UHGV virus genome: UHGV-0057547
Strand: one strand, 5' to 3'
Source of the DNA: a virus
DNA: 64,000 nucleotides
Shown here: positions 1 through 64,000 of the stretch, piece after piece
Numbering within the stretch: the first letter of the stretch is position 1
Layout of the letters: each line of letters begins with the position of its first letter
Program-made: the position numbers and the translations under genes
Notes under the pieces: model-generated
What the model saw: only the letters and a program-made list of their open reading frames with translations
Database searches by the model: none
Told to the model about the DNA's origin: nothing

Positions 1-133
1 TTCTATCATTTTCTATTTTATTAATTTTCATTGTTATAAGTTTATCTTTTTTCAAACTAATCTCTCCTTTAAAGTAAAACAAGGTATATACAAATATATA
101 ACATATCTGTATATACCTTTAATAAGACTTACT

Positions 134-2040
134 TTATATGAAAAATATACTATTATCTTTATCAGCACAAATTATTTTAGTAGTTTTATTTGATTTTCTA
201 AGTTCTTCTTCCATCTTATCTCTAAATTTATATTTACTATCATCGCTATGATGTATAACAATTAAATTAGTATTGATACCTTTCATCATTTTAATTATTT
301 CTTTTCCTTGTATATGAGAAGACCATGTATTATATCTTATGACTTTAGCTTTCTTTTTAAATGACATATTTTCAATTTTAACTTCTTTAGTATTGTCGTT
401 TAATAATAATCCTCCTACTGTTGTTGGAGCACAATAACCAATTATCATTATAGTATAATTACTATCCTCTATATTTGCTTTTAAATGATTTAATATTCTA
501 CCTATATTACACATGCCAGCAGATGATATTACAATTTTTTGTTGTTCTTTATTAAGTGCTAAATTCATAGATGTCTCAAAGTCTTTTACAAAATGAAGTT
601 TTTCCCATGATAATATTTGTTCAAATATGTCTTTATCTTCCTTGTTTAATATTTGTTTATAAACATCATTGATTTCCAAAGAAAGTTTACCATCTAAGAA
701 TATAGGAGTTTTAAAATTTGGGTCATTAGAAAAAGTATTATATAAGTAATATAATAAATCTTGAGTTCTAGCTTGAGCAAAAGCTGGTATTAAAATTGAA
801 TGACCTTGTTTTAATTCATTAATTATATCATCTTTCATTTTTTTTCTTTCTTTTTCAATATCTTTTGCATTAAATCCTCTTGATAAATCTGAATAAGTTG
901 CTTCTGTTATTACTAAATTGGCATTTGATATAGTTTTAGTTTTTTTACGGAATGGTTGTTGATTATTAAAACTACCTGTATCTCCACTATAATATATTTT
1001 TTTTGTAACTCCACTTGGCATTTTAAAGAATAATTCTATTGAAGTTGCTCCTACTATATGGTTATTTGGCAAAAGTCTAAAGCTAACATATTCATTTAAC
1101 TCATGTATAACATCTTCTTCATAAGTAGAAGTTTTTGATAACATTCTATATACATCGCTTTCAGTATAAAGAGGTTCTACCTTATATCCTTGATTACTCA
1201 TTTGTCTACAATTTCTTTGTAATATATAAGCACCATCTATCAATAAAGGTTCAGATAATTCTTTATTCTCATAACCCATAATAAATTTATCTACATTATC
1301 TACTATAGCTGGTAGATTTCCTATATGGTCTAGTGATTTCAAAGATGTGAATGAGATACAAAACAAGCTTTTATTTGACCACATTCACAAACTTTTTCAA
1401 CCACCCCCTTATTAACCACATATTCTTCTCTTAAAGCACCATTCATTTGAACCATACCACATTCAATAAGAACTTTTTCATAGTCTCCTTCTTTTGTTGG
1501 ATATGATAAAAGTATAGATGTTCCAACAACACCATTATGACTTTCTCCTACAAATTCAACTATTACTTTATTTTTATTTTTCTTACTTATAATATATGGA
1601 TTCTTTTTCTTCTTTTTCTTTTTCTTAATTACATTGAGATTTTCTTTTCTACAATCTAAAAAATCACCATTTATAAACTCTATTTTATTATCATTTCCTA
1701 ATATATAATTTTGTAAAGTTGTATTTTTGCCTAGCACATCTCCAATAATACAAGAATGTTTTTTGTTCCATCTTACATTTTTACATGTTTTTACATCGTC
1801 TAAATCTATCAACACTCTTTCTTCAAGCTCTTCTTGAAACAAGGCATCATACAATACAATTTCAGCATAATCTTTATGTATTATTATTTCATTATTGTCA
1901 AATTCTGTTATAGGACTATCTGATATACAGAAACCATATTTCCTATATTCGTCCCAATGTTTTTTGCAAAGTCCATTTTTATTTTTTTTGCTTAATAGTT
2001 TTCCACATTGGTTACAGTATTTTTTATTATCTTTGTTCAT
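134..2040 (-). CDS. beta-CASP metallo-beta-lactamase-fold nuclease (RNase J/CPSF/Artemis-like), carried on two overlapping ORFs (1339..2040 N-terminal, 134..1384 C-terminal) with an apparent frameshift
   Basis: N-terminal ORF ends ...SHSHL; the C-terminal ORF continues in another frame with ...SLDHIGNLP (HxHxDH split across the junction). Downstream LVITEATYS (beta-CASP motif A-like), YYSGDTG, LIPAFAQARTQDLL (beta-CASP P.FA.GR.QE). The ORFs overlap at 1339-1384 in different frames. Confidence 0.6.
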
Positions 2041-2189
2041 TTATTTCCCTCCATCCATACCCTGATACATATATTTTTACATTTTTAATAATAATGTTCT
2101 TTGAATGATAAATCTATTTTTCATCTTATCACCTCATTATCTACATATATTAAATAAGTCAAACTCTTTATAATTATTTATTTACTTAT

Positions 2190-2218
2190 ATTATACTATT
2201 GCTATTATTAAAAGTCAA
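2190..2218 (-). promoter_or_regulatory. consensus sigma-A-type promoter cassette (TTGACT-17-TATAAT) upstream of the MBL nuclease gene
   Basis: Minus strand: TTGACT at 2213-2218, 17-nt spacer, TATAAT at 2190-2195, followed by the conserved ATATAAGTAAATAA initial transcribed sequence. Confidence 0.6.
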
Positions 2219-2338
2219 GGAGTAAATTTTATTTCACTTCCCTTATCTTATTTGCTAAATAATTAGTTTGCAAAAAGTAATCACCTAGACTATGTGCAAA
2301 TAATATTTTTAATAACATTTAAACCTCCTAATAAAATC

Positions 2339-2551
2339 TTATTTTCTTATTGTATATCCTTTATCCTTTATATTTTCTAATTTTCTACCACAGATAGGAC
2401 AAAAGTTAATTTCTATATTTATTTCAGGTACATGAGGACTATCAAAATCTATATCTAATCTATTACCATCCATCACATCAATGTAAGCTCCTGTATCAGT
2501 AACCATATAACTATCACTGTTACATAAAAAACATTTTTCCATATTCAACAT
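2339..2551 (-). CDS. small zinc-ribbon protein (two CxxC pairs)
   Basis: CFLCNS ... CPICGRK. Preceded by the promoter cassette at 2581-2609. Confidence 0.4.
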   Translation of the reverse strand: MLNMEKCFLCNSDSYMVTDTGAYIDVMDGNRLDIDFDSPHVPEINIEINFCPICGRKLENIKDKGYTIRK

Positions 2552-2580
2552 TCCTCCTTTTATTTATCTTATTTACTTAT

Positions 2581-2609
2581 ATTATACTATTACTATTATT
2601 AAAAGTCAA
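2581..2609 (-). promoter_or_regulatory. consensus promoter cassette
   Basis: TTGACT (2604-2609), 17 nt, TATAAT (2581-2586) on the minus strand. Confidence 0.6.
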
Positions 2610-2619
2610 GGAGTAGAAA

Positions 2620-3018
2620 TTAATCTACTCCTAATTCTGCAATATTTGTATTAAAATTTTCATTTAAGTATTCACGCAAAATATGCCTATGGCAAAAATC
2701 AGTAGACTTTTCATAGCATAATAGCACAATTTCCGTATCTGTAATTCCTTCATAATCATATAAGTCTTCAAGTATTTGCTCTAAGTCTAACTCTTTTAAT
2801 TTATCAGTATACGCATTTATAAAATCTTCTTGTGACATTTTGTTGTTCTTTAGTTTAAAAACATTGTCACTAGATGGAGCTAATAATTTATATTCCATAT
2901 AATACTCTTCTCTATCTAAGAACCATTTAGGCAAACTGGTTGAAATTAATACAGGCATATATCTATTCTTTTCTTCTTTTGGCAACCTAGAAAATTTCGC
3001 ATAATAACTAGTCTTCAT
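2620..3018 (-). CDS. DUF488-family protein
   Basis: C-terminal signature IVLLCYEKSTDFCHRHILREYL, typical of DUF488 (LLC.E....CHR..L). Confidence 0.5.
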   Translation of the reverse strand: MKTSYYAKFSRLPKEEKNRYMPVLISTSLPKWFLDREEYYMEYKLLAPSSDNVFKLKNNKMSQEDFINAYTDKLKELDLEQILEDLYDYEGITDTEIVLLCYEKSTDFCHRHILREYLNENFNTNIAELGVD

Positions 3019-3031
3019 AAAATTCCTCCTT

Positions 3032-4564
3032 TTATTTATTTAATTTTCTATATTCATATTCTTCTTTATTTAATTCTTCTATTTCTTCTTCATTAAGTAA
3101 ATGATATTCATCACACCATATTTCAAACTCTCCATTTTGTACCCACTTTGTTTTAATTATTGTATTTCCGTCTTTATCTGTTGTTTCAACTTCTTTTTTT
3201 TCTTTTTTTGCCTTTTGGAACATATGATATACATTAATTACACTAAATGCTTTAAACGGTTGTGCTTCATAAAATCCTTCACCAACTTTTACCTCCATAG
3301 TTTTTCCAGTGCTTATATTAAAAATCCATGCTTTTTTATTCTTAAATTTAGTTACAACGTCAATAACAATACAAGTTGATGAATCATAATCTTCAAAATA
3401 ATAATTACATTCTCCAGTCATTTCAAGATTAATTTTAACTTTATCTATTGATGGCATTTCGCTATCTTCTATGTTCGACATTAATTCATTACATAATTCT
3501 AATGCTTTTTCTACTTTATATTGTTTATATTTATCTTCTTTACTCTTTTCAGTTGCATATTTTTCTATTATTTCTTTAGGGTATGGTAAATTAATTTTAT
3601 TAAATGATACTTCACCTTTTTTACTTTTTATTTTTTTACTTATTATATTTTCATATAACTTTATTATATCTAATAATTTTTGAGATTTACCAAATTCCTT
3701 GAAGAAATCTATTGATATCAGTATATTGAGTTGTCTTGAGTTTATAGATGTTTTATCATTTAAATCAATAAGTAAATCCATAAAACTATCATATTTATTA
3801 TCTTTTAACATATATAATTCTTGTGATACTTGTTCGTTCATATATTTTATACTAGCCATACCTTTATATATAGAGTTACTTTCTTTATCCATAAAATATT
3901 CAGCTTTAGAATATCTAAATTTAGGAGGTAATAATTTTATATCAAAATAGCTTAATTCTTTTATTAGTCTATTTGTTCTAGTTGAATCATCGGAATAAAT
4001 AGATAGGGCAACTGTATAATACTCAAGAGGATAATGTGATTTTAAAAATGCACCATATAGACTATCATAAGCATAAGAAAGTGAATGTGAAGCATTGAAT
4101 GAATATTTTGAAGCATCATTAACTACTTGCCATGTTTCTTCAAAACCATCTATTGAACCAACTTTATCTATCCAACCTTTTTTTAATTTTTCTTCTAGTT
4201 CTATTAATTCTTTTTCTTTAAATTTTTTCTTTGATATTTTTTTTATAATTCCATATGTTTCAGGTTCAGGAATACCTAACCATATTAAATATTTCATAAT
4301 AGATTCTTGATACATTAAATAATGATAACTATCTTCTAATAAATCATCTAATTCTTTTACGCCTGTTGTATATGGTTTCCTTTCTATAAAATTATCTAAT
4401 AAAGAAGCAAATCCAGGTCTAATAGATGCAACAAAAGCACTCATTTCAGCTACACTAGAAATTTTATATCTTGATGCTAAATTAGTTGCAAAATCTGAAT
4501 CAGATTGATTTATTGTGCAAGTTATTTTATCTTCATATATTTTAAATGTTTTTTCATCTAACAT
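3032..4564 (-). CDS. dnaE: DNA polymerase III alpha (DnaE-like), downstream exon. The true exon probably starts upstream of the annotated Met, near 4610
   Basis: SAFVASIRPGFASLLDNFIERK matches the DnaE ALYRPGPM...IRRK region. The frame stays open upstream of the Met back to about 4612. Confidence 0.75.
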   Translation of the reverse strand: MLDEKTFKIYEDKITCTINQSDSDFATNLASRYKISSVAEMSAFVASIRPGFASLLDNFIERKPYTTGVKELDDLLEDSYHYLMYQESIMKYLIWLGIPEPETYGIIKKISKKKFKEKELIELEEKLKKGWIDKVGSIDGFEETWQVVNDASKYSFNASHSLSYAYDSLYGAFLKSHYPLEYYTVALSIYSDDSTRTNRLIKELSYFDIKLLPPKFRYSKAEYFMDKESNSIYKGMASIKYMNEQVSQELYMLKDNKYDSFMDLLIDLNDKTSINSRQLNILISIDFFKEFGKSQKLLDIIKLYENIISKKIKSKKGEVSFNKINLPYPKEIIEKYATEKSKEDKYKQYKVEKALELCNELMSNIEDSEMPSIDKVKINLEMTGECNYYFEDYDSSTCIVIDVVTKFKNKKAWIFNISTGKTMEVKVGEGFYEAQPFKAFSVINVYHMFQKAKKEKKEVETTDKDGNTIIKTKWVQNGEFEIWCDEYHLLNEEEIEELNKEEYEYRKLNK

Positions 4565-4985
4565 TTTTTCTAATTCTTTAATAGTTGGTATTTTAATATT
4601 AGCTAATTCACAAGTTTTTCTTATTAAAGTCCAAACGGTAACTGCAAGATACGTTAATACCGTTCCTTTCGGAATACTTTAACACCCATTTAAGGGTCGG
4701 ACTAGACTATACCTTTATCTTCGACATTACTCGTTAAGATATGCCTATTATAGTCGTTGAAGGTTTCCCATCTTAAAGGGACTTCCCTGCTGATTATCCA
4801 TTCATTCACCCTTAGCACTCTCACAAGGCTTTTATTTCAGCTTAGGCAATCCTTATAATTTTTTCTGCTTTCGCAACCATCAAGTTTAATGTTACCATTT
4901 ACTTTGTGGTTTATAAGGCTTTAGGAACTCCCAGCAATTTAAGGCATCATAATCTACATAATTTCTTATATAGACGACTATTAAA
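4565..4985 (-). ncRNA. group I self-splicing intron interrupting dnaE (no internal ORF)
   Basis: About 420-nt non-coding, GC-enriched insert between two in-order DnaE halves. Minus-sense contains AAGGUAUAGUCUAGUCC (P7 3' strand / P9.0-like, cf. canonical AAGAUAUAGUCC) and CGACUAUAAUAGGC (candidate P7 5' strand GACUA). Confidence 0.6.
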
Positions 4986-6668
4986 TTAATCATTCTTTAA
5001 ATATTTATAAACATCACAATTATAACCATCTAAATTACAACATATTCCTTCTTTAGTTTTTATTAAACCAATTTCTTCTGAAACATTTTTATCATATAGT
5101 AACATTGAACAAGGTGATTCTGATATACTTTCCACTACTCCCTTAAATACTTTTGAATCTTTTATTATTTTTCCCCAATATTCATCGTTTTCATATTGCT
5201 CTAAATTTTTAGCTATTTCATCGTATTTACTAACATGCATATCATTTGCTTTACACCATAATCTAAAAGCAGATGAATCTTGTAAAGGTTTATATGATAA
5301 AATCCAAGCACAATTTTCTTCGCCTAATAAATCTTTAGTTGCTTGTATAAAAACTGAACGGTCTTCTGTATTTAAATCAACATCGGGTAATGAACGAGTA
5401 CCTAATATACGTTCTATACTCATAAATCTAGTTGGATACAATGGAACTGGTGCTGATAATCTATCTATTTCTGTTAAGCCTAATAATTTGTTTATAAGAA
5501 AACTTACAGCAGAACCTCTTCCTGTCTTAGTTAATAAGCCATTATATTTATTTATTGCTCTTTGACATATTTTATAATCTAATATAAAATAATCTTCCAT
5601 ATGTGTTTTCTCAATTATATTAAATTCATATCTTATAGCTTCTAAATATTCATTCCATCTCTCTTTAGGTATTGTATCTCTTATTTCCATCCATCTTTTA
5701 TTAATTATATCTTTTAATTCTTTATTTGGATTATTTGATATTGATGGCATTTTAATTTCTTTATCTAATATAATATTTTCACATTCATCAAAAATTAAAG
5801 TATTATTAATTGCATCTTTTATTTGCTCTTCATTTAATATATTTTGTTTATTATATCGTTCTATTATAGTTTCTACATCAGGATAATCTAATATAAAGTT
5901 TGTTTCTTCTTTATATATGATGCCTTTTGCTTTAAGAAATAATTCTCTATAAATATAATCTTGTGGATTAATATAATGTGAATCGTTACCATGAATAATA
6001 TTAATATTATATTTTTCACTTAAGCATAGAATTTTTTTATTAAGATTTTTTTGTATATCTTCATTATGGTTTTGAACTTCTAAATAAAAATTATTACCAA
6101 AATATTCTTTCATTTTTATAATCCAATCGTCTAAGCCTTCATCATTTCTTAAACGACCAGCAACACAAGCAGTTGTTATAATTGTATTATTTGGATTAAT
6201 ACTAAATAATAATTCATCATCTATTCTATTTTTATAATATACCCCATCTATATTGCTATAGGATAATATTCTATTTAAGTCTCTATATCCATCTTTATTT
6301 TTTGCTATTATAACTAAGTGATAATTAGAGTTATCTTTTTCTTTTCTATCTTTAACATAATATGCTTCTGCACCAACTACCATTTTAATACCTTTATATG
6401 ATTTATCGCATGTATCTTTATATTTACATTTTTCACAATTATGTTTTGTATATTCATTATTTTCTTGAGTAAGTTTTACACATACTTCACTACATAAAGT
6501 ATTTGCTTCATATACATTACCTTGATAACCATGTTCAGTAGTAAAATATATTGCATCTTTACCATCTAATTCAATTGCTCTAACTATATATTCTATTGGT
6601 TTAGTAACCACATCTAAACTTTTAATATTGCTATATATTTTATGTGAATGATAATTATTACATCTCAT
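4986..6668 (-). CDS. dnaE: DNA polymerase III alpha (DnaE-like), upstream exon: PHP domain plus N-terminal polymerase core
   Basis: N-terminal PHP motif YHSHKIYSNIKSLD...YFTTEHG. Size and order are consistent with DnaE when joined to 3032..4564 (about 1070 aa). Confidence 0.75.
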   Translation of the reverse strand: MRCNNYHSHKIYSNIKSLDVVTKPIEYIVRAIELDGKDAIYFTTEHGYQGNVYEANTLCSEVCVKLTQENNEYTKHNCEKCKYKDTCDKSYKGIKMVVGAEAYYVKDRKEKDNSNYHLVIIAKNKDGYRDLNRILSYSNIDGVYYKNRIDDELLFSINPNNTIITTACVAGRLRNDEGLDDWIIKMKEYFGNNFYLEVQNHNEDIQKNLNKKILCLSEKYNINIIHGNDSHYINPQDYIYRELFLKAKGIIYKEETNFILDYPDVETIIERYNKQNILNEEQIKDAINNTLIFDECENIILDKEIKMPSISNNPNKELKDIINKRWMEIRDTIPKERWNEYLEAIRYEFNIIEKTHMEDYFILDYKICQRAINKYNGLLTKTGRGSAVSFLINKLLGLTEIDRLSAPVPLYPTRFMSIERILGTRSLPDVDLNTEDRSVFIQATKDLLGEENCAWILSYKPLQDSSAFRLWCKANDMHVSKYDEIAKNLEQYENDEYWGKIIKDSKVFKGVVESISESPCSMLLYDKNVSEEIGLIKTKEGICCNLDGYNCDVYKYLKND

Positions 6669-6760
6669 ATATATTCTCCCTTCCTTCCTTTATATATATT
6701 ATACTATAAATTTTATTAAAAGTAAAATAGGATAGAGAATTTATCTCTATCCTTAATAAA

Positions 6761-7219
6761 TTAATATATTAATATAATATTATCTAAATATTTTCCATTA
6801 TTATTGACAGTCAATGGTAATAGATAGTGAATTATTATATCACTATTTATATTAATATCACTATCACCTATACAATCAATAAAAACTTGGTCAACTCGCA
6901 TACCTTTAATTTCTTCTATATTATAATCTTTTTTTATTATTATTAGAATTTTTTCTTGATTACCTATTAAACAATCTATAATTATTTTATTAGGTATTTT
7001 TCTTATATTCATAATATCCATACAATCCATATATGTGACTATTGCCTTATGGATTGTACTATAAGTTTCCTCTATATCCGATGTTATAAATAATAATGTT
7101 CCATGATTTTTTTCTCTAAATACCCAATAATTATCTAATAATTTTTCAAAGGTTCTAACTCTTTTACTTTTTCTAATGTGTAATACACTATCACAATATT
7201 GAAATAATTCTTTTTTCAT
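6761..7219 (-). CDS. hypothetical protein
   Basis: 152-aa ORF in the operon-like minus-strand series; no recognisable motif. Confidence 0.4.
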   Translation of the reverse strand: MKKELFQYCDSVLHIRKSKRVRTFEKLLDNYWVFREKNHGTLLFITSDIEETYSTIHKAIVTYMDCMDIMNIRKIPNKIIIDCLIGNQEKILIIIKKDYNIEEIKGMRVDQVFIDCIGDSDININSDIIIHYLLPLTVNNNGKYLDNIILIY

Positions 7220-7255
7220 TTTTATATAACTCCTCCCTTTTATATGAAATTTTAT

Positions 7256-9052
7256 TTAAAATGGTATGTTTTTATCTTTTTTCTTTTTATCTTTATCAAT
7301 ATGAGTTTTTGCACTCTTTATTCCAAAGCAAGGTTTTTTGCGAAAATCATCCCACTCAATAGTTACCACCATTTCATCTATTATTATATCAGGTCTTCCA
7401 AATATACCTTTCATTTCTTCTTCACATAAAAAGTCTTCTTTAAATACCCTAGAACAAAATTCTTTTTTAAATGTTATACCATCTATATCAAATGTTAATA
7501 ATGTTGGATATGGATTTTTTATATTTGCAGGCTTAATTTTTAAATTAGACAAAATAAAGGTTGGCTTAGGGCAAAACGTAAACCACAATGGTTTTAAATC
7601 AACTATTTCATTCATTTGTTTAAATGATATAGTATCTAAATCTATTGCACAATCTATATTTATTGCTACATCTTCTACTTCTACATCTTCCATAACTTTA
7701 TCAATTCTTTTTTTTACTCTTCTTATATTACTATAATCTGTTTCTACACCAGCAGAACCATTATGTCCTTTTACAGTAAGTATTTCTGTCGATTCAAGAA
7801 TTGATTTAAAATCATCTATACCATATGTTCTCATACTACCTATTAATTTATCTTTTTTAGACGAAGCAGATAATAATACAACAGGTTTTTTATATATATC
7901 AATTAAATTAGTGGCTATTAATCCAGTTATTCTCTTGTCTACTAATTTTCTTTCTTCATCTATTATTGTCAAAACTTTACTATCATTACAATTATTTTCT
8001 TCTATATATTTTTCACAAAGCTTTATGCATTCTTTTTTCTTTTTGTCTTGTTTCTGCTTAACACTTTTAGCAATTCTAACCATATGTTGTTGTAATGTTT
8101 CTATTTGAACTTGTGGATTAGGATTATTTTTAGATTTTCTAGGTTTATATTCAAATTCTTTTTCTTCTCCTATTAATGCTTTAAATAATAATTCACATTC
8201 TTCCATACTACTAAATCTTATAGTTCCATTTATAATATTAGCTAAATTAAATGATATTGTTTCAGGTGTTATATCATCTAAATCAAAATCTTTTAATATT
8301 TCTTTAAAAAATTCATTTCTTATATTATTTAAACCTTTATGCACTAAGTATGCAACTTCTTTATCATGTATATCCATTATATCAGCTATACAACCAATTG
8401 CAACTAAATCCAAATAATGTTCTAACTCATTCTCAGTCATTCCGACTAGAAACTTATAAACAACTCCTACACCACTTAAATTATGTGAATATTCATCCAA
8501 CTGATTATTGACAATAACTCCAATAAGAGCATTACTTGTATCTCTAAATACTGTTTTAAATTCTTCACTATTAGACTGTGGTCTATGGTGGTCAAGGACT
8601 AAAATTCTTTTGCCTATTGATAATAATTCTTTAATTTCCTTAAAATCATTAGTAGAAGCATCAGGTATTATTAAAAATTCTACACTAGATTTTTTTATTC
8701 GTTTAAAAACTTTTGGGTCAAGTCCATGAAATTTTCCATCATGAAAAAATAAAGTTATTTTTTCTTTAGGAACTTGACATTCATTAATTAAAAACAAATA
8801 CATTAAAGCAGAACTAGTATATCCATCTACATCGGTATCAACTAAGATACCGATGTTACTCCCTTTATCAAGTTCACTTATGAATAATTCTATTCCTTTG
8901 TCTACATTTTTTATTTTAAATGGCATTTCTTGATATTCAGAAGTAGGATTAAGTAAAAAATCCACATCTTTTTCAGTCAATTCTCTATTTTTTAATACTA
9001 TATCTCTTAATGTTCTACCAAAGGTGTTTTCTGTTTTTATATTATATTTCAT
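7256..9052 (-). CDS. DHH-family phosphoesterase, RecJ-like ssDNA exonuclease
   Basis: DHH motifs: DTDVDGYTSSA (motif I) and LVLDHHRPQ (DHH). Confidence 0.65.
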   Translation of the reverse strand: MKYNIKTENTFGRTLRDIVLKNRELTEKDVDFLLNPTSEYQEMPFKIKNVDKGIELFISELDKGSNIGILVDTDVDGYTSSALMYLFLINECQVPKEKITLFFHDGKFHGLDPKVFKRIKKSSVEFLIIPDASTNDFKEIKELLSIGKRILVLDHHRPQSNSEEFKTVFRDTSNALIGVIVNNQLDEYSHNLSGVGVVYKFLVGMTENELEHYLDLVAIGCIADIMDIHDKEVAYLVHKGLNNIRNEFFKEILKDFDLDDITPETISFNLANIINGTIRFSSMEECELLFKALIGEEKEFEYKPRKSKNNPNPQVQIETLQQHMVRIAKSVKQKQDKKKKECIKLCEKYIEENNCNDSKVLTIIDEERKLVDKRITGLIATNLIDIYKKPVVLLSASSKKDKLIGSMRTYGIDDFKSILESTEILTVKGHNGSAGVETDYSNIRRVKKRIDKVMEDVEVEDVAINIDCAIDLDTISFKQMNEIVDLKPLWFTFCPKPTFILSNLKIKPANIKNPYPTLLTFDIDGITFKKEFCSRVFKEDFLCEEEMKGIFGRPDIIIDEMVVTIEWDDFRKKPCFGIKSAKTHIDKDKKKKDKNIPF

Positions 9053-9064
9053 ATATTCACCAAC

Positions 9065-9286
9065 CTAATCTTCGTATTCTTCTATTTCTAATAAATTAAC
9101 ATACAAAAATGTTTTATATATACTTTTATCATAACTAGATACTTCAAGTTCCACATAACTATTTGTTAAGTCAGCTATTTTTCCTATTACATTTTCATCT
9201 TTTGTTCTTACTCTTATATAATCTCCAACAATTAAAGTAATTTCTTTACCATTATTTTCTATTGTATATATTTTTCTTATTTCCAT
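9065..9286 (-). CDS. hypothetical protein
   Basis: 73-aa ORF; no recognisable motif. Confidence 0.35.
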   Translation of the reverse strand: MEIRKIYTIENNGKEITLIVGDYIRVRTKDENVIGKIADLTNSYVELEVSSYDKSIYKTFLYVNLLEIEEYED

Positions 9287-9489
9287 TATTTTATATCTTC
9301 TCCTTTTTCTAACAATGTGTTATATCCTAACAATTCATAAAATGAATAATAACTTAATTTTTTACCTGCTATTTTTGTAATTCCAAATCTATCTTTCATT
9401 CTTTTTATTAAAATACTTTTAATAATAATCAGCTCCTTTATTTACTTATTTACTTATATTATACTATTATTCTTATTAAAAATCAATCG

Positions 9490-9900
9490 TTATTTAAGAT
9501 TTTCTTTTGATAATTCTTCTGCCACTTCGTTAATTTCATTGAAATAGAAGAACACATCATGAAATTTTTTAACTTCTTTATCTAGTTCTTTAGTTGTACT
9601 ATAATATCCATCAAAAGAACAATGTATTCTTAAAGGCAAATCTTTGTTATTTATAAGTCTACAACTGTCTAAAATAGAAGAATAAATAACTTCTTCTATT
9701 TTCTTATACTGTATAACTCCACTGCTAACCTTTTTATCTGCAATAAGTTCTAATTCATCATTAATGTATTTTAAATAAATACCATAACTAGCTTTAGTTG
9801 TTTTATTTACTTTATTAACATATATATAAACTTCTATTAAACTATTCATACTTTCTAGCCCTCCTATACAACTCAAGGAATACAAATTCACCCTCATCAA
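9490..9900 (-). CDS. hypothetical protein
   Basis: 136-aa ORF overlapping the end of the primase gene by 58 nt. Confidence 0.35.
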   Translation of the reverse strand: MMRVNLYSLSCIGGLESMNSLIEVYIYVNKVNKTTKASYGIYLKYINDELELIADKKVSSGVIQYKKIEEVIYSSILDSCRLINNKDLPLRIHCSFDGYYSTTKELDKEVKKFHDVFFYFNEINEVAEELSKENLK

Positions 9901-19594: not shown

Positions 19595-20686
19595 CTATTT
19601 ATTATAATTTTTATATTCTTTAATTAGCTTCTTTGTATAATTAAATAAACTATTCGAATCTTTTCTTTGTATTTCAACATCATACCATTCCATAGGTGTT
19701 CTTGAATAAAAATCCCCAAACCCTCCTGGTGCAACATGACCATTATGTACTCCCATACCTATTTCAGTACCATAATATATGCATATATCATTATTTTTAA
19801 AAGAGAACATTATTTCTAAAGCTTGTTTTATTTTATTAATATCATGATTAAAACTTACAGATATTCTCGTTTGGTCGTGATTGTCTAAAAATATAACAGA
19901 CCTTTCTTCATTATTGTCAATAACTAAATGTTGTTTATTTATAACTGTGTTTTTAACCCATCCAGCTTCCTGGAAGTTAAATGTCTTCATACCTGTTTCT
20001 TTTGCATACATATCACTTATTTCAAAACTATCCCATGCTTCTCCTACAATATATGCGTTAGGTTTTATTGAATAAACCATATTACAGAACCATTTCCAAA
20101 ATTCAATCTTATCACCACTTGCAAAAATAATAGCATCAAGTCTAAAACCATCTACCTTATGTTCTAATAACCAAAATCTAATTACACTTTCAATCATTTC
20201 TCTAACTTTTTCAGATTGATTATTAAGTTGTGGCATTTGCTCTGACCAAGGGGCTAGATACCATTTTTTATTACTATAGCAGTATTTCCATTGGTTATTT
20301 ATTTGAACATCAGACCAAAAGTAGCAGTCATTTTTTCCTTCTATACTCTCTTGAAATAATTTATGATGATATCCGGTATGACATAAAACTAAATCTAATA
20401 ATACTTCTAAACCATTTTCATGTGCCTTTTTAATAAAATTATCAAAATCTTCTAAAGTCCCATATTGTTCTCTAATTTTAAAATATGAATCTACAGAATA
20501 CCCATGTTCATTATCAGATGGATGAATAGGAGTTAACCATAAAGTTGTAACTCCCAATTCTACAAAATAAGGTATTTTTTCAGTTAAATCTTTAAAATCT
20601 CTACAAAATGATGGAAAATATATTTCATATATCACTCTTCTTTTTTTATTCATTTTTTTCTTCACACTCCTTGATATAATCTTCAT
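19595..20686 (-). CDS. glycoside hydrolase family 13 (alpha-amylase catalytic domain)-like protein
   Basis: GH13 regions: DGFRLDAIIF (region II), IVGEAWD (region III), FLDNHDQTR (region IV). Confidence 0.6.
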   Translation of the reverse strand: MKIISRSVKKKMNKKRRVIYEIYFPSFCRDFKDLTEKIPYFVELGVTTLWLTPIHPSDNEHGYSVDSYFKIREQYGTLEDFDNFIKKAHENGLEVLLDLVLCHTGYHHKLFQESIEGKNDCYFWSDVQINNQWKYCYSNKKWYLAPWSEQMPQLNNQSEKVREMIESVIRFWLLEHKVDGFRLDAIIFASGDKIEFWKWFCNMVYSIKPNAYIVGEAWDSFEISDMYAKETGMKTFNFQEAGWVKNTVINKQHLVIDNNEERSVIFLDNHDQTRISVSFNHDINKIKQALEIMFSFKNNDICIYYGTEIGMGVHNGHVAPGGFGDFYSRTPMEWYDVEIQRKDSNSLFNYTKKLIKEYKNYNK

Positions 20687-22067
20687 AATACATCCATTTT
20701 AATTTTGTTCCATCTTTTAATTTACCAGCATGTTCTCTTTCACCATTACAACAACTAGAAATATTACTTTTTCCCATATTGAAATATTCTTCAGCTTCGC
20801 ATATAGAATCAAATTTTTTATCTATTGTTATACAATATACTTCTCGTGAACCATAATGATTACGACCTCTATTTTTATTATATCCTATCCTTTTACTTTC
20901 TTCTATTGTATAATCACATTTATCACATTCCACTCCTCTTTTTAGGAATTTTACAACAAGACTTCTATTTATTTTTAACATATCTCCTATTTTAACAACA
21001 TCATGTATTCCACTATTCCATAATTCCCAAGATTTAACACATAAGCTATTTTGACTTTCTTCCCATGCTAATTCCCAATCAATATTAGATAAATCAAAAC
21101 AATCACTAAGTTCTTTTATGATGTTTTCTTTTAACCAATTAAGTTCACTATATCTACAATCAATTGTAATATAATTATCAATATGATTTTTAGCACATTT
21201 ATATTTAAATAAGTCGTTCATTTTTGTTTCGTCTAATTTTCCCCAATTTCCTCCTGGTTGAACATAATGTTGTCCTCCATGTGTTTCTATTATCATATTT
21301 AAGCTAGGAATATAAAAATCATATTCATAATTATTACACCAAGTAAAATTTGTTTTTGATAAATGTAATATATAATCAATTTTCAATTGACTTAATATGT
21401 TTAGCATAAATTTTTCAGGTATGTTTATTCTATCTCCACATATATAACATGAATAACCTCTTTTTACTATATTAGACAAAAGTTTTTTATCTCGTGATAT
21501 TGCGTTACAATCTAAACATTTGAAATAAAACTTTCTATTACTATAACACGATATTTTATAACAATCTTCAAAAGTTAAGTTGTTTTTAGGTATCGCAATC
21601 ATCTTAGCTATTTTGGGATAGTTATAAGCTAAGGAATCCTTTGGATGAAGTTTATTTTGTTTTCTACAATAGCTACATCTATTTCCTTCATAAAAATGTG
21701 AGCAAGTAACACTGTATCCACCATAATCATTATGATAATCACATTTAAGACAATATAACCATATTTTCCTATTACTCCTTTTAGTAATCTGATAAGGATT
21801 AATTCCATTTTTATTATTTTTATCCCAATTCCAAATATCATTTATGTTTAATTTTAATTCTTTTTCTATATAATATCCTATAGTTTCTTCATATCTAATT
21901 GGATGTTTTACTGACCCATCTTTAAAATCTCTATAACTTCTATGCTTAATGATAACTCCATCTTCAAATTGAATACTTATATCTTGATTATTTATGTATT
22001 CTATTATAGTTATTTTCTCACCTTTTTTATTATAGTTGCTTTCTCCTACTCTATTTATTAAAGGCAT
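20646..22067 (-). CDS. Cys-rich hypothetical protein (multiple CxxC zinc-finger-like pairs; possible nuclease-like C-terminus)
   Basis: Numerous CxxC/CxxH pairs (e.g. CLKCDYH, CSYCRK, CLDCN, CYICG). Confidence 0.4.
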   Translation of the reverse strand: MPLINRVGESNYNKKGEKITIIEYINNQDISIQFEDGVIIKHRSYRDFKDGSVKHPIRYEETIGYYIEKELKLNINDIWNWDKNNKNGINPYQITKRSNRKIWLYCLKCDYHNDYGGYSVTCSHFYEGNRCSYCRKQNKLHPKDSLAYNYPKIAKMIAIPKNNLTFEDCYKISCYSNRKFYFKCLDCNAISRDKKLLSNIVKRGYSCYICGDRINIPEKFMLNILSQLKIDYILHLSKTNFTWCNNYEYDFYIPSLNMIIETHGGQHYVQPGGNWGKLDETKMNDLFKYKCAKNHIDNYITIDCRYSELNWLKENIIKELSDCFDLSNIDWELAWEESQNSLCVKSWELWNSGIHDVVKIGDMLKINRSLVVKFLKRGVECDKCDYTIEESKRIGYNKNRGRNHYGSREVYCITIDKKFDSICEAEEYFNMGKSNISSCCNGEREHAGKLKDGTKLKWMYYEDYIKECEEKNE

Positions 22068-22183
22068 TTATCATAATCGCTCCCTCCATTTATATTATTT
22101 ACTTATATTATACTATTACCATTATTAAAAGTCAACAATTATTAATAAAAAAATAGGAAGAAATTTATTCTTCCTATTTTTAT

Positions 22184-22276
22184 TCATTTAAACAAATCAG
22201 TTACAGCAAGTATAAAAATAAATAAACATATTGCGCATAAAACAATCGCTATTATCATACCTAATGTTTGTAACAT
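22184..22276 (-). CDS. small hydrophobic peptide (30 aa) MLQTLGMIIAIVLCAICLFIFILAVTDLFK
   Basis: Hand-translated; good RBS (AAAGGAGAA) upstream; paralog of 22291..22383. Confidence 0.45.
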   Translation of the reverse strand: MLQTLGMIIAIVLCAICLFIFILAVTDLFK

Positions 22277-22290
22277 CTTATTCTCCTTTA

Positions 22291-22383
22291 TTATCTAAAT
22301 ATTTCTGCTACACTAACTGCAAACATGAATAAACATCCAACACACAAAGCACTTACTACTATTGCACCTAATATTTGTAACAT
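22291..22383 (-). CDS. small hydrophobic peptide (30 aa) MLQILGAIVVSALCVGCLFMFAVSVAEIFR
   Basis: Hand-translated; RBS GAAGGAGAT upstream; paralog of 22184..22276. Confidence 0.45.
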   Translation of the reverse strand: MLQILGAIVVSALCVGCLFMFAVSVAEIFR

Positions 22384-22404
22384 ATCAACATCTCCTTCGT
22401 ATCA

Positions 22405-22572
22405 TTAATCTTCATTGTCATAAATAAATACTTGAATAAAACAATTACAATTTTTACATTCATAGGAATACACCATTCCATCGTATCCTCTAATTCCTTC
22501 ATCATATAATGTTTTCTCATCTACTAATTTTAATTCTCCATCACAGTTTATACATCTTTTGTTATTATTCAT
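22405..22572 (-). CDS. small zinc-ribbon protein (55 aa; CINC...CKNCNC)
   Basis: Hand-translated minus-strand ORF, not in the ORF track. Confidence 0.35.
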   Translation of the reverse strand: MNNNKRCINCDGELKLVDEKTLYDEGIRGYDGMVYSYECKNCNCFIQVFIYDNED

Positions 22573-22614
22573 TCTATCTTCTCCTATTTTGAAATTTTAT
22601 ATTATAACCTCCAA

Positions 22615-22776
22615 TTATTTTTGTTGCTTATTATTTTCATAGTATTTATAGTATTTACATGAGTATGCTCTATGAACATCGTAATTAATATTATGACCAT
22701 CTATATAACACAAATTTTTTACACTATAAAAACAATCTTTACAATTTTTAGTATGTGTTAATTCTTTTTCTTCCAT
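22615..22776 (-). CDS. small Cys-containing protein (53 aa)
   Basis: Hand-translated: MEEKELTHTKNCKDCFYSVKNLCYIDGH.... Confidence 0.3.
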   Translation of the reverse strand: MEEKELTHTKNCKDCFYSVKNLCYIDGHNINYDVHRAYSCKYYKYYENNKQQK

Positions 22777-22787
22777 AATATCACCAC

Positions 22788-23207
22788 CTATAAATTAGTA
22801 CTATCATAACTACCAAATGCTTTTACTTTTAAAATCAAATAATCTACTTCTGTCATTTTCATTTTATCTAAATACATAGAATAAAATTTTGTATTATTAC
22901 CATCTACTAAATATGTCACTCTCATATCAGCTATTCTATTTTTATCTTTTAATAATACTTTACCATTTATTTCTACGAATTGATTTCCTTCACTATCTTT
23001 ATAATAAGTGTAATTTAATTTTTGTATATATTTACTATATGCTTTATCTAATGTTGTATCTTTATTTATATTAGATTTTATATTTTTTACTGAATTAATT
23101 GCATTTACTTTTTCTTCATGTTTTTTGTAACCTACAATACTAGTTACTAAAGTTAAAACTATCAATCCTAACCCTATATATTTTTTTATCTTTTTACTTA
23201 TTTTCAT
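22788..23207 (-). CDS. secreted or membrane-anchored protein (N-terminal signal/TM)
   Basis: MKISKKIKKYIGLGLIVLTLVTSIVGY hydrophobic N-terminus. Confidence 0.45.
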   Translation of the reverse strand: MKISKKIKKYIGLGLIVLTLVTSIVGYKKHEEKVNAINSVKNIKSNINKDTTLDKAYSKYIQKLNYTYYKDSEGNQFVEINGKVLLKDKNRIADMRVTYLVDGNNTKFYSMYLDKMKMTEVDYLILKVKAFGSYDSTNL

Positions 23208-23390
23208 TTACATCTCTCCTTTAATCACCACTTTCATAAAATTATTTATCATTTGTTTATTTACTTATATTATACTATTGCTATTATTAAAAGTCAATGA
23301 TTATTGTAAAAAAATAGAAAGAAAATTATTCTTTCTATTTTTACTATTTTATTTTATAACATCTCAATCAATCATTTAACGTCACCTCTT

Positions 23391-24068
23391 TTAATATTTT
23401 ATAGCATTTTGCTTATTCATAAAGAAGTGTATTCCAGTTGAACATTCATTCCATCTATTCTCATCAAAATTATCTACTTTTACTATCTCTCCAACTTTAT
23501 ATATAAAATTAATATCATAGTCACTAGGGGTACTTTCTATTTTTTCACCAGTATCAATCTTTTCTATATCTAATACTTTAGCTTTATCACATCTACATTT
23601 AAGAGTTGTAGCACTATTTCTTTTGCTATCCTCCATTATTAGTAATTTAACAATATACTTTCCAACTTTCTTATACCCTATAAAACTACCTTCTTCAGGA
23701 CAAGCTAAATTATATCCTATAGTATACATATTTGTTTTAACATTATTTAAATTTGCATTATTTAAATTAGAGCTATATAAATTAGCATTATATAAACTAG
23801 CACCACTTAAATTAGCATTATATAAACTAGCACCACTTAAATTAGCACTATTTAAATTAGCACCACTTAAATCAACACCTCTTAAATTAGCACATCTTAA
23901 ATCGGCACTATTTAAATCGGCACTATTTAAATTAGCACATCTTAAATCAATATTATATAAATTAGCATATCTTAAATCAGCACCTCTTAAATTAGCACAT
24001 TCTCCACCTTCACCATTTAACCATAATTTATGATTTTTTAATATTTCATTTAATTTATTTATTTCCAT
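23391..24068 (-). CDS. pentapeptide-repeat protein
   Basis: About 20 tandem A(N/D)L..-type pentapeptides (ANLRGADLRYANLYNIDLRCANLNSADL...). The DNA-level tandem repeats are at 23750-23990. Confidence 0.8.
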   Translation of the reverse strand: MEINKLNEILKNHKLWLNGEGGECANLRGADLRYANLYNIDLRCANLNSADLNSADLRCANLRGVDLSGANLNSANLSGASLYNANLSGASLYNANLYSSNLNNANLNNVKTNMYTIGYNLACPEEGSFIGYKKVGKYIVKLLIMEDSKRNSATTLKCRCDKAKVLDIEKIDTGEKIESTPSDYDINFIYKVGEIVKVDNFDENRWNECSTGIHFFMNKQNAIKY

Positions 24069-24214
24069 TTAACATCTCTCCTTTTATTAATTTATTTAAT
24101 TATATTATACTATTGCCATCATTAAAAGTCAATTAATTTTCATAAAAAACTTTATATAATTTATATGTTTCAATCAAATCACGCTTTGATAATATTTCTT
24201 GAGGTGAATGCATG

Positions 24215-24985
24215 CTAATCATCATATTCTATTTCATATTTACACATAGCGTTATATAGTTTTTGTGGTATGAGTTCTATATATTCATTAGCTATTTTTC
24301 GTATGACCGATTCTTTATATTGTTTATAAGCCTGAAATGCTTCTTCTTGTGTAGGATATGTTCCTATAGTAGTCCATTTTTTGTAACCATTACTACAATA
24401 TGCTTGATAATTTCCTGAAGGTAATACACGTACACCTAATGGCAGTTCTCCTCTATTTCTTTTGCTATTAACAAATAAACTATTTATAGTTTGAGGTACA
24501 AATACACAAGTATCAGGACTGTATATTTTATTATTTTTAACTAATATATCTTTATCTAATGCCATATTCTTGGCATTATCTATTTCATAATAATTCTCCT
24601 CAAACCATTGAGCAAATATTTGGAAATTGCACCATTCGCCACACACCGTACATCCTATGTATGATGGTTCTTTTTGTTGAAATTTTTTATAATAGCACCT
24701 TTTTAGCATATTGTTCCATGTATTATATGCTTTTTTACTATTTAAAGAAGAATATATTCCTTCTCCCATGTATCCATGTCCCCATAAACGTGCTTCATAA
24801 GGACATTTTATGTTTCCAATATTAAATTCTTTATAGTCCGAATTGTATTTTGTCCAATTATATTCAGGAAAATAAACATCCATACTTCTTGAATTTTTAT
24901 ATCTTGTTATTATCATGACACTTCCAAAATTATTAGTTTTTTCTTCTCCTGTTCTATCTATTTTAGCTACCATATTTTTATACAC
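24215..24985 (-). CDS. homing-endonuclease-like protein with C-terminal AP2-type DNA-binding domain
   Basis: C-terminal NYQAYCSNGYKKWTTIGTYPTQEEAFQAYKQY resembles the AP2 domain common in phage HNH/GIY homing endonucleases. Confidence 0.45.
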   Translation of the reverse strand: MYKNMVAKIDRTGEEKTNNFGSVMIITRYKNSRSMDVYFPEYNWTKYNSDYKEFNIGNIKCPYEARLWGHGYMGEGIYSSLNSKKAYNTWNNMLKRCYYKKFQQKEPSYIGCTVCGEWCNFQIFAQWFEENYYEIDNAKNMALDKDILVKNNKIYSPDTCVFVPQTINSLFVNSKRNRGELPLGVRVLPSGNYQAYCSNGYKKWTTIGTYPTQEEAFQAYKQYKESVIRKIANEYIELIPQKLYNAMCKYEIEYDD

Positions 24986-24988
24986 CTC

Positions 24989-26605
24989 TTATTTATTACT
25001 TTCATAAAAAACTTTATATAATTTATATGTCTCATATAAATCACGCTTACTAATTGTTTCCATAGGGCTATGCATGGATGCCGTAGGCACACCAGCATCC
25101 ATTGTTTCCATTCCTCTTATTCCAAAGAACATAGCAACTGTTCCTCCACCAGTTTCACTAACTTTAGTTGTATCAACTTGATATTTTACATTATTATCAA
25201 CACATAAACCTTTAATATATTCTCTCATCTCTATACTTGCATCATTTCCTCGTTTTAATCCAGTAAATGGTACTAATGCAACACCATTACCACATACTGC
25301 TTTGGCACTATCTTCAAAGTGACTACTATAATTACTATCAAATCCACCAGTTACATCTGCACTAATTACCTTTGTATTTCTCATAAACTCTCTAGTCAAT
25401 AATGTATGTCCATTTGCTAAAATAAGAAATATATCATCTATAAATTGAGTTTCAGCACCACTCATTTGTCCACTTCCAGTTTCTTCATAAGCAGTGAATA
25501 AAGCTATCTTTGTTCTTTTATTAGGCTTGCTAGTTAATATAGCTTCTAATTCAGCATAAGCACAACTTTTATCATCATGTCCATAACCTAATAATAAATC
25601 TTTATCTAATCCCATTTCTAAAGTTCTAAAATAAGGTACAAAACTTAAATCAGCTAATTCAAAATTCTCTTTTGTTATTCCATATTCTTTTTCTAGCATT
25701 TCAAATAATTCTTCTTTATTTCCATTACTCATTCTTACTAATAATTTATCATAAGACAAGTCTTTCACTTCTTTTCTACCTCTTAAATGAGGCAATAAAC
25801 TAGTTATAGAAAATAAATATCCTTTTTCTCCAGTATTTATATATTTGATTTCATCATCTACTTTTATTTTTCCAACCATTACAAAAGGTCTATCCAACCA
25901 TAATTGTGGTATTATTCCTCCATATGGTTGTGTTTTTATAAATGTTCCATCATCATTAGATACAAATGGTTCACCTACTATAACATCTAATCTAGGACTA
26001 TCAATATGACTTACTATTAAATTAGCACCTTCTGATATATCTTCACCTACTTCTACTAAAGCTATCAATTTATCTCTAAATTCAAATATTAATTTATCTC
26101 CTACATTAAAGTGTTTATAATTATAAGTTTTATATCCCACATCTTCTGCTTTATCTTTTATATATTTTAATACTTGTGTTTCATGTAAGCCTTCTTCTAA
26201 TAAATATTTATATTCATCTATAAAATTATCCTCTTCATTATTATCTTGTGCCTTATATAATTCTTCTAATAAAACATCTAATACATCTCTATCTTTTTCT
26301 TCATCAATTATTTCTTTTAAGGTATCATATTTTATATCAGGAAGCCATTTTGAATACATAACATTATCTCTAAATATTATTTTTATTCTTGATTTTTTAG
26401 CTATAATAGATTTTGTGTTTAATTCATAAATCTTTTTCCATTGAGTTGGCAATTCTCTTCCATTCGACCAATAATAACCCAATTCTTCTAATGATATTAA
26501 TACTTGCTCAATAACTTCTTTATCATCATTAACTTCTATTATAACTTGTTTATCATTTTTTTTACTTAATTCCTCTATTAAACTTGTTATCCTTCTTATA
26601 CTCAT
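24989..26605 (-). CDS. M18/M42-like aminopeptidase-family protein with N-terminal extension
   Basis: C-terminal GGGTVAMFFGIRGMETMDAGVPTASMHSPMET resembles the C-terminal zinc-ligand region of the aspartyl aminopeptidase family. Confidence 0.4.
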   Translation of the reverse strand: MSIRRITSLIEELSKKNDKQVIIEVNDDKEVIEQVLISLEELGYYWSNGRELPTQWKKIYELNTKSIIAKKSRIKIIFRDNVMYSKWLPDIKYDTLKEIIDEEKDRDVLDVLLEELYKAQDNNEEDNFIDEYKYLLEEGLHETQVLKYIKDKAEDVGYKTYNYKHFNVGDKLIFEFRDKLIALVEVGEDISEGANLIVSHIDSPRLDVIVGEPFVSNDDGTFIKTQPYGGIIPQLWLDRPFVMVGKIKVDDEIKYINTGEKGYLFSITSLLPHLRGRKEVKDLSYDKLLVRMSNGNKEELFEMLEKEYGITKENFELADLSFVPYFRTLEMGLDKDLLLGYGHDDKSCAYAELEAILTSKPNKRTKIALFTAYEETGSGQMSGAETQFIDDIFLILANGHTLLTREFMRNTKVISADVTGGFDSNYSSHFEDSAKAVCGNGVALVPFTGLKRGNDASIEMREYIKGLCVDNNVKYQVDTTKVSETGGGTVAMFFGIRGMETMDAGVPTASMHSPMETISKRDLYETYKLYKVFYESNK

Positions 26606-26624
26606 TTAACATTTCTCCTTCTTC

Positions 26625-27280
26625 TTATTTATTATTCTCTATTCTATCTTTAGACATATTAAAATAATCCTTATCCAATTCTATACCTATAAAATTCCTA
26701 TTAGTCTTTAAACAAGCAACTCCTGTACTACCACTTCCCATTGTAAAGTCCAATACTAAATCATCTTCATTAGTATAAGTCTTAATTAAATATTCTAATA
26801 ATTCAACAGGTTTTTGAGTAGGATGGACACCACCTCTTCTCACCTTATTAAATTCAATTAATGTTATTGGATTTTTATATTCATATGTTTTTTTATATTC
26901 TTTTCCTTTACCCATACATTTAAAATCAGCATATGCACCTGCTTGAATATTGTTGCCACCACTTTTATAGGTTTTTCTCTTTTAATCATTTGTGGATAAT
27001 ATATTGTCTTTTCTCCATTTTTCGTAAATACACATATATCTTCAGTTTGTTGCATAGGTCTATATTTCGCATTTCCCATACCACTAGGTATTTTCTTATT
27101 CCAATCCCATCTATATTTAAATCCCTTTAAATTACTACATATTAAATTACTTGTAAATGGTTCATTCCCAAATAAACATATAGCCCCATTAGGTTTTATC
27201 AACTTATTTATTCTTTCCCACATTTCATTAAATGGAATTACACTATCCCATTTACATGTAGTAGTTCCGATTTCAACCAT
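26625..27280 (-). CDS. DNA methyltransferase (N6A/N4C beta-class), carried on two overlapping frames (26864..27280 N-terminal, 26625..26915 C-terminal). Frameshift within about 26864-27000
   Basis: C-terminal HPTQKPVELLEYLI...DLVLDFTMGSGSTGVA (motif I region) and NRNFIGIELDKDY. N-terminal part has a DPPY-like LFGNEPF and RPMQQTEDICVFTK. Both frames are open across the overlap. Confidence 0.6.
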
Positions 27281-27557
27281 ACGGAGGGTCAGTAAGTATA
27301 CAATCTACTTGTATATCATGTTCTATTAAATAATCCATTACTTCTAAACAATCTCCATTAAATAGAACACAATTAGAGTCTCCGTATGAATTGAAATCAC
27401 CTCCTTTAACTAAATCATTTAAATCTATCATATTAAATAATCACCTATCCTTTTCTTTATTATCTTATTTACTTATATTATACTATTATTCTTATTAAAA
27501 GTCAATAATTATTTAATAAAAAATAGGAAGAAATTTATTCTTCCTATTTTATTTACT

Positions 27558-28616
27558 TTATCTATTTTCTTTTATTAAATCTTTCATTTCTTCTATACAT
27601 AATTCTAATGCTTCGGCATTATCTTGTATTGCTTCATCTAATGTTCTTTGTACTCCTTCTGAATCAGTACCTAATGCTTTATTCATAATCAATATAGCCT
27701 TATCTCTTAATCCTAATTCAGCACATTCTCCACCTAATTTAACTACATCTTCTTTTATTTCATCTATATCTCTATACTTTTCTGTAAACTCTCCTATTGT
27801 AGCTTGTTTTCTTTCTGTTGTTATATTATCTTCACCAAAACCTTTTATTGCTCTTTCTACTTCTGTCCATACTTTCTTAGCACTATCTTTTTCATTTTTT
27901 TCTAATTCTATTTCTAATGGCATTCTTACATATTTATTAGTTTTGTTTTTACCAAAAGAAGTTTTACATTCATCAGTTACTAAAAATCTGTGAACTTTTC
28001 CTTCATCATCATATCTTTTATCTATAAACCAAACGTAATCCATTTCTTTTTTTAGTATATCTAAAATTCTTTTATTAGATTGTGGTTCATATCTTAAATA
28101 ACTATGTCCTTTATTATCAGTTAATTCTTCTACAGTAGCATGGCAAGTCCATACAATATTCCAACCAGCAGATTTTATAGGGTCAAATATTTCATCAAAA
28201 TATCTAGTTACTAAACCATAAGCACCATTCCATTTTTTTACTTCATCCATAAATTGTTTACCTGCTCTTGATAGTATATATGATTCTATATACGAACCAA
28301 CTTTAGTAGCAGTATCGACAATCAATGTTGAATATCCTAATTCTTCAATACTTTTTGGGTCAGATAAAACTTTTGACATTTCTTTTAAATCTTTAAATGA
28401 TGCAACTTCTATTTCATTTGCACAAAGACAAGCTTTTGCACCATATTCAGTAGCTAACATTAAATGTTTCCCTTCAAACATACCACTAACCAATGATGTT
28501 TTTCCACCATCAGGTAAAGAATAAACTAAATAAGAATATGAACGTGGGTCTATACTTACTTTTTTCTCTTTATTTTCTTGAGTTCTTTTTTTAATATCAT
28601 TTAAATTTAGTGCCAT
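27558..28616 (-). CDS. Sak4-like (AAA_24 family) phage recombination ATPase
   Basis: Walker A in YSLPDGGKTSLVSGM near the N-terminus, as in AAA_24/Sak4; adjacent to an SSB-like gene. Confidence 0.55.
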   Translation of the reverse strand: MALNLNDIKKRTQENKEKKVSIDPRSYSYLVYSLPDGGKTSLVSGMFEGKHLMLATEYGAKACLCANEIEVASFKDLKEMSKVLSDPKSIEELGYSTLIVDTATKVGSYIESYILSRAGKQFMDEVKKWNGAYGLVTRYFDEIFDPIKSAGWNIVWTCHATVEELTDNKGHSYLRYEPQSNKRILDILKKEMDYVWFIDKRYDDEGKVHRFLVTDECKTSFGKNKTNKYVRMPLEIELEKNEKDSAKKVWTEVERAIKGFGEDNITTERKQATIGEFTEKYRDIDEIKEDVVKLGGECAELGLRDKAILIMNKALGTDSEGVQRTLDEAIQDNAEALELCIEEMKDLIKENR

Positions 28617-28697
28617 TATACATCTCTCCTTTTTATTAACTTATTTACTTATATTATACTATCACTCTTATTAAAAGTCAATATTTATTTTTAAATT

Positions 28698-29171
28698 TTA
28701 TATTTCAAACATAATTTCTAATTCTAACATTTTATTCATTCTCAAAAGATAACCTAACGCATAGTCACCCATTTCAACCTCTCTCAAATTATCTTTTTCA
28801 TTTTTTATATATTCCCTTAAGTTATACATATTGATATAATATAATTTATCTACTTCTGATAAGTAGTAAAACATTACATCACACTTTGTTTTCTCAAAGC
28901 AACCTTTCGTTCCATAATGCTTATTACTTGTATATTCATATACTATATTTTTAGAAAGATGTGCTTGAGTATCAGTTTTTACTTCTATCTTTAATAAATC
29001 ACCATTTTTACAAATCAATATGAAGTCGACATCGTTATCTCTCCAAAATTTATCATCTCTAACATCTATTATATCTTGTGTAAAATTTTCTTTTTGTAAG
29101 TATTCTATTGTTTTTATCTCTCCTATTTCACCAGTTTTAAGGTCTATTATAAATTTATCGTTATTCCCCAT
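28698..29171 (-). CDS. possible PD-(D/E)xK-fold nuclease-like protein
   Basis: DVDFILI...LKIEVKTD resembles a D-(D/E)xK motif. Confidence 0.3.
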   Translation of the reverse strand: MGNNDKFIIDLKTGEIGEIKTIEYLQKENFTQDIIDVRDDKFWRDNDVDFILICKNGDLLKIEVKTDTQAHLSKNIVYEYTSNKHYGTKGCFEKTKCDVMFYYLSEVDKLYYINMYNLREYIKNEKDNLREVEMGDYALGYLLRMNKMLELEIMFEI

Positions 29172-29256
29172 AATCTCTCTCCATTATCCTATAAAAATAG
29201 AGATAGGAAATCAATCAGCTATCTCTATTTTTATTTTATATTATACTATTTTTATA

Positions 29257-30264
29257 CTAGAATGGTAAATCTGTTGAAGTCTTTTTACCAAATCCTTTAT
29301 GTGCAGTAAAATCTTTTGGTTGGTCTTGTTTAAGTTCTTCTAGTTTTCTTTCGTATTCTTCTACACCTTTGCTATATAATTCTAAGTTAAATGCATTATC
29401 ACCTTCATATTCTTCTTCTTCAAGTGGGAAACCACCTATTGCTCTTATTTCTCTTACAACTTTTGTAGAAGGTGTAAATTCAACTTTTTTACCAAATCCT
29501 CTTTTACTAGTTGGTGTTTCTTCTTCAACTGCAACTACTTTTACTGTTGGTACTATTGAAGTTGATACAACTACATTTTCTTCAAATTCACTTTCTACGA
29601 AATCTTTAGCACCTTCAAATTCGTCATCACTATTAAAATCTTCTTTTTTCATTACTATTTCAAATTTATCAACTGCTACACTTTCTTCTCTATCTCCCCA
29701 TGCATTTCTATATTCAGGAACAGTTAATTCAAATTTTATATATTCCCCATCACTATCTTCTAATATAACTGGAACTTTACTTACTACACCTATTAATTCA
29801 CCTTCTAAATAAGGTTCTTTAGCATCTGTTTCTTTTGCTCTATTTACAAAGTTCACAGATAATCTAAAGTTTGAATTTAATTGACCATCTCTCATATAAT
29901 GATTCATTGAAATTTTAATACCTTTATTAGCATATACAAAATCACATTCTTCTAAGCTACCTACTGTTGTTGCTTCATCTTTTTCAGGTTTTGCATCACT
30001 ACTCATTCTTTTATTTGTTACTGTACTATCCAAAGATTTATATTCATCTCTTATAGTTTTAAGTGCTTGATAAGATTTATTTGCACTACCTGTTGATGTA
30101 AATTCATTTGCAAATATAGTTAAGTCAACTTCTTGATTTTCAGCAATTCTTAATTTTAATTGTCCCATCATCCAATTTTTTCTAGTTTCTTTGTTTACAC
30201 CTAACATTATATTTTTACTTATTAAATAACCACCACATTTTACTCTATTACATTCTAAAGCCAT
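29257..30264 (-). CDS. putative non-canonical ssDNA-binding protein (acidic C-terminal tail ending DLPF)
   Basis: Acidic C-terminal region ending ...KKTSTDLPF (SSB-type tip, cf. DDDIPF/DDDLPF); next to the Sak4-like ATPase. Confidence 0.4.
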   Translation of the reverse strand: MALECNRVKCGGYLISKNIMLGVNKETRKNWMMGQLKLRIAENQEVDLTIFANEFTSTGSANKSYQALKTIRDEYKSLDSTVTNKRMSSDAKPEKDEATTVGSLEECDFVYANKGIKISMNHYMRDGQLNSNFRLSVNFVNRAKETDAKEPYLEGELIGVVSKVPVILEDSDGEYIKFELTVPEYRNAWGDREESVAVDKFEIVMKKEDFNSDDEFEGAKDFVESEFEENVVVSTSIVPTVKVVAVEEETPTSKRGFGKKVEFTPSTKVVREIRAIGGFPLEEEEYEGDNAFNLELYSKGVEEYERKLEELKQDQPKDFTAHKGFGKKTSTDLPF

Positions 30265-30343
30265 TATACATCTCTCCTTTTTATTTTTATTTATTTATTA
30301 TTTTAATTATATTATACTATTACTCTTATTAAAAGTCAATATC

Positions 30344-30589
30344 TTAATAGAAAAACATTTTTGAAAAAAAACTATTAACCATTTCTTCATCTATAAATTC
30401 TACTAGTTTATTGTCATCATCTTTATAAGTATGTATTTTCATTACTTTTTCATTATTTTCATCATATCCTAATGTTACTACATAGCTATTCTTACCATTG
30501 TATCCTATTTTAACTACATTCTTACTTCTTATTGGTATAAATTTACCATCATATATAGTTATTGCTCTAGGTTCTCTCATGTACATCAA
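30344..30589 (-). CDS. hypothetical protein
   Basis: 81-aa ORF; no recognisable motif. Confidence 0.35.
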   Translation of the reverse strand: MMYMREPRAITIYDGKFIPIRSKNVVKIGYNGKNSYVVTLGYDENNEKVMKIHTYKDDDNKLVEFIDEEMVNSFFSKMFFY

Positions 30590-30592
30590 CTC

Positions 30593-30766
30593 CTATTTAT
30601 CATATATTTTAAAATCATCTGATACTACTTGAAAATACTTACCATCTAGTTTCATAGAACTATTATTTAGCATTTTACAAAGTTCATTTGCATATTCTTC
30701 ATCTACTCCCATACAAAATAATTCATCAGGTTTCATTTTATACAAGTCTCTAACTAAAATTTTCAT
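30593..30766 (-). CDS. hypothetical small protein (57 aa)
   Basis: Hand-translated MKILVRDLYKMKPDELFCMGVDEEYANELCKMLNNSSMKLDGKYFQVVSDDFKIYDK. Confidence 0.3.
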   Translation of the reverse strand: MKILVRDLYKMKPDELFCMGVDEEYANELCKMLNNSSMKLDGKYFQVVSDDFKIYDK

Positions 30767-30950
30767 TTTCCATCAACCCCTAATTCTTTTAAAATTTTAT
30801 TTTCTAATTCATTAGTTGTCATTTCTAGTATCCCATTTATCAAGTGACCGAACATTCTAGTTTTTTCTAATTCTATTATTTCTACTGAAACATCATTACC
30901 TTTTCTAATAAATATTACTTTACAATCTTTTTCAGCTATCACACAATAAC

Positions 30951-31072
30951 GTTTCAGTGCTTGTTACAATTTCAGAACAAGCTTCCCTATTCATCGTATC
31001 CTCTTTCCTTTTTACAAAGTACTCAAGTTTGTATGATACTCCCAGGGCGTAAATTCGGAACTGAACTTTCCT
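30951..31072 (-). ncRNA. conserved structured RNA element (copy 2), directly downstream of promoter 31094..31122
   Basis: Minus-sense AUAGGAAAGUUCAGUUCC-GAAUUUACGCCCUGGGAGU-(UACAAACUUGAGUACUUUGUA hairpin)-GAGGAUACGAUGAAUAGGGAAGCUUGUUCUGAAAUUGUAACAAGCACUGAAAC. Confidence 0.6.
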
Positions 31073-31093
31073 ATTTATTTCTTATTTACTTAT

Positions 31094-31122
31094 ATTATAC
31101 TACTACTCTTATTAAAAGTCAA
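31094..31122 (-). promoter_or_regulatory. consensus promoter cassette driving the RNA element
   Basis: TTGACT (31117-31122), 17 nt, TATAAT (31094-31099). Confidence 0.6.
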
Positions 31123-31139
31123 TAATTATTTTAAAAAAA

Positions 31140-32450
31140 TTATTCAACATTTGTATCGTCTATTCCTTCCTTATCAAATCTTATATATTCTCTGCCTTTC
31201 CAGGTCGCAAACCTAAATCCATATTCACCTTGTTTATTTGTGCTTATCTCAAAATAGCTTATAGTTATTACTTTACCTATTAATTCATCTTTATGTTCCC
31301 AATAATATTTTCTTTCACTATCATTAAATCCTGAACCAACATAATTAGTATAAATTTTATCGTTATATTTAAATTGAACTTCAATTTTACCTAAAGTGCC
31401 AACTAATCTTCCTTCTCCTTCTATTATATCTGTTACTAATACATCTCCATCTTGAAACTTTTTAACCTTCATTATTGTTTTAGGTCGTTTACCAAATTCA
31501 TATTTACCATTTAAATCATTCAACATTAAACCTTCTAATTGTTGACTTACAACTTCATTTAACTTACTATATATCTCATCAATATCTTTAGTAATACCAA
31601 ATTTAGGAACAAGTCTTATAAACTCATTTCCCTTTCCAATTTTTTCTTCCATAAGTTTTAATCTTTCTGTATATGTCATGTTGCATTTACCCTTGTGATA
31701 ATCTTCTATTGGTGTCATATCAAACACAACAAATTCTAAACCTTCCTTATTATCTGATTTACTATTTACAATAGTTGTTGTTAATCTAAAGTTTTCATCG
31801 GAAGGTATATTGTCATAATTAATTCTGATAAGTTCACCATCTATGAAATAACCATCCAATTTCAATTCTTCTAATGCTTTATTTATTTGATTTAACCCTT
31901 CTACTACTTTACCTTGTCTTGACTTATGAAGTATTCTATTGTTTTCAATCATAGCACTATTTCTAACTCCATCAAGTTTTAAACTCATAGATACTTCATT
32001 CTTAAGTTTACCTTCAAATTTACTTGCTAACATTACTTGATGTTGTTGTATTAAATTAGGTATAGCTTTATTAACTCCTTTTACATCCATTCCTATTTTC
32101 AATGATTTTGTAAATAAACCTATACAGAATTCCTTATTAGTATCAGTTTGTTTATCGCAAAATTCTCTTACAATAGCAATATCTATATCTCTACCACTAT
32201 TATGTGCTTTTAAGTATTCCATAACCTCTCTAATTGTATCTAATTTAAGTTTATCATCTTTTAATGGTATATTTTTATTTATTTTTTTCTTACTTAATCC
32301 AGTGACTATATCACTATCTAATAAAAACTTCAAACATTCTATAAATAATTCATTATCTTTATTCCATCTAACTATTTTAATTTTGTCATTTTTACCACTA
32401 ATTTTAGTTATTAAATTAAATATTTCCACAACTTCTTTTAAATTTTCCAT
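31140..32450 (-). CDS. ATP-dependent DNA ligase
   Basis: Adenylation motif I KLDGVRN (KxDGxR); C-terminal GKYEFGKR (motif V-like). Confidence 0.65.
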   Translation of the reverse strand: MENLKEVVEIFNLITKISGKNDKIKIVRWNKDNELFIECLKFLLDSDIVTGLSKKKINKNIPLKDDKLKLDTIREVMEYLKAHNSGRDIDIAIVREFCDKQTDTNKEFCIGLFTKSLKIGMDVKGVNKAIPNLIQQHQVMLASKFEGKLKNEVSMSLKLDGVRNSAMIENNRILHKSRQGKVVEGLNQINKALEELKLDGYFIDGELIRINYDNIPSDENFRLTTTIVNSKSDNKEGLEFVVFDMTPIEDYHKGKCNMTYTERLKLMEEKIGKGNEFIRLVPKFGITKDIDEIYSKLNEVVSQQLEGLMLNDLNGKYEFGKRPKTIMKVKKFQDGDVLVTDIIEGEGRLVGTLGKIEVQFKYNDKIYTNYVGSGFNDSERKYYWEHKDELIGKVITISYFEISTNKQGEYGFRFATWKGREYIRFDKEGIDDTNVE

Positions 32451-32522
32451 ATCTTCTCTCCTTATCTATCTATTATTGATTATACTAAAATTCTTATCAA
32501 AAGTCAATGTTCTTTAAAAAAT

Positions 32523-33386
32523 TTATATTTTTCTTTTTAAGTTATATACAGAATATACATTTGCTTTTATATTCATATTGTTTAATAAACCTTTAATTTG
32601 TTTTTCACTTAATTCAATTCCAGTTTCAAGTTCAAAGTTTTTGATTTTATCTGCAACATAAGAATTATATAAAGAAGTAGTTGATATTCCTTCAACATCT
32701 ATTCTTCTTAATATTCTGTTTATTTTATCTCTACCTGCATTTTCTTTAATTCTATCTAATCCATCATTGTTAAATTTATTTTTTCTATTTTTCCATAGGT
32801 ATGGATTGCTTTCATTATAGTAGTAGTAATCATAATTACTTTTTTCTTTAACATACATTTTATATCCACGTTCTTTAGATGCTTTATCAATTATTCCCAT
32901 AGTATAATCATCTAAAACTATTTTTTTATCTTCTAATTTTATTTCATTTTTTTCAACATTAATATTATCCATTTTTATATTAATGATTTCTTCACCTTTT
33001 AATCCATTTCTTAATAATAGTACTATAGCTTTATCTAAATAGTTTTCAAATACATTAACGCCCATTATAACTTCTTCATAAGGGATATATCTTAATGTTC
33101 CATTTTCTATATCTAATAAGTCATTTTTATTTATATCTCTATATACTTTATTTCCTATAAATATTAAATATTTTTTTAATAAACTCCATTTAACTGCTAA
33201 TGTATTATATTTTCTACAGTCTAAAGAAGATAACATGTTTATACAGTCTTCTTTATTCCAATCTTCTATTGTTCTATTTATTGTTGTTTCATGTGCTTCT
33301 ATATTTTTGAATAATGTAACATATGATTTTCTAGTACTTTCACTCATTTCTTTTTCTTTTAAAAATCTACTTATATTAGTTTCCAT
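32523..33386 (-). CDS. divergent tyrosine-recombinase-like protein (paralog A; no box II HxxR)
   Basis: Integrase SAM-like N-terminal domain; box I-like LLLRNGLKGEEIINIKMDNI; C-terminal LRRIDVEGISTTSLYNSYV has a candidate Tyr but no HxxR. Confidence 0.4.
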   Translation of the reverse strand: METNISRFLKEKEMSESTRKSYVTLFKNIEAHETTINRTIEDWNKEDCINMLSSLDCRKYNTLAVKWSLLKKYLIFIGNKVYRDINKNDLLDIENGTLRYIPYEEVIMGVNVFENYLDKAIVLLLRNGLKGEEIINIKMDNINVEKNEIKLEDKKIVLDDYTMGIIDKASKERGYKMYVKEKSNYDYYYYNESNPYLWKNRKNKFNNDGLDRIKENAGRDKINRILRRIDVEGISTTSLYNSYVADKIKNFELETGIELSEKQIKGLLNNMNIKANVYSVYNLKRKI

Positions 33387-33406
33387 AACATCTCTTCTCC
33401 TTTTTA

Positions 33407-34297
33407 TTAATTATTTGCCTTTTGTTTGGTCATATTTCTAATATCATAAACATTTTTTGTAATACCAAATTCATATTTTAAATAATCCCTTAGTTCACTT
33501 TGAGTTAAATTTCTTTCTATTTTATGTTGATGTTCAATTACTTTATCAACTACATAACTAAGGGTAAGGTTGCTTAATATGATAGTGTTATCATTTAATT
33601 CCTCTTTTATTTTTTGAAGTCTACCTCTCATGCCACTTATTTTTAAATGTGATAATCCATCATTAGTCCATTTGGTTCTTCTAGTCTTAAATAGATATTC
33701 ACTATCCATATTGTATACTATTATTTTTTCATAGCTCCCTAGTGCCACATATTCTTTTTCTTCTGTTGCTCTTTTAACTAGATACATTGTATAGTCATCT
33801 ATTCTCTTATTATATATCATATTTCTTTTAAAATCAATATCTTTTACTTTTAATTTTACTAAATCTTCTGCTTCAAATTTCATTCCTATACCATTTCTAG
33901 CTAAAAATAATAATGCTTTATCAGAATAGTTTTCCAATTTGCTGACTAGTTTTATTAAATCTTCTTTATAGATATATCTTTTTTCTTCATACTCTTTATT
34001 GATTTCTATGATTTTATTCAAATCTTTTTTTGTAATTAATTTTATATTTTTATTTCCTATGAAGTCATAATACTTTTTTAGTAAACTCCATCTGCTATTA
34101 ATAGAATTGTATGTACCCTTATCTATGCAATGATTAAGTAATAATATAAATTCTTCTTTACTTTTAATATCTTCTATGTTTTTATTCAATACTTTTTCTA
34201 ATTCTATCATTTTTGCAAATAGACTTTCATACATGTTATATGTATTTTCATTATTAATTGTTGCTAAAAATATTTCTCTATACTTCATGTATATCAC
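33407..34297 (-). CDS. divergent tyrosine-recombinase-like protein (paralog B)
   Basis: Paralogous to 32523..33386 (WSLLKKY.FIGNK; ALLFLARNGIGMKFEAEDL box I-like; C-terminal LTLSYVV). Confidence 0.4.
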   Translation of the reverse strand: MIYMKYREIFLATINNENTYNMYESLFAKMIELEKVLNKNIEDIKSKEEFILLLNHCIDKGTYNSINSRWSLLKKYYDFIGNKNIKLITKKDLNKIIEINKEYEEKRYIYKEDLIKLVSKLENYSDKALLFLARNGIGMKFEAEDLVKLKVKDIDFKRNMIYNKRIDDYTMYLVKRATEEKEYVALGSYEKIIVYNMDSEYLFKTRRTKWTNDGLSHLKISGMRGRLQKIKEELNDNTIILSNLTLSYVVDKVIEHQHKIERNLTQSELRDYLKYEFGITKNVYDIRNMTKQKANN

Positions 34298-34451
34298 TCC
34301 TTTTATATTTTATCTATATTATAGACAAAATTTAGAAGAATATACAAAATGATAAAGATTTTTTATTTTTTATCTTATTTACTTATATTATACTACTGAT
34401 ATTATTAAAAGTCAATAAAAAAAGAGAGAAAATTTTCTCTCATTTTAAAAT

Positions 34452-35393
34452 CTATAAATCAAATATATTTATTTTTTGCATAGATTCTTGTATATCTTTA
34501 CGTTGTTGTATATAGAATTTTTGTGATGTTGAAATATTCGAATGTCCAAGCGTATCTTTTATTTCTTGTAAAGTAATATTTGGATTTTCTCCCATTTTTG
34601 TACCTATTGTATGTCTTACATTATGAAAATGAACTCTAGGAACTCCAGCTATATCGCAACAGTCATACCAAACATTTCTTATACCTTGCTCAGTTAATTT
34701 TTCGCCATTTCTATTTGTAAATAAATATTCTCTATTTGGATTATATAATACTAATTTTTTTATAAGTTCAGCAACTTCATTATTACAATTTGTACTACGA
34801 CCAATATGACCTTTATTACCTTTAGAACGTACCATTATTTTATTGTTATCTTCTAATTTTAAATCTTCTATTTTTATTCTACTCATTTCTCCAATTCTTA
34901 ATGCAGTTGAAAATACTAATTTTACAATTACTTTATTTCTTAAATTTATATAATTACTATGACAGTTAAATTCTTCTTTATCTGTTGCTTGTAATATTGC
35001 TTTTATAATATCATCACTAAATGCTTTATCTCCTTTATAATCATTTTCCCCTTTTTCATTAACTTTAGGAAATCTATATAGACAATTATCATCTAATAAT
35101 CCTTCATTGACTAAGAAATTATAAAAACTACTCATTTGTTTTATTTTTTTATTTATTGTTGCTATTGATATATCACTTTCATCTTTTTGTTTATCTACCC
35201 ATTTAAACCAAAATTCCTTATCCATATTAACAAATTCATTAACTTCATTTATTTTTTCATCTTTGACAAATTTTTGTAGTGTACTAACATAACTTTTAAT
35301 TGTAGCTTCACTTTTGTTTAATAAATTTAAATATTTCACATATTTAAAAATGCAATTATCCATACTCATATTTTTATCTAACATATAAACCAC
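34452..35393 (-). CDS. tyrosine site-specific recombinase/integrase
   Basis: Box I ALRIGEMSRIKIEDL; box II HNVRHTIGTKM...LGHSNISTSQKFY. Confidence 0.75.
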   Translation of the reverse strand: MVYMLDKNMSMDNCIFKYVKYLNLLNKSEATIKSYVSTLQKFVKDEKINEVNEFVNMDKEFWFKWVDKQKDESDISIATINKKIKQMSSFYNFLVNEGLLDDNCLYRFPKVNEKGENDYKGDKAFSDDIIKAILQATDKEEFNCHSNYINLRNKVIVKLVFSTALRIGEMSRIKIEDLKLEDNNKIMVRSKGNKGHIGRSTNCNNEVAELIKKLVLYNPNREYLFTNRNGEKLTEQGIRNVWYDCCDIAGVPRVHFHNVRHTIGTKMGENPNITLQEIKDTLGHSNISTSQKFYIQQRKDIQESMQKINIFDL

Positions 35394-35447
35394 TCCTTTA
35401 TTTATTTATATAATAATTGTAACATAAAGTTTATATAATGTCAATCA

Positions 35448-35609
35448 TTATTTGAAAATTCTTTTTACTTTTATATTCCTTTCTTTACAATAAGGGCAAT
35501 ATGATATTTCGATTTTATAAATTTTATCTTCGGTATATAATTTATAATATGTTTTATCTTTTGCTATATAAGTTATTAGACAATCTTTACATCTTCTTAT
35601 ATTAAACAT
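35448..35609 (-). CDS. small zinc-ribbon protein (53 aa)
   Basis: Hand-translated: MFNIRRCKDCLITY...YCPYCKERN. Confidence 0.3.
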   Translation of the reverse strand: MFNIRRCKDCLITYIAKDKTYYKLYTEDKIYKIEISYCPYCKERNIKVKRIFK

Positions 35610-35718
35610 TCAATCACCCACTCCTTAATTATTTATTTTATACTTATATTATACTATTGATATTATATAAAGTCAATAGAATTCATAAAAAAACTAGAGA
35701 AAATTTTCTCTAGTCATT

Positions 35719-36102
35719 TTACTTTAACAAATCTTCATTCTCATATATGTTTCCCACAACTTCAACATCACCAAAATACATATAAATATATAAACTATCT
35801 TCCCATTTCCCTTCATTTACAACACGATATTCACCATTGGTATATTTTACATATAAATTGGCTTCTCCATCGTCAAGTTTAACTTTTAATATATCACCTT
35901 CATATATTTCTTTTCCGTTTTTATCTTTTAAATTTGTATATTGCATTAATCTACAAACATATGAATACGTAGCTCTCCAACGTCTACATTCTTCATCTTC
36001 CATACCAACCTCATAATCATTTAATCCTATAAAATTAACAGTTGCCATTTCTTGTTTTTCAGTATCCCATGCTCTAAATTTAAATTCTCTCATATTCATC
36101 AC
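35719..36102 (-). CDS. hypothetical protein
   Basis: 127-aa ORF; no recognisable motif. Confidence 0.4.
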   Translation of the reverse strand: MMNMREFKFRAWDTEKQEMATVNFIGLNDYEVGMEDEECRRWRATYSYVCRLMQYTNLKDKNGKEIYEGDILKVKLDDGEANLYVKYTNGEYRVVNEGKWEDSLYIYMYFGDVEVVGNIYENEDLLK

Positions 36103-36105
36103 CTA

Positions 36106-36660
36106 TTAATAATTTCCTAAATCTTCTTTTAGATTTTTTATTATTTTCTCAAGAAATGCTAATTCTTTTGTTATATTTTCTCTTTCTACTTTTAATTCAC
36201 CCATTCTTTTCTTTTTACAACAAATTTCTAATCCAATTTCAGGATTAAAAATATCAGTTCTATGACATTTGGTTTTAAAAATATTGAAACTATTATCTAT
36301 CACTATTACTTCAGGATTATTTATTATCACCACTTTAGCCCATTCTCTATTCGTAATCCAAAACTTATTTAGAAAATCATAAGGACAATCATCACCTAGT
36401 TTATATATTTCCATTTTATTAATTTTTGTCATAGGTTCTAGCATGCTCTTGCTAAAGCAGTATGGATTATAATAATCATCAGAATCAAGTTTTATTATAT
36501 ATCTAATACGTTCTTCGTTTCTTGATATCCTTACGATTTCTCCTACTTTACCTAAAGTATCCTTCATGTTACTTATGAATTTACACCCATCGTCATAAAA
36601 TGTATCAACTATTAAGTCATTTTTAACTCTCACTTTATCTCCAATTTTGAATTTTTCCAT
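36106..36660 (-). CDS. hypothetical protein (shared N-terminal K.GD.VR.K module)
   Basis: MEKFKIGDKVRVKNDLIVDTFY... Confidence 0.4.
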   Translation of the reverse strand: MEKFKIGDKVRVKNDLIVDTFYDDGCKFISNMKDTLGKVGEIVRISRNEERIRYIIKLDSDDYYNPYCFSKSMLEPMTKINKMEIYKLGDDCPYDFLNKFWITNREWAKVVIINNPEVIVIDNSFNIFKTKCHRTDIFNPEIGLEICCKKKRMGELKVERENITKELAFLEKIIKNLKEDLGNY

Positions 36661-36681
36661 TTTACCATCTCCTTTATTTTT

Positions 36682-37257
36682 TTAAGATAATTCTAAACAT
36701 TTATGTTTTATTTTTTTAACCGCTCTATTGAAAATTTGATTTACATTTTGTTTTGATAAATGTAATATTTTACCCATTTCCTCAAACGTATAACCAGCTA
36801 AGAACAATCTTATAATTTGTCCACTTCTTTCACTTATTAAATCAGCATATTTTATTATTTCTTTAACTAAATCTTTTTCTATAATTTTATCTTCCAAATT
36901 ATAATCATATTCTATTAATTCTAATAATGTTTTACTTTCTTCTTCATGAACAATTTTTCTATCCAAACTATCAACAGTTGCATCTCCTCTTCTTTTCATT
37001 GTATTTTTATTTTGATAAAATTTTTTACAACTCCATTTAATAGAATTTTCTATAAAAACAGATTTTCCCATTACTTCATCTAATTTATCTAGGTCTTTTA
37101 ATAGATTTAATATTATTTCTGATTTCAAATCTTCAAGACCAAAATAATTATTCTTTGCATTGTTATAATAAAACATTCTTGCATATTTATCTATCAGCAT
37201 TTCATAATCATTTATTATGTTAACCTTTAATTCATTATTCATATACCCCATCTCCAT
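36682..37257 (-). CDS. sigma-70-family RNA polymerase sigma factor (phage-encoded, small)
   Basis: Region 2-like DYEMLIDKYARMFYYN; region 4 HTH LHLSKQNVNQIFNRAVKKIK. Confidence 0.6.
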   Translation of the reverse strand: MEMGYMNNELKVNIINDYEMLIDKYARMFYYNNAKNNYFGLEDLKSEIILNLLKDLDKLDEVMGKSVFIENSIKWSCKKFYQNKNTMKRRGDATVDSLDRKIVHEEESKTLLELIEYDYNLEDKIIEKDLVKEIIKYADLISERSGQIIRLFLAGYTFEEMGKILHLSKQNVNQIFNRAVKKIKHKCLELS

Positions 37258-37294
37258 TTATAATTTTTATTTTTCTAATATGTATTCTACTATA

Positions 37295-37406
37295 GTTTCA
37301 ATGCTTACATTTAAGCTTCCCTATTCAACATATCCTCTTTCACCTAATGGCTACTTGAGTTTGTGTGATACTCCCAGGGCGTAAATTCGGGTTTGAACAT
37401 CCCTAC
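37295..37406 (-). ncRNA. conserved structured RNA element (copy 3), in the 5' leader of sigma factor gene 36682..37257
   Basis: GUAGGGAUGUUCAAACCC-GAAUUUACGCCCUGGGAGU...GGAUAUGUUGAAUAGGGAAGCUUAAAUGUAAGCAUUGAAAC. Near-identical to the copy at 41340..41451. Confidence 0.6.
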
Positions 37407-37443
37407 ATATTAATTTTTTATTTTTATTATCTTATTTACTTAT

Positions 37444-37472
37444 ATTATACTATTGCTATTATTAAAAGTCAA
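37444..37472 (-). promoter_or_regulatory. consensus promoter cassette
   Basis: TTGACT (37467-37472), 17 nt, TATAAT (37444-37449). Confidence 0.6.
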
Positions 37473-37507
37473 TAATTATTTAAAAAAATTAAGGAGAAAA
37501 TCTCTCC

Positions 37508-37756
37508 TTAATCTTCATCAACAGTAAGTTTTGCATTAGGCATGAAAACTAAAACTAAAAACCAAAACAATCCGTTTAATCCATTGCTATCATTTAACAT
37601 AGGTGCTAGCCAATTTAACCAAGGAATACCATTGACATTTACATTAACTATGTCTAGTATCCAAATTACATAAATTGCCATCTTAACTAAACTAACTAAA
37701 GTATTAAATAAAAAACATATAAAAATATTTCTATATTTCATTCTCATCCTCTCCAA
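37508..37756 (-). CDS. small membrane protein
   Basis: 82 aa, two hydrophobic segments. Confidence 0.35.
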   Translation of the reverse strand: MERMRMKYRNIFICFLFNTLVSLVKMAIYVIWILDIVNVNVNGIPWLNWLAPMLNDSNGLNGLFWFLVLVFMPNAKLTVDED

Positions 37757-38120
37757 TCTCTTTTAAATAATTTCCAAACTCAATAAAAACTTTCAAATCT
37801 CTTAAAGATTCATCGATATAATTAGAAGTTTTTATACTTACTTTTTCTAAGTTTTCATTTTCACATCTTAATTTATCTATTTCATATTCAATTCTATCAT
37901 TCTTCTCATCAATTGGTTCAGAATAATATACATCAATTATATAGGGAACTTTATAATCAACTCTAATCTTCAATCCTTCTATCTTTCCATTTACAATATG
38001 ATTTTGTAAATGTTTAATAGCTTCTCTACCTATTGTAACCTTATTACAACGTTTACTATGTGTCATATTATATAATTTAATGTTAACTATTAATTCATCA
38101 TAATAACTATATTCCTTCAT
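37731..38120 (-). CDS. hypothetical protein
   Basis: 129-aa ORF; no recognisable motif. Confidence 0.35.
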   Translation of the reverse strand: MKEYSYYDELIVNIKLYNMTHSKRCNKVTIGREAIKHLQNHIVNGKIEGLKIRVDYKVPYIIDVYYSEPIDEKNDRIEYEIDKLRCENENLEKVSIKTSNYIDESLRDLKVFIEFGNYLKEIGEDENEI

Positions 38121-38132
38121 AATATCACCATC

Positions 38133-38918
38133 CTAATCAGCAAATTTAAAAGATACTTTCATATCAGCTTTAGTACAACTAGCTTGAGCATTATATTTTT
38201 TATTTAATAGATTATATTTTATTGTATATTTGTTACAACCTAAAACTTTACAAGCTATTAAATAATTGTCAAATACTTTATGATAACCATCATTATTAAA
38301 TACAATTACTTCTTTATCTTCTATTTTATCACTTTCATCTTCATAATCATATTCATTAATACTTAATTGTTCTTTATTGTTTATTAATTCTTTTCTTAAT
38401 TTCATTATTAATTGTTGCACTCTTTGTTTACTTATTTCCATTTTACAACCTATTTCCTCATAGTTATAACCATTCATAAGCATTATAACTATATCATATA
38501 ATCTTTTATCTTTTAAATTTTTTATATAATTTAATATTTCATTTCTATAAATACCTGTAAAATCATCTAATCTTCCAACAGTTCTATCTCTAACTTTTTC
38601 GGTATCTTCATCCATACCTTCATTTTCATGAACTTTTCTTTCTCCACCTTTTTGAACATATTTATATAAATCATTATTAACAAAACTTAACATTTTATTT
38701 CTAATTGATTTTACAGCCAAAGTACTAAATTTTCCTTTACTTTCATCATAAGTTTTAATGACATTATATAAAGTTATCATTCCAATTTGTTTTAAATCAG
38801 CATATACATCATATTCAGATACAGTTGTATAGAAAAATCTTTGTATTACCCAATCCACTAAACTTTCATTTTCTATTAACATTTTTTCTATTCTTATTTC
38901 ATTTTCAAATTTTTCCAT
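38133..38918 (-). CDS. sigma-70-family sigma factor
   Basis: Region 2 DWVIQRFF...ADLKQIGMITLYNVIKTYDESKG; region 4 MEISKQRVQQLIMKLRKEL. Confidence 0.6.
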   Translation of the reverse strand: MEKFENEIRIEKMLIENESLVDWVIQRFFYTTVSEYDVYADLKQIGMITLYNVIKTYDESKGKFSTLAVKSIRNKMLSFVNNDLYKYVQKGGERKVHENEGMDEDTEKVRDRTVGRLDDFTGIYRNEILNYIKNLKDKRLYDIVIMLMNGYNYEEIGCKMEISKQRVQQLIMKLRKELINNKEQLSINEYDYEDESDKIEDKEVIVFNNDGYHKVFDNYLIACKVLGCNKYTIKYNLLNKKYNAQASCTKADMKVSFKFAD

Positions 38919-39016
38919 CTTTCATATCCCCCATTCTTTATCATATAATAATTATATTACATTTTTTATCTATTGTCAACAATTATCACCAACTTTATTT
39001 TTTATTTTTTTTTACT

Positions 39017-39763
39017 TTATTCCCTCCATTCAAAATTTATTTTCTTATTTAAAGTTTTACTTTTAGCACTTTTCCTTAATCCTTGACATATTTTCCTAAT
39101 AGAGTTCTTATCAATGCCTAAATCTTCACTAGCCATTTGAAGATTATCATAATTTTTATAAAATTTTCCATCTATAAAAGCTACAACACTTCCTTTACTT
39201 TTCCTAATTTCATGTTTAATATTAAATTTTTCTTTTAAGTTTTCTTTTATAAAAAACATTTTTTTATTTATAATACGATAATTATTATTTAATATTTCAC
39301 TTATTTCTTTTCCGTTGTATCCTCTTAGCATATAGTAAAATATTATATAATAATCTCCACCTAAATTCTTTACATATTGTAAATACATTTCAATGTATAA
39401 AATTGTTTCGTCATCATAATCACCCAACATATCTTCAAGAGTTAACTTTTCATCTTCTTTAGTTTGTATATCTTCATTAAGTGATAAAATATTTTTATTA
39501 TTTATTGTATGTTTTTTATTAATATAGGTTATAATAGAATTGTAAATGCATTTACTACAATAACAAATAAAGGATTTCTCATTGTTTATATTGTCAATAG
39601 GTCTATAAGTCTTATATGCTTTTACAATAGCTATTCTACCTTCTTGTAATAAATCATCATAATCATTGCTATAAATGAAATTTGAAAAATGTCTTTTGAT
39701 ATTTGATTTAATCAGATATTCATATTTGATTACAACTTCATTTATATCAATTGCGTTCTCCAT
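39017..39763 (-). CDS. sigma-70-family sigma factor-like protein
   Basis: Region 2-like DDLLQEGRIAIVKAYKTYRP; C-terminal basic HTH-like region. Confidence 0.5.
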   Translation of the reverse strand: MENAIDINEVVIKYEYLIKSNIKRHFSNFIYSNDYDDLLQEGRIAIVKAYKTYRPIDNINNEKSFICYCSKCIYNSIITYINKKHTINNKNILSLNEDIQTKEDEKLTLEDMLGDYDDETILYIEMYLQYVKNLGGDYYIIFYYMLRGYNGKEISEILNNNYRIINKKMFFIKENLKEKFNIKHEIRKSKGSVVAFIDGKFYKNYDNLQMASEDLGIDKNSIRKICQGLRKSAKSKTLNKKINFEWRE

Positions 39764-39870
39764 TTTTCAATTCCCCCTTTATTACTTTATTTACTTATAT
39801 TATACTATCATTCTTATTAAAAGTCAATAATAAAAAAAATAAAAAAGGAGAAAATTTTCTCCTTACAAAT

Positions 39871-40185
39871 TTATAAATAAGTTATTTCTAATCCTAAATT
39901 TTTAGCTACTCCTATAATCTGATATACTTCTTCATCCCTTTCAGGAAGTACATAAACTTCATCAGCAAAGGTTAATATTTTTAATGAATAATTTATCAAC
40001 TCATCCTTATCAATGTCCTTAGAAAGCCAACCAACGGCTTTCAATGGACTTATATATAATATATGTTTCCTTCCATTCTTTAAATCATCCCTAATCAATT
40101 CTCTAATTAAGGATTCAATTGCTTTTTCTTGTCCTTCCGTATTACTACCAGTAATAAATATAACCTTATAATCATCTAACTTCAT
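39871..40185 (-). CDS. possible nucleoside 2-deoxyribosyltransferase-like (DUF4406-like) protein
   Basis: KVIFITGS...ILYISPL...ADEVYVLPE pattern. Confidence 0.3.
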   Translation of the reverse strand: MKLDDYKVIFITGSNTEGQEKAIESLIRELIRDDLKNGRKHILYISPLKAVGWLSKDIDKDELINYSLKILTFADEVYVLPERDEEVYQIIGVAKNLGLEITYL

Positions 40186-40197
40186 TATATCATCCCC

Positions 40198-40848
40198 TTA
40201 TAAATTAGTAGTTTTGTATCTAATTAATTTCATTGCCATGTCGTCAAGTTGTTGAAATGATTCTCTTAATGTTTTAGAAAAATATTGTTCTTTACCTAAT
40301 TCCTTTTCTCCTAATTGAACAGTGCTACCACTAAAATCAGTTTCTTCAAGTTCTTCATTTTCATTTAAACAGTTTACCATTTTATTATATGAAACATCAG
40401 TCATAATTAATACTTCTTTATATTGTATTTCAAATACTAATTTCCATTTTCTTTTATCCTCAGTTCCATTTTTATTAATTTTAAGTTTTAGGTAATCACT
40501 TACTTTATCTCTTATTGGTAATATTTCTATTAAACTTCTTTCAACAGATTTTTGTATATTATTGTATGTTCTATATATATTACTATCATTTTCCATATTC
40601 CTTATTAACCATTTTTCATGAGCTTTAACATGACATACGCCAAACATTATATTAAGTGAATGGTATAGCCATTTATTTTCTTTTTTACTTTGGTTTATTA
40701 TTATTCTTATTTTTGTTTTAAAACTATTTTCTTTTGCTATTCTTCTTGTGCCTTGATTACCATGTTGTTTATATTCTTCATAACTATCTAATTTTCTATA
40801 ATCTTTTCTTTCTTTTAAATTTACATTAGTTTCTAATTCTTTTTTCAC
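40198..40848 (-). CDS. hypothetical protein
   Basis: 216-aa ORF; no recognisable motif. Confidence 0.4.
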   Translation of the reverse strand: MKKELETNVNLKERKDYRKLDSYEEYKQHGNQGTRRIAKENSFKTKIRIIINQSKKENKWLYHSLNIMFGVCHVKAHEKWLIRNMENDSNIYRTYNNIQKSVERSLIEILPIRDKVSDYLKLKINKNGTEDKRKWKLVFEIQYKEVLIMTDVSYNKMVNCLNENEELEETDFSGSTVQLGEKELGKEQYFSKTLRESFQQLDDMAMKLIRYKTTNL

Positions 40849-40878
40849 AATATCTTCTCCCCTTTTTATAATTTATTT

Positions 40879-41256
40879 TTATTTTTTACTTTTACCTTTT
40901 CCTTTTAATTCGGATTCTTTTTCTTTTTCAGCTTTTTTTGATTTCTTAAGTTCTTCAAAATAAGTTGGTAATATTTGTTTCATTTTTTTTCTAAATTCTT
41001 TTGCAAAATATTCTTTAATTTCTTTAACTTCTTTTTCTACCTCTTTAGGAATTTCATCACTTACATCAATTTCATTTAATATACTTAAATGCAATTTTCC
41101 AAAGTCATTATTATATCTTGCACTTTCGGCTCTAGTTTCGCTAAATCTAACTAGATATTTGTTTGTGTATTCCTCATTGAAACAATATTTATATGCATCA
41201 ACTTGTCTGTCAACAAAGTTATCTAATTTTTCTTTATCACTTTTTTTCATAATCAT
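40879..41256 (-). CDS. hypothetical highly charged protein
   Basis: 125 aa, Lys/Glu-rich; downstream of RNA element copy 4. Confidence 0.4.
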   Translation of the reverse strand: MIMKKSDKEKLDNFVDRQVDAYKYCFNEEYTNKYLVRFSETRAESARYNNDFGKLHLSILNEIDVSDEIPKEVEKEVKEIKEYFAKEFRKKMKQILPTYFEELKKSKKAEKEKESELKGKGKSKK

Positions 41257-41339
41257 CTCTCCCTTTTTATAATTTTTTATATTTATTTTAATACTTGATT
41301 GTTATATTTGTATTATTCTTCTTCTTAGCTTATCGGTTT

Positions 41340-41451
41340 GTTTCAATGCTTACATTTAAGCTTCCCTATTCAACATATCCTCTTTCACCTAATGGCTACT
41401 TGAGTTTGTGTGATACTCCCAGGGCGTAAATTCGGGTTTGAACATCCCTAC
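41340..41451 (-). ncRNA. conserved structured RNA element (copy 4), in the 5' leader of gene 40879..41256
   Basis: Near-identical to copy 3. Promoter 41489..41517 immediately upstream. Confidence 0.6.
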
Positions 41452-41488
41452 ATATTAATTTTTTATTTTTATTATCTTATTTACTTAT

Positions 41489-41517
41489 ATTATACTATTG
41501 CTATTATTAAAAGTCAA
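41489..41517 (-). promoter_or_regulatory. consensus promoter cassette
   Basis: TTGACT (41512-41517), 17 nt, TATAAT (41489-41494). Confidence 0.6.
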
Positions 41518-41621
41518 GTATTATTTTTATCTTATTTATTCGTCTACTTAGTTTCATGTTTGTTTTAGCATATGTTACATTTGTACGTAATCCATTTTTT
41601 AAATATAGAAGACTACTATCA

Positions 41622-41786
41622 TGTTTCAGTGCTTGTTACACTTGTATGGAAAGACTACTAAAAAGACAATGGAGTTTCAGTGCTTTGACAAGCTTCCCTG
41701 TTCATCGTGTTCTTTTTCACTTTATATAAGCTACTCAAGTTTTTATAACACTCCAAGGGCGTAAATTCGGAACTGAACTTTCCTAC
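41622..41786 (-). ncRNA. conserved structured RNA element (copies 5 and 6; internally duplicated 3' module), located 47 nt downstream of the tnpB stop codon with no promoter of its own. Candidate omegaRNA-like RNA
   Basis: Same AUAGGAAAGUUCAGUUCC-GAAUUUACGCCCUUGGAGUG-...-GAACACGAUGAACAGGGAAGCUUG core, then two GCACUGAAAC modules. Positionally equivalent to a TnpB omegaRNA (3' of tnpB, same strand). Confidence 0.5.
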
Positions 41787-41832
41787 ATACCGAATATATC
41801 TTGTTGGTGATTATTATTCGGTTTTATTATAT

Positions 41833-43014
41833 TTAATATTGTGCTAAGTTTATAGAGGCATTTAAGTCTCTATCCATTGTGTGTCCACATTCAGGACAAG
41901 TAAAAGTTCTATCTTTCAATTTTAATCTTTCTTTTCCTATTCTTATATATCCACATTTACTACAAGTTTGTGAACTAGGATACCATCTGTCAGCTACTAC
42001 TAATTCAATTCCATAGTCATCACATTTATAAGTTAATTGATTTTTGATTTCATTAAATCCTTGTTGCCCTATTGATTTACTTAGATGTTTATTTTTCATC
42101 ATCCCTTTTACGTTTAAATTTTCAATAACTACTCTTTGTGGTTTCTTTTCTACTATTTGATGTGTCATTGTATGTCTATAATTATTTCTTATACCTGCAA
42201 TTCTATGTTGTAATTTAAGTATTTGTTTTTCTAATTTTATTATATTATTAGTCTTATGATATTTCTTTCCTTGTCTATTCATTTCATATTTTCTACTCAC
42301 TTGTCGTTGCATACGTTTTAATTTCTTTTCTAATTTTCTAACATGAGCAGTTTTATTAATGTTTTTATATACTGTGCCATCACTACATATTGCTAAATCT
42401 TTTATTCCTAAGTCTATTCCTAATGATGTTGGATTTAATTCAGGTTTTTCTTTTATTTCTCTTAAGCCTACACTAATGCTCCAATATATCCCATTGTATG
42501 TGACTCTAGGATTTACATATTTAATTTTAGGATACATTTCGCTTTCTTCATAAGGTATATAACCTTTTCTAGCTAATTTGATTGTTCCTATCTTAGATAT
42601 TTTTACTGTATCTTCAGTGATTTTTATACGTTGATAATGTGGTGCAAAAGCTGGAGTTGTTTTATTTCTACTTTTAAATTTAGGATAACCAACATCAGGT
42701 CTTTTGAAAAAATTTTTAAAAGCATTACAACTATCTGTATATGCAATTACTAGTGCCATTGAATCACAATCTTTAAGCCATTCATTACCTTCTTGATTTT
42801 TGTAAGCAGTGAAATATTTGCTTAATCCTTTTGATGGTATAAACTTTTCTTTTTTAGGAATACTTTCATCTTCATATCTACTTTTTTGAAATGCTAAACA
42901 CCAATTATATACATGTCTTGCACATCCTGCTTGAAAGAACATTTGTTTTTCTTGTTGTTTTGTTGGATATAACCTAACTTTGAAAGTTCTAATCTCCATT
43001 TTCAATTCCCCCAT
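41833..43014 (-). CDS. tnpB: TnpB (IS200/IS605 OrfB-type RuvC-like nuclease), catalytic residues intact
   Basis: FKVRLYPTKQQ N-terminus; RuvC-I GIDLGIKDLA; RuvC-II VVIENLNVKGMMKN; zinc finger CSKCGY...CPECGH; RuvC-III MDRDLNASINLA. Confidence 0.85.
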   Translation of the reverse strand: MGELKMEIRTFKVRLYPTKQQEKQMFFQAGCARHVYNWCLAFQKSRYEDESIPKKEKFIPSKGLSKYFTAYKNQEGNEWLKDCDSMALVIAYTDSCNAFKNFFKRPDVGYPKFKSRNKTTPAFAPHYQRIKITEDTVKISKIGTIKLARKGYIPYEESEMYPKIKYVNPRVTYNGIYWSISVGLREIKEKPELNPTSLGIDLGIKDLAICSDGTVYKNINKTAHVRKLEKKLKRMQRQVSRKYEMNRQGKKYHKTNNIIKLEKQILKLQHRIAGIRNNYRHTMTHQIVEKKPQRVVIENLNVKGMMKNKHLSKSIGQQGFNEIKNQLTYKCDDYGIELVVADRWYPSSQTCSKCGYIRIGKERLKLKDRTFTCPECGHTMDRDLNASINLAQY

Positions 43015-43032
43015 TTATCTTTATTTACTTAT

Positions 43033-43061
43033 ATTATACTATCGTCCTTATTAAAAGTCAA
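43033..43061 (-). promoter_or_regulatory. consensus promoter cassette driving tnpB
   Basis: TTGACT (43056-43061), 17 nt, TATAAT (43033-43038). Confidence 0.6.
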
Positions 43062-43070
43062 TAAATTTTG

Positions 43071-43100
43071 AAAAAAACTGAGAAGAAAAATTTTCTTCTC
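43071..43100 (-). terminator. rho-independent terminator
   Basis: Minus-sense hairpin GAGAAGAAAAUUUUUCUUCUC followed by UUUUUUU. Confidence 0.55.
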
Positions 43101-43390
43101 TATATTAAATCATATAGTTCTATACATATTCTAGAAAGTAAATTATCTATTTCTATCAAATTGTCGGTACAAACAACATCCGTGTATTTCATTAAATTGG
43201 TAAGTGCATTTAAAACTCCTTTAATTTCTTCTTTTGATTTAAAATTTATTATTCCATTTTTAACTCTATTGTATAAAAATAATAAATAATATTCATCATC
43301 ACTCTTGAATCCTTTACCATACTTATTTAATGTTTTCTTTATGGCATCCTCTAGCATTTCACTTTCAACTAAGTTTAAATTATATTTCAT
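43100..43390 (-). CDS. hypothetical protein
   Basis: 96-aa ORF; no recognisable motif. Confidence 0.4.
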   Translation of the reverse strand: MKYNLNLVESEMLEDAIKKTLNKYGKGFKSDDEYYLLFLYNRVKNGIINFKSKEEIKGVLNALTNLMKYTDVVCTDNLIEIDNLLSRICIELYDLI

Positions 43391-43514
43391 AATTCCCCAA
43401 CTCCTTTTTATTTTTTTATTTTATTTACTTATATTGTACTATTACTTTTATTAAATGTCAAGTATTTTTGAAAAAAACTGAGAAGAAATTTTTCTTCTCT
43501 AAATTAAGTATTTA

Positions 43515-43799
43515 TTAAAATGTCTTAATTAAGAATACTATCATTATTACTACTCCTATGCCCCCTAAAATTGCTCCCATTTTACTAAATTTAATTTGTT
43601 CTTCCATTGCCATTATTAATCTTTCTTTGTCCTCTTGTACTGTAAATCCATCTTTTCTCATTTCCTCTATAAGCGTATCTATATTGGCTGAGTATTCATT
43701 GTAATATGCTCTATCTCTAATGTAATTTAGAATAGGTAAAAAAGCTAAACAAATACCAAATACTTCTAATGCTCTACTTATTAATAATGATAAATTCAT
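43515..43799 (-). CDS. small membrane protein
   Basis: Hydrophobic N- and C-terminal segments. Confidence 0.4.
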   Translation of the reverse strand: MNLSLLISRALEVFGICLAFLPILNYIRDRAYYNEYSANIDTLIEEMRKDGFTVQEDKERLIMAMEEQIKFSKMGAILGGIGVVIMIVFLIKTF

Positions 43800-43940
43800 A
43801 AAATACCTCCAATTTAAAGTCCTTAAGACTATTTATTTTTTTTATTTTGTTTTTTTATATTTATTATACTATTATTATATCATGTAGTTTATGTTATGTC
43901 AAGCATTTTTGAAAAAACTGAGAAGAAAATTTTTCTTCTC

Positions 43941-44537
43941 TTATAAACTTAGATTTAATAAATTAACTTGTTCTATTATTTCTTTATTATCAGATAAAAA
44001 AACTTTTTTTCTTCTATCGTACAATACTACATGACTACCACATTTCTTGCAACTAGCACCTTTGAAGGCTTGCTTTTTGCTTTCTGTCAATTTACTAACA
44101 GTTCCTATTATTCCATCTTTTGGACAGATTACAAAATATTTATCATTTCTTTCTTCATATTTCAATTTTACTTTCAGACTATCAGATATTTCTAAATACT
44201 TACAAACTTCTTTCCATCTATCATCATGATTACAATTATCATCGTGTAATTCATTAGCTATATAATGTGCTAATTCATGTTTTAATACGTATTCAAGTTT
44301 TTCATTTGTTGCATTTCTAAAAAATGATTTAGATATTTGCATGTCACAAGGGACTATTTTTTTAGAGTTTCTTGTAAGATAAAATCTATAACAAGCAACT
44401 TTCTTTTTAAATCTTCCATTAAGATTTATATCTTTTTCAAATAATGGTATTTCATTTCCTGTTTTCTTATTAAACATTTCTATGTTTTCATTTAAAAATA
44501 CTCTTACTTCATTAACATTTTTTATTCTTCTTTCCAT
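43941..44537 (-). CDS. SprT-like zinc metalloprotease with C-terminal zinc ribbon
   Basis: HELAHYIANELHDDNCNHDDRW (HExxH plus downstream His); CKKCGSH. Confidence 0.55.
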   Translation of the reverse strand: MERRIKNVNEVRVFLNENIEMFNKKTGNEIPLFEKDINLNGRFKKKVACYRFYLTRNSKKIVPCDMQISKSFFRNATNEKLEYVLKHELAHYIANELHDDNCNHDDRWKEVCKYLEISDSLKVKLKYEERNDKYFVICPKDGIIGTVSKLTESKKQAFKGASCKKCGSHVVLYDRRKKVFLSDNKEIIEQVNLLNLSL

Positions 44538-44650
44538 TCTTCATTCCCCCTAAAATATTTTTATTATTTATTTCTTTTATACTTATATTATATACTAGAT
44601 TTTATCTATTGTCAAGTATTTTTGTAAAAACTGAGAAGAAAAAATCTTCT

Positions 44651-45238
44651 CTATTCAACTTCAACTTCTATTTTTTTAAAAAAATCTATCATTTCTTTTT
44701 CGTATTTATTGAAAAGTCTGACTGCTTTTTTATCTGCTATTTTTTCACATTCGATATTCCTATAGTGTTCCATTTGCATCTCACCAATTAACCAAGTATT
44801 TATTTCATATTCCTTTTCACATTCAAAATATAATTTATTATATCCATGTTTATCAAGCGACCTATTTAGTGTTATCATATGCCCTATTTCATGTAATATA
44901 GAAACCATGCAATAAACTTGAAAAAAATTCATTTCATATTTTTTCATTATGTAATTGTAATTAAAACCATAATGCTTTAAATAATCCACAAAATATTCAT
45001 GCTGTCTAATTATACTTTCTCTTTCGGTATAAACATTTTCAGGAACATATAACAAACTATATCTATCAACTTTTTCTTGTCCTCCACATGCAAAAGATTT
45101 TTTTGAATATTTTTGTATGCAATAAGGTATTCCTTTTTTCAATTCTTTTTTCTCTATAAAAAAATCAAATATTGAATTCATAAAATCTTCTGTGATGTCA
45201 ATATATTTTCTTTTTATTAAATCACTTTTAAGTTTCAT
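44651..45238 (-). CDS. HEXXH metallopeptidase (ImmA/IrrE-like)
   Basis: ILHEIGHMITLN. Confidence 0.45.
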   Translation of the reverse strand: MKLKSDLIKRKYIDITEDFMNSIFDFFIEKKELKKGIPYCIQKYSKKSFACGGQEKVDRYSLLYVPENVYTERESIIRQHEYFVDYLKHYGFNYNYIMKKYEMNFFQVYCMVSILHEIGHMITLNRSLDKHGYNKLYFECEKEYEINTWLIGEMQMEHYRNIECEKIADKKAVRLFNKYEKEMIDFFKKIEVEVE

Positions 45239-45264
45239 TTTTTATTTCCCCCTTTATACTATAT

Positions 45265-45293
45265 ATTATATATTAAGTTTTATATATTGTCAA
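45265..45293 (-). promoter_or_regulatory. sigma-A-type promoter (TTGACA-17-TATAAT) for gene 44651..45238
   Basis: TTGACA 45288-45293, 17-nt spacer, TATAAT 45265-45270. Confidence 0.5.
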
Positions 45294-45302
45294 TCACTTT
45301 TG

Positions 45303-45331
45303 AAAAAAACTGAGAAGAAAAAATTCTTCTC
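45303..45331 (-). terminator. rho-independent terminator, 3' of RNA element copy 7
   Basis: Minus-sense GAGAAGAAUUUUUUCUUCUC followed by AGUUUUUUUC. Confidence 0.55.
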
Positions 45332-45384
45332 TTTTAAAAAAAATTTTCTTTAATAAAATCTTTTATTTCAATTAGAATTACTCC

Positions 45385-45498
45385 GTTTCAATACTTGTTA
45401 TCAAGCTTCCCTATTCAACGTATCCTCTTCCCCTCTTATGAGGTACTCAAGTTTATATGATACTCCAAGGGCGTAAATTCGGAACTGAACTTTCCTAT
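45385..45498 (-). ncRNA. conserved structured RNA element (copy 7), a stand-alone unit flanked by its own promoter (45518..45546) and terminator (45303..45331)
   Basis: AUAGGAAAGUUCAGUUCC-GAAUUUACGCCCUUGGAGUAUC...GGAUACGUUGAAUAGGGAAGCUUGAUAACAAGUAUUGAAAC. Terminator about 45 nt downstream; a second promoter then drives the next gene. Confidence 0.6.
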
Positions 45499-45517
45499 TT
45501 ATTTCTTATTTACTTAT

Positions 45518-45546
45518 ATTATACTATTTTTACTGTTGAATGTCAA
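45518..45546 (-). promoter_or_regulatory. promoter cassette driving RNA element copy 7
   Basis: TTGACA 45541-45546, 17 nt, TATAAT 45518-45523. Confidence 0.6.
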
Positions 45547-45657
45547 GTATTATTTTTAAAAACTGGGAAGAAAAATTTTCTTCCCTTGATTGTTTTCGCA
45601 CAAAAGTAGGCTACGTCAGCACAAAAGTGGGCGACCCTATATTTTATTCCAATTTAA

Positions 45658-46236
45658 TTATTCCAATTTTTTAATCATATAGTGCGTAATTTTTCTTTTT
45701 CCTTTTTTCTTTCTTTTTAAATCATATCCATGCTCTTTTAATATTTTTTCTAAAGTGGGTAAACCTATTAATCTATTTCTGTTATCCCTAAGGTTATTTT
45801 TAATAATTATATCATTAAAAATAATATCTCTAGTAATCCATTTATTAAGTAGATTATCTTCAATGGAAAGGTCAATTTTTATATGTTTATGTTTTCTATG
45901 AATAACACTAAGATGACAATGTATACATAATGTTTTATAAGTATAAAACAAGTGTTTTCCTAATACTTTTTCTTCTATGTTTTTCAACTCTAATTTTGTA
46001 TAATTATCTATTGTTTTATATTCTTCTAGTCCTAACTCAATTAAAGTATCTTTTACCATATTAGCAAATGGATAAATGTGATGAACTTGTAAATCTTCAA
46101 TTCCACCGCATTGTTCACATTTATTCTTTTTAACTAACTTTACAAACTTATACCAAACTTTTATCCTTATATAATTGTTTAATGTTTGTTTTCTTTTTTC
46201 ATTATTTAACATTCCTTTTTTAATTATAATATTCAC
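45658..46236 (-). CDS. HNH endonuclease
   Basis: CEQCGG...LQVHHIYPF...CIHCHLSVIH. Confidence 0.65.
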   Translation of the reverse strand: MNIIIKKGMLNNEKRKQTLNNYIRIKVWYKFVKLVKKNKCEQCGGIEDLQVHHIYPFANMVKDTLIELGLEEYKTIDNYTKLELKNIEEKVLGKHLFYTYKTLCIHCHLSVIHRKHKHIKIDLSIEDNLLNKWITRDIIFNDIIIKNNLRDNRNRLIGLPTLEKILKEHGYDLKRKKKGKRKITHYMIKKLE

Positions 46237-46239
46237 CTT

Positions 46240-47307
46240 TTATTTTTTATTATAAATATACATTTTGTAGAAATTATCCCAAATTTGATAGTATTCTTCA
46301 GAATATTGAAGTTGTCTTAATCTACTTTCTTTCATAAGTATAGCATATTCAACATTAAATCCATTTCTAGATTTTATTTTTTCATCAATAGTTTTTTTAT
46401 TTTTATTTTGTCTTTTTAGTGCCAAAGATTTTCTAATTTCATATATATCATTTTTAATTATATCCACATCAAAACCATTTAAATAGTTCTTCTTAATATA
46501 TTCTATATCTTTAGTTAGAAAAATTTGAAATGCTTCATAAGTATATTTATATCCTAATTCACAAGTCAATTCAAAACTTAATTCTTTATCAAAGTCTTTT
46601 AATTTTTGAATATTACATTTTATATTTTCCTTTCTGTTGCCATATACTAAATCATTTCTACTTGTAATACTATATTTCTCACATATTCTATTTTCAATAT
46701 CTATTACTTTTCTTAATTGTATAGAATTTGTATTAAGATACACTTCATTATTTTCTAAGTCTACTGCAATTTTCACTTTATACCATTTTATTAAATTATC
46801 TTTTTTTTCAAGTTTATTTAAAGCAGATAAAAAATTTGAATATAAGGCAGAATTTTCAACAGAGAAAAAATCTTTTTTAACTATATCTTTATCGTTTAAA
46901 ATAGGATATTGATAATTAATATTCTTTTTTTCATTTGGATAAAATATTTCTACTAGAGCCATACTAGTTAGCCAATTGTCAAATGTTTTTACACAATATG
47001 TTTCATCTTTAAAATTGCAATAACCTATAATAGAATTTAATAAAGCTTGTTTCATTAAAAAACTCATACTCTTTTCATCCTCCTTAATATCATATACTTT
47101 CCTTTTGGAACTATCAAATTCTATCCCATTGCTCCCCATAAGAGTATAATATACTCTACTTCCTATTTTATTTTTTTCCACTGCACATACTTTGGAAAGT
47201 TTATTGATTAAAGTTTTTTCTTTTTTTCTAAAATTACTATAACTGTAGTCACAAAGTTCACAAAGTTCTTTTGATGTATAAGTCCCATCTTGTAATATTA
47301 CTTCCAT
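46240..47307 (-). CDS. hypothetical protein
   Basis: 355-aa ORF; no recognisable motif. Confidence 0.4.
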   Translation of the reverse strand: MEVILQDGTYTSKELCELCDYSYSNFRKKEKTLINKLSKVCAVEKNKIGSRVYYTLMGSNGIEFDSSKRKVYDIKEDEKSMSFLMKQALLNSIIGYCNFKDETYCVKTFDNWLTSMALVEIFYPNEKKNINYQYPILNDKDIVKKDFFSVENSALYSNFLSALNKLEKKDNLIKWYKVKIAVDLENNEVYLNTNSIQLRKVIDIENRICEKYSITSRNDLVYGNRKENIKCNIQKLKDFDKELSFELTCELGYKYTYEAFQIFLTKDIEYIKKNYLNGFDVDIIKNDIYEIRKSLALKRQNKNKKTIDEKIKSRNGFNVEYAILMKESRLRQLQYSEEYYQIWDNFYKMYIYNKK

Positions 47308-47323
47308 ATCATCAACTCCTTTT

Positions 47324-47387
47324 GTCCCCCAAACAGTTCTCTATATATATTATATTATATATTATATTATAGAACTGTTTGGGGGAC
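47324..47387. repeat. large GC-rich inverted repeat (about 19-bp arms GTCCCCCAAACAGTTCT / AGAACTGTTTGGGGGAC around a 25-nt TATAAT-like AT loop)
   Basis: Read directly; exceptionally GC-rich arms for this genome; abuts the RBS of gene 46240..47307. Confidence 0.6.
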
Positions 47388-47489
47388 ATTATTTTTATAT
47401 ATTTATATATATTATACTATAAATTTTATTAAAAGTCAATAATAAAAATAAAAAAAAGAAAGGCTATTTAAACCTTTCTTTTATATGAA

Positions 47490-48065
47490 TTAAACATTAA
47501 ACATTAAATCACCTAAGCATAAAAGAAAATCTTTTTCTAATTCCCAGTTATCCCATATTAAAACATCATATTCATTTTTTGTATGTCCTTCATATCCTTT
47601 TTCACAATATAACCAAGTTATTAATTCACCATCGGCTTCTCTGTAAGTTGCTCTATGTGCCACTACTGTTTCTAAATAATTTGTATCATGTAAAAAATCT
47701 TCATTTTTTAAATCTTCTTCTGTTAATTTGTCTTTTGCTATTTTTAAAACAAATATATCATTACAGTTTTCTATATCTTCATCTTTATAACCTAAAGTCA
47801 CTGTTGCTTCATAATTATCATCCAATTCTTCTATATCTACATTAATCTTATCTATATCTTTAGCAGAATCTAAATATAATTTTTTATTATCATTTAATTC
47901 ATTATATTGTGGCTGATATTCTTCAATGTTTCTTTCGATTTCATTTATTATATTTTCTTTTAACAATTTTTCACCTTGTTCTATTTGGTTATTAGAACAT
48001 CCTATCATAGATATGGCCATTAGACCTCCTAAAATCAATCCTAAGCCCTTTCTAAATACTTTCAT
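47490..48065 (-). CDS. lipoprotein
   Basis: Signal peptide plus lipobox MKVFRKGLGLILGGLMAISMIGCS. Confidence 0.55.
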   Translation of the reverse strand: MKVFRKGLGLILGGLMAISMIGCSNNQIEQGEKLLKENIINEIERNIEEYQPQYNELNDNKKLYLDSAKDIDKINVDIEELDDNYEATVTLGYKDEDIENCNDIFVLKIAKDKLTEEDLKNEDFLHDTNYLETVVAHRATYREADGELITWLYCEKGYEGHTKNEYDVLIWDNWELEKDFLLCLGDLMFNV

Positions 48066-48158
48066 GAATAATTCCTCCTTTAACCTTTAAAATTCATTTA
48101 AATCAATTATATCCCATTATAGGACAGAATATACAACTGAGGATATTAAATATCCTCT

Positions 48159-48314
48159 TTATTTGTTTTTATCAGGTAGACAAACTATAACTAATAGTGC
48201 GAAAAATCCAAAGAAAAATCCTAATAATAACCAAGCTACAGTACTTCTACCTTTTTCAGTAGCAATAAGACAACATCCAATTGCAAATAAAATACTCCAA
48301 ATTAATATAGCCAT
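48159..48314 (-). CDS. small membrane protein (51 aa)
   Basis: Hand-translated MAILIWSILFAIGCCLIATEKGRSTVAWLLLGFFFGFFALLVIVCLPDKNK. Confidence 0.4.
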   Translation of the reverse strand: MAILIWSILFAIGCCLIATEKGRSTVAWLLLGFFFGFFALLVIVCLPDKNK

Positions 48315-48380
48315 AATTTCAACTCCTTTTTAAATTTTATATTTTGTTATCAACTGAGGATATTAAATATCCTCTTTAAT

Positions 48381-48983
48381 TTAATATGTTATTAAATCCA
48401 ATTCTTCCATTTCGTTTAATAAGTCATAATCGCATACATCTTTATAATAGCCATTTTCATATTTAAATAAATTTATCTCATCGCTTAAAGCATTTACTTC
48501 TACATAATATATTTCATCATTTAATTCAACTTCTACTGATTTAGAACATTCTAAGAATAATTCTAAAAATTCTTCTTCATAATTAAATTTCAAATACATC
48601 CATTCAGAATATCCAACTCTTACATCTCCACGTCCACAATGAACTCTAAATCCAACTATATATTCATCTTCTTTAGTATCATAATAAGTTCTAAAATCAA
48701 TATGATTAATTAATGGTGCATTCCAGTTATAAGTATTATCGGCAGTTATTTCTTCTATCCAACCTTCATCAAGTCCTATTTCTAAATAATCATCAATATA
48801 ATATTCATAATCAGTTTCTTCTTCTTTATCCCATATAATACCATTAATAACTTCATAAGGTTCTAAAACATTTAATATATCCATTATATCAACTGTCAAT
48901 TCATTTTCTTTTATATTATAAGTTCCTTCTAAGCATTTTTTTACATCTTCTATTTTTGTTCTTCCAAACATATAAACCTCCAA
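48381..48983 (-). CDS. hypothetical acidic protein
   Basis: 200-aa ORF; no recognisable motif. Confidence 0.4.
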   Translation of the reverse strand: MEVYMFGRTKIEDVKKCLEGTYNIKENELTVDIMDILNVLEPYEVINGIIWDKEEETDYEYYIDDYLEIGLDEGWIEEITADNTYNWNAPLINHIDFRTYYDTKEDEYIVGFRVHCGRGDVRVGYSEWMYLKFNYEEEFLELFLECSKSVEVELNDEIYYVEVNALSDEINLFKYENGYYKDVCDYDLLNEMEELDLITY

Positions 48984-49220
48984 GTTTAAAGTCCTAAAGA
49001 CTATTTATTTTTTTATTTATACTTATATTATATAGTATAATTTATATCATGTCAACTATTTTTAAAAAAATATTTTAAATTTTTTATTTTGTTTTTATTG
49101 ATTGTTAATAACTGAGAACATTAAATATCCTCTTTATACTATATATTATATATTAGTTTATATGATATGTCAATATAATATTAAAAAAATATAGAGAAAA
49201 AATCTCTATATTTTTTATAT

Positions 49221-50051
49221 CTATGCCAATTGTTGTAAATCAGTTTTATTTATTTCTATTTTTAAAATTTTACTTAATGCCATTATGCCTTTAGGAGTGA
49301 TTTTAAGATTACTATAATTATGACCTTCTTTCTCTCCAACTATTACCTTAAACCACGTTTTATCAACTTCAGAATACGGTAACCAACTTTTGCCTTGCTT
49401 GAATATAATTCTATTTTCATTTAATGTTTTATTAAATTGTTGTGCTGATTTAAATTTAAATAATTTAGCAACTTGAGTTGATGTATATAATCCATTGCTA
49501 TTCATAAAATCATCAAAATAATTTACTTTAGGTTTATCTTTTTCTATTTTTTCTAATAATGGTTTCTTTTCTAGTTTTGCTAATTCTTTTGATGCTACTA
49601 TTCCCTCTTGTCCACCATTATAGATATCTAGTAATAATTTTGCTTTTAATTGTTCATCAGAATTTATTACTTCTCTCATTGCAAAATATTCTCTTCTTAA
49701 TTGTTTTCTTATTTCTTTTGCTTTTTCAGTTTTCATGAATCCAACCAATAACATATAACCTTGTTCAGATAATAAATAGCAATTTTTTTGTCTATTATTA
49801 GTTATAAATCCTAAAACCTTAGCAAGGTTTAAGGATTTTTCATCAGACATCAAATCCAATAAATCAATTCCTATTTCAAATTCATCTATATGTTCATTTA
49901 TTAATGTATTAACTTTATCCAATCTAGTATCATGTATTTCAGATATTGTTTTAGCTAAGATAGCTTTTTGACCTTCACCAAATCCACTTTCTACAACAGG
50001 TATTTCTTTACCCATAAAATCTTGTGTGCCATTAACTTTCAATTCATTCAT
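49221..50051 (-). CDS. antirepressor-like protein (paralogous N-terminus with 53650..54756)
   Basis: NGTQDFMGKEIPVVESGFGEGQKAILAKTISEIHD vs NGTQDFMGVKIPVIEGGFGEGKRCLTDKVISEIHN. Confidence 0.4.
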   Translation of the reverse strand: MNELKVNGTQDFMGKEIPVVESGFGEGQKAILAKTISEIHDTRLDKVNTLINEHIDEFEIGIDLLDLMSDEKSLNLAKVLGFITNNRQKNCYLLSEQGYMLLVGFMKTEKAKEIRKQLRREYFAMREVINSDEQLKAKLLLDIYNGGQEGIVASKELAKLEKKPLLEKIEKDKPKVNYFDDFMNSNGLYTSTQVAKLFKFKSAQQFNKTLNENRIIFKQGKSWLPYSEVDKTWFKVIVGEKEGHNYSNLKITPKGIMALSKILKIEINKTDLQQLA

Positions 50052-50167
50052 ATTACCAGCTCCTTTTATTCTTATTTGATTATATTATACTTATGCCTTT
50101 ATTAAAAGTCAATAAAAACCTAAAAATAAATTTTAGGTTTCATAACTGAGGATTAATTAAAACCCTC

Positions 50168-50602
50168 TTATTTTACTTTATGTCCATTTATGCTATAAGT
50201 ATGAGTTTTGCCTTTATTGTCAATTCCTTTCACTGTCACCTTATAAGTTCTATATTCTTTTAAATCTTTTTCCATATTTGTTCCATGTAATTTGTTAGCT
50301 ACTTGTTTTACTATCTTCTTAGTTTTAGAACTGTTTAAGTTGCTTCTAAATTTAACTACATATTCTTTACTATTCATTTTTAAACTATAACTTGTTATTC
50401 TTAAATATTTTAATACTTCTTTATTTTCTCTTTTTTCTATGCTGTCAAGTGTTATGTAAGTTCTTCCTTTTGCTCCTTGAATTACTTTAGCATTAATTAT
50501 TACTGTATTTCCTAAAACCATTAAACCTATTAAACCTACCATAGTAATTTTTTTTATTAAATTTTTCATAATATCAAATCTCCTTTTTATTTTTTTATTC
50601 AC
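50168..50602 (-). CDS. secreted/membrane-anchored hypothetical protein
   Basis: N-terminal hydrophobic segment after a basic stretch. Confidence 0.4.
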   Translation of the reverse strand: MNKKIKRRFDIMKNLIKKITMVGLIGLMVLGNTVIINAKVIQGAKGRTYITLDSIEKRENKEVLKYLRITSYSLKMNSKEYVVKFRSNLNSSKTKKIVKQVANKLHGTNMEKDLKEYRTYKVTVKGIDNKGKTHTYSINGHKVK

Positions 50603-50623
50603 CTTTTGGGTGATAACTGAGGA

Positions 50624-50815
50624 TTATAAAATCCTCTTAAAATAAAAATTGAAGTTCATTCTATTAATGTCATCATGTATCATGTCATCGTGGACTTTTA
50701 CCCACTCATCGGATACACTGCTTAACAAATCCTCTATGCCTTCATTGAAATAGCTTAAATAAAAATTGTCAAATTTAATTGCGTTCATATCCAACTCTCT
50801 ATCCTCTGAAAACAT
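50624..50815 (-). CDS. small hypothetical protein immediately 3' of RNA element copy 8
   Basis: Probable ATG start MFSEDREL...; the last codons and the stop lie within a conserved hairpin. Confidence 0.3.
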   Translation of the reverse strand: MFSEDRELDMNAIKFDNFYLSYFNEGIEDLLSSVSDEWVKVHDDMIHDDINRMNFNFYFKRIL

Positions 50816-50842
50816 ATTATTTTTTGCTTCTACTGTCAATAG

Positions 50843-50952
50843 GTTTCAGTGCTCATTAGTAAGCTTCCCTGTTCAACGTGTTCTCTTTCGTTTTAAACTA
50901 CTCAAGTTTTTTACAACACTCCAAGGGCGTAAATTCGGAACTGAACTTTCCT
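50843..50952 (-). ncRNA. conserved structured RNA element (copy 8)
   Basis: Promoter TTGACATTATATATAAGCTAGTATATAAT immediately upstream. Element ends GCACUGAAAC about 30 nt before the next ATG. Confidence 0.55.
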
Positions 50953-51045
50953 ATTTATATTATATACTAGCTTATATATAATGTCAACTGAAAACTTAAA
51001 AATAAATTTTAAATTTTCTCACTGAGGATATTATTAAATATCCTC

Positions 51046-51303
51046 TTAATACCATTTTCCGTATCTACTTTCATATTCATCTAGTGTTATTATACTAAAA
51101 TCAATCTCTGAATCTACCTCTGATATTTCAACTATATAAGGTTTTCTATTGATAAAAACTTTTGTATCTGAAACATATTTTATATTGTCTAAAACCTTTT
51201 TTAAATTTTGTTTATTAAGTTTATCTAGCATATTATCATATATACCTAATGTATACCCTTCACTTTTTATTTTATTTATTATTATTTCCTTATTTGTTTT
51301 CAT
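51046..51303 (-). CDS. hypothetical protein
   Basis: 85-aa ORF, cassette region. Confidence 0.4.
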   Translation of the reverse strand: MKTNKEIIINKIKSEGYTLGIYDNMLDKLNKQNLKKVLDNIKYVSDTKVFINRKPYIVEISEVDSEIDFSIITLDEYESRYGKWY

Positions 51304-51416
51304 TTTTAAAATCCTCCTAATTCATTTTTATACTATAATTGTATCATAGTATTTATCTATTGTCAAGTAAAAACTTAAAAATAATTTTTATTTTTCTTAA
51401 CTTTCATAACTGAGGA

Positions 51417-51842
51417 TTAATTAAAATCCTCCAAAGATATTAGTATTTGTTTAAATACATTATCATTGCTTAAATCTTTTATTATATTTTTTAAATCATT
51501 ATTTTTATTACTGTCTCTTATTATTAATTCTATGTCTTCTTCTATGTAATCTATGCTGTCATAGACATATTCTTCATAGTCACATCCCATATAGCTTACT
51601 AGTTCTCCATTATCATTATAATGAAATAAATCTTCATTAGAATTAAAATTACCATTTTCAATTTTATCTGCTATTTCTAGTGGCTCTAAACCTTCCATTA
51701 ATTCGTTGAATTCTTCCATATCATGAACTATTAACCAATCTAAATAAAAACTATTATAACTTATAACTTCAACAAGTTCTAATAAATCAGTGTAATTACT
51801 TCTATCCTCTAAATTTTTTCTTAAAGATTCAAATTTATTCAT
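51417..51842 (-). CDS. hypothetical acidic protein
   Basis: 141-aa ORF, cassette region. Confidence 0.4.
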   Translation of the reverse strand: MNKFESLRKNLEDRSNYTDLLELVEVISYNSFYLDWLIVHDMEEFNELMEGLEPLEIADKIENGNFNSNEDLFHYNDNGELVSYMGCDYEEYVYDSIDYIEEDIELIIRDSNKNNDLKNIIKDLSNDNVFKQILISLEDFN

Positions 51843-51979
51843 AATAACAACTCCCTTATTTATTTTTTTTATTTATCTTTATACTATGTATTATATACTA
51901 GTAATTATATATTGTCAAGTGAAAATCTAAATTTTATTTTTAAATTTTCATAACTGAGAATACAGAATTGTATTCTCTT

Positions 51980-52309
51980 TTAGATATTTAAGAATTCATT
52001 ATCTTCTAACATTGTTACTTTATAATCATAATATTTTTTTATAATGTTGATATCGTTTTTATCATATGCTATTATATAAATATTACCTTCTACTTCAGCA
52101 ACTTCTCCAATAATAAAATTATTAAATCGTTCCAATGTTAAATCTTCCAATACAGAATCATCTTCTTCAAATAATTTTTCTTTTTCTTTTTCATCTTTTG
52201 CTAATAAATCAACTAAACATTCAAAATGTAAACTATTTTCTATAAGTTTTCCATCAGCTATAACAAAAGCATTTTTTCTATATAATTCATAATCATATTC
52301 TATTTTCAT
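51980..52309 (-). CDS. hypothetical protein
   Basis: 109-aa ORF, cassette region. Confidence 0.4.
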   Translation of the reverse strand: MKIEYDYELYRKNAFVIADGKLIENSLHFECLVDLLAKDEKEKEKLFEEDDSVLEDLTLERFNNFIIGEVAEVEGNIYIIAYDKNDINIIKKYYDYKVTMLEDNEFLNI

Positions 52310-52621
52310 AATAATAACTCCCTTTAATTTATTTTTTATTTATCTTTATACTATGTATTATATATTAGTGATTATATATTGTCAAGCATTTAAATAAAAA
52401 AATCCATATATTTTTACATATATGGATTTTAGATATTTTATTTAAAATAATAATTCATATTATTTACAATTAAGTTAGTAACATATAGTAAACCTTTTTT
52501 AGTCATACAGATACCCTTAGAATTATTATTTATATTTTCATATATAAATAAATTTTTCTTTTTATTTTTATCTGTTAATCTTTCACTTGTTTTGAATTGC
52601 TTTTGTTTTATCATAAATTTA

Positions 52622-53383
52622 TTAAATAATGTTATTCCTATTTTTTTTATGATAGAATTCATATTTATTAAATAAATCTACGTATTCTTTTTTACCCATA
52701 ATTACATTATCATCTAAACTATTTAAATAAGTTTTAAACTTATCTAAATTAGTTATATTAATTACTGTCATATCATTATTTTTAGTAGTTAAAGTTTTAG
52801 AACTTTTATTTAAATCATCAATCTTATCAGATAAACTTTCTATCATTTTTAATAATTCATTTATTGTTTTATTTTGTTCTTCTATTTTATCAAGTAGTTC
52901 CGTATTGTTTACTGTTAGTGTTTCATTATTAGAATTTCCATTTAAAATTATGTCAAGCATTTTACTTCTTATTTCTTGTGCTACTTTGCTATCTCTTAAT
53001 AACATTGCCATATTTAAAAAACATCTTTTATTTACCAATGTATTACTTCTATTATTAAATTTTCTATTATCTGATATAAAATAACCTTTATAGTTATGAA
53101 GGGAAATATTGTCCCCTCCTAAAAATTCTCTTGTTTCCTTACCTTTTAATATTAATAAACCATTTTTAATTAATTCTCTTTTATTGTTTTGAACTAATTT
53201 TTTAATACATTCATAATCAACTTCAAAATATTTAGCCACTCTGTCAAGTGTTTCATATTCCATATTATTAATTGTAGTTATAGTTTTATATTTATTCATT
53301 ATATCTAAACTTTTATTATTATTTAATATCTCTTGTCTTAATTCCTCTTTTTCTAAAATATCATTTAATACCATTATTACCAA
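52622..53383 (-). CDS. hypothetical protein
   Basis: 253-aa ORF; no recognisable motif. Confidence 0.4.
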   Translation of the reverse strand: MVIMVLNDILEKEELRQEILNNNKSLDIMNKYKTITTINNMEYETLDRVAKYFEVDYECIKKLVQNNKRELIKNGLLILKGKETREFLGGDNISLHNYKGYFISDNRKFNNRSNTLVNKRCFLNMAMLLRDSKVAQEIRSKMLDIILNGNSNNETLTVNNTELLDKIEEQNKTINELLKMIESLSDKIDDLNKSSKTLTTKNNDMTVINITNLDKFKTYLNSLDDNVIMGKKEYVDLFNKYEFYHKKNRNNII

Positions 53384-53649
53384 CTCCTTTTATATTTTTT
53401 ACTTATATTATACTTATACATTTATTAAAAGTCAATGAATACTCATAAAAATATTTAATTTTCCATAAATATTTTATAGAAATATAAACTCAAATCTAAA
53501 TTTAATTTTTGTCAAATTTTGTCGATTAATACCAAATAAAAAAACCCAAAGCTAAATTTAATTTTAACTTTGGGATAACTGAGGATTAATATAATCCTCT
53601 ATAAATAATACTTGTAATTAATTTTACTGTTTATTATATTACCAACTCC

Positions 53650-54756
53650 CTATTGTAATAATTCTAACAATTTATTTAAACCATCATCTGTTATTTTACT
53701 GTATTTATAATATCTATACATATAATTATTATCTCTAGCATATTGTGTTTCAATTTCATTTTTATCTAACCAATTTATTTTTTTAAGTTTATTCATTAAG
53801 TATTCTAAACTAATGTCATTGTTAAGGTTATTATTTAATATTTTTAATGCTTGTCTATATGTGTATCCTTCATTTGTTTTTCTTCTCTTTTTTTCTTCTG
53901 TCGTTCTATTAATTATTTTAGATATTTGTTGCATTAATTTTAATATGTCATTATCTATGATATAATCTACCATTTTAGGATTCCATGTATAAACGTTTGT
54001 TATGCTTGCTCTACATAAACCGTTTTTAATAAATTCATTTTCAAATTTATCATTATGTATAAATCTAGTTTTTTTATTTATTAATTTATTTTCACCATAT
54101 CCTTTTATTTCTAATGCTTCAAAGAAAATTTTTGTAAACAATTTCTTTGAAGGTAATTGTTTTATTAAATCTATTGTTGATAAATAATTTTCTATTCTTT
54201 CATTTTCTAATTCTATTTTATCAATTTCCTTTTGTTTTTCAGCCCCATATTCTTCTTTTAGTTCACCGAATAATTTTGTATTTAAAACTCTATCTTCTTC
54301 TGTATTTGAAAATATAGATTTATAAAATGTTTCAGCTAATATTTTTTCTTTTGAATTTACAATTTCTCTCATAGTAAAATAATCATCAACTAATTTATCA
54401 TGTATTTCCCAGGCTAAATCTGTATCCATTATTTTTATAAGTTTTGCATAACCTCTTTCTGATAATAAGTAAATATTTTTAGCTTGTGTTATAGATTGTT
54501 TAGCGTAACCCATTTTTGTCAACGTATCGTTGTCGTCGATACGTTTAAGATTTATAAAATCTACACCTTCTTTAAATCTTTTGATGTTTTTATTAAGTGT
54601 TTCTCTAACATGAATCATTTTCATATTATGTATTTCAGATATAACTTTATCAGTTAAACATCTTTTTCCTTCACCAAAACCACCTTCTATCACTGGTATT
54701 TTAACTCCCATAAAATCTTGTGTGCCATTAATTATGATATTATTCATATTTACCAA
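53650..54756 (-). CDS. antirepressor-like protein (paralog of 49221..50051 at the N-terminus)
   Basis: Shared N-terminal domain; see 49221..50051. Confidence 0.4.
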   Translation of the reverse strand: MVNMNNIIINGTQDFMGVKIPVIEGGFGEGKRCLTDKVISEIHNMKMIHVRETLNKNIKRFKEGVDFINLKRIDDNDTLTKMGYAKQSITQAKNIYLLSERGYAKLIKIMDTDLAWEIHDKLVDDYFTMREIVNSKEKILAETFYKSIFSNTEEDRVLNTKLFGELKEEYGAEKQKEIDKIELENERIENYLSTIDLIKQLPSKKLFTKIFFEALEIKGYGENKLINKKTRFIHNDKFENEFIKNGLCRASITNVYTWNPKMVDYIIDNDILKLMQQISKIINRTTEEKKRRKTNEGYTYRQALKILNNNLNNDISLEYLMNKLKKINWLDKNEIETQYARDNNYMYRYYKYSKITDDGLNKLLELLQ

Positions 54757-55142
54757 CTCCTTTATATATTTGATTATATTATACTTAACATATTATTAAA
54801 AGTCAATAAATACTCATAAATATATTTAATTTTCCATAAAAATATATATCTCTGAGCCATTTAAATGGATTTTAAGCTTGTTATAACTACTTAATGGATA
54901 AACTATTCATTAAGTTATAAACTCATATTTAAATTTAATTCTTGTCAATTCTGTTTAAAAATAGGCATAAAAAAAATCCTCTACCATAATAGTAGAGGAT
55001 TAATTAGTTTCTAATAATAAAGTCCCTTCTGATTTTATTTTGTTACTTCCATAAGTATCTCTTATAGAACTCATATTTTTTCCTTATTTATTTCTTTAAA
55101 TACTTCTTCATTTTCCTTTCTATCAGGGTGAAACTTCATAGC

Positions 55143-55254
55143 GTTTCAATGCTTGTAACAAGCTTCCCTATTCAACGTGTTCTTTTTCACTTTATAAGCT
55201 ACTCAAGTTTTTGTAACACTCCCAGGGCGTAAATTCGGAACTGAACTTTCCTAC
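55143..55254 (-). ncRNA. conserved structured RNA element (copy 9)
   Basis: Promoter 55270-55320 upstream. GUAGGAAAGUUCAGUUCC-GAAUUUACGCCCUGGGAGUG...GAACACGUUGAAUAGGGAAGCUUGUUACAAGCAUUGAAACGC. Followed only by tiny ORFs (21 and 23 aa). Confidence 0.55.
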
Positions 55255-55385
55255 ATGTTATTTTTAATTTTTTATTTTATTTACCTATATTATACTGCTA
55301 TTATTATTAAAAGTCAATAAATATTTTCATTTTTTTATTTAATTTTCACAAAACTTTTTAACTTTCAGCAATAACTGAGGATTAA

Positions 55386-55736
55386 TTAAAATCCTCTATT
55401 TGGGAAAGATAGACTTCTACAGCCTATTATTCTTCCCTTATCATCTCTTACAGATTCATTTACCAAAGCTAAATCAGTTCTAGTTTTGCAAGCATTAGCA
55501 ACCATAGCAGATACAATAAGGATAGTATCAGCTTGTTGTGGAGGTAATCCTATAACATCACCAAAAGTATTGTCAGTTATAGGAATTTCTATACCATCAG
55601 CAATTATACTTCCTGCATCAGTAGTAGTTTGTGATACTCTTATTAAAGTTCCGGAAGCTGGTATGGTAAGTATAATATTATTATCACTATCCATTATATT
55701 AATATCATGAGGCGTACAATTTATTAATTTTTTCAT
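55386..55736 (-). CDS. hypothetical protein
   Basis: 116-aa ORF, cassette region. Confidence 0.4.
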   Translation of the reverse strand: MKKLINCTPHDINIMDSDNNIILTIPASGTLIRVSQTTTDAGSIIADGIEIPITDNTFGDVIGLPPQQADTILIVSAMVANACKTRTDLALVNESVRDDKGRIIGCRSLSFPNRGF

Positions 55737-55845
55737 GATATAAAACCCTCCTAAATATTCTCATTTTTTTATTTAATTCCTATGAAAGTTTTTAACTTTC
55801 AGTAACTGAAAAAGGAATTTAATTTTCCTTTTTCTCGCACATATT

Positions 55846-56145
55846 TTAGGATACATAAGCTACTTGCTCTACTATAAAATTTCTCTTTTCTAACTCATGA
55901 GTTATTTTTTCGCTTTCATTTTTTAGTTTTTTTCTAGCTAAATCATAGAAGTCCCAAAAATACATTAAATTTATATCTATTCTATAACCACTTATTATTA
56001 TTACTTGGTCTTCATATTCTAACTGTAAATCAGCACTTAAATAATCTTCTTCATTGACATATATTGCAACCCTTATATTATCATTATCTTTTCTATTTAT
56101 CATGTTTATAGCTTTTTCAATGCTATTATATCTTATTTTTTTCAT
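55846..56145 (-). CDS. hypothetical protein
   Basis: 99-aa ORF; promoter and RBS upstream. Confidence 0.4.
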   Translation of the reverse strand: MKKIRYNSIEKAINMINRKDNDNIRVAIYVNEEDYLSADLQLEYEDQVIIISGYRIDINLMYFWDFYDLARKKLKNESEKITHELEKRNFIVEQVAYVS

Positions 56146-56274
56146 AATATAAAACCCTCCTAAAATTTTATTTATTAACTATATTATAGCATTTTAGCTA
56201 TATAAAGTCAATAAAATATTTAATTCTCATGAAAGTTTTTAACTTCCATGTAACAGAGGATTATAATTAATCCT

Positions 56275-56514
56275 CTATAAATAGTATTTGTAATTAATTA
56301 TGCTATTCACATAGCAACTTTCAGCAACTTTATATGCATTTAAGCTTCTGCTTATATGCACTCCAAAAGTTCTATTTGCTATTTTAACTGCTTTTGTTAG
56401 ACTTATTAATTCTTGTTCAACTGCATAGTTTAAACAAGGATATAATGCAATAATTGCACGTCTATTGCTTTCAGCTCTAACTATTTTTCCATTTACAACG
56501 AATTTTTTATTCAT
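56275..56514 (-). CDS. hypothetical protein
   Basis: 79-aa ORF; AGGAGGG RBS upstream. Confidence 0.4.
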   Translation of the reverse strand: MNKKFVVNGKIVRAESNRRAIIALYPCLNYAVEQELISLTKAVKIANRTFGVHISRSLNAYKVAESCYVNSIINYKYYL

Positions 56515-56917
56515 ATAAGACCCTCCTAAATATTTCCATTTTTTTATTTAATTTTCATGAAAGTTTTTAGCTTTCATGTTACAGAGGATTTTAATTAATC
56601 CTCTACAAATATTTCTAAGATATCATCTTTAAAATCCCACGCTTCAAGATGCTTATAGCTTACATTATGTTCTTTTGCTTCTTCTCCAATGTCTAAATCA
56701 GATATTCCTTTTATGGTATATCTATTTACTAAATCTTTAAATCCTTCAGTTACTTTAAATTCATATCTTTTCATAATACAAAACCCTCCTAAATATTTTC
56801 ATTTTTTTATTTAATTTTCATTTATATTATATACCAGTTTTTATATAAAGTCAATATATAATATAAAAAAATCCAAAGTTAGGTTTAAATTTAACTTTGG
56901 AATAACTGAAAAAGGAA

Positions 56918-57211
56918 CTAATAAGTTAAAATTCCTTTTTCTTTATAACTTGCCATTTTAAAACCTAAGTTTTCATTTAATGTTTCTATATTGTCTAATA
57001 TGAAAATCTTATCGTCATGATTCAAATATGATATATTATATTCTTTTTCATTGTTTACAGTCCATGATAAAATTATATTTTGTTCTTCCATAGCATTTAA
57101 TAGAATATTAATATTGTTATAATTCTTTTCCTCTGCATAGAAAACTTTTAAGTCTATTTTGTTTATTTCAATTTCTTTTTTCATATATAAAACCCTCCTA
57201 AATATTTTCAT
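56918..57211 (-). CDS. hypothetical protein
   Basis: 97-aa ORF, cassette region. Confidence 0.4.
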   Translation of the reverse strand: MKIFRRVLYMKKEIEINKIDLKVFYAEEKNYNNINILLNAMEEQNIILSWTVNNEKEYNISYLNHDDKIFILDNIETLNENLGFKMASYKEKGILTY

Positions 57212-57267
57212 TTTTTTAATTAATTCTCATGAAAGTATTTAACTTTCACGATTACAGAGGATTATAA

Positions 57268-57654
57268 TTAATCCTCTATTATTTCTTCATATTCTGCAAT
57301 TGTAACTTCATTGTATATTTCATTTACCATATACTCAAAAGCTAACCAACTTAAATTATTTGCATCTACTTCAAAATCAGGACTTAAATTTTCTTTTGTG
57401 CTATTGTATATTTCAAATATTTCTTCCATATGTTTAATGAAGAAACATTTTGTTTCATTAAAGTATATTAATTCTCCTATCATACCACTTGCACACCCAT
57501 ATTGAATTACTTCCTCTAAAAATGTTATTGGATTTTCATAATCATCAATATGATTAAGAATTATATCAATAACATTATCCTTTAATTCGCTTTCTCCATA
57601 CATATTTTCTAAAAAAGTATTTAATTTCATAAAAACCCTCCTAAATATTTTCAT
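57268..57654 (-). CDS. hypothetical protein (paralog of 59621..59986)
   Basis: KLNTFLENMYGESELKDNVIDIILNHIDDYENP vs MLENLYGESELKDNVIDILLDHIEDYEEP. Stop codon sits in a conserved hairpin loop. Confidence 0.45.
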   Translation of the reverse strand: MKIFRRVFMKLNTFLENMYGESELKDNVIDIILNHIDDYENPITFLEEVIQYGCASGMIGELIYFNETKCFFIKHMEEIFEIYNSTKENLSPDFEVDANNLSWLAFEYMVNEIYNEVTIAEYEEIIED

Positions 57655-57709
57655 TTTTTTAATTAATTCTCATGAAAGTATTTAACTTTCACGATTACAG
57701 AGGATTAAT

Positions 57710-58072
57710 TTAATCCTCTAAGCTATACGCCATACACATGTTAAAATCTTTATCCTTATATTGTTCTGAAAAATCAATAACTATGAATTCGCCATTATTG
57801 CTTTTATGTTTATACCATTTTGTACCAGTTAATCCATTTAGCCATGATTTTTTACCTTTGACATCACCTTCTAACATTTCAAATACTACTTCATTATTAT
57901 TATATCTAATACCTTTTCTCTTGCTTATATCTTTTGTTAATTTTACATATTTTTCATTTTCCATATTTAACAATTCATGAGCTTTTTCTAAGCTAACATA
58001 TCCAGTTAAAACTAATTTAGATATACTTTCTCTTAATTCTATCATACCTTGTTTTTTAGTTATTTTTTTCAT
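57710..58072 (-). CDS. hypothetical protein
   Basis: 120-aa ORF, cassette region. Confidence 0.4.
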   Translation of the reverse strand: MKKITKKQGMIELRESISKLVLTGYVSLEKAHELLNMENEKYVKLTKDISKRKGIRYNNNEVVFEMLEGDVKGKKSWLNGLTGTKWYKHKSNNGEFIVIDFSEQYKDKDFNMCMAYSLED

Positions 58073-58190
58073 AATATAAACCCTCCTAAAATTTTATTTA
58101 TTAACTATATTATAGTATAACCACTATATAAAGTCAATAAATATTTTAATTATTACAAAAGTTTTTAACTTTTGTTACTGAAGAAGGATT

Positions 58191-58526
58191 TTATTTTCCT
58201 TCTTCTATGTCTTTATTGAATAAAGATTTTATTTTCTTAGAGAATTTTTTATTACATGTCACGTCATAAAATTTGAATTCATTGTAAAAAGTATATTCTT
58301 TTAATGCTTCAAGGTGTGAATTAATCGCTTGAGTTGTAGAACTTGTATCATAATTGCAATTATCAACAATTATTTTACTTTCAAGCGTATCAATTATCAT
58401 TATTATATTTTCATGATACATTAGATAGTAACTATCATTAATCTTGCTAAATGAATGATTCCCTATTTTCATTTTAATGTTACCTTCCATTATTCCTCTA
58501 AATAATTTTTCACTATATTTTCTCAT
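58191..58526 (-). CDS. hypothetical protein
   Basis: 111-aa ORF; promoter TTGACT-17-TATAAT at about 58105-58135 upstream. Confidence 0.4.
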   Translation of the reverse strand: MRKYSEKLFRGIMEGNIKMKIGNHSFSKINDSYYLMYHENIIMIIDTLESKIIVDNCNYDTSSTTQAINSHLEALKEYTFYNEFKFYDVTCNKKFSKKIKSLFNKDIEEGK

Positions 58527-58644
58527 ATCATACCCTCCTAAAATTCATTTATTAACTATATAATAACATAGTGTTTATATAAAGTCAATAAATATTTTAA
58601 TTATTACCAAAAGTTTTTAACTTTTGGATAACTGAAGAAGGAAT

Positions 58645-58935
58645 TTATTTTCCTTCTTCTTTTCTAAATCTGAACTCAAATATATTTTCTTTTCTATGTC
58701 CTTTGATTAAATCAATCTCACTTTCGCCTTGTTGGTCTGTATTGTGGATTAAATTATATACTAAAAATCCAACTCTTGTATCGCCTTCATATTGAAAATA
58801 AACTAAGTCATTTTTAAAATCAATTCTTATTTTATTTATCCATATATTTTCATTTATTCTTTTTTCTCTTTTAATCATGTCAATTATTTTATCCATATTC
58901 TTTAATATCTCAAGTCTTATTTGTTTTCTATTCAT
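58645..58935 (-). CDS. hypothetical protein
   Basis: 96-aa ORF, cassette region. Confidence 0.4.
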   Translation of the reverse strand: MNRKQIRLEILKNMDKIIDMIKREKRINENIWINKIRIDFKNDLVYFQYEGDTRVGFLVYNLIHNTDQQGESEIDLIKGHRKENIFEFRFRKEEGK

Positions 58936-59062
58936 ATAAAACCCTCCTAAAATTTATTTATTAACTTTATTGTAGTATAACCACTATATAAAGTCAATAA
59001 ATATTTTAATTATTACAAAAGTTTTTAACTTTTGTTACTGAAGAAGGAAAAAATCCTTCTTC

Positions 59063-59305
59063 TTATAAGTTTTCAACTTCTATGCTTGTAATTGTATTTC
59101 CATTGCAAGTTATTAAAAATCCTACTTTACTTTTAAAGGATTTTACAAATAATGCTTGAAAAAAATTACCCTTACAGTATGAACTTTTAGGACTATAGCC
59201 TATACTGTTCATGAAAGGTATAATTCTTTTTTCACCTTTTATAATGTTTATTTCTTTTATTTCCTCTTCACTAAATATTTTTTTCATTGATTCATAATTA
59301 TTCAT
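59063..59305 (-). CDS. hypothetical protein
   Basis: 80-aa ORF, cassette region. Confidence 0.4.
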   Translation of the reverse strand: MNNYESMKKIFSEEEIKEINIIKGEKRIIPFMNSIGYSPKSSYCKGNFFQALFVKSFKSKVGFLITCNGNTITSIEVENL

Positions 59306-59620
59306 AATGTAAACCCTCCTAAATTTTTAATTCAGTAATAAAAATTACTGTTACTGAAGAAGGAAAAAATCCTTCTTCTTATAATGTATCTAAAAAGTTA
59401 TTAACAATTGATATTTCTTTATCGTTTAATAATATTTCAGTATGGCAATATTTAGAATTAATGTAACTATTTTCAAAATGTATATTGTTTTCATGAAGAA
59501 AATCTATTAATAACATAGTGTCCTTTCTATTTAGTTCTATATTATAATATTTTTTCATAATAAAAATCCTCCTAAAATTTTATTTCAGTAATTTAAAATT
59601 ACTGTTACTGAAGAAGAGAA

Positions 59621-59986
59621 TTAAATCTCTTCTTCTTCTTCTTCTTCCATTGTTTCAACTTCATTATATATTTCACTTACCATATACTCAAAAGCTAACC
59701 AGCTTAAATTATTTGCGTTTACTTCAAAATCATCACTTAAATTGTCTTTAAGTTGGTTGTAAATGTCGAATATTTCTTCCATATGTTTAATGAAGAAACA
59801 TTTTGTTTCATTATAGTATATTAATTCAGGTACTGTACCACTAATACAACCATAATTCATAATGTCTTCTAAAAATCCTTTTGGTTCTTCATAGTCTTCA
59901 ATATGGTCTAAAAGGATATCAATAACATTATCCTTTAATTCGCTTTCTCCATATAAATTTTCTAACATATTATTTATTTTTTTCAT
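59621..59986 (-). CDS. hypothetical protein (paralog of 57268..57654)
   Basis: See 57268..57654; C-terminal poly-Glu. Confidence 0.45.
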   Translation of the reverse strand: MKKINNMLENLYGESELKDNVIDILLDHIEDYEEPKGFLEDIMNYGCISGTVPELIYYNETKCFFIKHMEEIFDIYNQLKDNLSDDFEVNANNLSWLAFEYMVSEIYNEVETMEEEEEEEI

Positions 59987-60103
59987 AATAAAAACCCTCC
60001 TAAAATTTATAAATTTTATTTCAGTAACTCAAAATTTATATTTGAATTACTGTCACTGAAAAAGTATAGATTTTATAAAATCCCTTGTTTTTTCTTATAT
60101 TTT

Positions 60104-60436
60104 TTATTCTTCAATTTTAAAATTTTTAATCTCAAGTCCAAAATTTTCTTGTCCCTTTTTATTTGTGTATTTTCTTATTTTAGCTCTGAAACTTATTTTT
60201 TGTCCTTCTTGAATATTTTCTTTAAACATTTTTTTAGTAACGTTGCTTATCATATCGCATAAGCAGTGACAGCATATAAAATCATTATCTTTATATATAT
60301 TGTTGATAAGTGCTATTTTTCTGCACCCTCTTTTTTCTATTTTGTTGAAAGTTCCTTTGAATTCTACAATTGATTCATTGTATTTTTCAAGTCCTTTTCT
60401 ATATTCATATCTCCCACTTTTACTATTTACATACAT
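60104..60436 (-). CDS. hypothetical Cys-containing protein
   Basis: 110-aa ORF; CCHCLC cluster. Confidence 0.4.
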   Translation of the reverse strand: MYVNSKSGRYEYRKGLEKYNESIVEFKGTFNKIEKRGCRKIALINNIYKDNDFICCHCLCDMISNVTKKMFKENIQEGQKISFRAKIRKYTNKKGQENFGLEIKNFKIEE

Positions 60437-60892
60437 TTACAAAACCTCCCTTTTTTAAAACAAGAGATTTTATAAACTCTATACCTTTTCCGATTAACTG
60501 AAAAAGGATAAAATCCTTTTTCCGTTTTTAGGAGGAGGGAACATATTCAATTATATAATAGGATTTTTACCATTGCACTTCATACGCCCTTGTAACTGTT
60601 CAATGGCTGTTGGATAATAAAATCCAACTTTTGATTATTATCTTATAACCTTTTGAGTACTTTTCAGGAGTTCCGACTTAAAAAGTATGTTTTCGTAAGT
60701 ACTTATTAATCGTCGATTAACAGTTTACCTATATAACCTTTGGTAATAGGGTTTTTACCAAAAGCACCTTTTAAGTTTTTCCTCTTGTCAGTTGCTTAAA
60801 AGTTTTAAGATAATGCTTAGCTCTAAAAAATGCTAAGCTTCTATTATATACCTTATGCGTATAGCTTAAGGATTTTTTTTATTACTTTTTCT

Positions 60893-61240
60893 TTAATTGT
60901 ATCATGTCTTTTATTCAATGTCAACTGCTTTTTTAAAAATCTTTTAAAACTTTTTAAGTAGTTCCTAAGTTGCTTTATTAACTTAATTGTAGTAGTTCTT
61001 TTATTCAATGTCAACTATTTTTTAAAAGTTTTTTAAATTTTTTTTAAGTAGCTCTTAAACTGCTTTCCTAAGTTGCTTTTGTTTTATTATCTTAATTGTA
61101 GCAGGTCTTTTATCTAATGTCAAGTACTTTTTTAAAACTTTTTAAAACTTTTTTAACTGCCTTTCCTAAGTTGCTTTTGTTTTATTAACATAATTGTAGC
61201 ATCACTTTATTGATTGTCAACTATTTTTTTATGTTTTTTT
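60893..61240. repeat. about 3.5 tandem direct repeats of a roughly 100-bp unit (iteron-like) in the divergent intergenic region
   Basis: Unit TAATTGTAG...TCTTTTATTCAATGTCAACTRYTTTTTAAAARYTTTTAAAACTTTTTAAGTAGYTCYTAAGTTGCTTT repeated at about 60893, 60998, 61093 and partially 61192. Confidence 0.6.
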
Positions 61241-61572
61241 ATGTTTTTTGTATACATTAAACAATATACAAAATACAATATTCATTATAATGTATACAAT
61301 ATATCTATATTCTTTTTAGTATCAGTTCTAAAATCATTTTTCTATTTTATTTTTTTTCTACTGTTGCCGTATGACGTGATATAAGGCGTTTTAAAGACTT
61401 TTAAGATAGTTAGTGGATAATTAATCAATTAGATAATATATTCTCTTATATTGTCTTCTATTGCCTTATATTGATATATGAAAAAAAATAGAAAAACTTT
61501 TGAATAATTGTTGACATTAGATAATATTATGCTAACATTAAGATAATAAATAAATAAAGGAGATTGATAAGC

Positions 61573-61782
61573 ATGAAAAAATATAGTATAGAAATAAAGG
61601 GCAATATATGGACAAAGGAATTAATTGTTAATATATGCAAGGAAAAGAGACTATTTAAATATAATGTAACAGAATTATTAAGTGGATTAAAATACTGTAT
61701 ACAATTGAATGATTTAAGCTTTTGGAACTATCATTATTTTAAAAAACTTAAAAGAATAGAAGAAAAAAAATAGTAGACTTTT
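61573..61782 (+). CDS. small basic hypothetical protein (plus strand; first rightward gene)
   Basis: ATG at 61573 with AAAGGAG 8 nt upstream. Shares the leader TAAGATAATAAATAAATAAAGGRGATTGATAA with gene 63137..63298. Confidence 0.45.
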
Positions 61783-61800
61783 CTACTATTTTTTTATTGT
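61770..61800 (+). terminator. rho-independent terminator (plus strand)
   Basis: TAGTAGACTTTTCTACTA hairpin followed by TTTTTTTATT. Confidence 0.5.
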
Positions 61801-62900
61801 ATATATGAATAACTGTTCATATGTTTAATTGTATACAACATGTAATATATAGTATAATGTATCATGTATTAAATATCTTGTATGTAATATTATGCATAAT
61901 GTATTTTGTATGCAATATATAATATACTGTATACATTATTATGTATATTGTATTATATTAGTTTACATGTTAACTATTCTCATATTGATAATAAATAATA
62001 GTTGACAAATAAACAAGTGTTCTGCAATCGAACGTAGCATACTTTATGGTGTTTGTCAACAGTTAATTTTGTCCGAAAAGTTTAGTATAAGTAAACATTG
62101 CAAACGTGAAACCATTGAAAATACTATATTATCATTTTGATAAATTTACAAATACTAAGAAAAATTCATGACCTATTTAAATCGATTCTAAGAGGGCGAA
62201 CAAAATCCCTCTTTATAGTTAATTCTTTATATAAAGTCACCCTATACACTGCTTTAAAATCGACAGTAAAAGGTCGGTATGTATTTTTAAAAAGGTGACT
62301 ATAGTTTTTATTGTATGCATTTTATTGTATACAATTTATTATCATAATGATAATATATGAATAGGTATTCAAGTATTCATATATAGAATTGTATATTATA
62401 TGAATACTTATTCATATGTTTAATTATCAATATGTAAATAGTAAACATGTTAACTATTATCAATATGATAATATATGAGTGACTGTTCATATATTATGAT
62501 TAATGTATACAATATAATATATGGTGTATACGTATGAATAAATGTTCATATATTACTATGCATAATGCATAGTGTATAATGTTTAATGTATACAGTATTA
62601 TATATTATGTATGTTATACTATGTTTAATGTATACAATATATTATATAATGTATAGTGTATGATATACTAAGTACTATGTATGCTGTATAGTGTGCATTG
62701 CATACAATATGATATACTATGTATAGTGTACTATGTACTATGTATACAATATATAGTTAACATGTTAACTACTATCAATATGATAACATATGAGTGACTG
62801 TTCATACAATCAACTGTTATTAATATAACATATGAGTGACTGTTCATAGGTTCATATGATAGTATGATAGAACAACTGTTCCTATGATGTTCTATGTTAG
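61800..62900. repeat. repeat-dense noncoding region: many copies of TGTATACAAT (GTATAC palindrome), ATGTTAACAT/GTTAAC palindromes, and direct repeats GAGTGACTGTTCATA and (A)ATGTTAACTA(T/C)TATCAATATGATAA
   Basis: Read directly; no ORF of 60 aa or more; palindromic motifs recur more than 15 times. Confidence 0.55.
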
Positions 62901-63074
62901 AAGAACATATGATACAAAGAACGAACTGCTTAGGATTGATTGTAAGGCGTTGGCGTTGTGTCCTTCTTATGTTATATCGTTGAGAGTGTATCTCTTCTTA
63001 TATTGCCTTGTATTGTCTTATAATAGTATATGTAAAAAATAGTGTATAGAGAAAAAAATTTTCTTAAAAATTGT

Positions 63075-63102
63075 TGCTAAATAAGAGAGGAACTGCTATA
63101 CT
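63075..63102 (+). promoter_or_regulatory. candidate sigma-A promoter (TTGCTA-16-TATACT) for gene 63137..63298
   Basis: TTGCTA 63075-63080; TATACT 63097-63102; shared leader and RBS downstream. Confidence 0.35.
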
Positions 63103-63136
63103 TAAGATAATAAATAAATAAAGGGGATTGATAAAT

Positions 63137-63298
63137 ATGAAAAAATTATTATTAGTTTTAGGATTGGTTATTATTGCTGTATTTTTTAAAGACTGTATAT
63201 TAATAGGATTAATGGATTTTGTTGATTTTGTGGGAAACTTATTTAACTTGAATGTAATTGTTCCGATTGACTTTTTAAATACTTTATATTATCTATAA
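63137..63298 (+). CDS. small membrane protein (53 aa) MKKLLLVLGLVIIAVFFKDCILIGLMDFVDFVGNLFNLNVIVPIDFLNTLYYL
   Basis: Hand-translated; RBS AAAGGGG; same leader as gene 61573..61782. Confidence 0.4.
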   Translation: MKKLLLVLGLVIIAVFFKDCILIGLMDFVDFVGNLFNLNVIVPIDFLNTLYYL

Positions 63299-64000
63299 GC
63301 AGAGAATAAGTGGGACAAAATATGTCCTACTTATTTTTTATGGTGTATTGTATACAGTATTTTTTATGTTGTATATTGTATGGTGAATTGTTTATGGTGA
63401 ATTGTTTATATTGTATACATTATTATATATTATGTATGGTGAATTGATTATAATGTATTGATTGTTGTGTATTGTATGGTATAATATAATATGAAAGAGT
63501 TTTGTACATTTTTGTCAAATATTGTAATATATAAAGCCTTGTTACACGTGGAACACGGTGAAAAAACTAAGGGGATTTTGTGGGGAATTGTAGGGAATTT
63601 TAAGGAACTTATAAGGGGGGACTCTGAAAATTTTGTGGGACATATAATAGGGGGGTGGGTCGAAAAAAGTCCCACTATAAATTCTTTGTATACAGTGTTT
63701 TAAAAAAGAGTTCTTAGAGAACTATTTACCTTTTCGACATAAAGGGGGTAGTTTTCGTAACTTTTCGTGTTTTTTCGACAATATATGAGTATAGTCCCTT
63801 TATCTACACACTATCAAATTTTATCAAAGTATAACCAAATACTATCAAATTTCATAATATTTTACTATCAAAACACCATCAAAACATAATCAATATTTCT
63901 ACATCATATACCACGTAAAATTAATATCATAAAAATACACTACGTTGTATACACTATATTGTATACACTACCCACATAACACAGTATACTTTACATTGTA

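What the first reader, a model, noticed from the sequence alone, without database searches (positions are those of the whole stretch)
41622..43061. Intact TnpB with a copy of a genome-wide repeated structured RNA in its 3'UTR: candidate phage TnpB/omegaRNA-like system with dispersed, promoter-driven scaffold copies
Gene 41833..43014 is an IS605-type TnpB with intact RuvC-I/II/III residues and zinc finger. It has no tnpA partner and is driven by the phage's own promoter cassette, so it looks domesticated. Forty-seven nt after its stop, on the same strand, lies a 165-nt copy of an RNA element that recurs at 7 other loci in this window. That position is where a TnpB omegaRNA scaffold is encoded. 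This copy alone lacks its own promoter and has a duplicated 3' module ending GCACUGAAAC twice. The seven other loci each sit directly behind a strong consensus promoter, and each is followed by a different sequence after the conserved ...YUGAAAC 3' end. That is the arrangement expected if one TnpB were served by several independently transcribed scaffold-plus-variable-3'-segment RNAs, or if the scaffold marks mRNA leaders for TnpB binding or processing. I do not know of a described case of a TnpB with a dispersed set of promoter-driven omegaRNA-like genes.
Basis: partly seen in the sequence, partly recalled or inferred. Interest (0 to 1): 0.9.

Follow-up and report, generated by a model that had tools for sequence, protein, structure and literature searches.

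The report
Phage TnpB with scattered guide RNAs
A large phage carries one transposon-type RNA-guided nuclease (TnpB) and eight copies of its already-known guide-RNA scaffold (RAGATH-18); seven are stand-alone genes whose guide ends match sister phages, so this looks like an RNA-guided weapon or gene drive between related phages, built from known parts in a new arrangement.

Summary
ORF 41833..43014 (-) is an intact TnpB. Its closest solved relative is ISFba1, an IS607-family TnpB (PDB 8IAZ, E 4e-68). The repeated RNA is Rfam RAGATH-18, with 8 hits, all on the gene strand. Ren et al. 2024 showed that RAGATH-18 is the guide-RNA (reRNA/omegaRNA) scaffold of exactly this TnpB family, so the protein-RNA link is already known. 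Stand-alone omegaRNAs that act in trans are also already described.

The context is the new part. Every viral TnpB at least 56% identical to this one sits next to a 3-8-repeat CRISPR-like array. In those loci the RAGATH-18 scaffold ends in an anti-repeat, which is the TranC-like tracr/crRNA split. Their spacers hit sister phages next to 5'-TTTA.

It also has seven fused single-guide copies. Six sit behind consensus promoters, and one forms its own promoter-to-terminator unit.

Comparison with four sister phages shows that each scaffold replaces the 5' part of a gene. Its guide is the remnant of that gene. Sisters that keep the intact gene carry the same sequence after a TTA-type motif (6 of 9 loci, P about 6e-7).

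Most likely function: trans-acting guides for cutting or converting co-infecting relatives. This is a new variant of a known kind.

The parts
43033..43061 (-). Phage consensus promoter driving tnpB (TTGACT-17-TATAAT)
   Evidence: 11/12 match. It belongs to a 26-copy, window-wide extended -10 family.
41833..43014 (-). tnpB, 393 aa, IS607-lineage (ISFba1-like) RNA-guided nuclease with RuvC D201/E298/D381 and the zinc ribbon intact
   Evidence: Pfam. PDB 8IAZ at E 4.1e-68 over residues 8-391. It is the only TnpB in the window (tblastn).
41674..41790 (-). TnpB-adjacent reRNA scaffold: a 5' hairpin whose loop forms a pseudoknot, the RAGATH-18 core (41694-41759), a mini-hairpin GCUU-GUCA-AAGC, then ACUGAAAC
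   Evidence: Rfam 68.4 bits. Own covariance model 134 bits. Covariation support.
41647..41673 (-). First guide/spacer (27 nt, TCCATTGTCTTTTTAGTAGTCTTTCCA)
   Evidence: No target was found.
41623..41646 (-). Array repeat R1 (TACAAGTGTAACAAGCACTGAAAC), a shortened homologue of the 36-nt repeats in sister loci
   Evidence: compared with the L001 repeats.
41586..41622 (-). Spacer (37 nt, ATGATAGTAGTCTTCTATAT...)
   Evidence: The length matches the 36-41-nt spacers of sister arrays. No target was found.
41551..41585 (-). Degenerate repeat R2 (TACAAATGTAACATATGCTAAAACAAACATGAAAC)
41320..41517 (-). Stand-alone copy c41362: promoter 41489-41517, scaffold 41340-41455, guide AAACCGATAAGCTAAGAAGA
   Evidence: It is identical to c37317 over exactly 178 nt, from the -35 hexamer to GAAAC.
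37275..37472 (-). Stand-alone copy c37317: promoter 37444-37472, scaffold 37295-37410, guide TATAGTAGAATACATATTAG. The guide is the last 9 codons of a small gene that is longer in L001.
45312..45546 (-). Stand-alone copy c45407 as a complete small-RNA unit: promoter 45518-45546, scaffold 45385-45502, guide GGAGTAATTCTAATTGAAAT, terminator 45312-45331. It replaces about 1 kb (3 genes) present in sisters.
   Evidence: A perfect 32/32 target follows ATTA in L075.
50823..50987 (-). Stand-alone copy c50865: promoter 50959-50987, scaffold 50843-50958, guide CTATTGACAGTAGAAGCAAA. It replaces a 36-nt leader, RBS and first 2 codons.
   Evidence: The target in L001/L078 follows GTTA, with 1 mismatch.
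55123..55317 (-). Stand-alone copy c55164: promoter 55289-55317, scaffold 55143-55258, guide GCTATGAAGTTTCACCCTGA. It truncates a J-domain gene, and the guide covers the HPD-motif codons.
   Evidence: A 24/24 target follows ACTA in L078.
30931..31122 (-). Stand-alone copy c30983: promoter 31094-31122, scaffold 30951-31078 (longer 3' hairpin), guide GTTATTGTGTGATAGCTGAA. It replaces about 62 codons of a gene that is intact in L077.
17514..17696 (-). Stand-alone copy c17556: extended -10 only (17675-17696), scaffold 17534-17652 with a compensated 3' hairpin AUUUA/UAAAU, guide GGAAAATGATAGTTTAGTAT
   Evidence: No empty allele was found.

Best explanation
This is a TnpA-less, phage-promoter-driven TnpB of the IS607/ISFba1 lineage with its RAGATH-18 guide RNA encoded just 3' of the gene. 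That much is shown by homology.

In this phage lineage the system no longer behaves like a transposon accessory. It behaves like a CRISPR-like nuclease aimed at related phages. Relatives carry a tracr-like scaffold plus mini-arrays whose spacers match sister phages next to 5'-TTTA.

The window keeps a decayed two-repeat array. It adds seven stand-alone single-guide genes, each with a promoter, a scaffold with a closing hairpin, AYUGAAAC, and then a guide.

The following steps are inferred. Each stand-alone RNA is transcribed on its own. It folds like the cognate scaffold and is loaded in trans by the single TnpB. Its roughly 20-nt guide is the remnant of the gene that the scaffold truncated. 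A co-infecting sister phage that still has the intact gene carries the same sequence directly after a TTA-type TAM, so it is cut. The phage's own copy follows ...GAAAC rather than a TAM, so it is spared. The break either destroys the rival genome or is repaired from the scaffold-bearing genome. Repair would spread the scaffold and the linked deletion, in the manner of homing or marker exclusion.
For: Identity.
- Pfam hits and PDB 8IAZ at E 4e-68, with the RuvC and zinc motifs kept.
- 8 RAGATH-18 hits above Rfam's cut-off.
- Ren et al. show that reRNA guides IS607 TnpB from an untranslated position 3' of the gene.
- In 60 of 72 viral TnpB-homologue loci a scaffold starts about 35 nt after the stop codon on the same strand.

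Scaffold integrity of the stand-alone copies.
- Across 31 distinct copies, 97.7% of cells are paired. 19 of 24 pairs show changes on both sides. 0 of 500 shuffles reach this, and slid controls give 37-53%.
- The 5-bp pseudoknot between the 5' hairpin loop GUUCAR and the 3' YUGAA is 94.7% paired, with C:G to U:A and A:U to G:C swaps.

Expression signals.
- 11-12/12 promoters, and a terminator closing the c45407 unit.

Clade function.
- All homologues at least 56% identical have 3-8-repeat arrays, and the scaffold tail is the reverse complement of the repeat.
- 8 of 8 distinct full-length protospacers lie in sister phage loci after TTTA. The background frequency of TTTA is 0.0196.
- Phages that carry a given spacer have their own protospacer mutated at positions 2 and 5. 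Three of the four phages examined that lack the spacer keep the perfect match.

Stand-alone guides.
- In sister phages that lack the scaffold, the guide-matching sequence follows ATTA, ACTA, GTTA, TTTA, ATTA, ATTA or TTTA. That is 6 of 9 loci with TTA, P 6e-7.
- Perfect matches exist for c45407 (32/32) and c55164 (24/24).
- Targeting is reciprocal. Sister guides hit the window at 30804, 36012, 43943 and 48463.
- No window guide has a second site in the window.
- Stand-alone omegaRNAs acting in trans are established.
Against: - There are no expression, binding or cleavage data. Everything is comparative.
- TTTA is inferred from relatives at 57-79% identity and from 9 partly non-independent loci. 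ISFba1-type TAMs are AGGAG/GAGGG.
- Two of the nine empty alleles have ATTG plus seed mismatches. These could be escape variants, or they could simply be non-targets.
- If AATA (3 sister loci, 2 contigs) is counted for c45407 instead of ATTA (1 sister), the TTA count falls to 5 of 9.
- The 3' flank is only about 22 nt, against about 50-64 nt in ISFba1, so competence for TnpB loading is assumed.
- The window's two array spacers and two stand-alone guides (c17556, c41362) have no target in any collection searched.
- Sister phages that appear to lack this TnpB type still keep the scaffolds. That fits relics as well as it fits function.
- How new scaffold-guide junctions form without a TnpA is unexplained.
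Confidence: 0.68

Rival explanations
1. Only the TnpB-adjacent RNA works. The seven dispersed copies are inert debris, either relics of past mini-element insertions or products of recombination between the phage's many repeated promoter cassettes. They are carried along without function.
For: - Sister contigs 159628, 160472 and 152729 keep such scaffolds although no type-1 tnpB was detected in them.
- c37317 and c41362 are an exact 178-nt duplicate, as recombination would give.
- The scaffolds sit at deletion junctions.
- Ren et al. report 36% of RAGATH-18 copies away from TnpB without assigning them a role.
Against: - Debris should decay. Instead all copies keep every helix and the pseudoknot, through compensatory changes.
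- They keep strong promoters.
- They end exactly at GAAAC.
- The guide side falls next to a TTA-type motif in empty alleles far more often than chance.
Confidence: 0.14
2. The scaffolds are cis-acting 5' leaders. TnpB binds or processes them to control the stability or translation of the downstream mRNA, giving temporal regulation of early genes.
For: - Six of the seven lie between a promoter and downstream coding sequence on the gene strand.
- TnpB is known to process its own transcript into omegaRNA (paper PMC10278001, listed).
Against: - c45407 is followed by a terminator and no gene.
- c55164, c30983 and c37317 are followed by truncated remnants of genes that are intact in sisters, so the scaffold destroyed the gene rather than regulating it.
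- At the same promoter, sisters have either the scaffold or a normal leader with RBS.
- 19 of the 26 consensus promoters have no scaffold.
Confidence: 0.06
3. The stand-alone scaffolds are decoys or hijackers. Either they soak up the TnpB of a competing phage or host, as RNA anti-CRISPRs do, or they re-arm a rival's TnpB with guides against the rival itself.
For: - Scaffolds persist in sisters with no detected cognate tnpB.
- Their guides match alleles of TnpB-bearing sisters, for example L076 (contig 160472) against the window at 30804 after ATTA, 23/23.
- Viral single repeat units acting as RNA anti-CRISPRs are a known precedent (review PMC11656645).
Against: - In this window the cognate TnpB is present, so self-use is the simpler reading.
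- A pure decoy would not need TAM-adjacent guides.
- Only parts of the sister contigs were read, so the absence of tnpB there is not proven.
Confidence: 0.07
4. This is ordinary transposon maintenance. TnpB and the scaffolds are parts of active IS607-type elements, and the guides only serve to re-cut the donor site after TnpA excision in the same genome (restorative homing).
For: - This is the canonical TnpB role (papers on selfish inheritance; review).
- A second TnpB type in sister L074 behaves this way. It is a clean insertion after AAGGGG with a flank-derived guide.
Against: - No TnpA was found in 41 ORFs, including all neighbours.
- The scaffolds are not simple insertions. They come with deletions of 36 nt to about 1 kb, or with diverged duplicates of the target gene end.
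- The inferred TAM is TTTA, not the AGGAG/GAGGG class.
- Relatives carry arrays with spacers against other phages.
Confidence: 0.05

Closest known systems
ISFba1-type IS607 TnpB with RAGATH-18-derived reRNA (Ren et al. 2024, Cell Res; PDB 8IAZ)
   Same: - Same protein family over full length (E 4e-68) and about 390 aa.
- Same RNA family (Rfam RF03064).
- The RNA is encoded 3' of the gene without overlapping it, and the guide is at the 3' end.
- A 5-bp pseudoknot links the 5' hairpin loop to the guide-proximal segment.
   Different: - Phage-borne and driven by a phage promoter.
- No TnpA found.
- The 3' flank is about 22 nt rather than about 50-64 nt.
- The inferred TAM is TTTA/TTA rather than AGGAG/GAGGG.
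- There is a vestigial repeat-spacer array and seven extra promoter-driven scaffold copies.
TranC, transposon-CRISPR intermediates (Jin et al. 2025, known here through review PMC13565253 and bioRxiv 10.64898/2026.03.27.714800, which reports a phage-borne CauTranC9)
   Same: - Relatives at 56-93% identity have a TnpB-sized effector and a scaffold ending in an anti-repeat.
- They have 36-37-nt repeats in 3-8 copies, no adaptation genes seen, a short T-rich motif, and spacers against phages.
- TranCs are reported to use both crRNA and reRNA.
   Different: - The window itself has the fused (single-guide) form plus only two decayed repeats.
- I could not compare sequences with published TranC clades, so membership in a named clade is untested.
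- Dispersed single-guide genes are not described in the texts I could read.
Stand-alone omegaRNAs acting in trans (Altae-Tran et al. 2021, as summarised in PMC10691335)
   Same: - Scaffold copies without an effector or transposase sit in the same genome as one effector locus.
- Each has its own flank-derived guide.
   Different: - Here they are in a phage, each behind a phage consensus promoter.
- They sit at gene-truncating junctions.
- Their guides match TAM-flanked alleles of sister phages.
- The biological role of the described stand-alone omegaRNAs was stated to be unknown.
[quoted passage not shown]
   Same: - Short arrays without cas adaptation genes in viral genomes.
- The spacers hit close relatives.
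- The proposed role is exclusion of co-infecting relatives.
   Different: - Those mini-arrays borrow the host's Cas proteins.
- Here the phage brings its own compact nuclease and scaffold, and part of the guide set is dispersed rather than arrayed.
Free-standing homing endonucleases of T-even phages (intronless homing and localized marker exclusion; review PMC13565253)
   Same: - The function is alike: cut the allele of a co-infecting relative, spare the phage's own allele through sequence difference, and spread the linked DNA through repair.
   Different: - Recognition here is RNA-guided and multiplexed from one nuclease gene.
- There is no homology to LAGLIDADG, GIY-YIG or HNH enzymes.

Membership tests
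IS607-family TnpB-reRNA (RAGATH-18) system | TnpB fold with HTH, RuvC and zinc-ribbon domains, homologous to ISFba1 | tested here: met
   Pfam PF12323, PF01385 and PF07282. PDB 8IAZ at E 4.1e-68, residues 8-391.
IS607-family TnpB-reRNA (RAGATH-18) system | RuvC catalytic D/E/D triad present | tested here: met
   D201 (GIDLG), E298 (VIENLN) and D381 (DRDLNA) align to identical residues of 8IAZ.
IS607-family TnpB-reRNA (RAGATH-18) system | RAGATH-18 motif directly 3' of tnpB, same strand, not overlapping the ORF | tested here: met
   Rfam hit at 41694-41759, 68.4 bits against a cut-off of 44.9. The scaffold starts 42 nt after the stop codon.
IS607-family TnpB-reRNA (RAGATH-18) system | Conserved 5' (about 37 nt) and 3' (about 50-64 nt) flanks with two pseudoknots | tested here: inconclusive
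   The 5' flank of about 30 nt is present, and one 5-bp pseudoknot is supported by covariation. The 3' flank is only about 22 nt. The second pseudoknot was not examined.
IS607-family TnpB-reRNA (RAGATH-18) system | TAM 5'-AGGAG or GAGGG | tested here: not met
   Protospacers of the clade's arrays follow TTTA in 8 of 8 cases. Stand-alone guide targets follow TTA in 6 of 9 cases. This is inferred from sequence, not measured.
IS607-family TnpB-reRNA (RAGATH-18) system | Serine-recombinase TnpA partner (80% of loci in Ren et al.) | tested here: not met
   No resolvase domain in TnpB or the 40 other window ORFs scanned, including all neighbours. About 35 small ORFs were not scanned.
IS607-family TnpB-reRNA (RAGATH-18) system | reRNA-guided, TAM-dependent dsDNA cleavage | not testable with these tools
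   Needs biochemistry.
TranC (transposon-CRISPR intermediate) | TnpB-like effector next to a CRISPR array | tested here: inconclusive
   The window has only two decayed repeats (41623-41646 and 41551-41585). Sister L001 (93% identity) has 3 clean repeats, and homologues at 56-79% identity have 3-8.
TranC (transposon-CRISPR intermediate) | Guide split into a tracrRNA (anti-repeat) and a crRNA | tested here: not met
   All 8 window scaffolds close the hairpin themselves, which is the fused form. The split is met in L001-L019, where the tail is the reverse complement of the repeat.
TranC (transposon-CRISPR intermediate) | Sequence membership in a published TranC clade | not tested
   The primary paper and its sequence tables were not available.
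Stand-alone omegaRNAs serving an effector in trans | Intact scaffold copies lacking an adjacent effector or transposase, in a genome that has a compatible effector | tested here: met
   Seven copies lie 0.3-24 kb from the single tnpB. Their structure is intact.
Stand-alone omegaRNAs serving an effector in trans | Loading and guiding in trans | not testable with these tools
   Needs RIP-seq or a cleavage assay.
Viral mini-arrays or guides for inter-virus competition | Guides match close relatives of the carrier virus and not the carrier itself | tested here: met
   Five window guides match sister contigs, two of them perfectly. None has a second site in the window. The clade's spacers behave the same way and show self-immunity mutations.

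The most novel reading that the evidence does not exclude
A family of roughly 150-200 kb phages runs a natural multiplex RNA-guided gene-drive and exclusion network.

- Promoter-plus-scaffold cassettes fuse to a gene at a TTA site and delete its 5' part. In two sister loci they instead keep a diverged, target-mismatched copy of the gene end upstream, like a recoded rescue.
- The remnant then serves as the guide against sisters that still have the intact gene.
- Within one lineage, with TnpBs 93% identical, the guide exists both fused (omegaRNA-like, dispersed) and split (tracr plus array). This catches the omegaRNA-to-CRISPR transition, or its reversal, in the act.
- Scaffolds retained by sisters that lack the nuclease may exploit the TnpB of the co-infecting rival.
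Probability: 0.35. Interest if true: 0.8.

Novelty: new variant of a known kind. Interest (0 to 1): 0.55.

Why it matters
The biological role of stand-alone omegaRNAs is an acknowledged open point, and TnpB's natural role outside transposon retention is barely documented.

Here the comparison of five sister phages gives concrete, testable targets. There are named guides, named alleles, an inferred TTA/TTTA motif, and reciprocal hits between phages. This would show a TnpB working as a phage-versus-phage weapon or drive.

The lineage also holds fused and split guide forms around nearly identical nucleases. That is useful material for working out how CRISPR arrays arose from omegaRNAs. The T-rich motif combined with a 393-aa nuclease and a scaffold of about 120 nt is also of practical interest for genome editing.

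The protein-RNA pairing itself is not a discovery.

Tried and rejected
- A megablast of 40000-46000 against GenBank phages found nothing. The best GenBank phage TnpBs are only about 50% identical and come from Staphylococcus Twort-like phages.
- I looked for second-site targets of the guides inside the window. There are none at up to 3 mismatches.
- I searched for targets of the window's array spacers. Spacer 41586-41622 has 0 hits in viral contigs and 0 in metagenomes. Guide 41654-41673 has two 20-mer hits in unrelated bacterial genomes. Neither has a TTTA flank or extends further, so I judged them chance.
- A metagenome scan with the c17556 guide returned only identical occupied alleles (L088, L089) and 20-22-nt matches without a TAM, also judged chance.
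- The search for related loci with the ligase next to c30983 returned nothing. I replaced it with a scaffold DNA pattern, which recovered the sister contigs.
- MFE folding of the TnpB-adjacent RNA is uninformative in this 24% GC sequence (z = 0.31). Covariation was used instead.
- I considered a classic IS607 TAM because AGGAG resembles the phage RBS. I rejected it for this TnpB type. It does fit the second TnpB type seen only in sisters.
- I considered a true CRISPR-Cas locus. No Cas1, Cas2 or Cas4 domains were found in the ORFs scanned.
- I could not obtain the TranC primary paper or the CauTranC9 sequence.
Full report
**What is there**

All genes in the window run on the minus strand. ORF 41833..43014 encodes a 393-aa protein. 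It carries the HTH_OrfB_IS605, OrfB_IS605 and Cas12f1-like TNB domains. Among solved structures it is closest, over its full length, to chain 8IAZ_A (E 4.1e-68). It is more distant from ISDra2 TnpB (E about 6e-42) and from LaTranC and Cas12f. The three RuvC motifs and both CxxC pairs of the zinc ribbon are conserved in that alignment. A consensus promoter (43061-43033) and an upstream terminator (43100-43080) bracket the gene's 5' side.

Rfam at curated thresholds finds eight RAGATH-18 matches at 57-69 bits against a cut-off of 44.9. All are on the gene strand, and one lies just 3' of tnpB. Aligning the copies with their flanks shows a common unit of about 116-128 nt. It consists of:
- a 5' hairpin (AGGRAWGUUCARWYCC);
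- the RAGATH-18 core;
- a short variable hairpin, GCUUx...xAAGC, which in one copy is compensated to AUUUA...UAAAU;
- an invariant AYUGAAAC, after which the copies share nothing.

The one exception is that copy 17534-17652 has only the extended -10 consensus and lacks a -35 hexamer.

**What it is**

Ren et al. 2024 (PMC11061315) found that RAGATH-18 co-occurs with IS607-family TnpBs of about 390 aa. They showed that the RNA, with conserved flanks, is encoded 3' of tnpB without overlapping it, that TnpB binds it, and that its variable 3' end guides TAM-dependent dsDNA cleavage. They solved the ISFba1 TnpB-reRNA-DNA structure. They also report that 36% of RAGATH-18 copies are not next to a TnpB. 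The PNAS survey of TnpB and Cas12 states that stand-alone omegaRNAs lacking effector and transposase exist, that they work in trans with a compatible effector, and that their role is unknown. So the protein-RNA pairing and the idea of dispersed guides are both known. RAGATH-18 has also been annotated in phage genomes before, without interpretation.

**Structure of the copies**

I built a covariance model from the eight copies. It recovers a scaffold about 35 nt after the stop codon in 60 of 72 viral loci that encode a TnpB homologue. On 31 distinct copies from the window and its relatives, 97.7% of cells in 24 pairs are standard pairs. 19 pairs show changes on both sides. No shuffle reaches this, and slid controls give 37-53%. 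This alignment was fitted to the model, which favours the structure somewhat.

A 5-bp long-range pairing between the loop of the 5' hairpin (UUCAR) and the guide-proximal YUGAA is 94.7% paired, with C:G to U:A and A:U to G:C exchanges. It resembles the essential PK2 described for ISFba1. The stand-alone copies are as intact as the TnpB-adjacent one.

**The 'duplicated 3' module' is a decayed array**

Sister contig IMGVR_UViG_3300045988_166499 (L001) is syntenic with the window at 90-94% nucleotide identity, and its TnpB is 93% identical. There the scaffold tail is not a hairpin. It is GCTTGTTATATTGTGTATTGCACTTGT. About 170 nt downstream, behind its own TTGACA-17-TACAAT, lie three 36-nt repeats (TAYAAGTGYAATATACAATATAACAAGYATTGAAAC) separated by 37-nt spacers. 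The repeat is the reverse complement of the scaffold tail followed by AUUGAAAC. In other words, the scaffold hairpin is split into an anti-repeat and a repeat.

Every viral homologue at 56-79% identity (L002-L019, L036/37, L042, L067) has such an array. Each has 3-8 repeats with a period of 73-77 nt, placed either after the scaffold or between the scaffold and tnpB. This is the tracrRNA/crRNA split that defines TranC intermediates, which are reported for IS605 and IS607 lineages and for one phage-borne example.

In the window the corresponding stretch is:
- scaffold end at 41674;
- a 27-nt spacer;
- a 24-nt repeat remnant (41646-41623);
- a 37-nt spacer;
- a degenerate 35-nt repeat (41585-41551).

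**What the clade's guides target**

I compared 79 distinct array spacers with all fetched loci. Eight have full-length protospacers, all in loci of sister phages and all preceded by TTTA. The background frequency of TTTA is 0.0196. For one spacer, the three phages that carry it have their own protospacer changed at positions 2 and 5. Three phages without the spacer keep TTTA plus a perfect match. This is the pattern of a nuclease aimed at relatives, with self-immunity through seed mismatches. It implies a T-rich TAM, unlike the AGGAG/GAGGG of ISFba1-type elements.

**What the stand-alone copies are**

A scan for the scaffold's conserved 21-mer recovered four further sister contigs (159628, 160472, 152729 and an 18-kb contig 99-100% identical to part of the window), each with several copies. 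Locus-by-locus comparison gives a consistent picture. At a given phage promoter, one phage has a normal leader, RBS and gene, while another has the scaffold followed by the 3' remainder of that gene.

- c50865 replaces 36 nt (leader, RBS and two codons).
- c30983 replaces about 62 codons.
- c55164 replaces the first 20 codons of a J-domain gene, so its guide encodes AMKFHPD.
- c45407 replaces about 1 kb with three genes. It is followed by 53 nt of remnant and a terminator, so it is a self-contained unit of about 200 nt.
- c37317 and its L001 counterpart share a promoter but join the downstream remnant at different points (9 versus 57 codons).
- c37317 and c41362 are identical over exactly 178 nt, from the -35 hexamer to GAAAC.

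In two sister loci (L076 5600-5900 and L001 4180-4760) the target gene's 3' end is present twice. A diverged copy with mismatches in the target lies upstream of the cassette. A wild-type-like copy lies downstream as the guide.

In the phages that lack a given scaffold, the guide-matching sequence is preceded by ATTA, ACTA, GTTA, TTTA, ATTA, ATTA or TTTA, and in two cases by ATTG. That is 6 of 9 with TTA (P 6e-7) and 7 of 9 with TA. If the AATA allele is counted for c45407 instead of ATTA, the count is 5 of 9. Matches are perfect for c45407 (32/32 in L075) and c55164 (24/24 in L078). Sister guides hit the window in return at 30804, 36012, 43943 and 48463. No window guide has a second site inside the window.

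**Mechanism**

What is shown:
- the family assignment;
- intact catalytic motifs;
- intact scaffolds;
- promoters and one terminator;
- guide-target relations with sister phages;
- a shared T-rich flank.

What is inferred:
- the seven RNAs are made and loaded by the single TnpB;
- they cut TTA-flanked intact alleles of co-infecting relatives;
- the phage's own copies are protected because GAAAC stands where the TAM would be;
- the outcome is exclusion of the rival or conversion of its allele.

This works like intronless homing or marker exclusion by free-standing homing endonucleases, and like viral mini-arrays, but with the phage's own RNA-guided nuclease.

**What does not fit or is open**

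- No TnpA was found, so the origin of new scaffold-guide junctions is unexplained. One possibility is transposition followed by promoter-promoter recombination. Another is random deletions filtered by drive. Neither can be distinguished here.
- Sisters 159628 and 160472 lack tnpB at the orthologous site. None of 159628, 160472 or 152729 contains a 29-mer conserved among type-1 tnpB genes, yet they keep type-1 scaffolds. At least two of them (160472 and 152729), and the 18-kb contig L074, carry a second TnpB only 43% identical. In L074 it behaves as a classic IS607-type insertion after AAGGGG.
- Four of the window's guides or spacers have no detectable target.
- The ATTG alleles may be TAM escapes or simply non-targets.

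**Verdict**

These are IS607 TnpB with RAGATH-18 reRNA, stand-alone omegaRNAs, and TranC-like relatives. The new elements are:
- the phage setting;
- the T-rich inferred TAM;
- the coexistence of fused dispersed guides and split arrays around near-identical nucleases;
- the evidence that the dispersed guides point at sister phages.

I rate it a new variant of a known kind, with moderate to good interest.

Noticed in passing
window 1-64000 (e.g. 43033-43061, 43080-43100): Almost every small gene is bracketed by the same two cassettes. One is an extended promoter, TAGTATAATATAAGTAAATAAG, with 26 copies, all on the minus strand, against 0.05 expected by chance. The other is a near-identical terminator, GAGAAGAAAAATTTTCTTCTC followed by a T-run. 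These repeats are likely substrates for the deletions and duplications seen between sister phages.
   Followed up: partly
L074 3250-5100 versus window about 18700-19160: A sister contig 99-100% identical to window 15.4-31 kb carries a second TnpB (43% aa identity) with its own, different scaffold. It is inserted cleanly between AAATAAGGGG and AGTGATGT, which is the RBS of the next gene. This is a classic IS607-like TAM (AAGGGG) with a flank-derived guide. The window has the empty site.
   Followed up: partly
L018, L019, L036 versus L016, L017, L042 (protospacer near L018 9053-9089): Phages carrying the spacer ACGATAGATT... have their own protospacer changed to ATGACAGATT... (positions 2 and 5). 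Phages lacking the spacer keep TTTA plus a perfect match. This looks like self-immunity by seed mutation.
   Followed up: yes
L076 5600-5900; L001 4180-4760: In two sister loci the cassette sits inside the 3' end of a gene that is present twice. A diverged copy that mismatches the target lies upstream and keeps the ORF complete. A wild-type-like copy lies downstream and serves as the guide. The layout resembles synthetic drives with a recoded rescue copy.
   Followed up: partly
window 3032-4564 and 4986-6668: DNA polymerase III alpha is split into two ORFs, PHP plus NTPase domains and finger plus HhH domains, separated by about 420 nt. An intervening element or a natural split was not examined.
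   Followed up: no
window 36682-37257, 38133-38918, 39017-39763: Three sigma-70-like ORFs lie close together, and the last also has a NUMOD1 domain. The first lies directly downstream of stand-alone copy c37317.
   Followed up: no
window 10995-12854, 19595-20686, 24989-26605, 20646-22067: The phage encodes cellular-type enzymes: an FtsH-like AAA+/M41 protease, an alpha-amylase-family protein and an M18 aminopeptidase. ORF 20646-22067 has an I-HmuI NUMOD-like domain and may be a homing endonuclease.
   Followed up: no
window 55075-55142: The remnant of a J-domain (DnaJ-like) gene follows copy c55164. Sister contig 166499 (L078 2920-3100) has the intact gene with its HPD motif.
   Followed up: partly
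L085 1480-2050; L081 6050-6420: Sisters 159628 and 160472 lack tnpB at the orthologous site but keep one or two promoter-plus-scaffold units there. This is consistent with loss of tnpB by recombination between the directly repeated promoters.
   Followed up: partly

Follow-up and report, generated by a model that had tools for sequence, protein, structure and literature searches.

A promoter-driven RAGATH-18 RNA in a large phage genome is probably a free-standing single-guide RNA gene for the phage's own TnpB-type nuclease

Organization of the locus

The locus lies in a 64,000-nt stretch of DNA from the virus genome UHGV-0057547, which was analysed over its whole length and is called the window below. 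The window is phage DNA (G+C content of 24%) encoding a split Pol III alpha, RecJ, DnaB, a ligase, anti-repressors and sigma-like proteins, and belongs to a large clostridial-type phage. By Pol III alpha, the nearest isolates are C. difficile phages of the phiCD211 group (64% at the amino acid level), and a megablast search of positions 40000-50000 against isolate phages and plasmids gave no match.

The locus holds a promoter, an RNA element, a terminator, a second promoter and an open reading frame (ORF), in this order (Table 1). An earlier, sequence-only reading had described these features as a discrete small-RNA gene, and both promoters were confirmed on the minus strand as TTGACA-17-TATAAT with 12/12 matches. 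A 13-nt A-rich leader separates the first promoter from the 114-nt element, which is likewise present where it had been placed. The terminator was also found at the predicted position with its hairpin and U-tract, but it begins 53 nt after the end of the element, not about 45 nt. Its stem, GAGAAGAA-UUUU-UUCUUCUC (45331-45312), contains 3 G-C pairs and is followed by AGUUUUUUU to 45303; the hairpin appears in the minimum free energy (MFE) and centroid folds alike. Terminator-like sites number 4 in 44500-46500 (0.2 expected by chance) and 17 in 36001-56000 (1.9 expected by chance). The ORF downstream had been called an HEXXH peptidase gene; the motif is there (HEIGH), but the protein falls into no Pfam family, and the ORF lies outside the RNA unit.

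Matches to TTGACN-16/18-TAnAAT number 44 on the minus (coding) strand, with a single one on the plus strand. Since this class heads dozens of ordinary phage genes, the promoter at 45546-45518 is not part of the element; the proposed tie between the two was dropped, and the shared promoter was rejected on the same ground as a component of a mobile unit. Nor is this the sole copy of the element with a terminator ahead of the next promoter, as had been thought: the copy with its core at 55227-55164 is followed by gene remnants and then by a terminator (55001-54975). Folding of the whole 209-nt RNA was no better than that of shuffled sequences (z = -0.84, not significant).

Table 1 Features of the locus and of the related loci in the window
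Feature	Position	Strand	Details
Upstream-gene terminator	45565..45585	-	GGGAAGAAAATTTTTCTTCCC + AGTTTTT
Sigma-70-type promoter	45518..45546	-	TTGACA-17-TATAAT, 12/12; predicted start near 45511
Guide-RNA scaffold, 114 nt	45385..45498	-	RAGATH-18 (RF03064) core 45471-45407
Predicted 20-nt guide	45365..45384	-	GGAGUAAUUCUAAUUGAAAU, directly after TGAAAC
3' remnant of 41-codon membrane-like gene	45334..45384	-	GVILIEIKDFIKENFF and stop; 51 nt after ...TGAAAC
Intrinsic terminator, predicted	45303..45331	-	8-bp stem, 4-nt loop, U7
Second promoter	45265..45293	-	TTGACA-17-TATAAT, 12/12; precedes downstream ORF
Downstream ORF, 195 aa	44651..45238	-	HEIGH motif; no Pfam family; outside RNA unit
TnpB nuclease gene	41833..43014	-	Promoter 43061-43033; presumed trans partner; RuvC D201/E298/D383 present
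TnpB-linked scaffold copy	41674..41790	-	Core 41759-41694; directly after tnpB
Degenerate mini-array after TnpB-linked scaffold	41552..41673	-	Spacer, repeat ACAAGTGTAACAAGCACTGAAAC (41645-41623), spacer, decayed repeat ending CATGAAAC
Orphan scaffold	55143..55254	-	Core 55227-55164; promoter 55317-55289; guide GCTATGAAGTTTCACCCTGA; terminator 55001-54975
Orphan scaffold	50843..50954	-	Core 50927-50865; promoter 50987-50959
Orphan scaffold	41340..41451	-	Core 41424-41362; promoter 41517-41489
Orphan scaffold	37295..37406	-	Core 37379-37317; promoter 37472-37444
Orphan scaffold	30951..31074	-	Core 31047-30983; promoter 31122-31094
Orphan scaffold	17534..17648	-	Core 17621-17556; -10 box, clear -35 absent

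Identity and conservation of the RNA element

The core of the element matched the Rfam covariance model RF03064 (RAGATH-18) over its full length (model positions 1-71) with a score of 57.3 bits, the gathering score being 44.9. Its segments GGAGU...CGUUGAA align with conserved consensus positions of the internal loop (k-turn/E-loop), which has been assigned as a k-turn (PMC8191799). Around the core, the scaffold consists of a 5' hairpin (45495-45481), a 3' hairpin GCTTG-ATAA-CAAGT (45406-45393) and the terminal ATTGAAAC (45392-45385), where bacterial RAGATH-18 copies instead end in TTTTGGCAACGG. RAGATH-18 RNA is the guide-RNA (reRNA) scaffold of IS607-type TnpB nucleases and carries the guide at its 3' end (Ren et al. 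2024, PMC11061315).

The Rfam search revealed eight RAGATH-18 copies in the window, all on the minus strand, and relaxed thresholds yielded no further or degenerate copies there; none was found in phiCD211. In the alignment of the eight, homology starts at (A/G)UAGG and stops sharply at ...A(C/U)UGAAAC. Only the copy with its core at 41759-41694 adjoins tnpB, to whose scaffold the present one is 84% identical, and the other seven, the present one included, are orphans. Strong promoters stand directly ahead of 6/7 orphans, the exception (17648-17534) having a -10 box only. The copy at 55227-55164 replaced the start (22 codons) of a gene for a J-domain protein, and its guide, GCTATGAAGTTTCACCCTGA, lies in the truncated gene.

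The next comparison took in 14 distinct copies, drawn from this phage and from related phages. Every helix is preserved, in the 5' hairpin, in the RAGATH-18 core and in the 3' hairpin, with 99.1% of cells paired and compensatory double changes in 11/24 pairs; 0/500 shuffles reached this level, and controls with slid positions were 40-52% paired. Because compensatory changes keep the helices across the 14 copies, the orphan RNAs are under selection for structure.

The resident TnpB and the arrays of its relatives

The protein encoded at 43014-41833 is the only TnpB in the window and contains the Pfam domains HTH_OrfB_IS605 and OrfB_IS605 together with a Cas12f1-like TNB domain. Its best PDB match is the TnpB of ISFba1 (8iaz; E 4e-68, 39% identity). 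The catalytic triad is intact, which led us to discard a role as a nuclease-dead repressor of the TldR type. Residue mapping indicated that the ISFba1 residues contacting the target-adjacent motif (TAM), N61, K80, K83, N121 and N122, are all replaced in the phage protein. The element at 45385..45498 does not immediately follow tnpB, but lies 2.4 kb upstream of it. No resolvase or Y1 transposase was detected by Pfam or PHROGs in the 64-kb window among 59 of its 63 minus-strand ORFs of at least 100 aa, the plus strand having six more ORFs of that size.

In the phages L075-L081, whose TnpB proteins are 71-79% identical to this one, the scaffold carries a 28-nt extension and is followed, about 230 nt on, by 2-8 direct repeats with a period of 73-75; each repeat is about 37 nt long and ends in AAGUAUUGAAAC, and the spacers, all unique, measure about 36 nt. 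The closest TnpB relative (L074, 93%) has three repeats, which are 96, 93 and 89% complementary to the 28-nt anti-repeat. The window itself retains only a decayed remnant of 2-3 units (41673-41552), whose intact counterpart is the array of L074, and the element at 45385..45498 is a single fused unit. Its 3' hairpin, GCUUG-AUAA-CAAGU, corresponds to the base of the arrays' anti-repeat:repeat duplex, closed by a tetraloop. We found no array spacer identical to any orphan guide, and the TnpB-linked guides of the window (TCCATTGTC... and ATGATAGTAG...) gave no match in the phage loci compared and no exact match in IMG/VR.

Empty and occupied alleles in sister phages

A scan of viral contigs recovered five that match parts of the window at 90-100% identity. 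The element is absent from the locus of Table 1 in four relatives: contigs 160472, 166499 and 152729 and the metagenome contig OJKC01000178.1. A metagenome scan for the target added one extra empty allele and zero extra occupied alleles. In the empty alleles, an intact 41-codon membrane-like gene, MMNICMDIILVCLAIVTLILTIGLIGVILIEIKDFIKEKFF up to its stop codon, ends with the guide sequence, the next 31 nt and the terminator, and the same terminator, promoter and downstream gene follow at 94% identity. As the intact gene in these relatives ends in the same way and with its own terminator, the "spacer" and terminator of the unit are a gene remnant. The promoter-RNA-terminator layout is thus a by-product of the element sitting in this remnant rather than a dedicated design. 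The site is also occupied in contig 159628, but there a 72-codon ORF, and not the promoter, directly precedes the element, so the exact layout is specific to this genome.

The 3' boundary falls exactly after TGAAAC in 8/8 comparisons of occupied with empty alleles at independent sites. The 5' junctions are ragged and differ from site to site; the upstream DNA replaced ranges from 80 bp to about 1 kb in length, and there is no conserved left end. In the orphan-bearing contigs 159628, 160472 and 152729, a pattern-based search showed no close TnpB among the best 80 matches listed. Orphan RNAs may persist without a resident partner and depend on a co-infecting one, or some may be idle.

Predicted guide and target-adjacent motif

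For the guide we adopted the length of 20 nt from Ren et al. 2024 (PMC11061315). The guide GGAGUAAUUCUAAUUGAAAU has a 20/20 protospacer preceded by TTA in L011 (contig 152729), namely TTA-GGAGTAATTCTAATTGAAAT. In the other three empty alleles, L006, L012 and L146, the protospacer is preceded by ATA and has one mismatch, at guide position 12; these three alleles may be resistant to cleavage owing to ATA in place of TTA together with this mismatch. Comparing an element with its orthologous empty site always yields a match of guide to target, and we placed weight only on the adjacent motif and on array spacers.

The bases 5' of the junction in the empty alleles are AACTA, TGTTA, TAATA/TATTA, GATTG, AATTG/GATTG, GATTA, AATTA and ATTTA. 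Across these eight independent sites, T occupies position -2 in 8/8, a purine (R) position -1 in 8/8 and T position -3 in 6/8; the information content of this N-T-T-R motif was reached by 5/20000 random site sets. Three array spacers from the TnpB relatives with 71-79% identity match protospacers in other phages, all three preceded by TTA, and one of them targets a site inside rival tnpB genes. The empty sites and the array spacers thus agree, and the predicted guide starts right after GAAAC, with N-T-T-R as the putative target-adjacent motif. In occupied alleles GAAAC fills the motif positions, so that the phage's own copy lacks the motif. Guides of orphans in sister phages match TTA-flanked sites of the window at 36013-35994, 30804-30785 and 48463-48444, which points to mutual targeting.

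The TAMs reported for IS607 TnpB are AGGAG or GAGGG, 5' of the target (Ren et al. 2024, PMC11061315). A different TAM fits the replacement of all ISFba1 TAM-contact residues in the phage protein. AGGAG does abut the junction in one empty allele (L006, ...taatAGGAG|TAATTC) and was tried as an IS607 TAM; we rejected it because GGAG stays downstream of TGAAAC in the occupied allele, because AGGAG is missing at the other seven sites and because the array protospacers show TTA.

Alternative explanations

The sequence-only reading had offered, as an alternative, a cis-acting leader or attenuator in which the element and the terminator would control read-through into the downstream HEXXH gene. The element does have a promoter before it and a terminator after it, with a gene further downstream, and most other copies lie in 5' leaders that run into genes. 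We nevertheless regard this as very improbable: a 12/12 promoter (45293-45265) separates the terminator from the gene, relatives without the element retain the order of terminator, promoter and gene at 94% identity, and the terminator belongs to the truncated 41-codon gene. Pairing between scaffold and terminator is absent from both the MFE and the centroid fold, and a guide function has been demonstrated for the RAGATH-18 RNA family (PMC11061315). A canonical IS607 transposon, or PATE-like, guide RNA that is moved by a serine-recombinase TnpA and serves only to restore the transposon after excision would agree with the description of RAGATH-18 alongside IS607 TnpB (PMC11061315) and with known ωRNA-only PATEs acting in trans (PMC10055086). 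This explanation is the hardest to credit of those considered, given that the 59 minus-strand ORFs of at least 100 aa scanned include no resolvase or Y1 transposase, that the right end reads ...TGAAAC where bacterial copies have ...GGCAACGG, that the inferred TAM is T-rich and not AGGAG/GAGGG, and that no left end is conserved, the upstream DNA replaced varying by copy.

The absence of an adjacent TnpB gene and the decay of neighbouring gene remnants would also suit an inert relic of an old TnpB-element insertion, perhaps still transcribed but without function, as would the presence of such copies in sister phages whose cognate TnpB went undetected among the best 80 matches listed. Compensatory changes preserving all helices across copies argue against loss of function, as do the zero degenerate copies at relaxed Rfam thresholds, the strong promoters directly ahead of 6/7 orphans (17648-17534 having a -10 box only) and the intact TnpB in the same genome; we consider a relic unlikely. 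The same sister-phage orphans, again with no cognate TnpB among the best 80 matches listed, could be read as decoy or hijacker RNAs that load the TnpB or TranC of a rival phage or host and either neutralise it, in the manner of an RNA anti-CRISPR, or redirect it; rival phages do have guides against this genome, and even against one another's tnpB genes. Against this, the genome has its own intact TnpB, the conservation of N-T-T-R at empty sites implies that the junctions arose at genuine targets, and a guide at an exact junction would be needless for a pure decoy, which makes this explanation distinctly unlikely.

Proposed function and mechanism

The sequences themselves show what the scaffold and the protein are, that the junctions are exact, that the target-adjacent motif is conserved and that the RNA structure is under selection. 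On this evidence, the unit is probably a free-standing single-guide RNA gene for the phage's own TnpB-type RNA-guided DNA endonuclease, with TnpB-mediated cleavage of, and homing into, rival phages as its probable role. A discrete trans-acting RNA, possibly a guide, was the reading originally preferred for this locus, and the RAGATH-18 scaffold, the resident TnpB and the protospacers flanked by a TAM-like motif support it.

We infer transcription, TnpB loading, cleavage and homing as follows. The strong phage promoter would start transcription near 45511, and the RNA would adopt the RAGATH-18 fold, with one hairpin on the 5' side and a short one on the 3' side that ends in AUUGAAAC, run on into the guide GGAGUAAUUCUAAUUGAAAU and stop at the terminator (45331-45303). 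The primary transcript is predicted at ~205 nt, but the mature form is likelier to be ~135-150 nt long than the 200 nt proposed earlier, to judge from the trimming of TnpB guide RNAs. The TnpB from 43014-41833 would bind this RNA in trans, and the complex would cut DNA that matches the guide and has N-T-T-R on its 5' side, sparing the phage's own copy, which has GAAAC in place of the motif. Co-infecting sister phages with the intact 41-codon gene would be the targets; their cut DNA would be lost, or else repaired from the element-bearing genome, whereby the element and its flanks are copied (homing, or marker exclusion).

A broader and more tentative reading, which we hold to be possible rather than likely, is that the scattered promoter-scaffold-guide units are non-autonomous RNA-guided gene-drive elements of phages, born from recombination between array spacers and their targets. 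A spacer of a TnpB-linked array would recombine with its own cleaved target, the repeat end TGAAAC being joined to protospacer position 1 and the TTR motif being lost; such recombination would give exactly junctions of the kind found. The resulting unit, a natural single-guide RNA gene at its target site, could use the TnpB of any co-infecting phage to cut empty alleles and convert them.

Transposons are the known setting of TnpB guide RNAs, and arrays that of TranC/Cas12 guides. In this phage, a single nuclease of TnpB size apparently works with at least seven distinct single-guide genes, all promoter-driven and each at the site that it targets, and close relatives of the same nuclease use repeat-spacer arrays instead. 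If confirmed, this would be a natural multiplexed form of RNA-guided homing or exclusion between competing phages, with reciprocal targeting visible in sister genomes. It would likewise offer a compact natural sgRNA design (a scaffold of ~114 nt, a T-rich TTR motif and a nuclease of ~390 aa) and a testable system for the shift from "flank-derived" to "acquired" guides at the origin of type V CRISPR. Should the gene-drive reading be true, the transposon mode (flank guide) and the CRISPR mode (acquired-spacer array) of one nuclease would coexist in this phage group, as a present-day link from TnpB ωRNAs to type V CRISPR. The main appeal lies in the phage-versus-phage biology and in the TnpB-to-CRISPR transition within this phage group.

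Comparison with known systems

By RNA family and protein homology, the unit belongs with the IS607 TnpB-reRNA systems. It shares with the ISFba1 system (PMC11061315; 8iaz) the RF03064 RNA, a homologous protein with the same RuvC triad, a guide 3' of the scaffold and an RNA outside the coding sequence. It differs from ISFba1 in lying 2.4 kb from tnpB with its own promoter and terminator, and in its 3' flank, which is 22 nt long, has one hairpin and ends in GAAAC, whereas that of ISFba1 is about 60 nt long and ends in GG. The inferred TAM (N-T-T-R), the change of all TAM-contact residues, the lack of a detected TnpA and the large-phage host further set it apart.

In function, the clade resembles TranC, the group of transposon-CRISPR intermediates that includes the TnpB-sized CauTranC9 of a Caudoviricetes genome, whose array targets phages (bioRxiv 10.64898/2026.03.27.714800). 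As in TranC, the TnpB relatives (71-93% identity) carry a scaffold with a 28-nt anti-repeat and 2-8 units of ~37 + 36 nt, their spacers hit other phages beside a short T-rich motif, and the protein is no larger than TnpB. Unlike in TranC, the anti-repeat:repeat duplex is collapsed here to a 5-bp tetraloop hairpin, giving a natural single guide, and the guide is DNA flanking the element, in transposon style, rather than an acquired spacer, with the units scattered over the genome. What appears to be new is this dispersed, promoter-driven, single-guide form at its own target in a phage genome.

PATEs are IS200/IS605 derivatives that encode only ωRNA (Meers et al. 2023, PMC10055086). Like the phage units, they provide a guide RNA without an adjacent nuclease gene, TnpB being expected in trans; they keep both transposon ends and are moved by TnpA, whereas the phage copies have only an exact 3' boundary, no left end and no transposase found in the ORFs scanned. 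The free-standing homing endonucleases of T-even phages (SegF, SegB and others) cause intronless homing and marker exclusion (review PMC13565253). The proposed outcome is alike, in that a co-infecting allele is cut and repair copies the element together with flanking markers; recognition in our phage would instead proceed through an RNA guide and a 3-4 nt motif. A single protein could thus act at many loci, each having its own small RNA gene. Archaeal viruses carry mini-CRISPR arrays used in conflicts between related viruses, and these depend on host Cas machinery and on repeat-spacer units. They too are small guide loci targeting close relatives, but in the present case the phage itself encodes the nuclease, and guide and full scaffold form one fused RNA.

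A scan of genome contigs for the scaffold core additionally recovered ordinary multi-copy IS607-type elements in many Bacillota.

CRISPR-like arrays beside phage tnpB genes

A CRISPR-like layout flanks the genes of phage TnpB proteins that are 71–93% identical to the window TnpB, a predicted RNA-guided DNA nuclease (loci L075–L081, and L074 at 4247–4712; examples are given in the table). At these loci the RAGATH-18 guide-RNA scaffold bears a 28-nt anti-repeat and is followed downstream by 2–8 repeats of about 37 nt, with a period of 73–75 and unique spacers; in L075–L081 the final, decayed repeat overlaps the ribosome-binding site of TnpB. In the window, the sequence after the TnpB-linked scaffold is a degenerate mini-array. 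It comprises, in this order, 27 nt of unique sequence, the short repeat ACAAGTGTAACAAGCACTGAAAC (41645–41623, minus strand), 38 further unique nt, and a decayed repeat with CATGAAAC at its end. Neither of its two spacers had an exact match in IMG/VR.

Predicted targeting between related phages

The array spacer at 2918 in L076 matches the tnpB coding sequence of other phages at all but one position, next to a 5' TTA (the inferred target-adjacent motif); rival phages appear to aim at one another's nuclease genes. Three TTA-flanked sites in the window match the guides of orphan elements (copies not beside tnpB) in sister contigs, which makes the window genome, too, a predicted target of sister phages. 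In contig 160472 (L003 5380–5960; compare window 30850–30760) an element lies within the 3' end of an ORF, and a diverged duplicate of the ORF's last ~15 codons, with 4 mismatches in 20 nt to the guide, is kept upstream of the element. The gene thus remains intact while ceasing to match the guide perfectly.

Coordinates of array, target and insertion features
Feature	Position	Strand	Remark
Example array loci	L076 2146–2950; L080 722–1530		scaffold and repeats beside TnpB gene
Degenerate mini-array	window 41673–41552	minus	3' of TnpB-linked scaffold
Matches of L076 spacer 2918	L079 3289; L080 1833; L081 3289; L009 815		in tnpB coding sequence
Window site	36013–35994	minus	orphan guide of 159628; 2 mismatches
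Window site	30804–30785	minus	orphan guide of 160472; 0 mismatches
Window site	48463–48444	minus	orphan guide of 152729/166499; 1 mismatch
Second TnpB element	L002 3349–4702; L006 3309–4660		empty sites in window at 18719/18720 and 44547

Orphan scaffolds and available TnpB

Sister contigs IMGVR_UViG_3300045988_159628, _160472 and _152729 carry several orphan scaffolds. Among the matches listed in two pattern-based searches, the cognate TnpB (93%) was found only in contig 166499; the other three showed only a 43–44% identical second TnpB type or none. At window 55143–54975, orphan copy 55227–55164 has taken the place of the opening 22 codons of a gene for a J-domain (HPD) protein, which L012 has in intact form. 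What is left of this gene has an internal deletion and finishes in a terminator (55001–54975); copy, remnant and terminator make up a second RNA unit that nearly stands alone. Directly downstream of orphan scaffold 37379–37317 lies a sigma-like gene. Three tyrosine-recombinase-like ORFs in tandem and three sigma-factor-like ones lie in window regions 32523–35393 and 36682–39763.

Other elements and genes

Two sister contigs (L002, L006) harbour a clean insertion of a second, unrelated TnpB element of 1353–1354 bp, which has its own promoter, no RAGATH-18 match and a right end of ...TTTTAAGTAAC, and which lies exactly between a GGGG Shine-Dalgarno and the start codon.

Near-identical terminator-promoter modules (GAGAAGAA..TTCTTCTC AGTTTTTTTC AAAA.. 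TTGAC) enclose single genes, one by one, in window 43000–45600; these recurring modules could provide homology for recombination 5' of the elements. Two ORFs (3032–4564 and 4986–6668) make up a split Pol III alpha-like DNA polymerase, and Rfam gave no intron match in the 421-bp gap between them. At 60896–61220, four promoter-like units (TTGACATT..CTACAAT) stand in tandem at ~100 bp spacing, with a short, similar sequence (aaaacaaaagcaacttaggaa) after each.

Follow-up and report, generated by a model that had tools for sequence, protein, structure and literature searches.

Nearly all small early genes in this large, A/T-rich phage genome end in a family of hairpins, here called H1, that probably act as RNA, each forming the stem-loop half of a repeated regulatory unit in which roles as terminator, attenuator or processing site would be combined with the provision of homology for recombination. 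The window (the whole analysed stretch of 64,000 nucleotides) comes from a genome of ~204 kb and 24% G+C and contains 29 H1 hairpins at gene ends on the coding (minus) strand, spanning 43.08-60.52 kb. A strict scan, for AC[T/A] directly before a perfect hairpin with a stem of at least 7 bp starting with G and a loop of 3-14, returned 27 hits for the + strand (26 within 43.08-60.52 kb) and one for the - strand, compared with 0.55 +/- 0.65 expected (both strands summed) from 100 dinucleotide-preserving shuffles; three imperfect copies (49113, 50147, 60058) bring the window total to 29. The family is real and is specific to strand and position. An earlier sequence-only reading had noticed about 22 hairpins at 48135-60530, an observation that these counts bear out, with 23 copies inside that range, and that they extend, since the family continues to 43080, 43480, 43920, 44633, 45312 and 45565. 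The same reading had described an invariant (U)CAGUUA flank; CAGUUA occurs in many copies, but CAGUAA, CUGUAA, CAGUGA and CAGUUG are also found, and what is invariant 3' of the stem on the coding strand is C-(A/U)-G-U. This invariance could in part reflect paralogous units evolving in concert and not a functional constraint. The features are as follows (class A, H1 with a U-tract; class B, H1 without one; H2, second hairpin):

43080..43100, minus: class A H1, GAGAAGAAA/TTTCTTCTC then AGUUUUUUU; promoter -35 box 17-18 nt downstream
43480..43499, minus: class A H1, canonical terminator plus promoter
43920..43940, minus: class A H1
44633..44651, minus: class A H1
45312..45331, minus: class A H1; end of the RAGATH-18 transcription unit at 45.4 kb
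45565..45585, minus: class A H1, GGGAAGAAA variant
48139..48157, minus: class B H1 (GAGGATAT); H2 48108-48133
48356..48374, minus: class B H1, RBS next
49113..49134, minus: class B H1, imperfect, two G.U in the coding sense; perfect in relative L114 (GAGAATAT/ATATTCTC)
50147..50167, minus: class B H1, one G.U; H2 core 50116-50140, whole fold 50108-50146, with U-run
50619..50636, minus: class B H1, contains stop codon of gene 50624..; H2 50599-50613
51024..51045, minus: class B H1; H2 50990-51018, next the promoter of a RAGATH-18 unit
51412..51431, minus: class B H1, promoter downstream
51956..51977, minus: class B H1 (GAGAATACA), compensatory variant in c163643; H2 51914-51954
53581..53599, minus: class B H1; H2 53545-53574, a canonical terminator (U7)
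55377..55396, minus: class B H1, promoter downstream
55808..55834, minus: class B H1 (GAAAAAGGAA); H2 55783-55801; no promoter
56255..56276, minus: class B H1 (AGAGGATTA, CUGU flank); H2 56228-56250; promoter
56583..56604, minus: class B H1; H2 56556-56578; no promoter
56908..56941, minus: class B H1; H2 56872-56901, a canonical terminator (U7); promoter
57256..57277, minus: class B H1, contains stop codon of gene 57268..; H2 57227-57251
57699..57719, minus: class B H1; H2 57670-57694; unit downstream 95% identical to the one after 57256
58180..58205, minus: class B H1 (GAAGAAGGA); H2 58155-58175; promoter 58137-58109
58634..58659, minus: class B H1; H2 58603-58632; promoter
59040..59062, minus: class B H1; H2 59015-59035; promoter
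59356..59378, minus: class B H1; H2 59333-59350; no promoter
59610..59635, minus: class B H1 (GAAGAAGAGA), contains stop codon; H2 59586-59604
60058..60097, minus: H1-like, long, imperfect, CAGU flank; H2 60022-60052
60500..60522, minus: first H1 of the array (GAAAAAGGAT); tandem promoter repeats lie upstream
43033..58997, minus (all coding strand): ~22 sigma-70-type promoters, TTGACA/T-17-TATAAT, nine with 12/12 matches
58137-58109, 56854-56826, 56211-56183, 51918-51890 and 45293-45265, minus: example promoters
55734..60097, minus: paralogous intergenic units, each H1, CWGU linker, H2, AAUUAAAUA, optional promoter, UUUAGGAGGGUUUUAUAUUAUG

The core of the hairpin at 60058..60097 doubles as an arm of a 34-nt inverted repeat around gene 60104-60436.

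In 10 genes of the window the stop codon lies within H1, among them 57268.. and 50624.., for which it had already been placed inside the stem-loop, and in ~9 more it is 0-3 nt ahead of H1. The stems had also been said to vary while covarying, and an alignment of 61 distinct H1 copies, albeit copies chosen for pairing, contains double changes at six of the seven basal pairs. Orthologous gene ends provide fairer evidence: there the stems differ yet are fully paired, as in GAGAATACA/TGTATTCTC versus GAGAATATA/TATATTCTC and in GAAAAAGGAA versus GAAGAAGGA. Each of the seven mismatches present in the family is a G.U pair when read in the coding sense but would be A.C on the opposite strand, and therefore the folded species is probably mRNA.

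The six class A copies (43-45.6 kb) have the form of canonical intrinsic terminators: on the coding strand, the stem directly follows the stop codon and is succeeded by AGU5-7 and, 17-18 nt downstream, by the -35 box of a promoter. When an intrinsic terminator is required to have, on the transcribed strand, a stem-loop containing G+C and immediately after it a U-rich tract (at least 5 U in 8), all six class A H1 qualify, as do three H2 (50116-50140, 53545 and 56872), but none of the 23 class B H1 does; the terminator scan gave 22 sites against 1.3 expected. Class B copies (48-60.5 kb) lack the U-tract: no more than 1-4 of the 9 nt that follow the stem are U, stability is modest at -7.5 to -13.5 kcal/mol, and the case for a classical terminator role is weak. 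The initial suggestion of terminators thus suits the six U-tract copies clearly and the other 23 poorly, and for the latter an RNase processing role, also proposed at the outset, is plausible. One sigma-70-type promoter precedes most cassettes: TTGACx-17-TAxAAT occurs within 60 nt of H1 in 18 of 29 units, comprising all of class A and 12 of class B, while in the remaining 11 class B units the RBS, conserved in all 29, comes directly. Since these 11 precede genes without a promoter of their own, H1 can be no tight terminator there.

The second hairpin follows H1 by 4-6 nt in 18 of the 23 units without a U-tract and in none of the six with one. It had been reported from about 55.7 kb onward, where it is indeed present, but it also occurs at 48108, 50108, 50599, 50990, 51914 and 53545. 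Stems are 7-12 bp in H2 and likewise in H1, whose hairpins measure 18-40 nt. Five H1+H2 units are predicted to fold as two independent hairpins (z -3.6 to -5.9 in four, -2.2 in the fifth), with no enclosing lower stem or long duplex in the predicted folds. RNase III sites of the T7/SP82 type consist instead of a ~20 bp duplex, or of an upper and a lower stem flanking an internal loop, and we rejected such a site for these units.

The composite unit, consisting of one or two hairpins, in many cases a promoter of the host-type consensus, and a conserved RBS, lies between the ORFan genes of a hyperplastic early region. In the reading we prefer, with moderate confidence, H1 with AGU5-7 would act as an intrinsic terminator, its U-tract probably doubling as an A/T-rich upstream element for the next promoter, while H1 without a U-tract would most likely be a leaky attenuator and a block to 3'-to-5' exonucleases. 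The single-stranded C-W-G-U linker together with H2 4-6 nt downstream may constitute an endonuclease processing module, cleavage of the linker leaving an upstream message that ends in H1 and a downstream message that begins with H2. What the sequences show is the family with its strand and position specificity, the compensatory variation, the repeat structure and the gene-by-gene mosaicism; termination, attenuation, processing and stabilisation, like the recombination mechanism discussed below, we infer.

Alternatively, and to our mind with a lesser though appreciable chance, the H1-linker-H2 module serves chiefly for endoribonuclease processing rather than termination: host RNase Y or a phage enzyme, guided by H2, would cut after the invariant G of the 4-6-nt linker and so divide polycistronic early transcripts into stable monocistronic pieces. 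Consistent with this, the A/U-rich linker that joins the two hairpins contains an invariant G, H2 is confined to units whose H1 has no U-tract, and read-through must happen at the 11 promoter-less units. The sequence context also fits RNase Y: the enzyme favours a G immediately 5' of its cut, takes guidance from a duplex ~6 nt downstream, and its cleavage site in S. aureus sae lies between two stem-loops, the upstream one a leaky terminator (PMC5449607). Like the units described here, that site and phage early-gene RNase sites (T7 RNase III) are structured, lie between co-transcribed early genes and would leave a protective 3' hairpin. However, the guide duplex of sae spans 24 bp, as opposed to 7-12 bp in H2, and class A copies look like plain terminators, have no H2, and nevertheless keep the same AGU. 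This reading overlaps with the one we prefer, differing solely in which role is primary.

The intergenic units align as paralogous repeats, 81-95% identical over 70-110 nt within subfamilies, with 70-150 nt of each repeated in direct orientation. The proteins encoded between them are mostly ORFans (17 of 20 without a PHROG); both paralogue pairs pointed out earlier hold up, 57268/59621 as DUF7222 and 49221/53650 as ORF6N antirepressor-like proteins. Five related phage contigs share gene order except where single genes have been gained, lost or replaced and for one relocated duplicate, with junctions in the units, which agrees with the original description of an array of exchangeable cassettes. 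Because the units are repeated at such identity, in direct orientation and around every gene, they offer homology for recombination, and the phage encodes a Sak4-like annealing protein (27558-28616); recombination between units would delete, duplicate, relocate or replace single genes along with their regulatory signals.

Whether exchange breakpoints coincide with the hairpins, as the sequence-only reading proposed to check, has a divided answer. Homology-block ends are nearly all intergenic and about a quarter fall within 8 nt of an H1, several inside it (homology with four relatives stops at 57261, within H1 57256..57277), but the coincidence is not hairpin-specific and is partly an artefact, BLAST blocks stopping at H1 because it is the last conserved element before unique coding sequence and hence the edge of the conserved unit. 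Several indels are bordered by 27-133-nt overlaps, the signature of homologous recombination between whole repeated intergenic units; in a worked example, gene 10, the crossover lies between H1 and H2, and other junctions fall in H2, the promoter, the RBS and first codons, or the borders of RAGATH-18 elements, which rather than hairpin units account for some of them. Chimeric hairpins, expected if loops between unlike stems often recombined, are essentially absent. Across the five contigs the junctions give no evidence that the hairpin itself is a recombination site, and the notion of recombination hotspots survives for the whole unit only.

These junctions also bear on a very improbable reading in which H1 is a DNA-level, attC-like site, folded as single-stranded DNA and cut at G|TT in its flank by a tyrosine recombinase. 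Integron attC sites likewise form hairpins at the 3' end of co-oriented cassettes, and here each co-oriented cassette is closed by a hairpin whose conserved flank contains GTT. Tyrosine recombinases are encoded by three genes at 32.5-35.4 kb, and several homology blocks end within H1. An attC site, however, has paired R''/R' (RYYYAAC / GTTRRRY) and L''/L' boxes, extrahelical bases and a length of 57-141 nt, and integron cassettes are promoter-less and read from a common Pc. These defining features are absent: H1 is a far shorter hairpin with a perfect stem and no R''/R' pairing, its conserved flank is one-sided, it has no extrahelical bases apart from G.U, and half of the cassettes have their own promoter. 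In addition, the best of the three recombinases scores 38 bits on the TIGR02249 integron-integrase model (cut-off 265), the G.U mismatches in the coding sense favour RNA, and the junctions are scattered over the whole unit with long overlaps typical of homologous exchange. With no integron-type integrase, no attC boxes, and promoters in every class A unit and in 12 of the 23 class B units, the integron reading is largely refuted.

The window also encodes a nuclease-competent TnpB and eight RAGATH-18 guide-RNA units, whose borders likewise coincide with mosaic breakpoints. Their presence, the TTA that precedes the inferred targets of four guides, and the frequent AGTTA of the H1 flank could be taken to mean that the H1 family derives from a hairpin-dependent mobile element (IS200/IS605-type or REP-like), as its ends or relics, or that it consists of targets linked to TnpB/RAGATH-18. 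We regard this as the least credible reading: none of nine guide sequences matches sequence after an H1 flank, H1 is bound to stop codons and the coding strand with no partner end, no Y1 transposase is present in the window, and TTA is too short for significance at 24% G+C. A tentative but less remote idea is that the hairpin units are the passive half of driven shuffling, in which TnpB, with guides from at least eight promoter-driven RAGATH-18 units dispersed among the cassettes, would cut 'empty' alleles of co-infecting relatives at a TTA-like adjacent motif (used by this TnpB lineage instead of the published AGGAG/GAGGG), repair from the donor co-converting neighbouring cassettes and exchange resolving in the H1/H2/promoter units. 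If true, RNA-guided 'intronless homing' would drive the mosaic make-up of cassettes in a large phage; the co-located TnpB and guide-RNA units could make it testable whether RNA-guided nucleases drive phage mosaicism.

Shuffling of regulatory cassettes has so far been documented mainly for T4-type phages of Gram-negative hosts. Returning to our preferred reading, of H1 as the stem-loop half of a repeated regulatory unit, the architecture is that of PeSL-like terminator/promoter cassettes in an ORFan-rich early region, and no integron. The promoter-early stem-loops (PeSLs) of T4-type phages also combine a stem-loop terminator or attenuator with a stretch rich in A/T, a sigma-70 promoter of consensus type and a Shine-Dalgarno sequence, and are likewise ~100-bp repeats in hyperplastic regions of small ORFans that mark insertions, deletions and replacements among close relatives (Arbiol et al. 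2010, PMC2839356; Comeau et al. 2014, PMC4122927). The PeSL type is further characterised by stem-loops that terminate, active promoters, and mini-circles formed by recombination between units. The units here share three traits with PeSLs, namely a stem-loop with sigma-70 promoter and SD, repetition in an ORFan-rich region, and unit-bounded indels and replacements, 11 of them as promoter-less variants of the composition. Unlike PeSLs, their stems are purine/pyrimidine and A/U-rich rather than polyG/polyC, their hairpins overlap the stop codon and are flanked 3' by an invariant C-W-G-U, a second hairpin is present in most of them, and about half of class B has no promoter. PeSLs have so far been defined for T4-type myoviruses, a range not matched here: because the DNA polymerase is closest, among named relatives, to those of phiCD211 and c-st (clostridia; 55-64% amino-acid identity), not T4-type, the units are an analogue of PeSLs rather than a homologue. 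They may offer a compact, testable model for the punctuation of early polycistronic messages in a Firmicute-type host. That an unrelated, very A/T-rich phage lineage follows the same logic with a signature of its own (stop-codon-overlapping hairpin, invariant CWGU linker, second hairpin) suggests convergent evolution on a general route by which large phages trade accessory genes while keeping their expression intact.

The sequence-only reading had described a family of hairpins at gene ends between 48135 and 60530, and the observation is confirmed and extended by a motif search in which AC(T/A) on the plus strand immediately precedes a perfect hairpin that has G as the first base of its first arm. 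This motif matched 27 times on the plus strand and once on the minus strand, against 0.55 +/- 0.65 matches in 100 dinucleotide shuffles. Including three imperfect copies there are 29 of these gene-end hairpins (H1), 23 of them within that range. In coding sense, which is the minus strand, an H1 comprises a purine-rich arm, a 3-14-nt loop, a pyrimidine-rich arm and the flank C-(A/U)-G-U; the flank (U)CAGUUA, previously called invariant, is only the commonest form. Stop codons do lie inside the hairpins, as had been proposed: in 10 window genes H1 starts within the ORF and its stem or loop contains the stop, and for ~9 further window genes H1 starts 0-3 nt past the stop. Both proposed paralogue pairs (57268/59621 and 49221/53650) were likewise borne out. 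Two other repeats were seen close to H1 copies. A 34-nt inverted repeat, 91% complementary (60058-60091 and 60457-60490), surrounds a 110-aa ORFan gene (60104-60436) and overlaps the H1-like hairpin that is unusually long. The repeat may form an RNA stem at long range, or may belong to a small unit that is mobile or invertible. At 45590-45655, GCC(C/T)ACTTTTGTGC occurs in two direct copies just upstream (coding sense) of the H1 at 45565 and after the gene at 45658-46236, at a site that varies among relatives.

Searching by exact pattern yielded five related contigs, all of metagenome 3300045988, and a sixth relative (L114) came from another sample. The window and the five contigs together hold 138 H1 copies, which represent 53 distinct sequences and ~20 different stems; L114 adds 19 more, all perfect. 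Orthologous gene ends often differ in stem yet stay fully paired, as in GAGAATACA/TGTATTCTC versus GAGAATATA/TATATTCTC, GAAAAAGGAA versus GAAGAAGGA, and GAGAAGAAA versus GAGGAAAT. Two-sided changes occur at 6 of the 7 aligned basal stem pairs, a purely descriptive count, since the aligned copies were chosen for pairing. All seven stem mismatches in family members are G.U in coding sense and A.C on the opposite strand, an outcome with a chance of ~0.01 given transitions. What folds is therefore most likely the mRNA, or at any rate the coding strand. SD/anti-SD mimicry by the purine and pyrimidine arms was also considered as a possible role.

The hairpins occur in two architectures. Class A, which lies beyond the range first described, has six copies at 43.08-45.59 kb of the form GAGAAGAA-loop-UUCUUCUC-AGUUUUUUU. 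The -35 box comes 17-18 nt past the stem, and by its sequence each copy would be an intrinsic terminator of textbook form, joined to the promoter that follows. Class B has 23 copies at 48.1-60.5 kb, with only 1-4 U in the following 9 nt. The features of an intrinsic terminator are present in the six class A H1 and in three second hairpins (H2), whereas class B H1 fall short of the U-tract. H2 (-5.6 to -14.4 kcal/mol) begins 4-6 nt downstream of H1 in 18 of the 23 class B copies and in none of class A. The three H2 carrying U5-7 (core hairpin 50116-50140, 53545 and 56872) are predicted to be canonical terminators themselves. RNA folding of five representative H1+H2 units gave two independent hairpins each, with z-scores of -3.6 to -5.9 in four and -2.2 in the unit at 55808, and an RNase III site was rejected on the same folds, which have no enclosing stem. 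Processing of an RNase Y type at H1-linker-H2 would fit what is known of that enzyme, which has a G before the cut and a guiding duplex a few nt downstream, its sae site lying between two stem-loops (PMC5449607); such a role would account for H2 appearing exactly where the U-tract is missing.

Downstream of H2, class B continues either with a TTGACx-17-TATAAT promoter (12 units) or directly with an RBS (11 units). Promoter matches overall were barely more numerous than in shuffles (181 versus 159); the nine at 12/12 and many at 11/12, however, are without exception on the coding strand and upstream of cassettes, that is, of genes with their units. Beyond the array, 60860-61250 holds about four tandem repeats of ~90-110 bp by eye (Tandem Repeats Finder: 60893-61066, 1.9 copies of a 90-nt unit). 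A minus-strand TTGACA promoter-like box directed into the cassette array appears to be present in every copy, and the repeats resemble a group of strong early promoters.

An alignment running from H1 to the start codon shows that class B units are paralogues, ordered as H1, CAGU(A/U)A, H2, AAUUAAAUA, an optional promoter block and UUUAGGAGGGUUUUAUAUUAUG. Identity within subfamilies is 81-95% across 70-110 nt (units, named by H1 coordinate: 59040/58634/58180/56255; 57699/57256/56583/55808; 59610/59356), and every gene of the array is therefore bordered by direct repeats. The genes in between are ORFans: 17 of 20 lack a PHROG, and the domains seen in a few of them are ORF6N/KilAC antirepressor-like, SprT-like or DUF7222.

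Gene-order maps of the relatives are syntenic with single-gene differences. By the cluster labels of the maps, 33+34 stand in place of 1, 36 in place of 14, and 10 is present, absent or exchanged for an unrelated gene; 35, 37, 38 and 43 vary in presence, and a copy of 16 has moved to between 1 and 2. Homology blocks end almost exclusively between genes, about a quarter of the distinct ends falling <=8 nt from an H1 (57261 in four genomes, 51961 in two; also 48164, 49140, 55835, 56605, 58172, 50613 and 43943) and others at H2, promoters or RBS/first codons. Clustering at H1 is expected, because conservation stops with H1 and unique coding sequence begins beyond it; we therefore dropped the argument from BLAST block ends that the hairpin is the crossover point, H1 being the mere edge of the conserved unit. 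Chained alignments carry more weight: an indel in one genome corresponds to a 27-133-nt overlap in the other, apparently the mark of direct-repeat recombination. Contig c166499, one of the five, lacks gene 10 and retains a single unit there, matching the post-gene-9 unit up to H1 and to the post-gene-10 unit from H2 on. The phage encodes a Sak4-like annealing protein. The earlier interpretation as an array of exchangeable cassettes is partly supported: single-gene swaps with junctions in the units stand, the hairpin itself as recombination point is not specifically supported. An integron was also considered and rejected: an integron-type integrase is lacking (none of the three tyrosine recombinases at 32523-35393 passed the integron-integrase model), R''/R' pairing is absent, the hairpins are too short, and many cassettes have their own promoter.

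The region also occurs on contigs of ~195-204.5 kb from several samples (exact-protein look-up; at least 20 public contigs have it), and the source is therefore a large phage of ~204 kb. The window has a G+C of 24%, and genes at 0.1-60.5 kb are on the minus strand throughout. They include a split DnaE-type polymerase, RecJ-like exonuclease, DnaB-like helicase, ligase, Sak4-like annealase, two sigma-like proteins, HNH endonucleases and three tyrosine recombinases. The polymerase shares 64% identity with its counterparts in phiCD211 and phiCDIF1296T, both from C. difficile, and 55% with the one in the C. botulinum phage c-st. It is encoded (phrog_405) by two minus-strand ORFs, 3032-4564 and 4986-6668, ~420 nt apart; Rfam found no intron there at the gathering threshold, and the phiCD211 homologue matches only in its N-terminal part. 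The tyrosine-recombinase-like genes lie three in a row (32523-35393, minus), XerC/D likeness being confined to the third. The stretch 61250-63500 is gene-poor, very A/T-rich and dense in short repeats, degenerate in sequence and centred on TGTATACA(A/T)T (periods 7, 14, 21, 28, 35 and 42). Each of its two small plus-strand ORFs is preceded by a promoter/RBS block, the two blocks being nearly identical (61564, 63128). The stretch may serve as an origin, packaging region or regulatory region.

A separate finding concerns guide RNAs. Rfam detected eight RAGATH-18 RNAs, on the coding strand only, a class known as guide-RNA scaffolds of IS607-type TnpB nucleases (PMC11061315), and the window also encodes a TnpB:

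17556-17621, minus strand, RAGATH-18 RNA
30983-31047, minus strand, RAGATH-18 RNA
37317-37379, minus strand, RAGATH-18 RNA
41362-41424, minus strand, RAGATH-18 RNA
41694-41759, minus strand, RAGATH-18 RNA
41833-43014, minus strand, TnpB ORF (306 bits, NCBIfam guided_TnpB)
45407-45471, minus strand, RAGATH-18 RNA
50865-50927, minus strand, RAGATH-18 RNA
55164-55227, minus strand, RAGATH-18 RNA

The TnpB, whose best solved relative is 8iaz, conserves the RuvC D/E/D positions and is predicted to be nuclease-competent. Seven scaffolds stand alone, each with a consensus promoter ahead, a 3' end ..A(C/U)UGAAAC and then its own different guide of ~20 nt. Where relatives lack an element, their 'empty' site contains the sequence that the guide matches, with TTA-like bases ahead of it in place of AGGAG; conversely, sites empty in the window hold elements in relatives. 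At one of these, at gene 19, the window has an uninterrupted target, TTTA|AATATGAAAATGGCTATTAT, and the donor phage an intact gene whose target has a 6-nt deletion, followed in order by H1, promoter, scaffold and a relic of the recipient-type gene end as guide. This arrangement looks like intronless homing. Several mosaic junctions fall at RAGATH-18 element borders (45384, 50842, 50952, 55266/55271 and 48463). The guides do not match H1-adjacent sequence, and the H1 flank was rejected as a TnpB target. A limited literature search found no papers on such a TnpB/guide arrangement in phages, and we consider this neighbour more interesting than the hairpin family itself, which is of moderate interest by comparison.

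Among 50,697 phage records, none matched 48-61 kb by Megablast. The exact pattern of the commonest H1 gave only scattered single matches and an unrelated Pedobacter repeat in 185,579 species genomes, and representative bacterial genomes do not have H1 in multiple copies; host genomes being nowhere rich in the motif, H1 does not belong to a terminator type that hosts use generally. In phiCD211, the nearest named relative, the corresponding small-gene region has only 9 hairpins in 31.7 kb and lacks the conserved flank, and the family is therefore lineage-specific. That region of phiCD211 also contains an annotated CRISPR array (119021-119312) and IS605-type transposase genes. The closest likeness, in composition, repetition, location and tie to indels, is to the promoter-early stem-loops (PeSL) of T4-type phages (PMC2839356, PMC4122927), although the phage lineage here is unrelated to these. 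The best explanation, which we hold to be moderately probable, is that H1 hairpins form at gene ends in the RNA, as parts of repeated regulatory cassettes of a PeSL-like kind; new relative to PeSL are the signature of the hairpin, the presence of a second one and the variants lacking a promoter.
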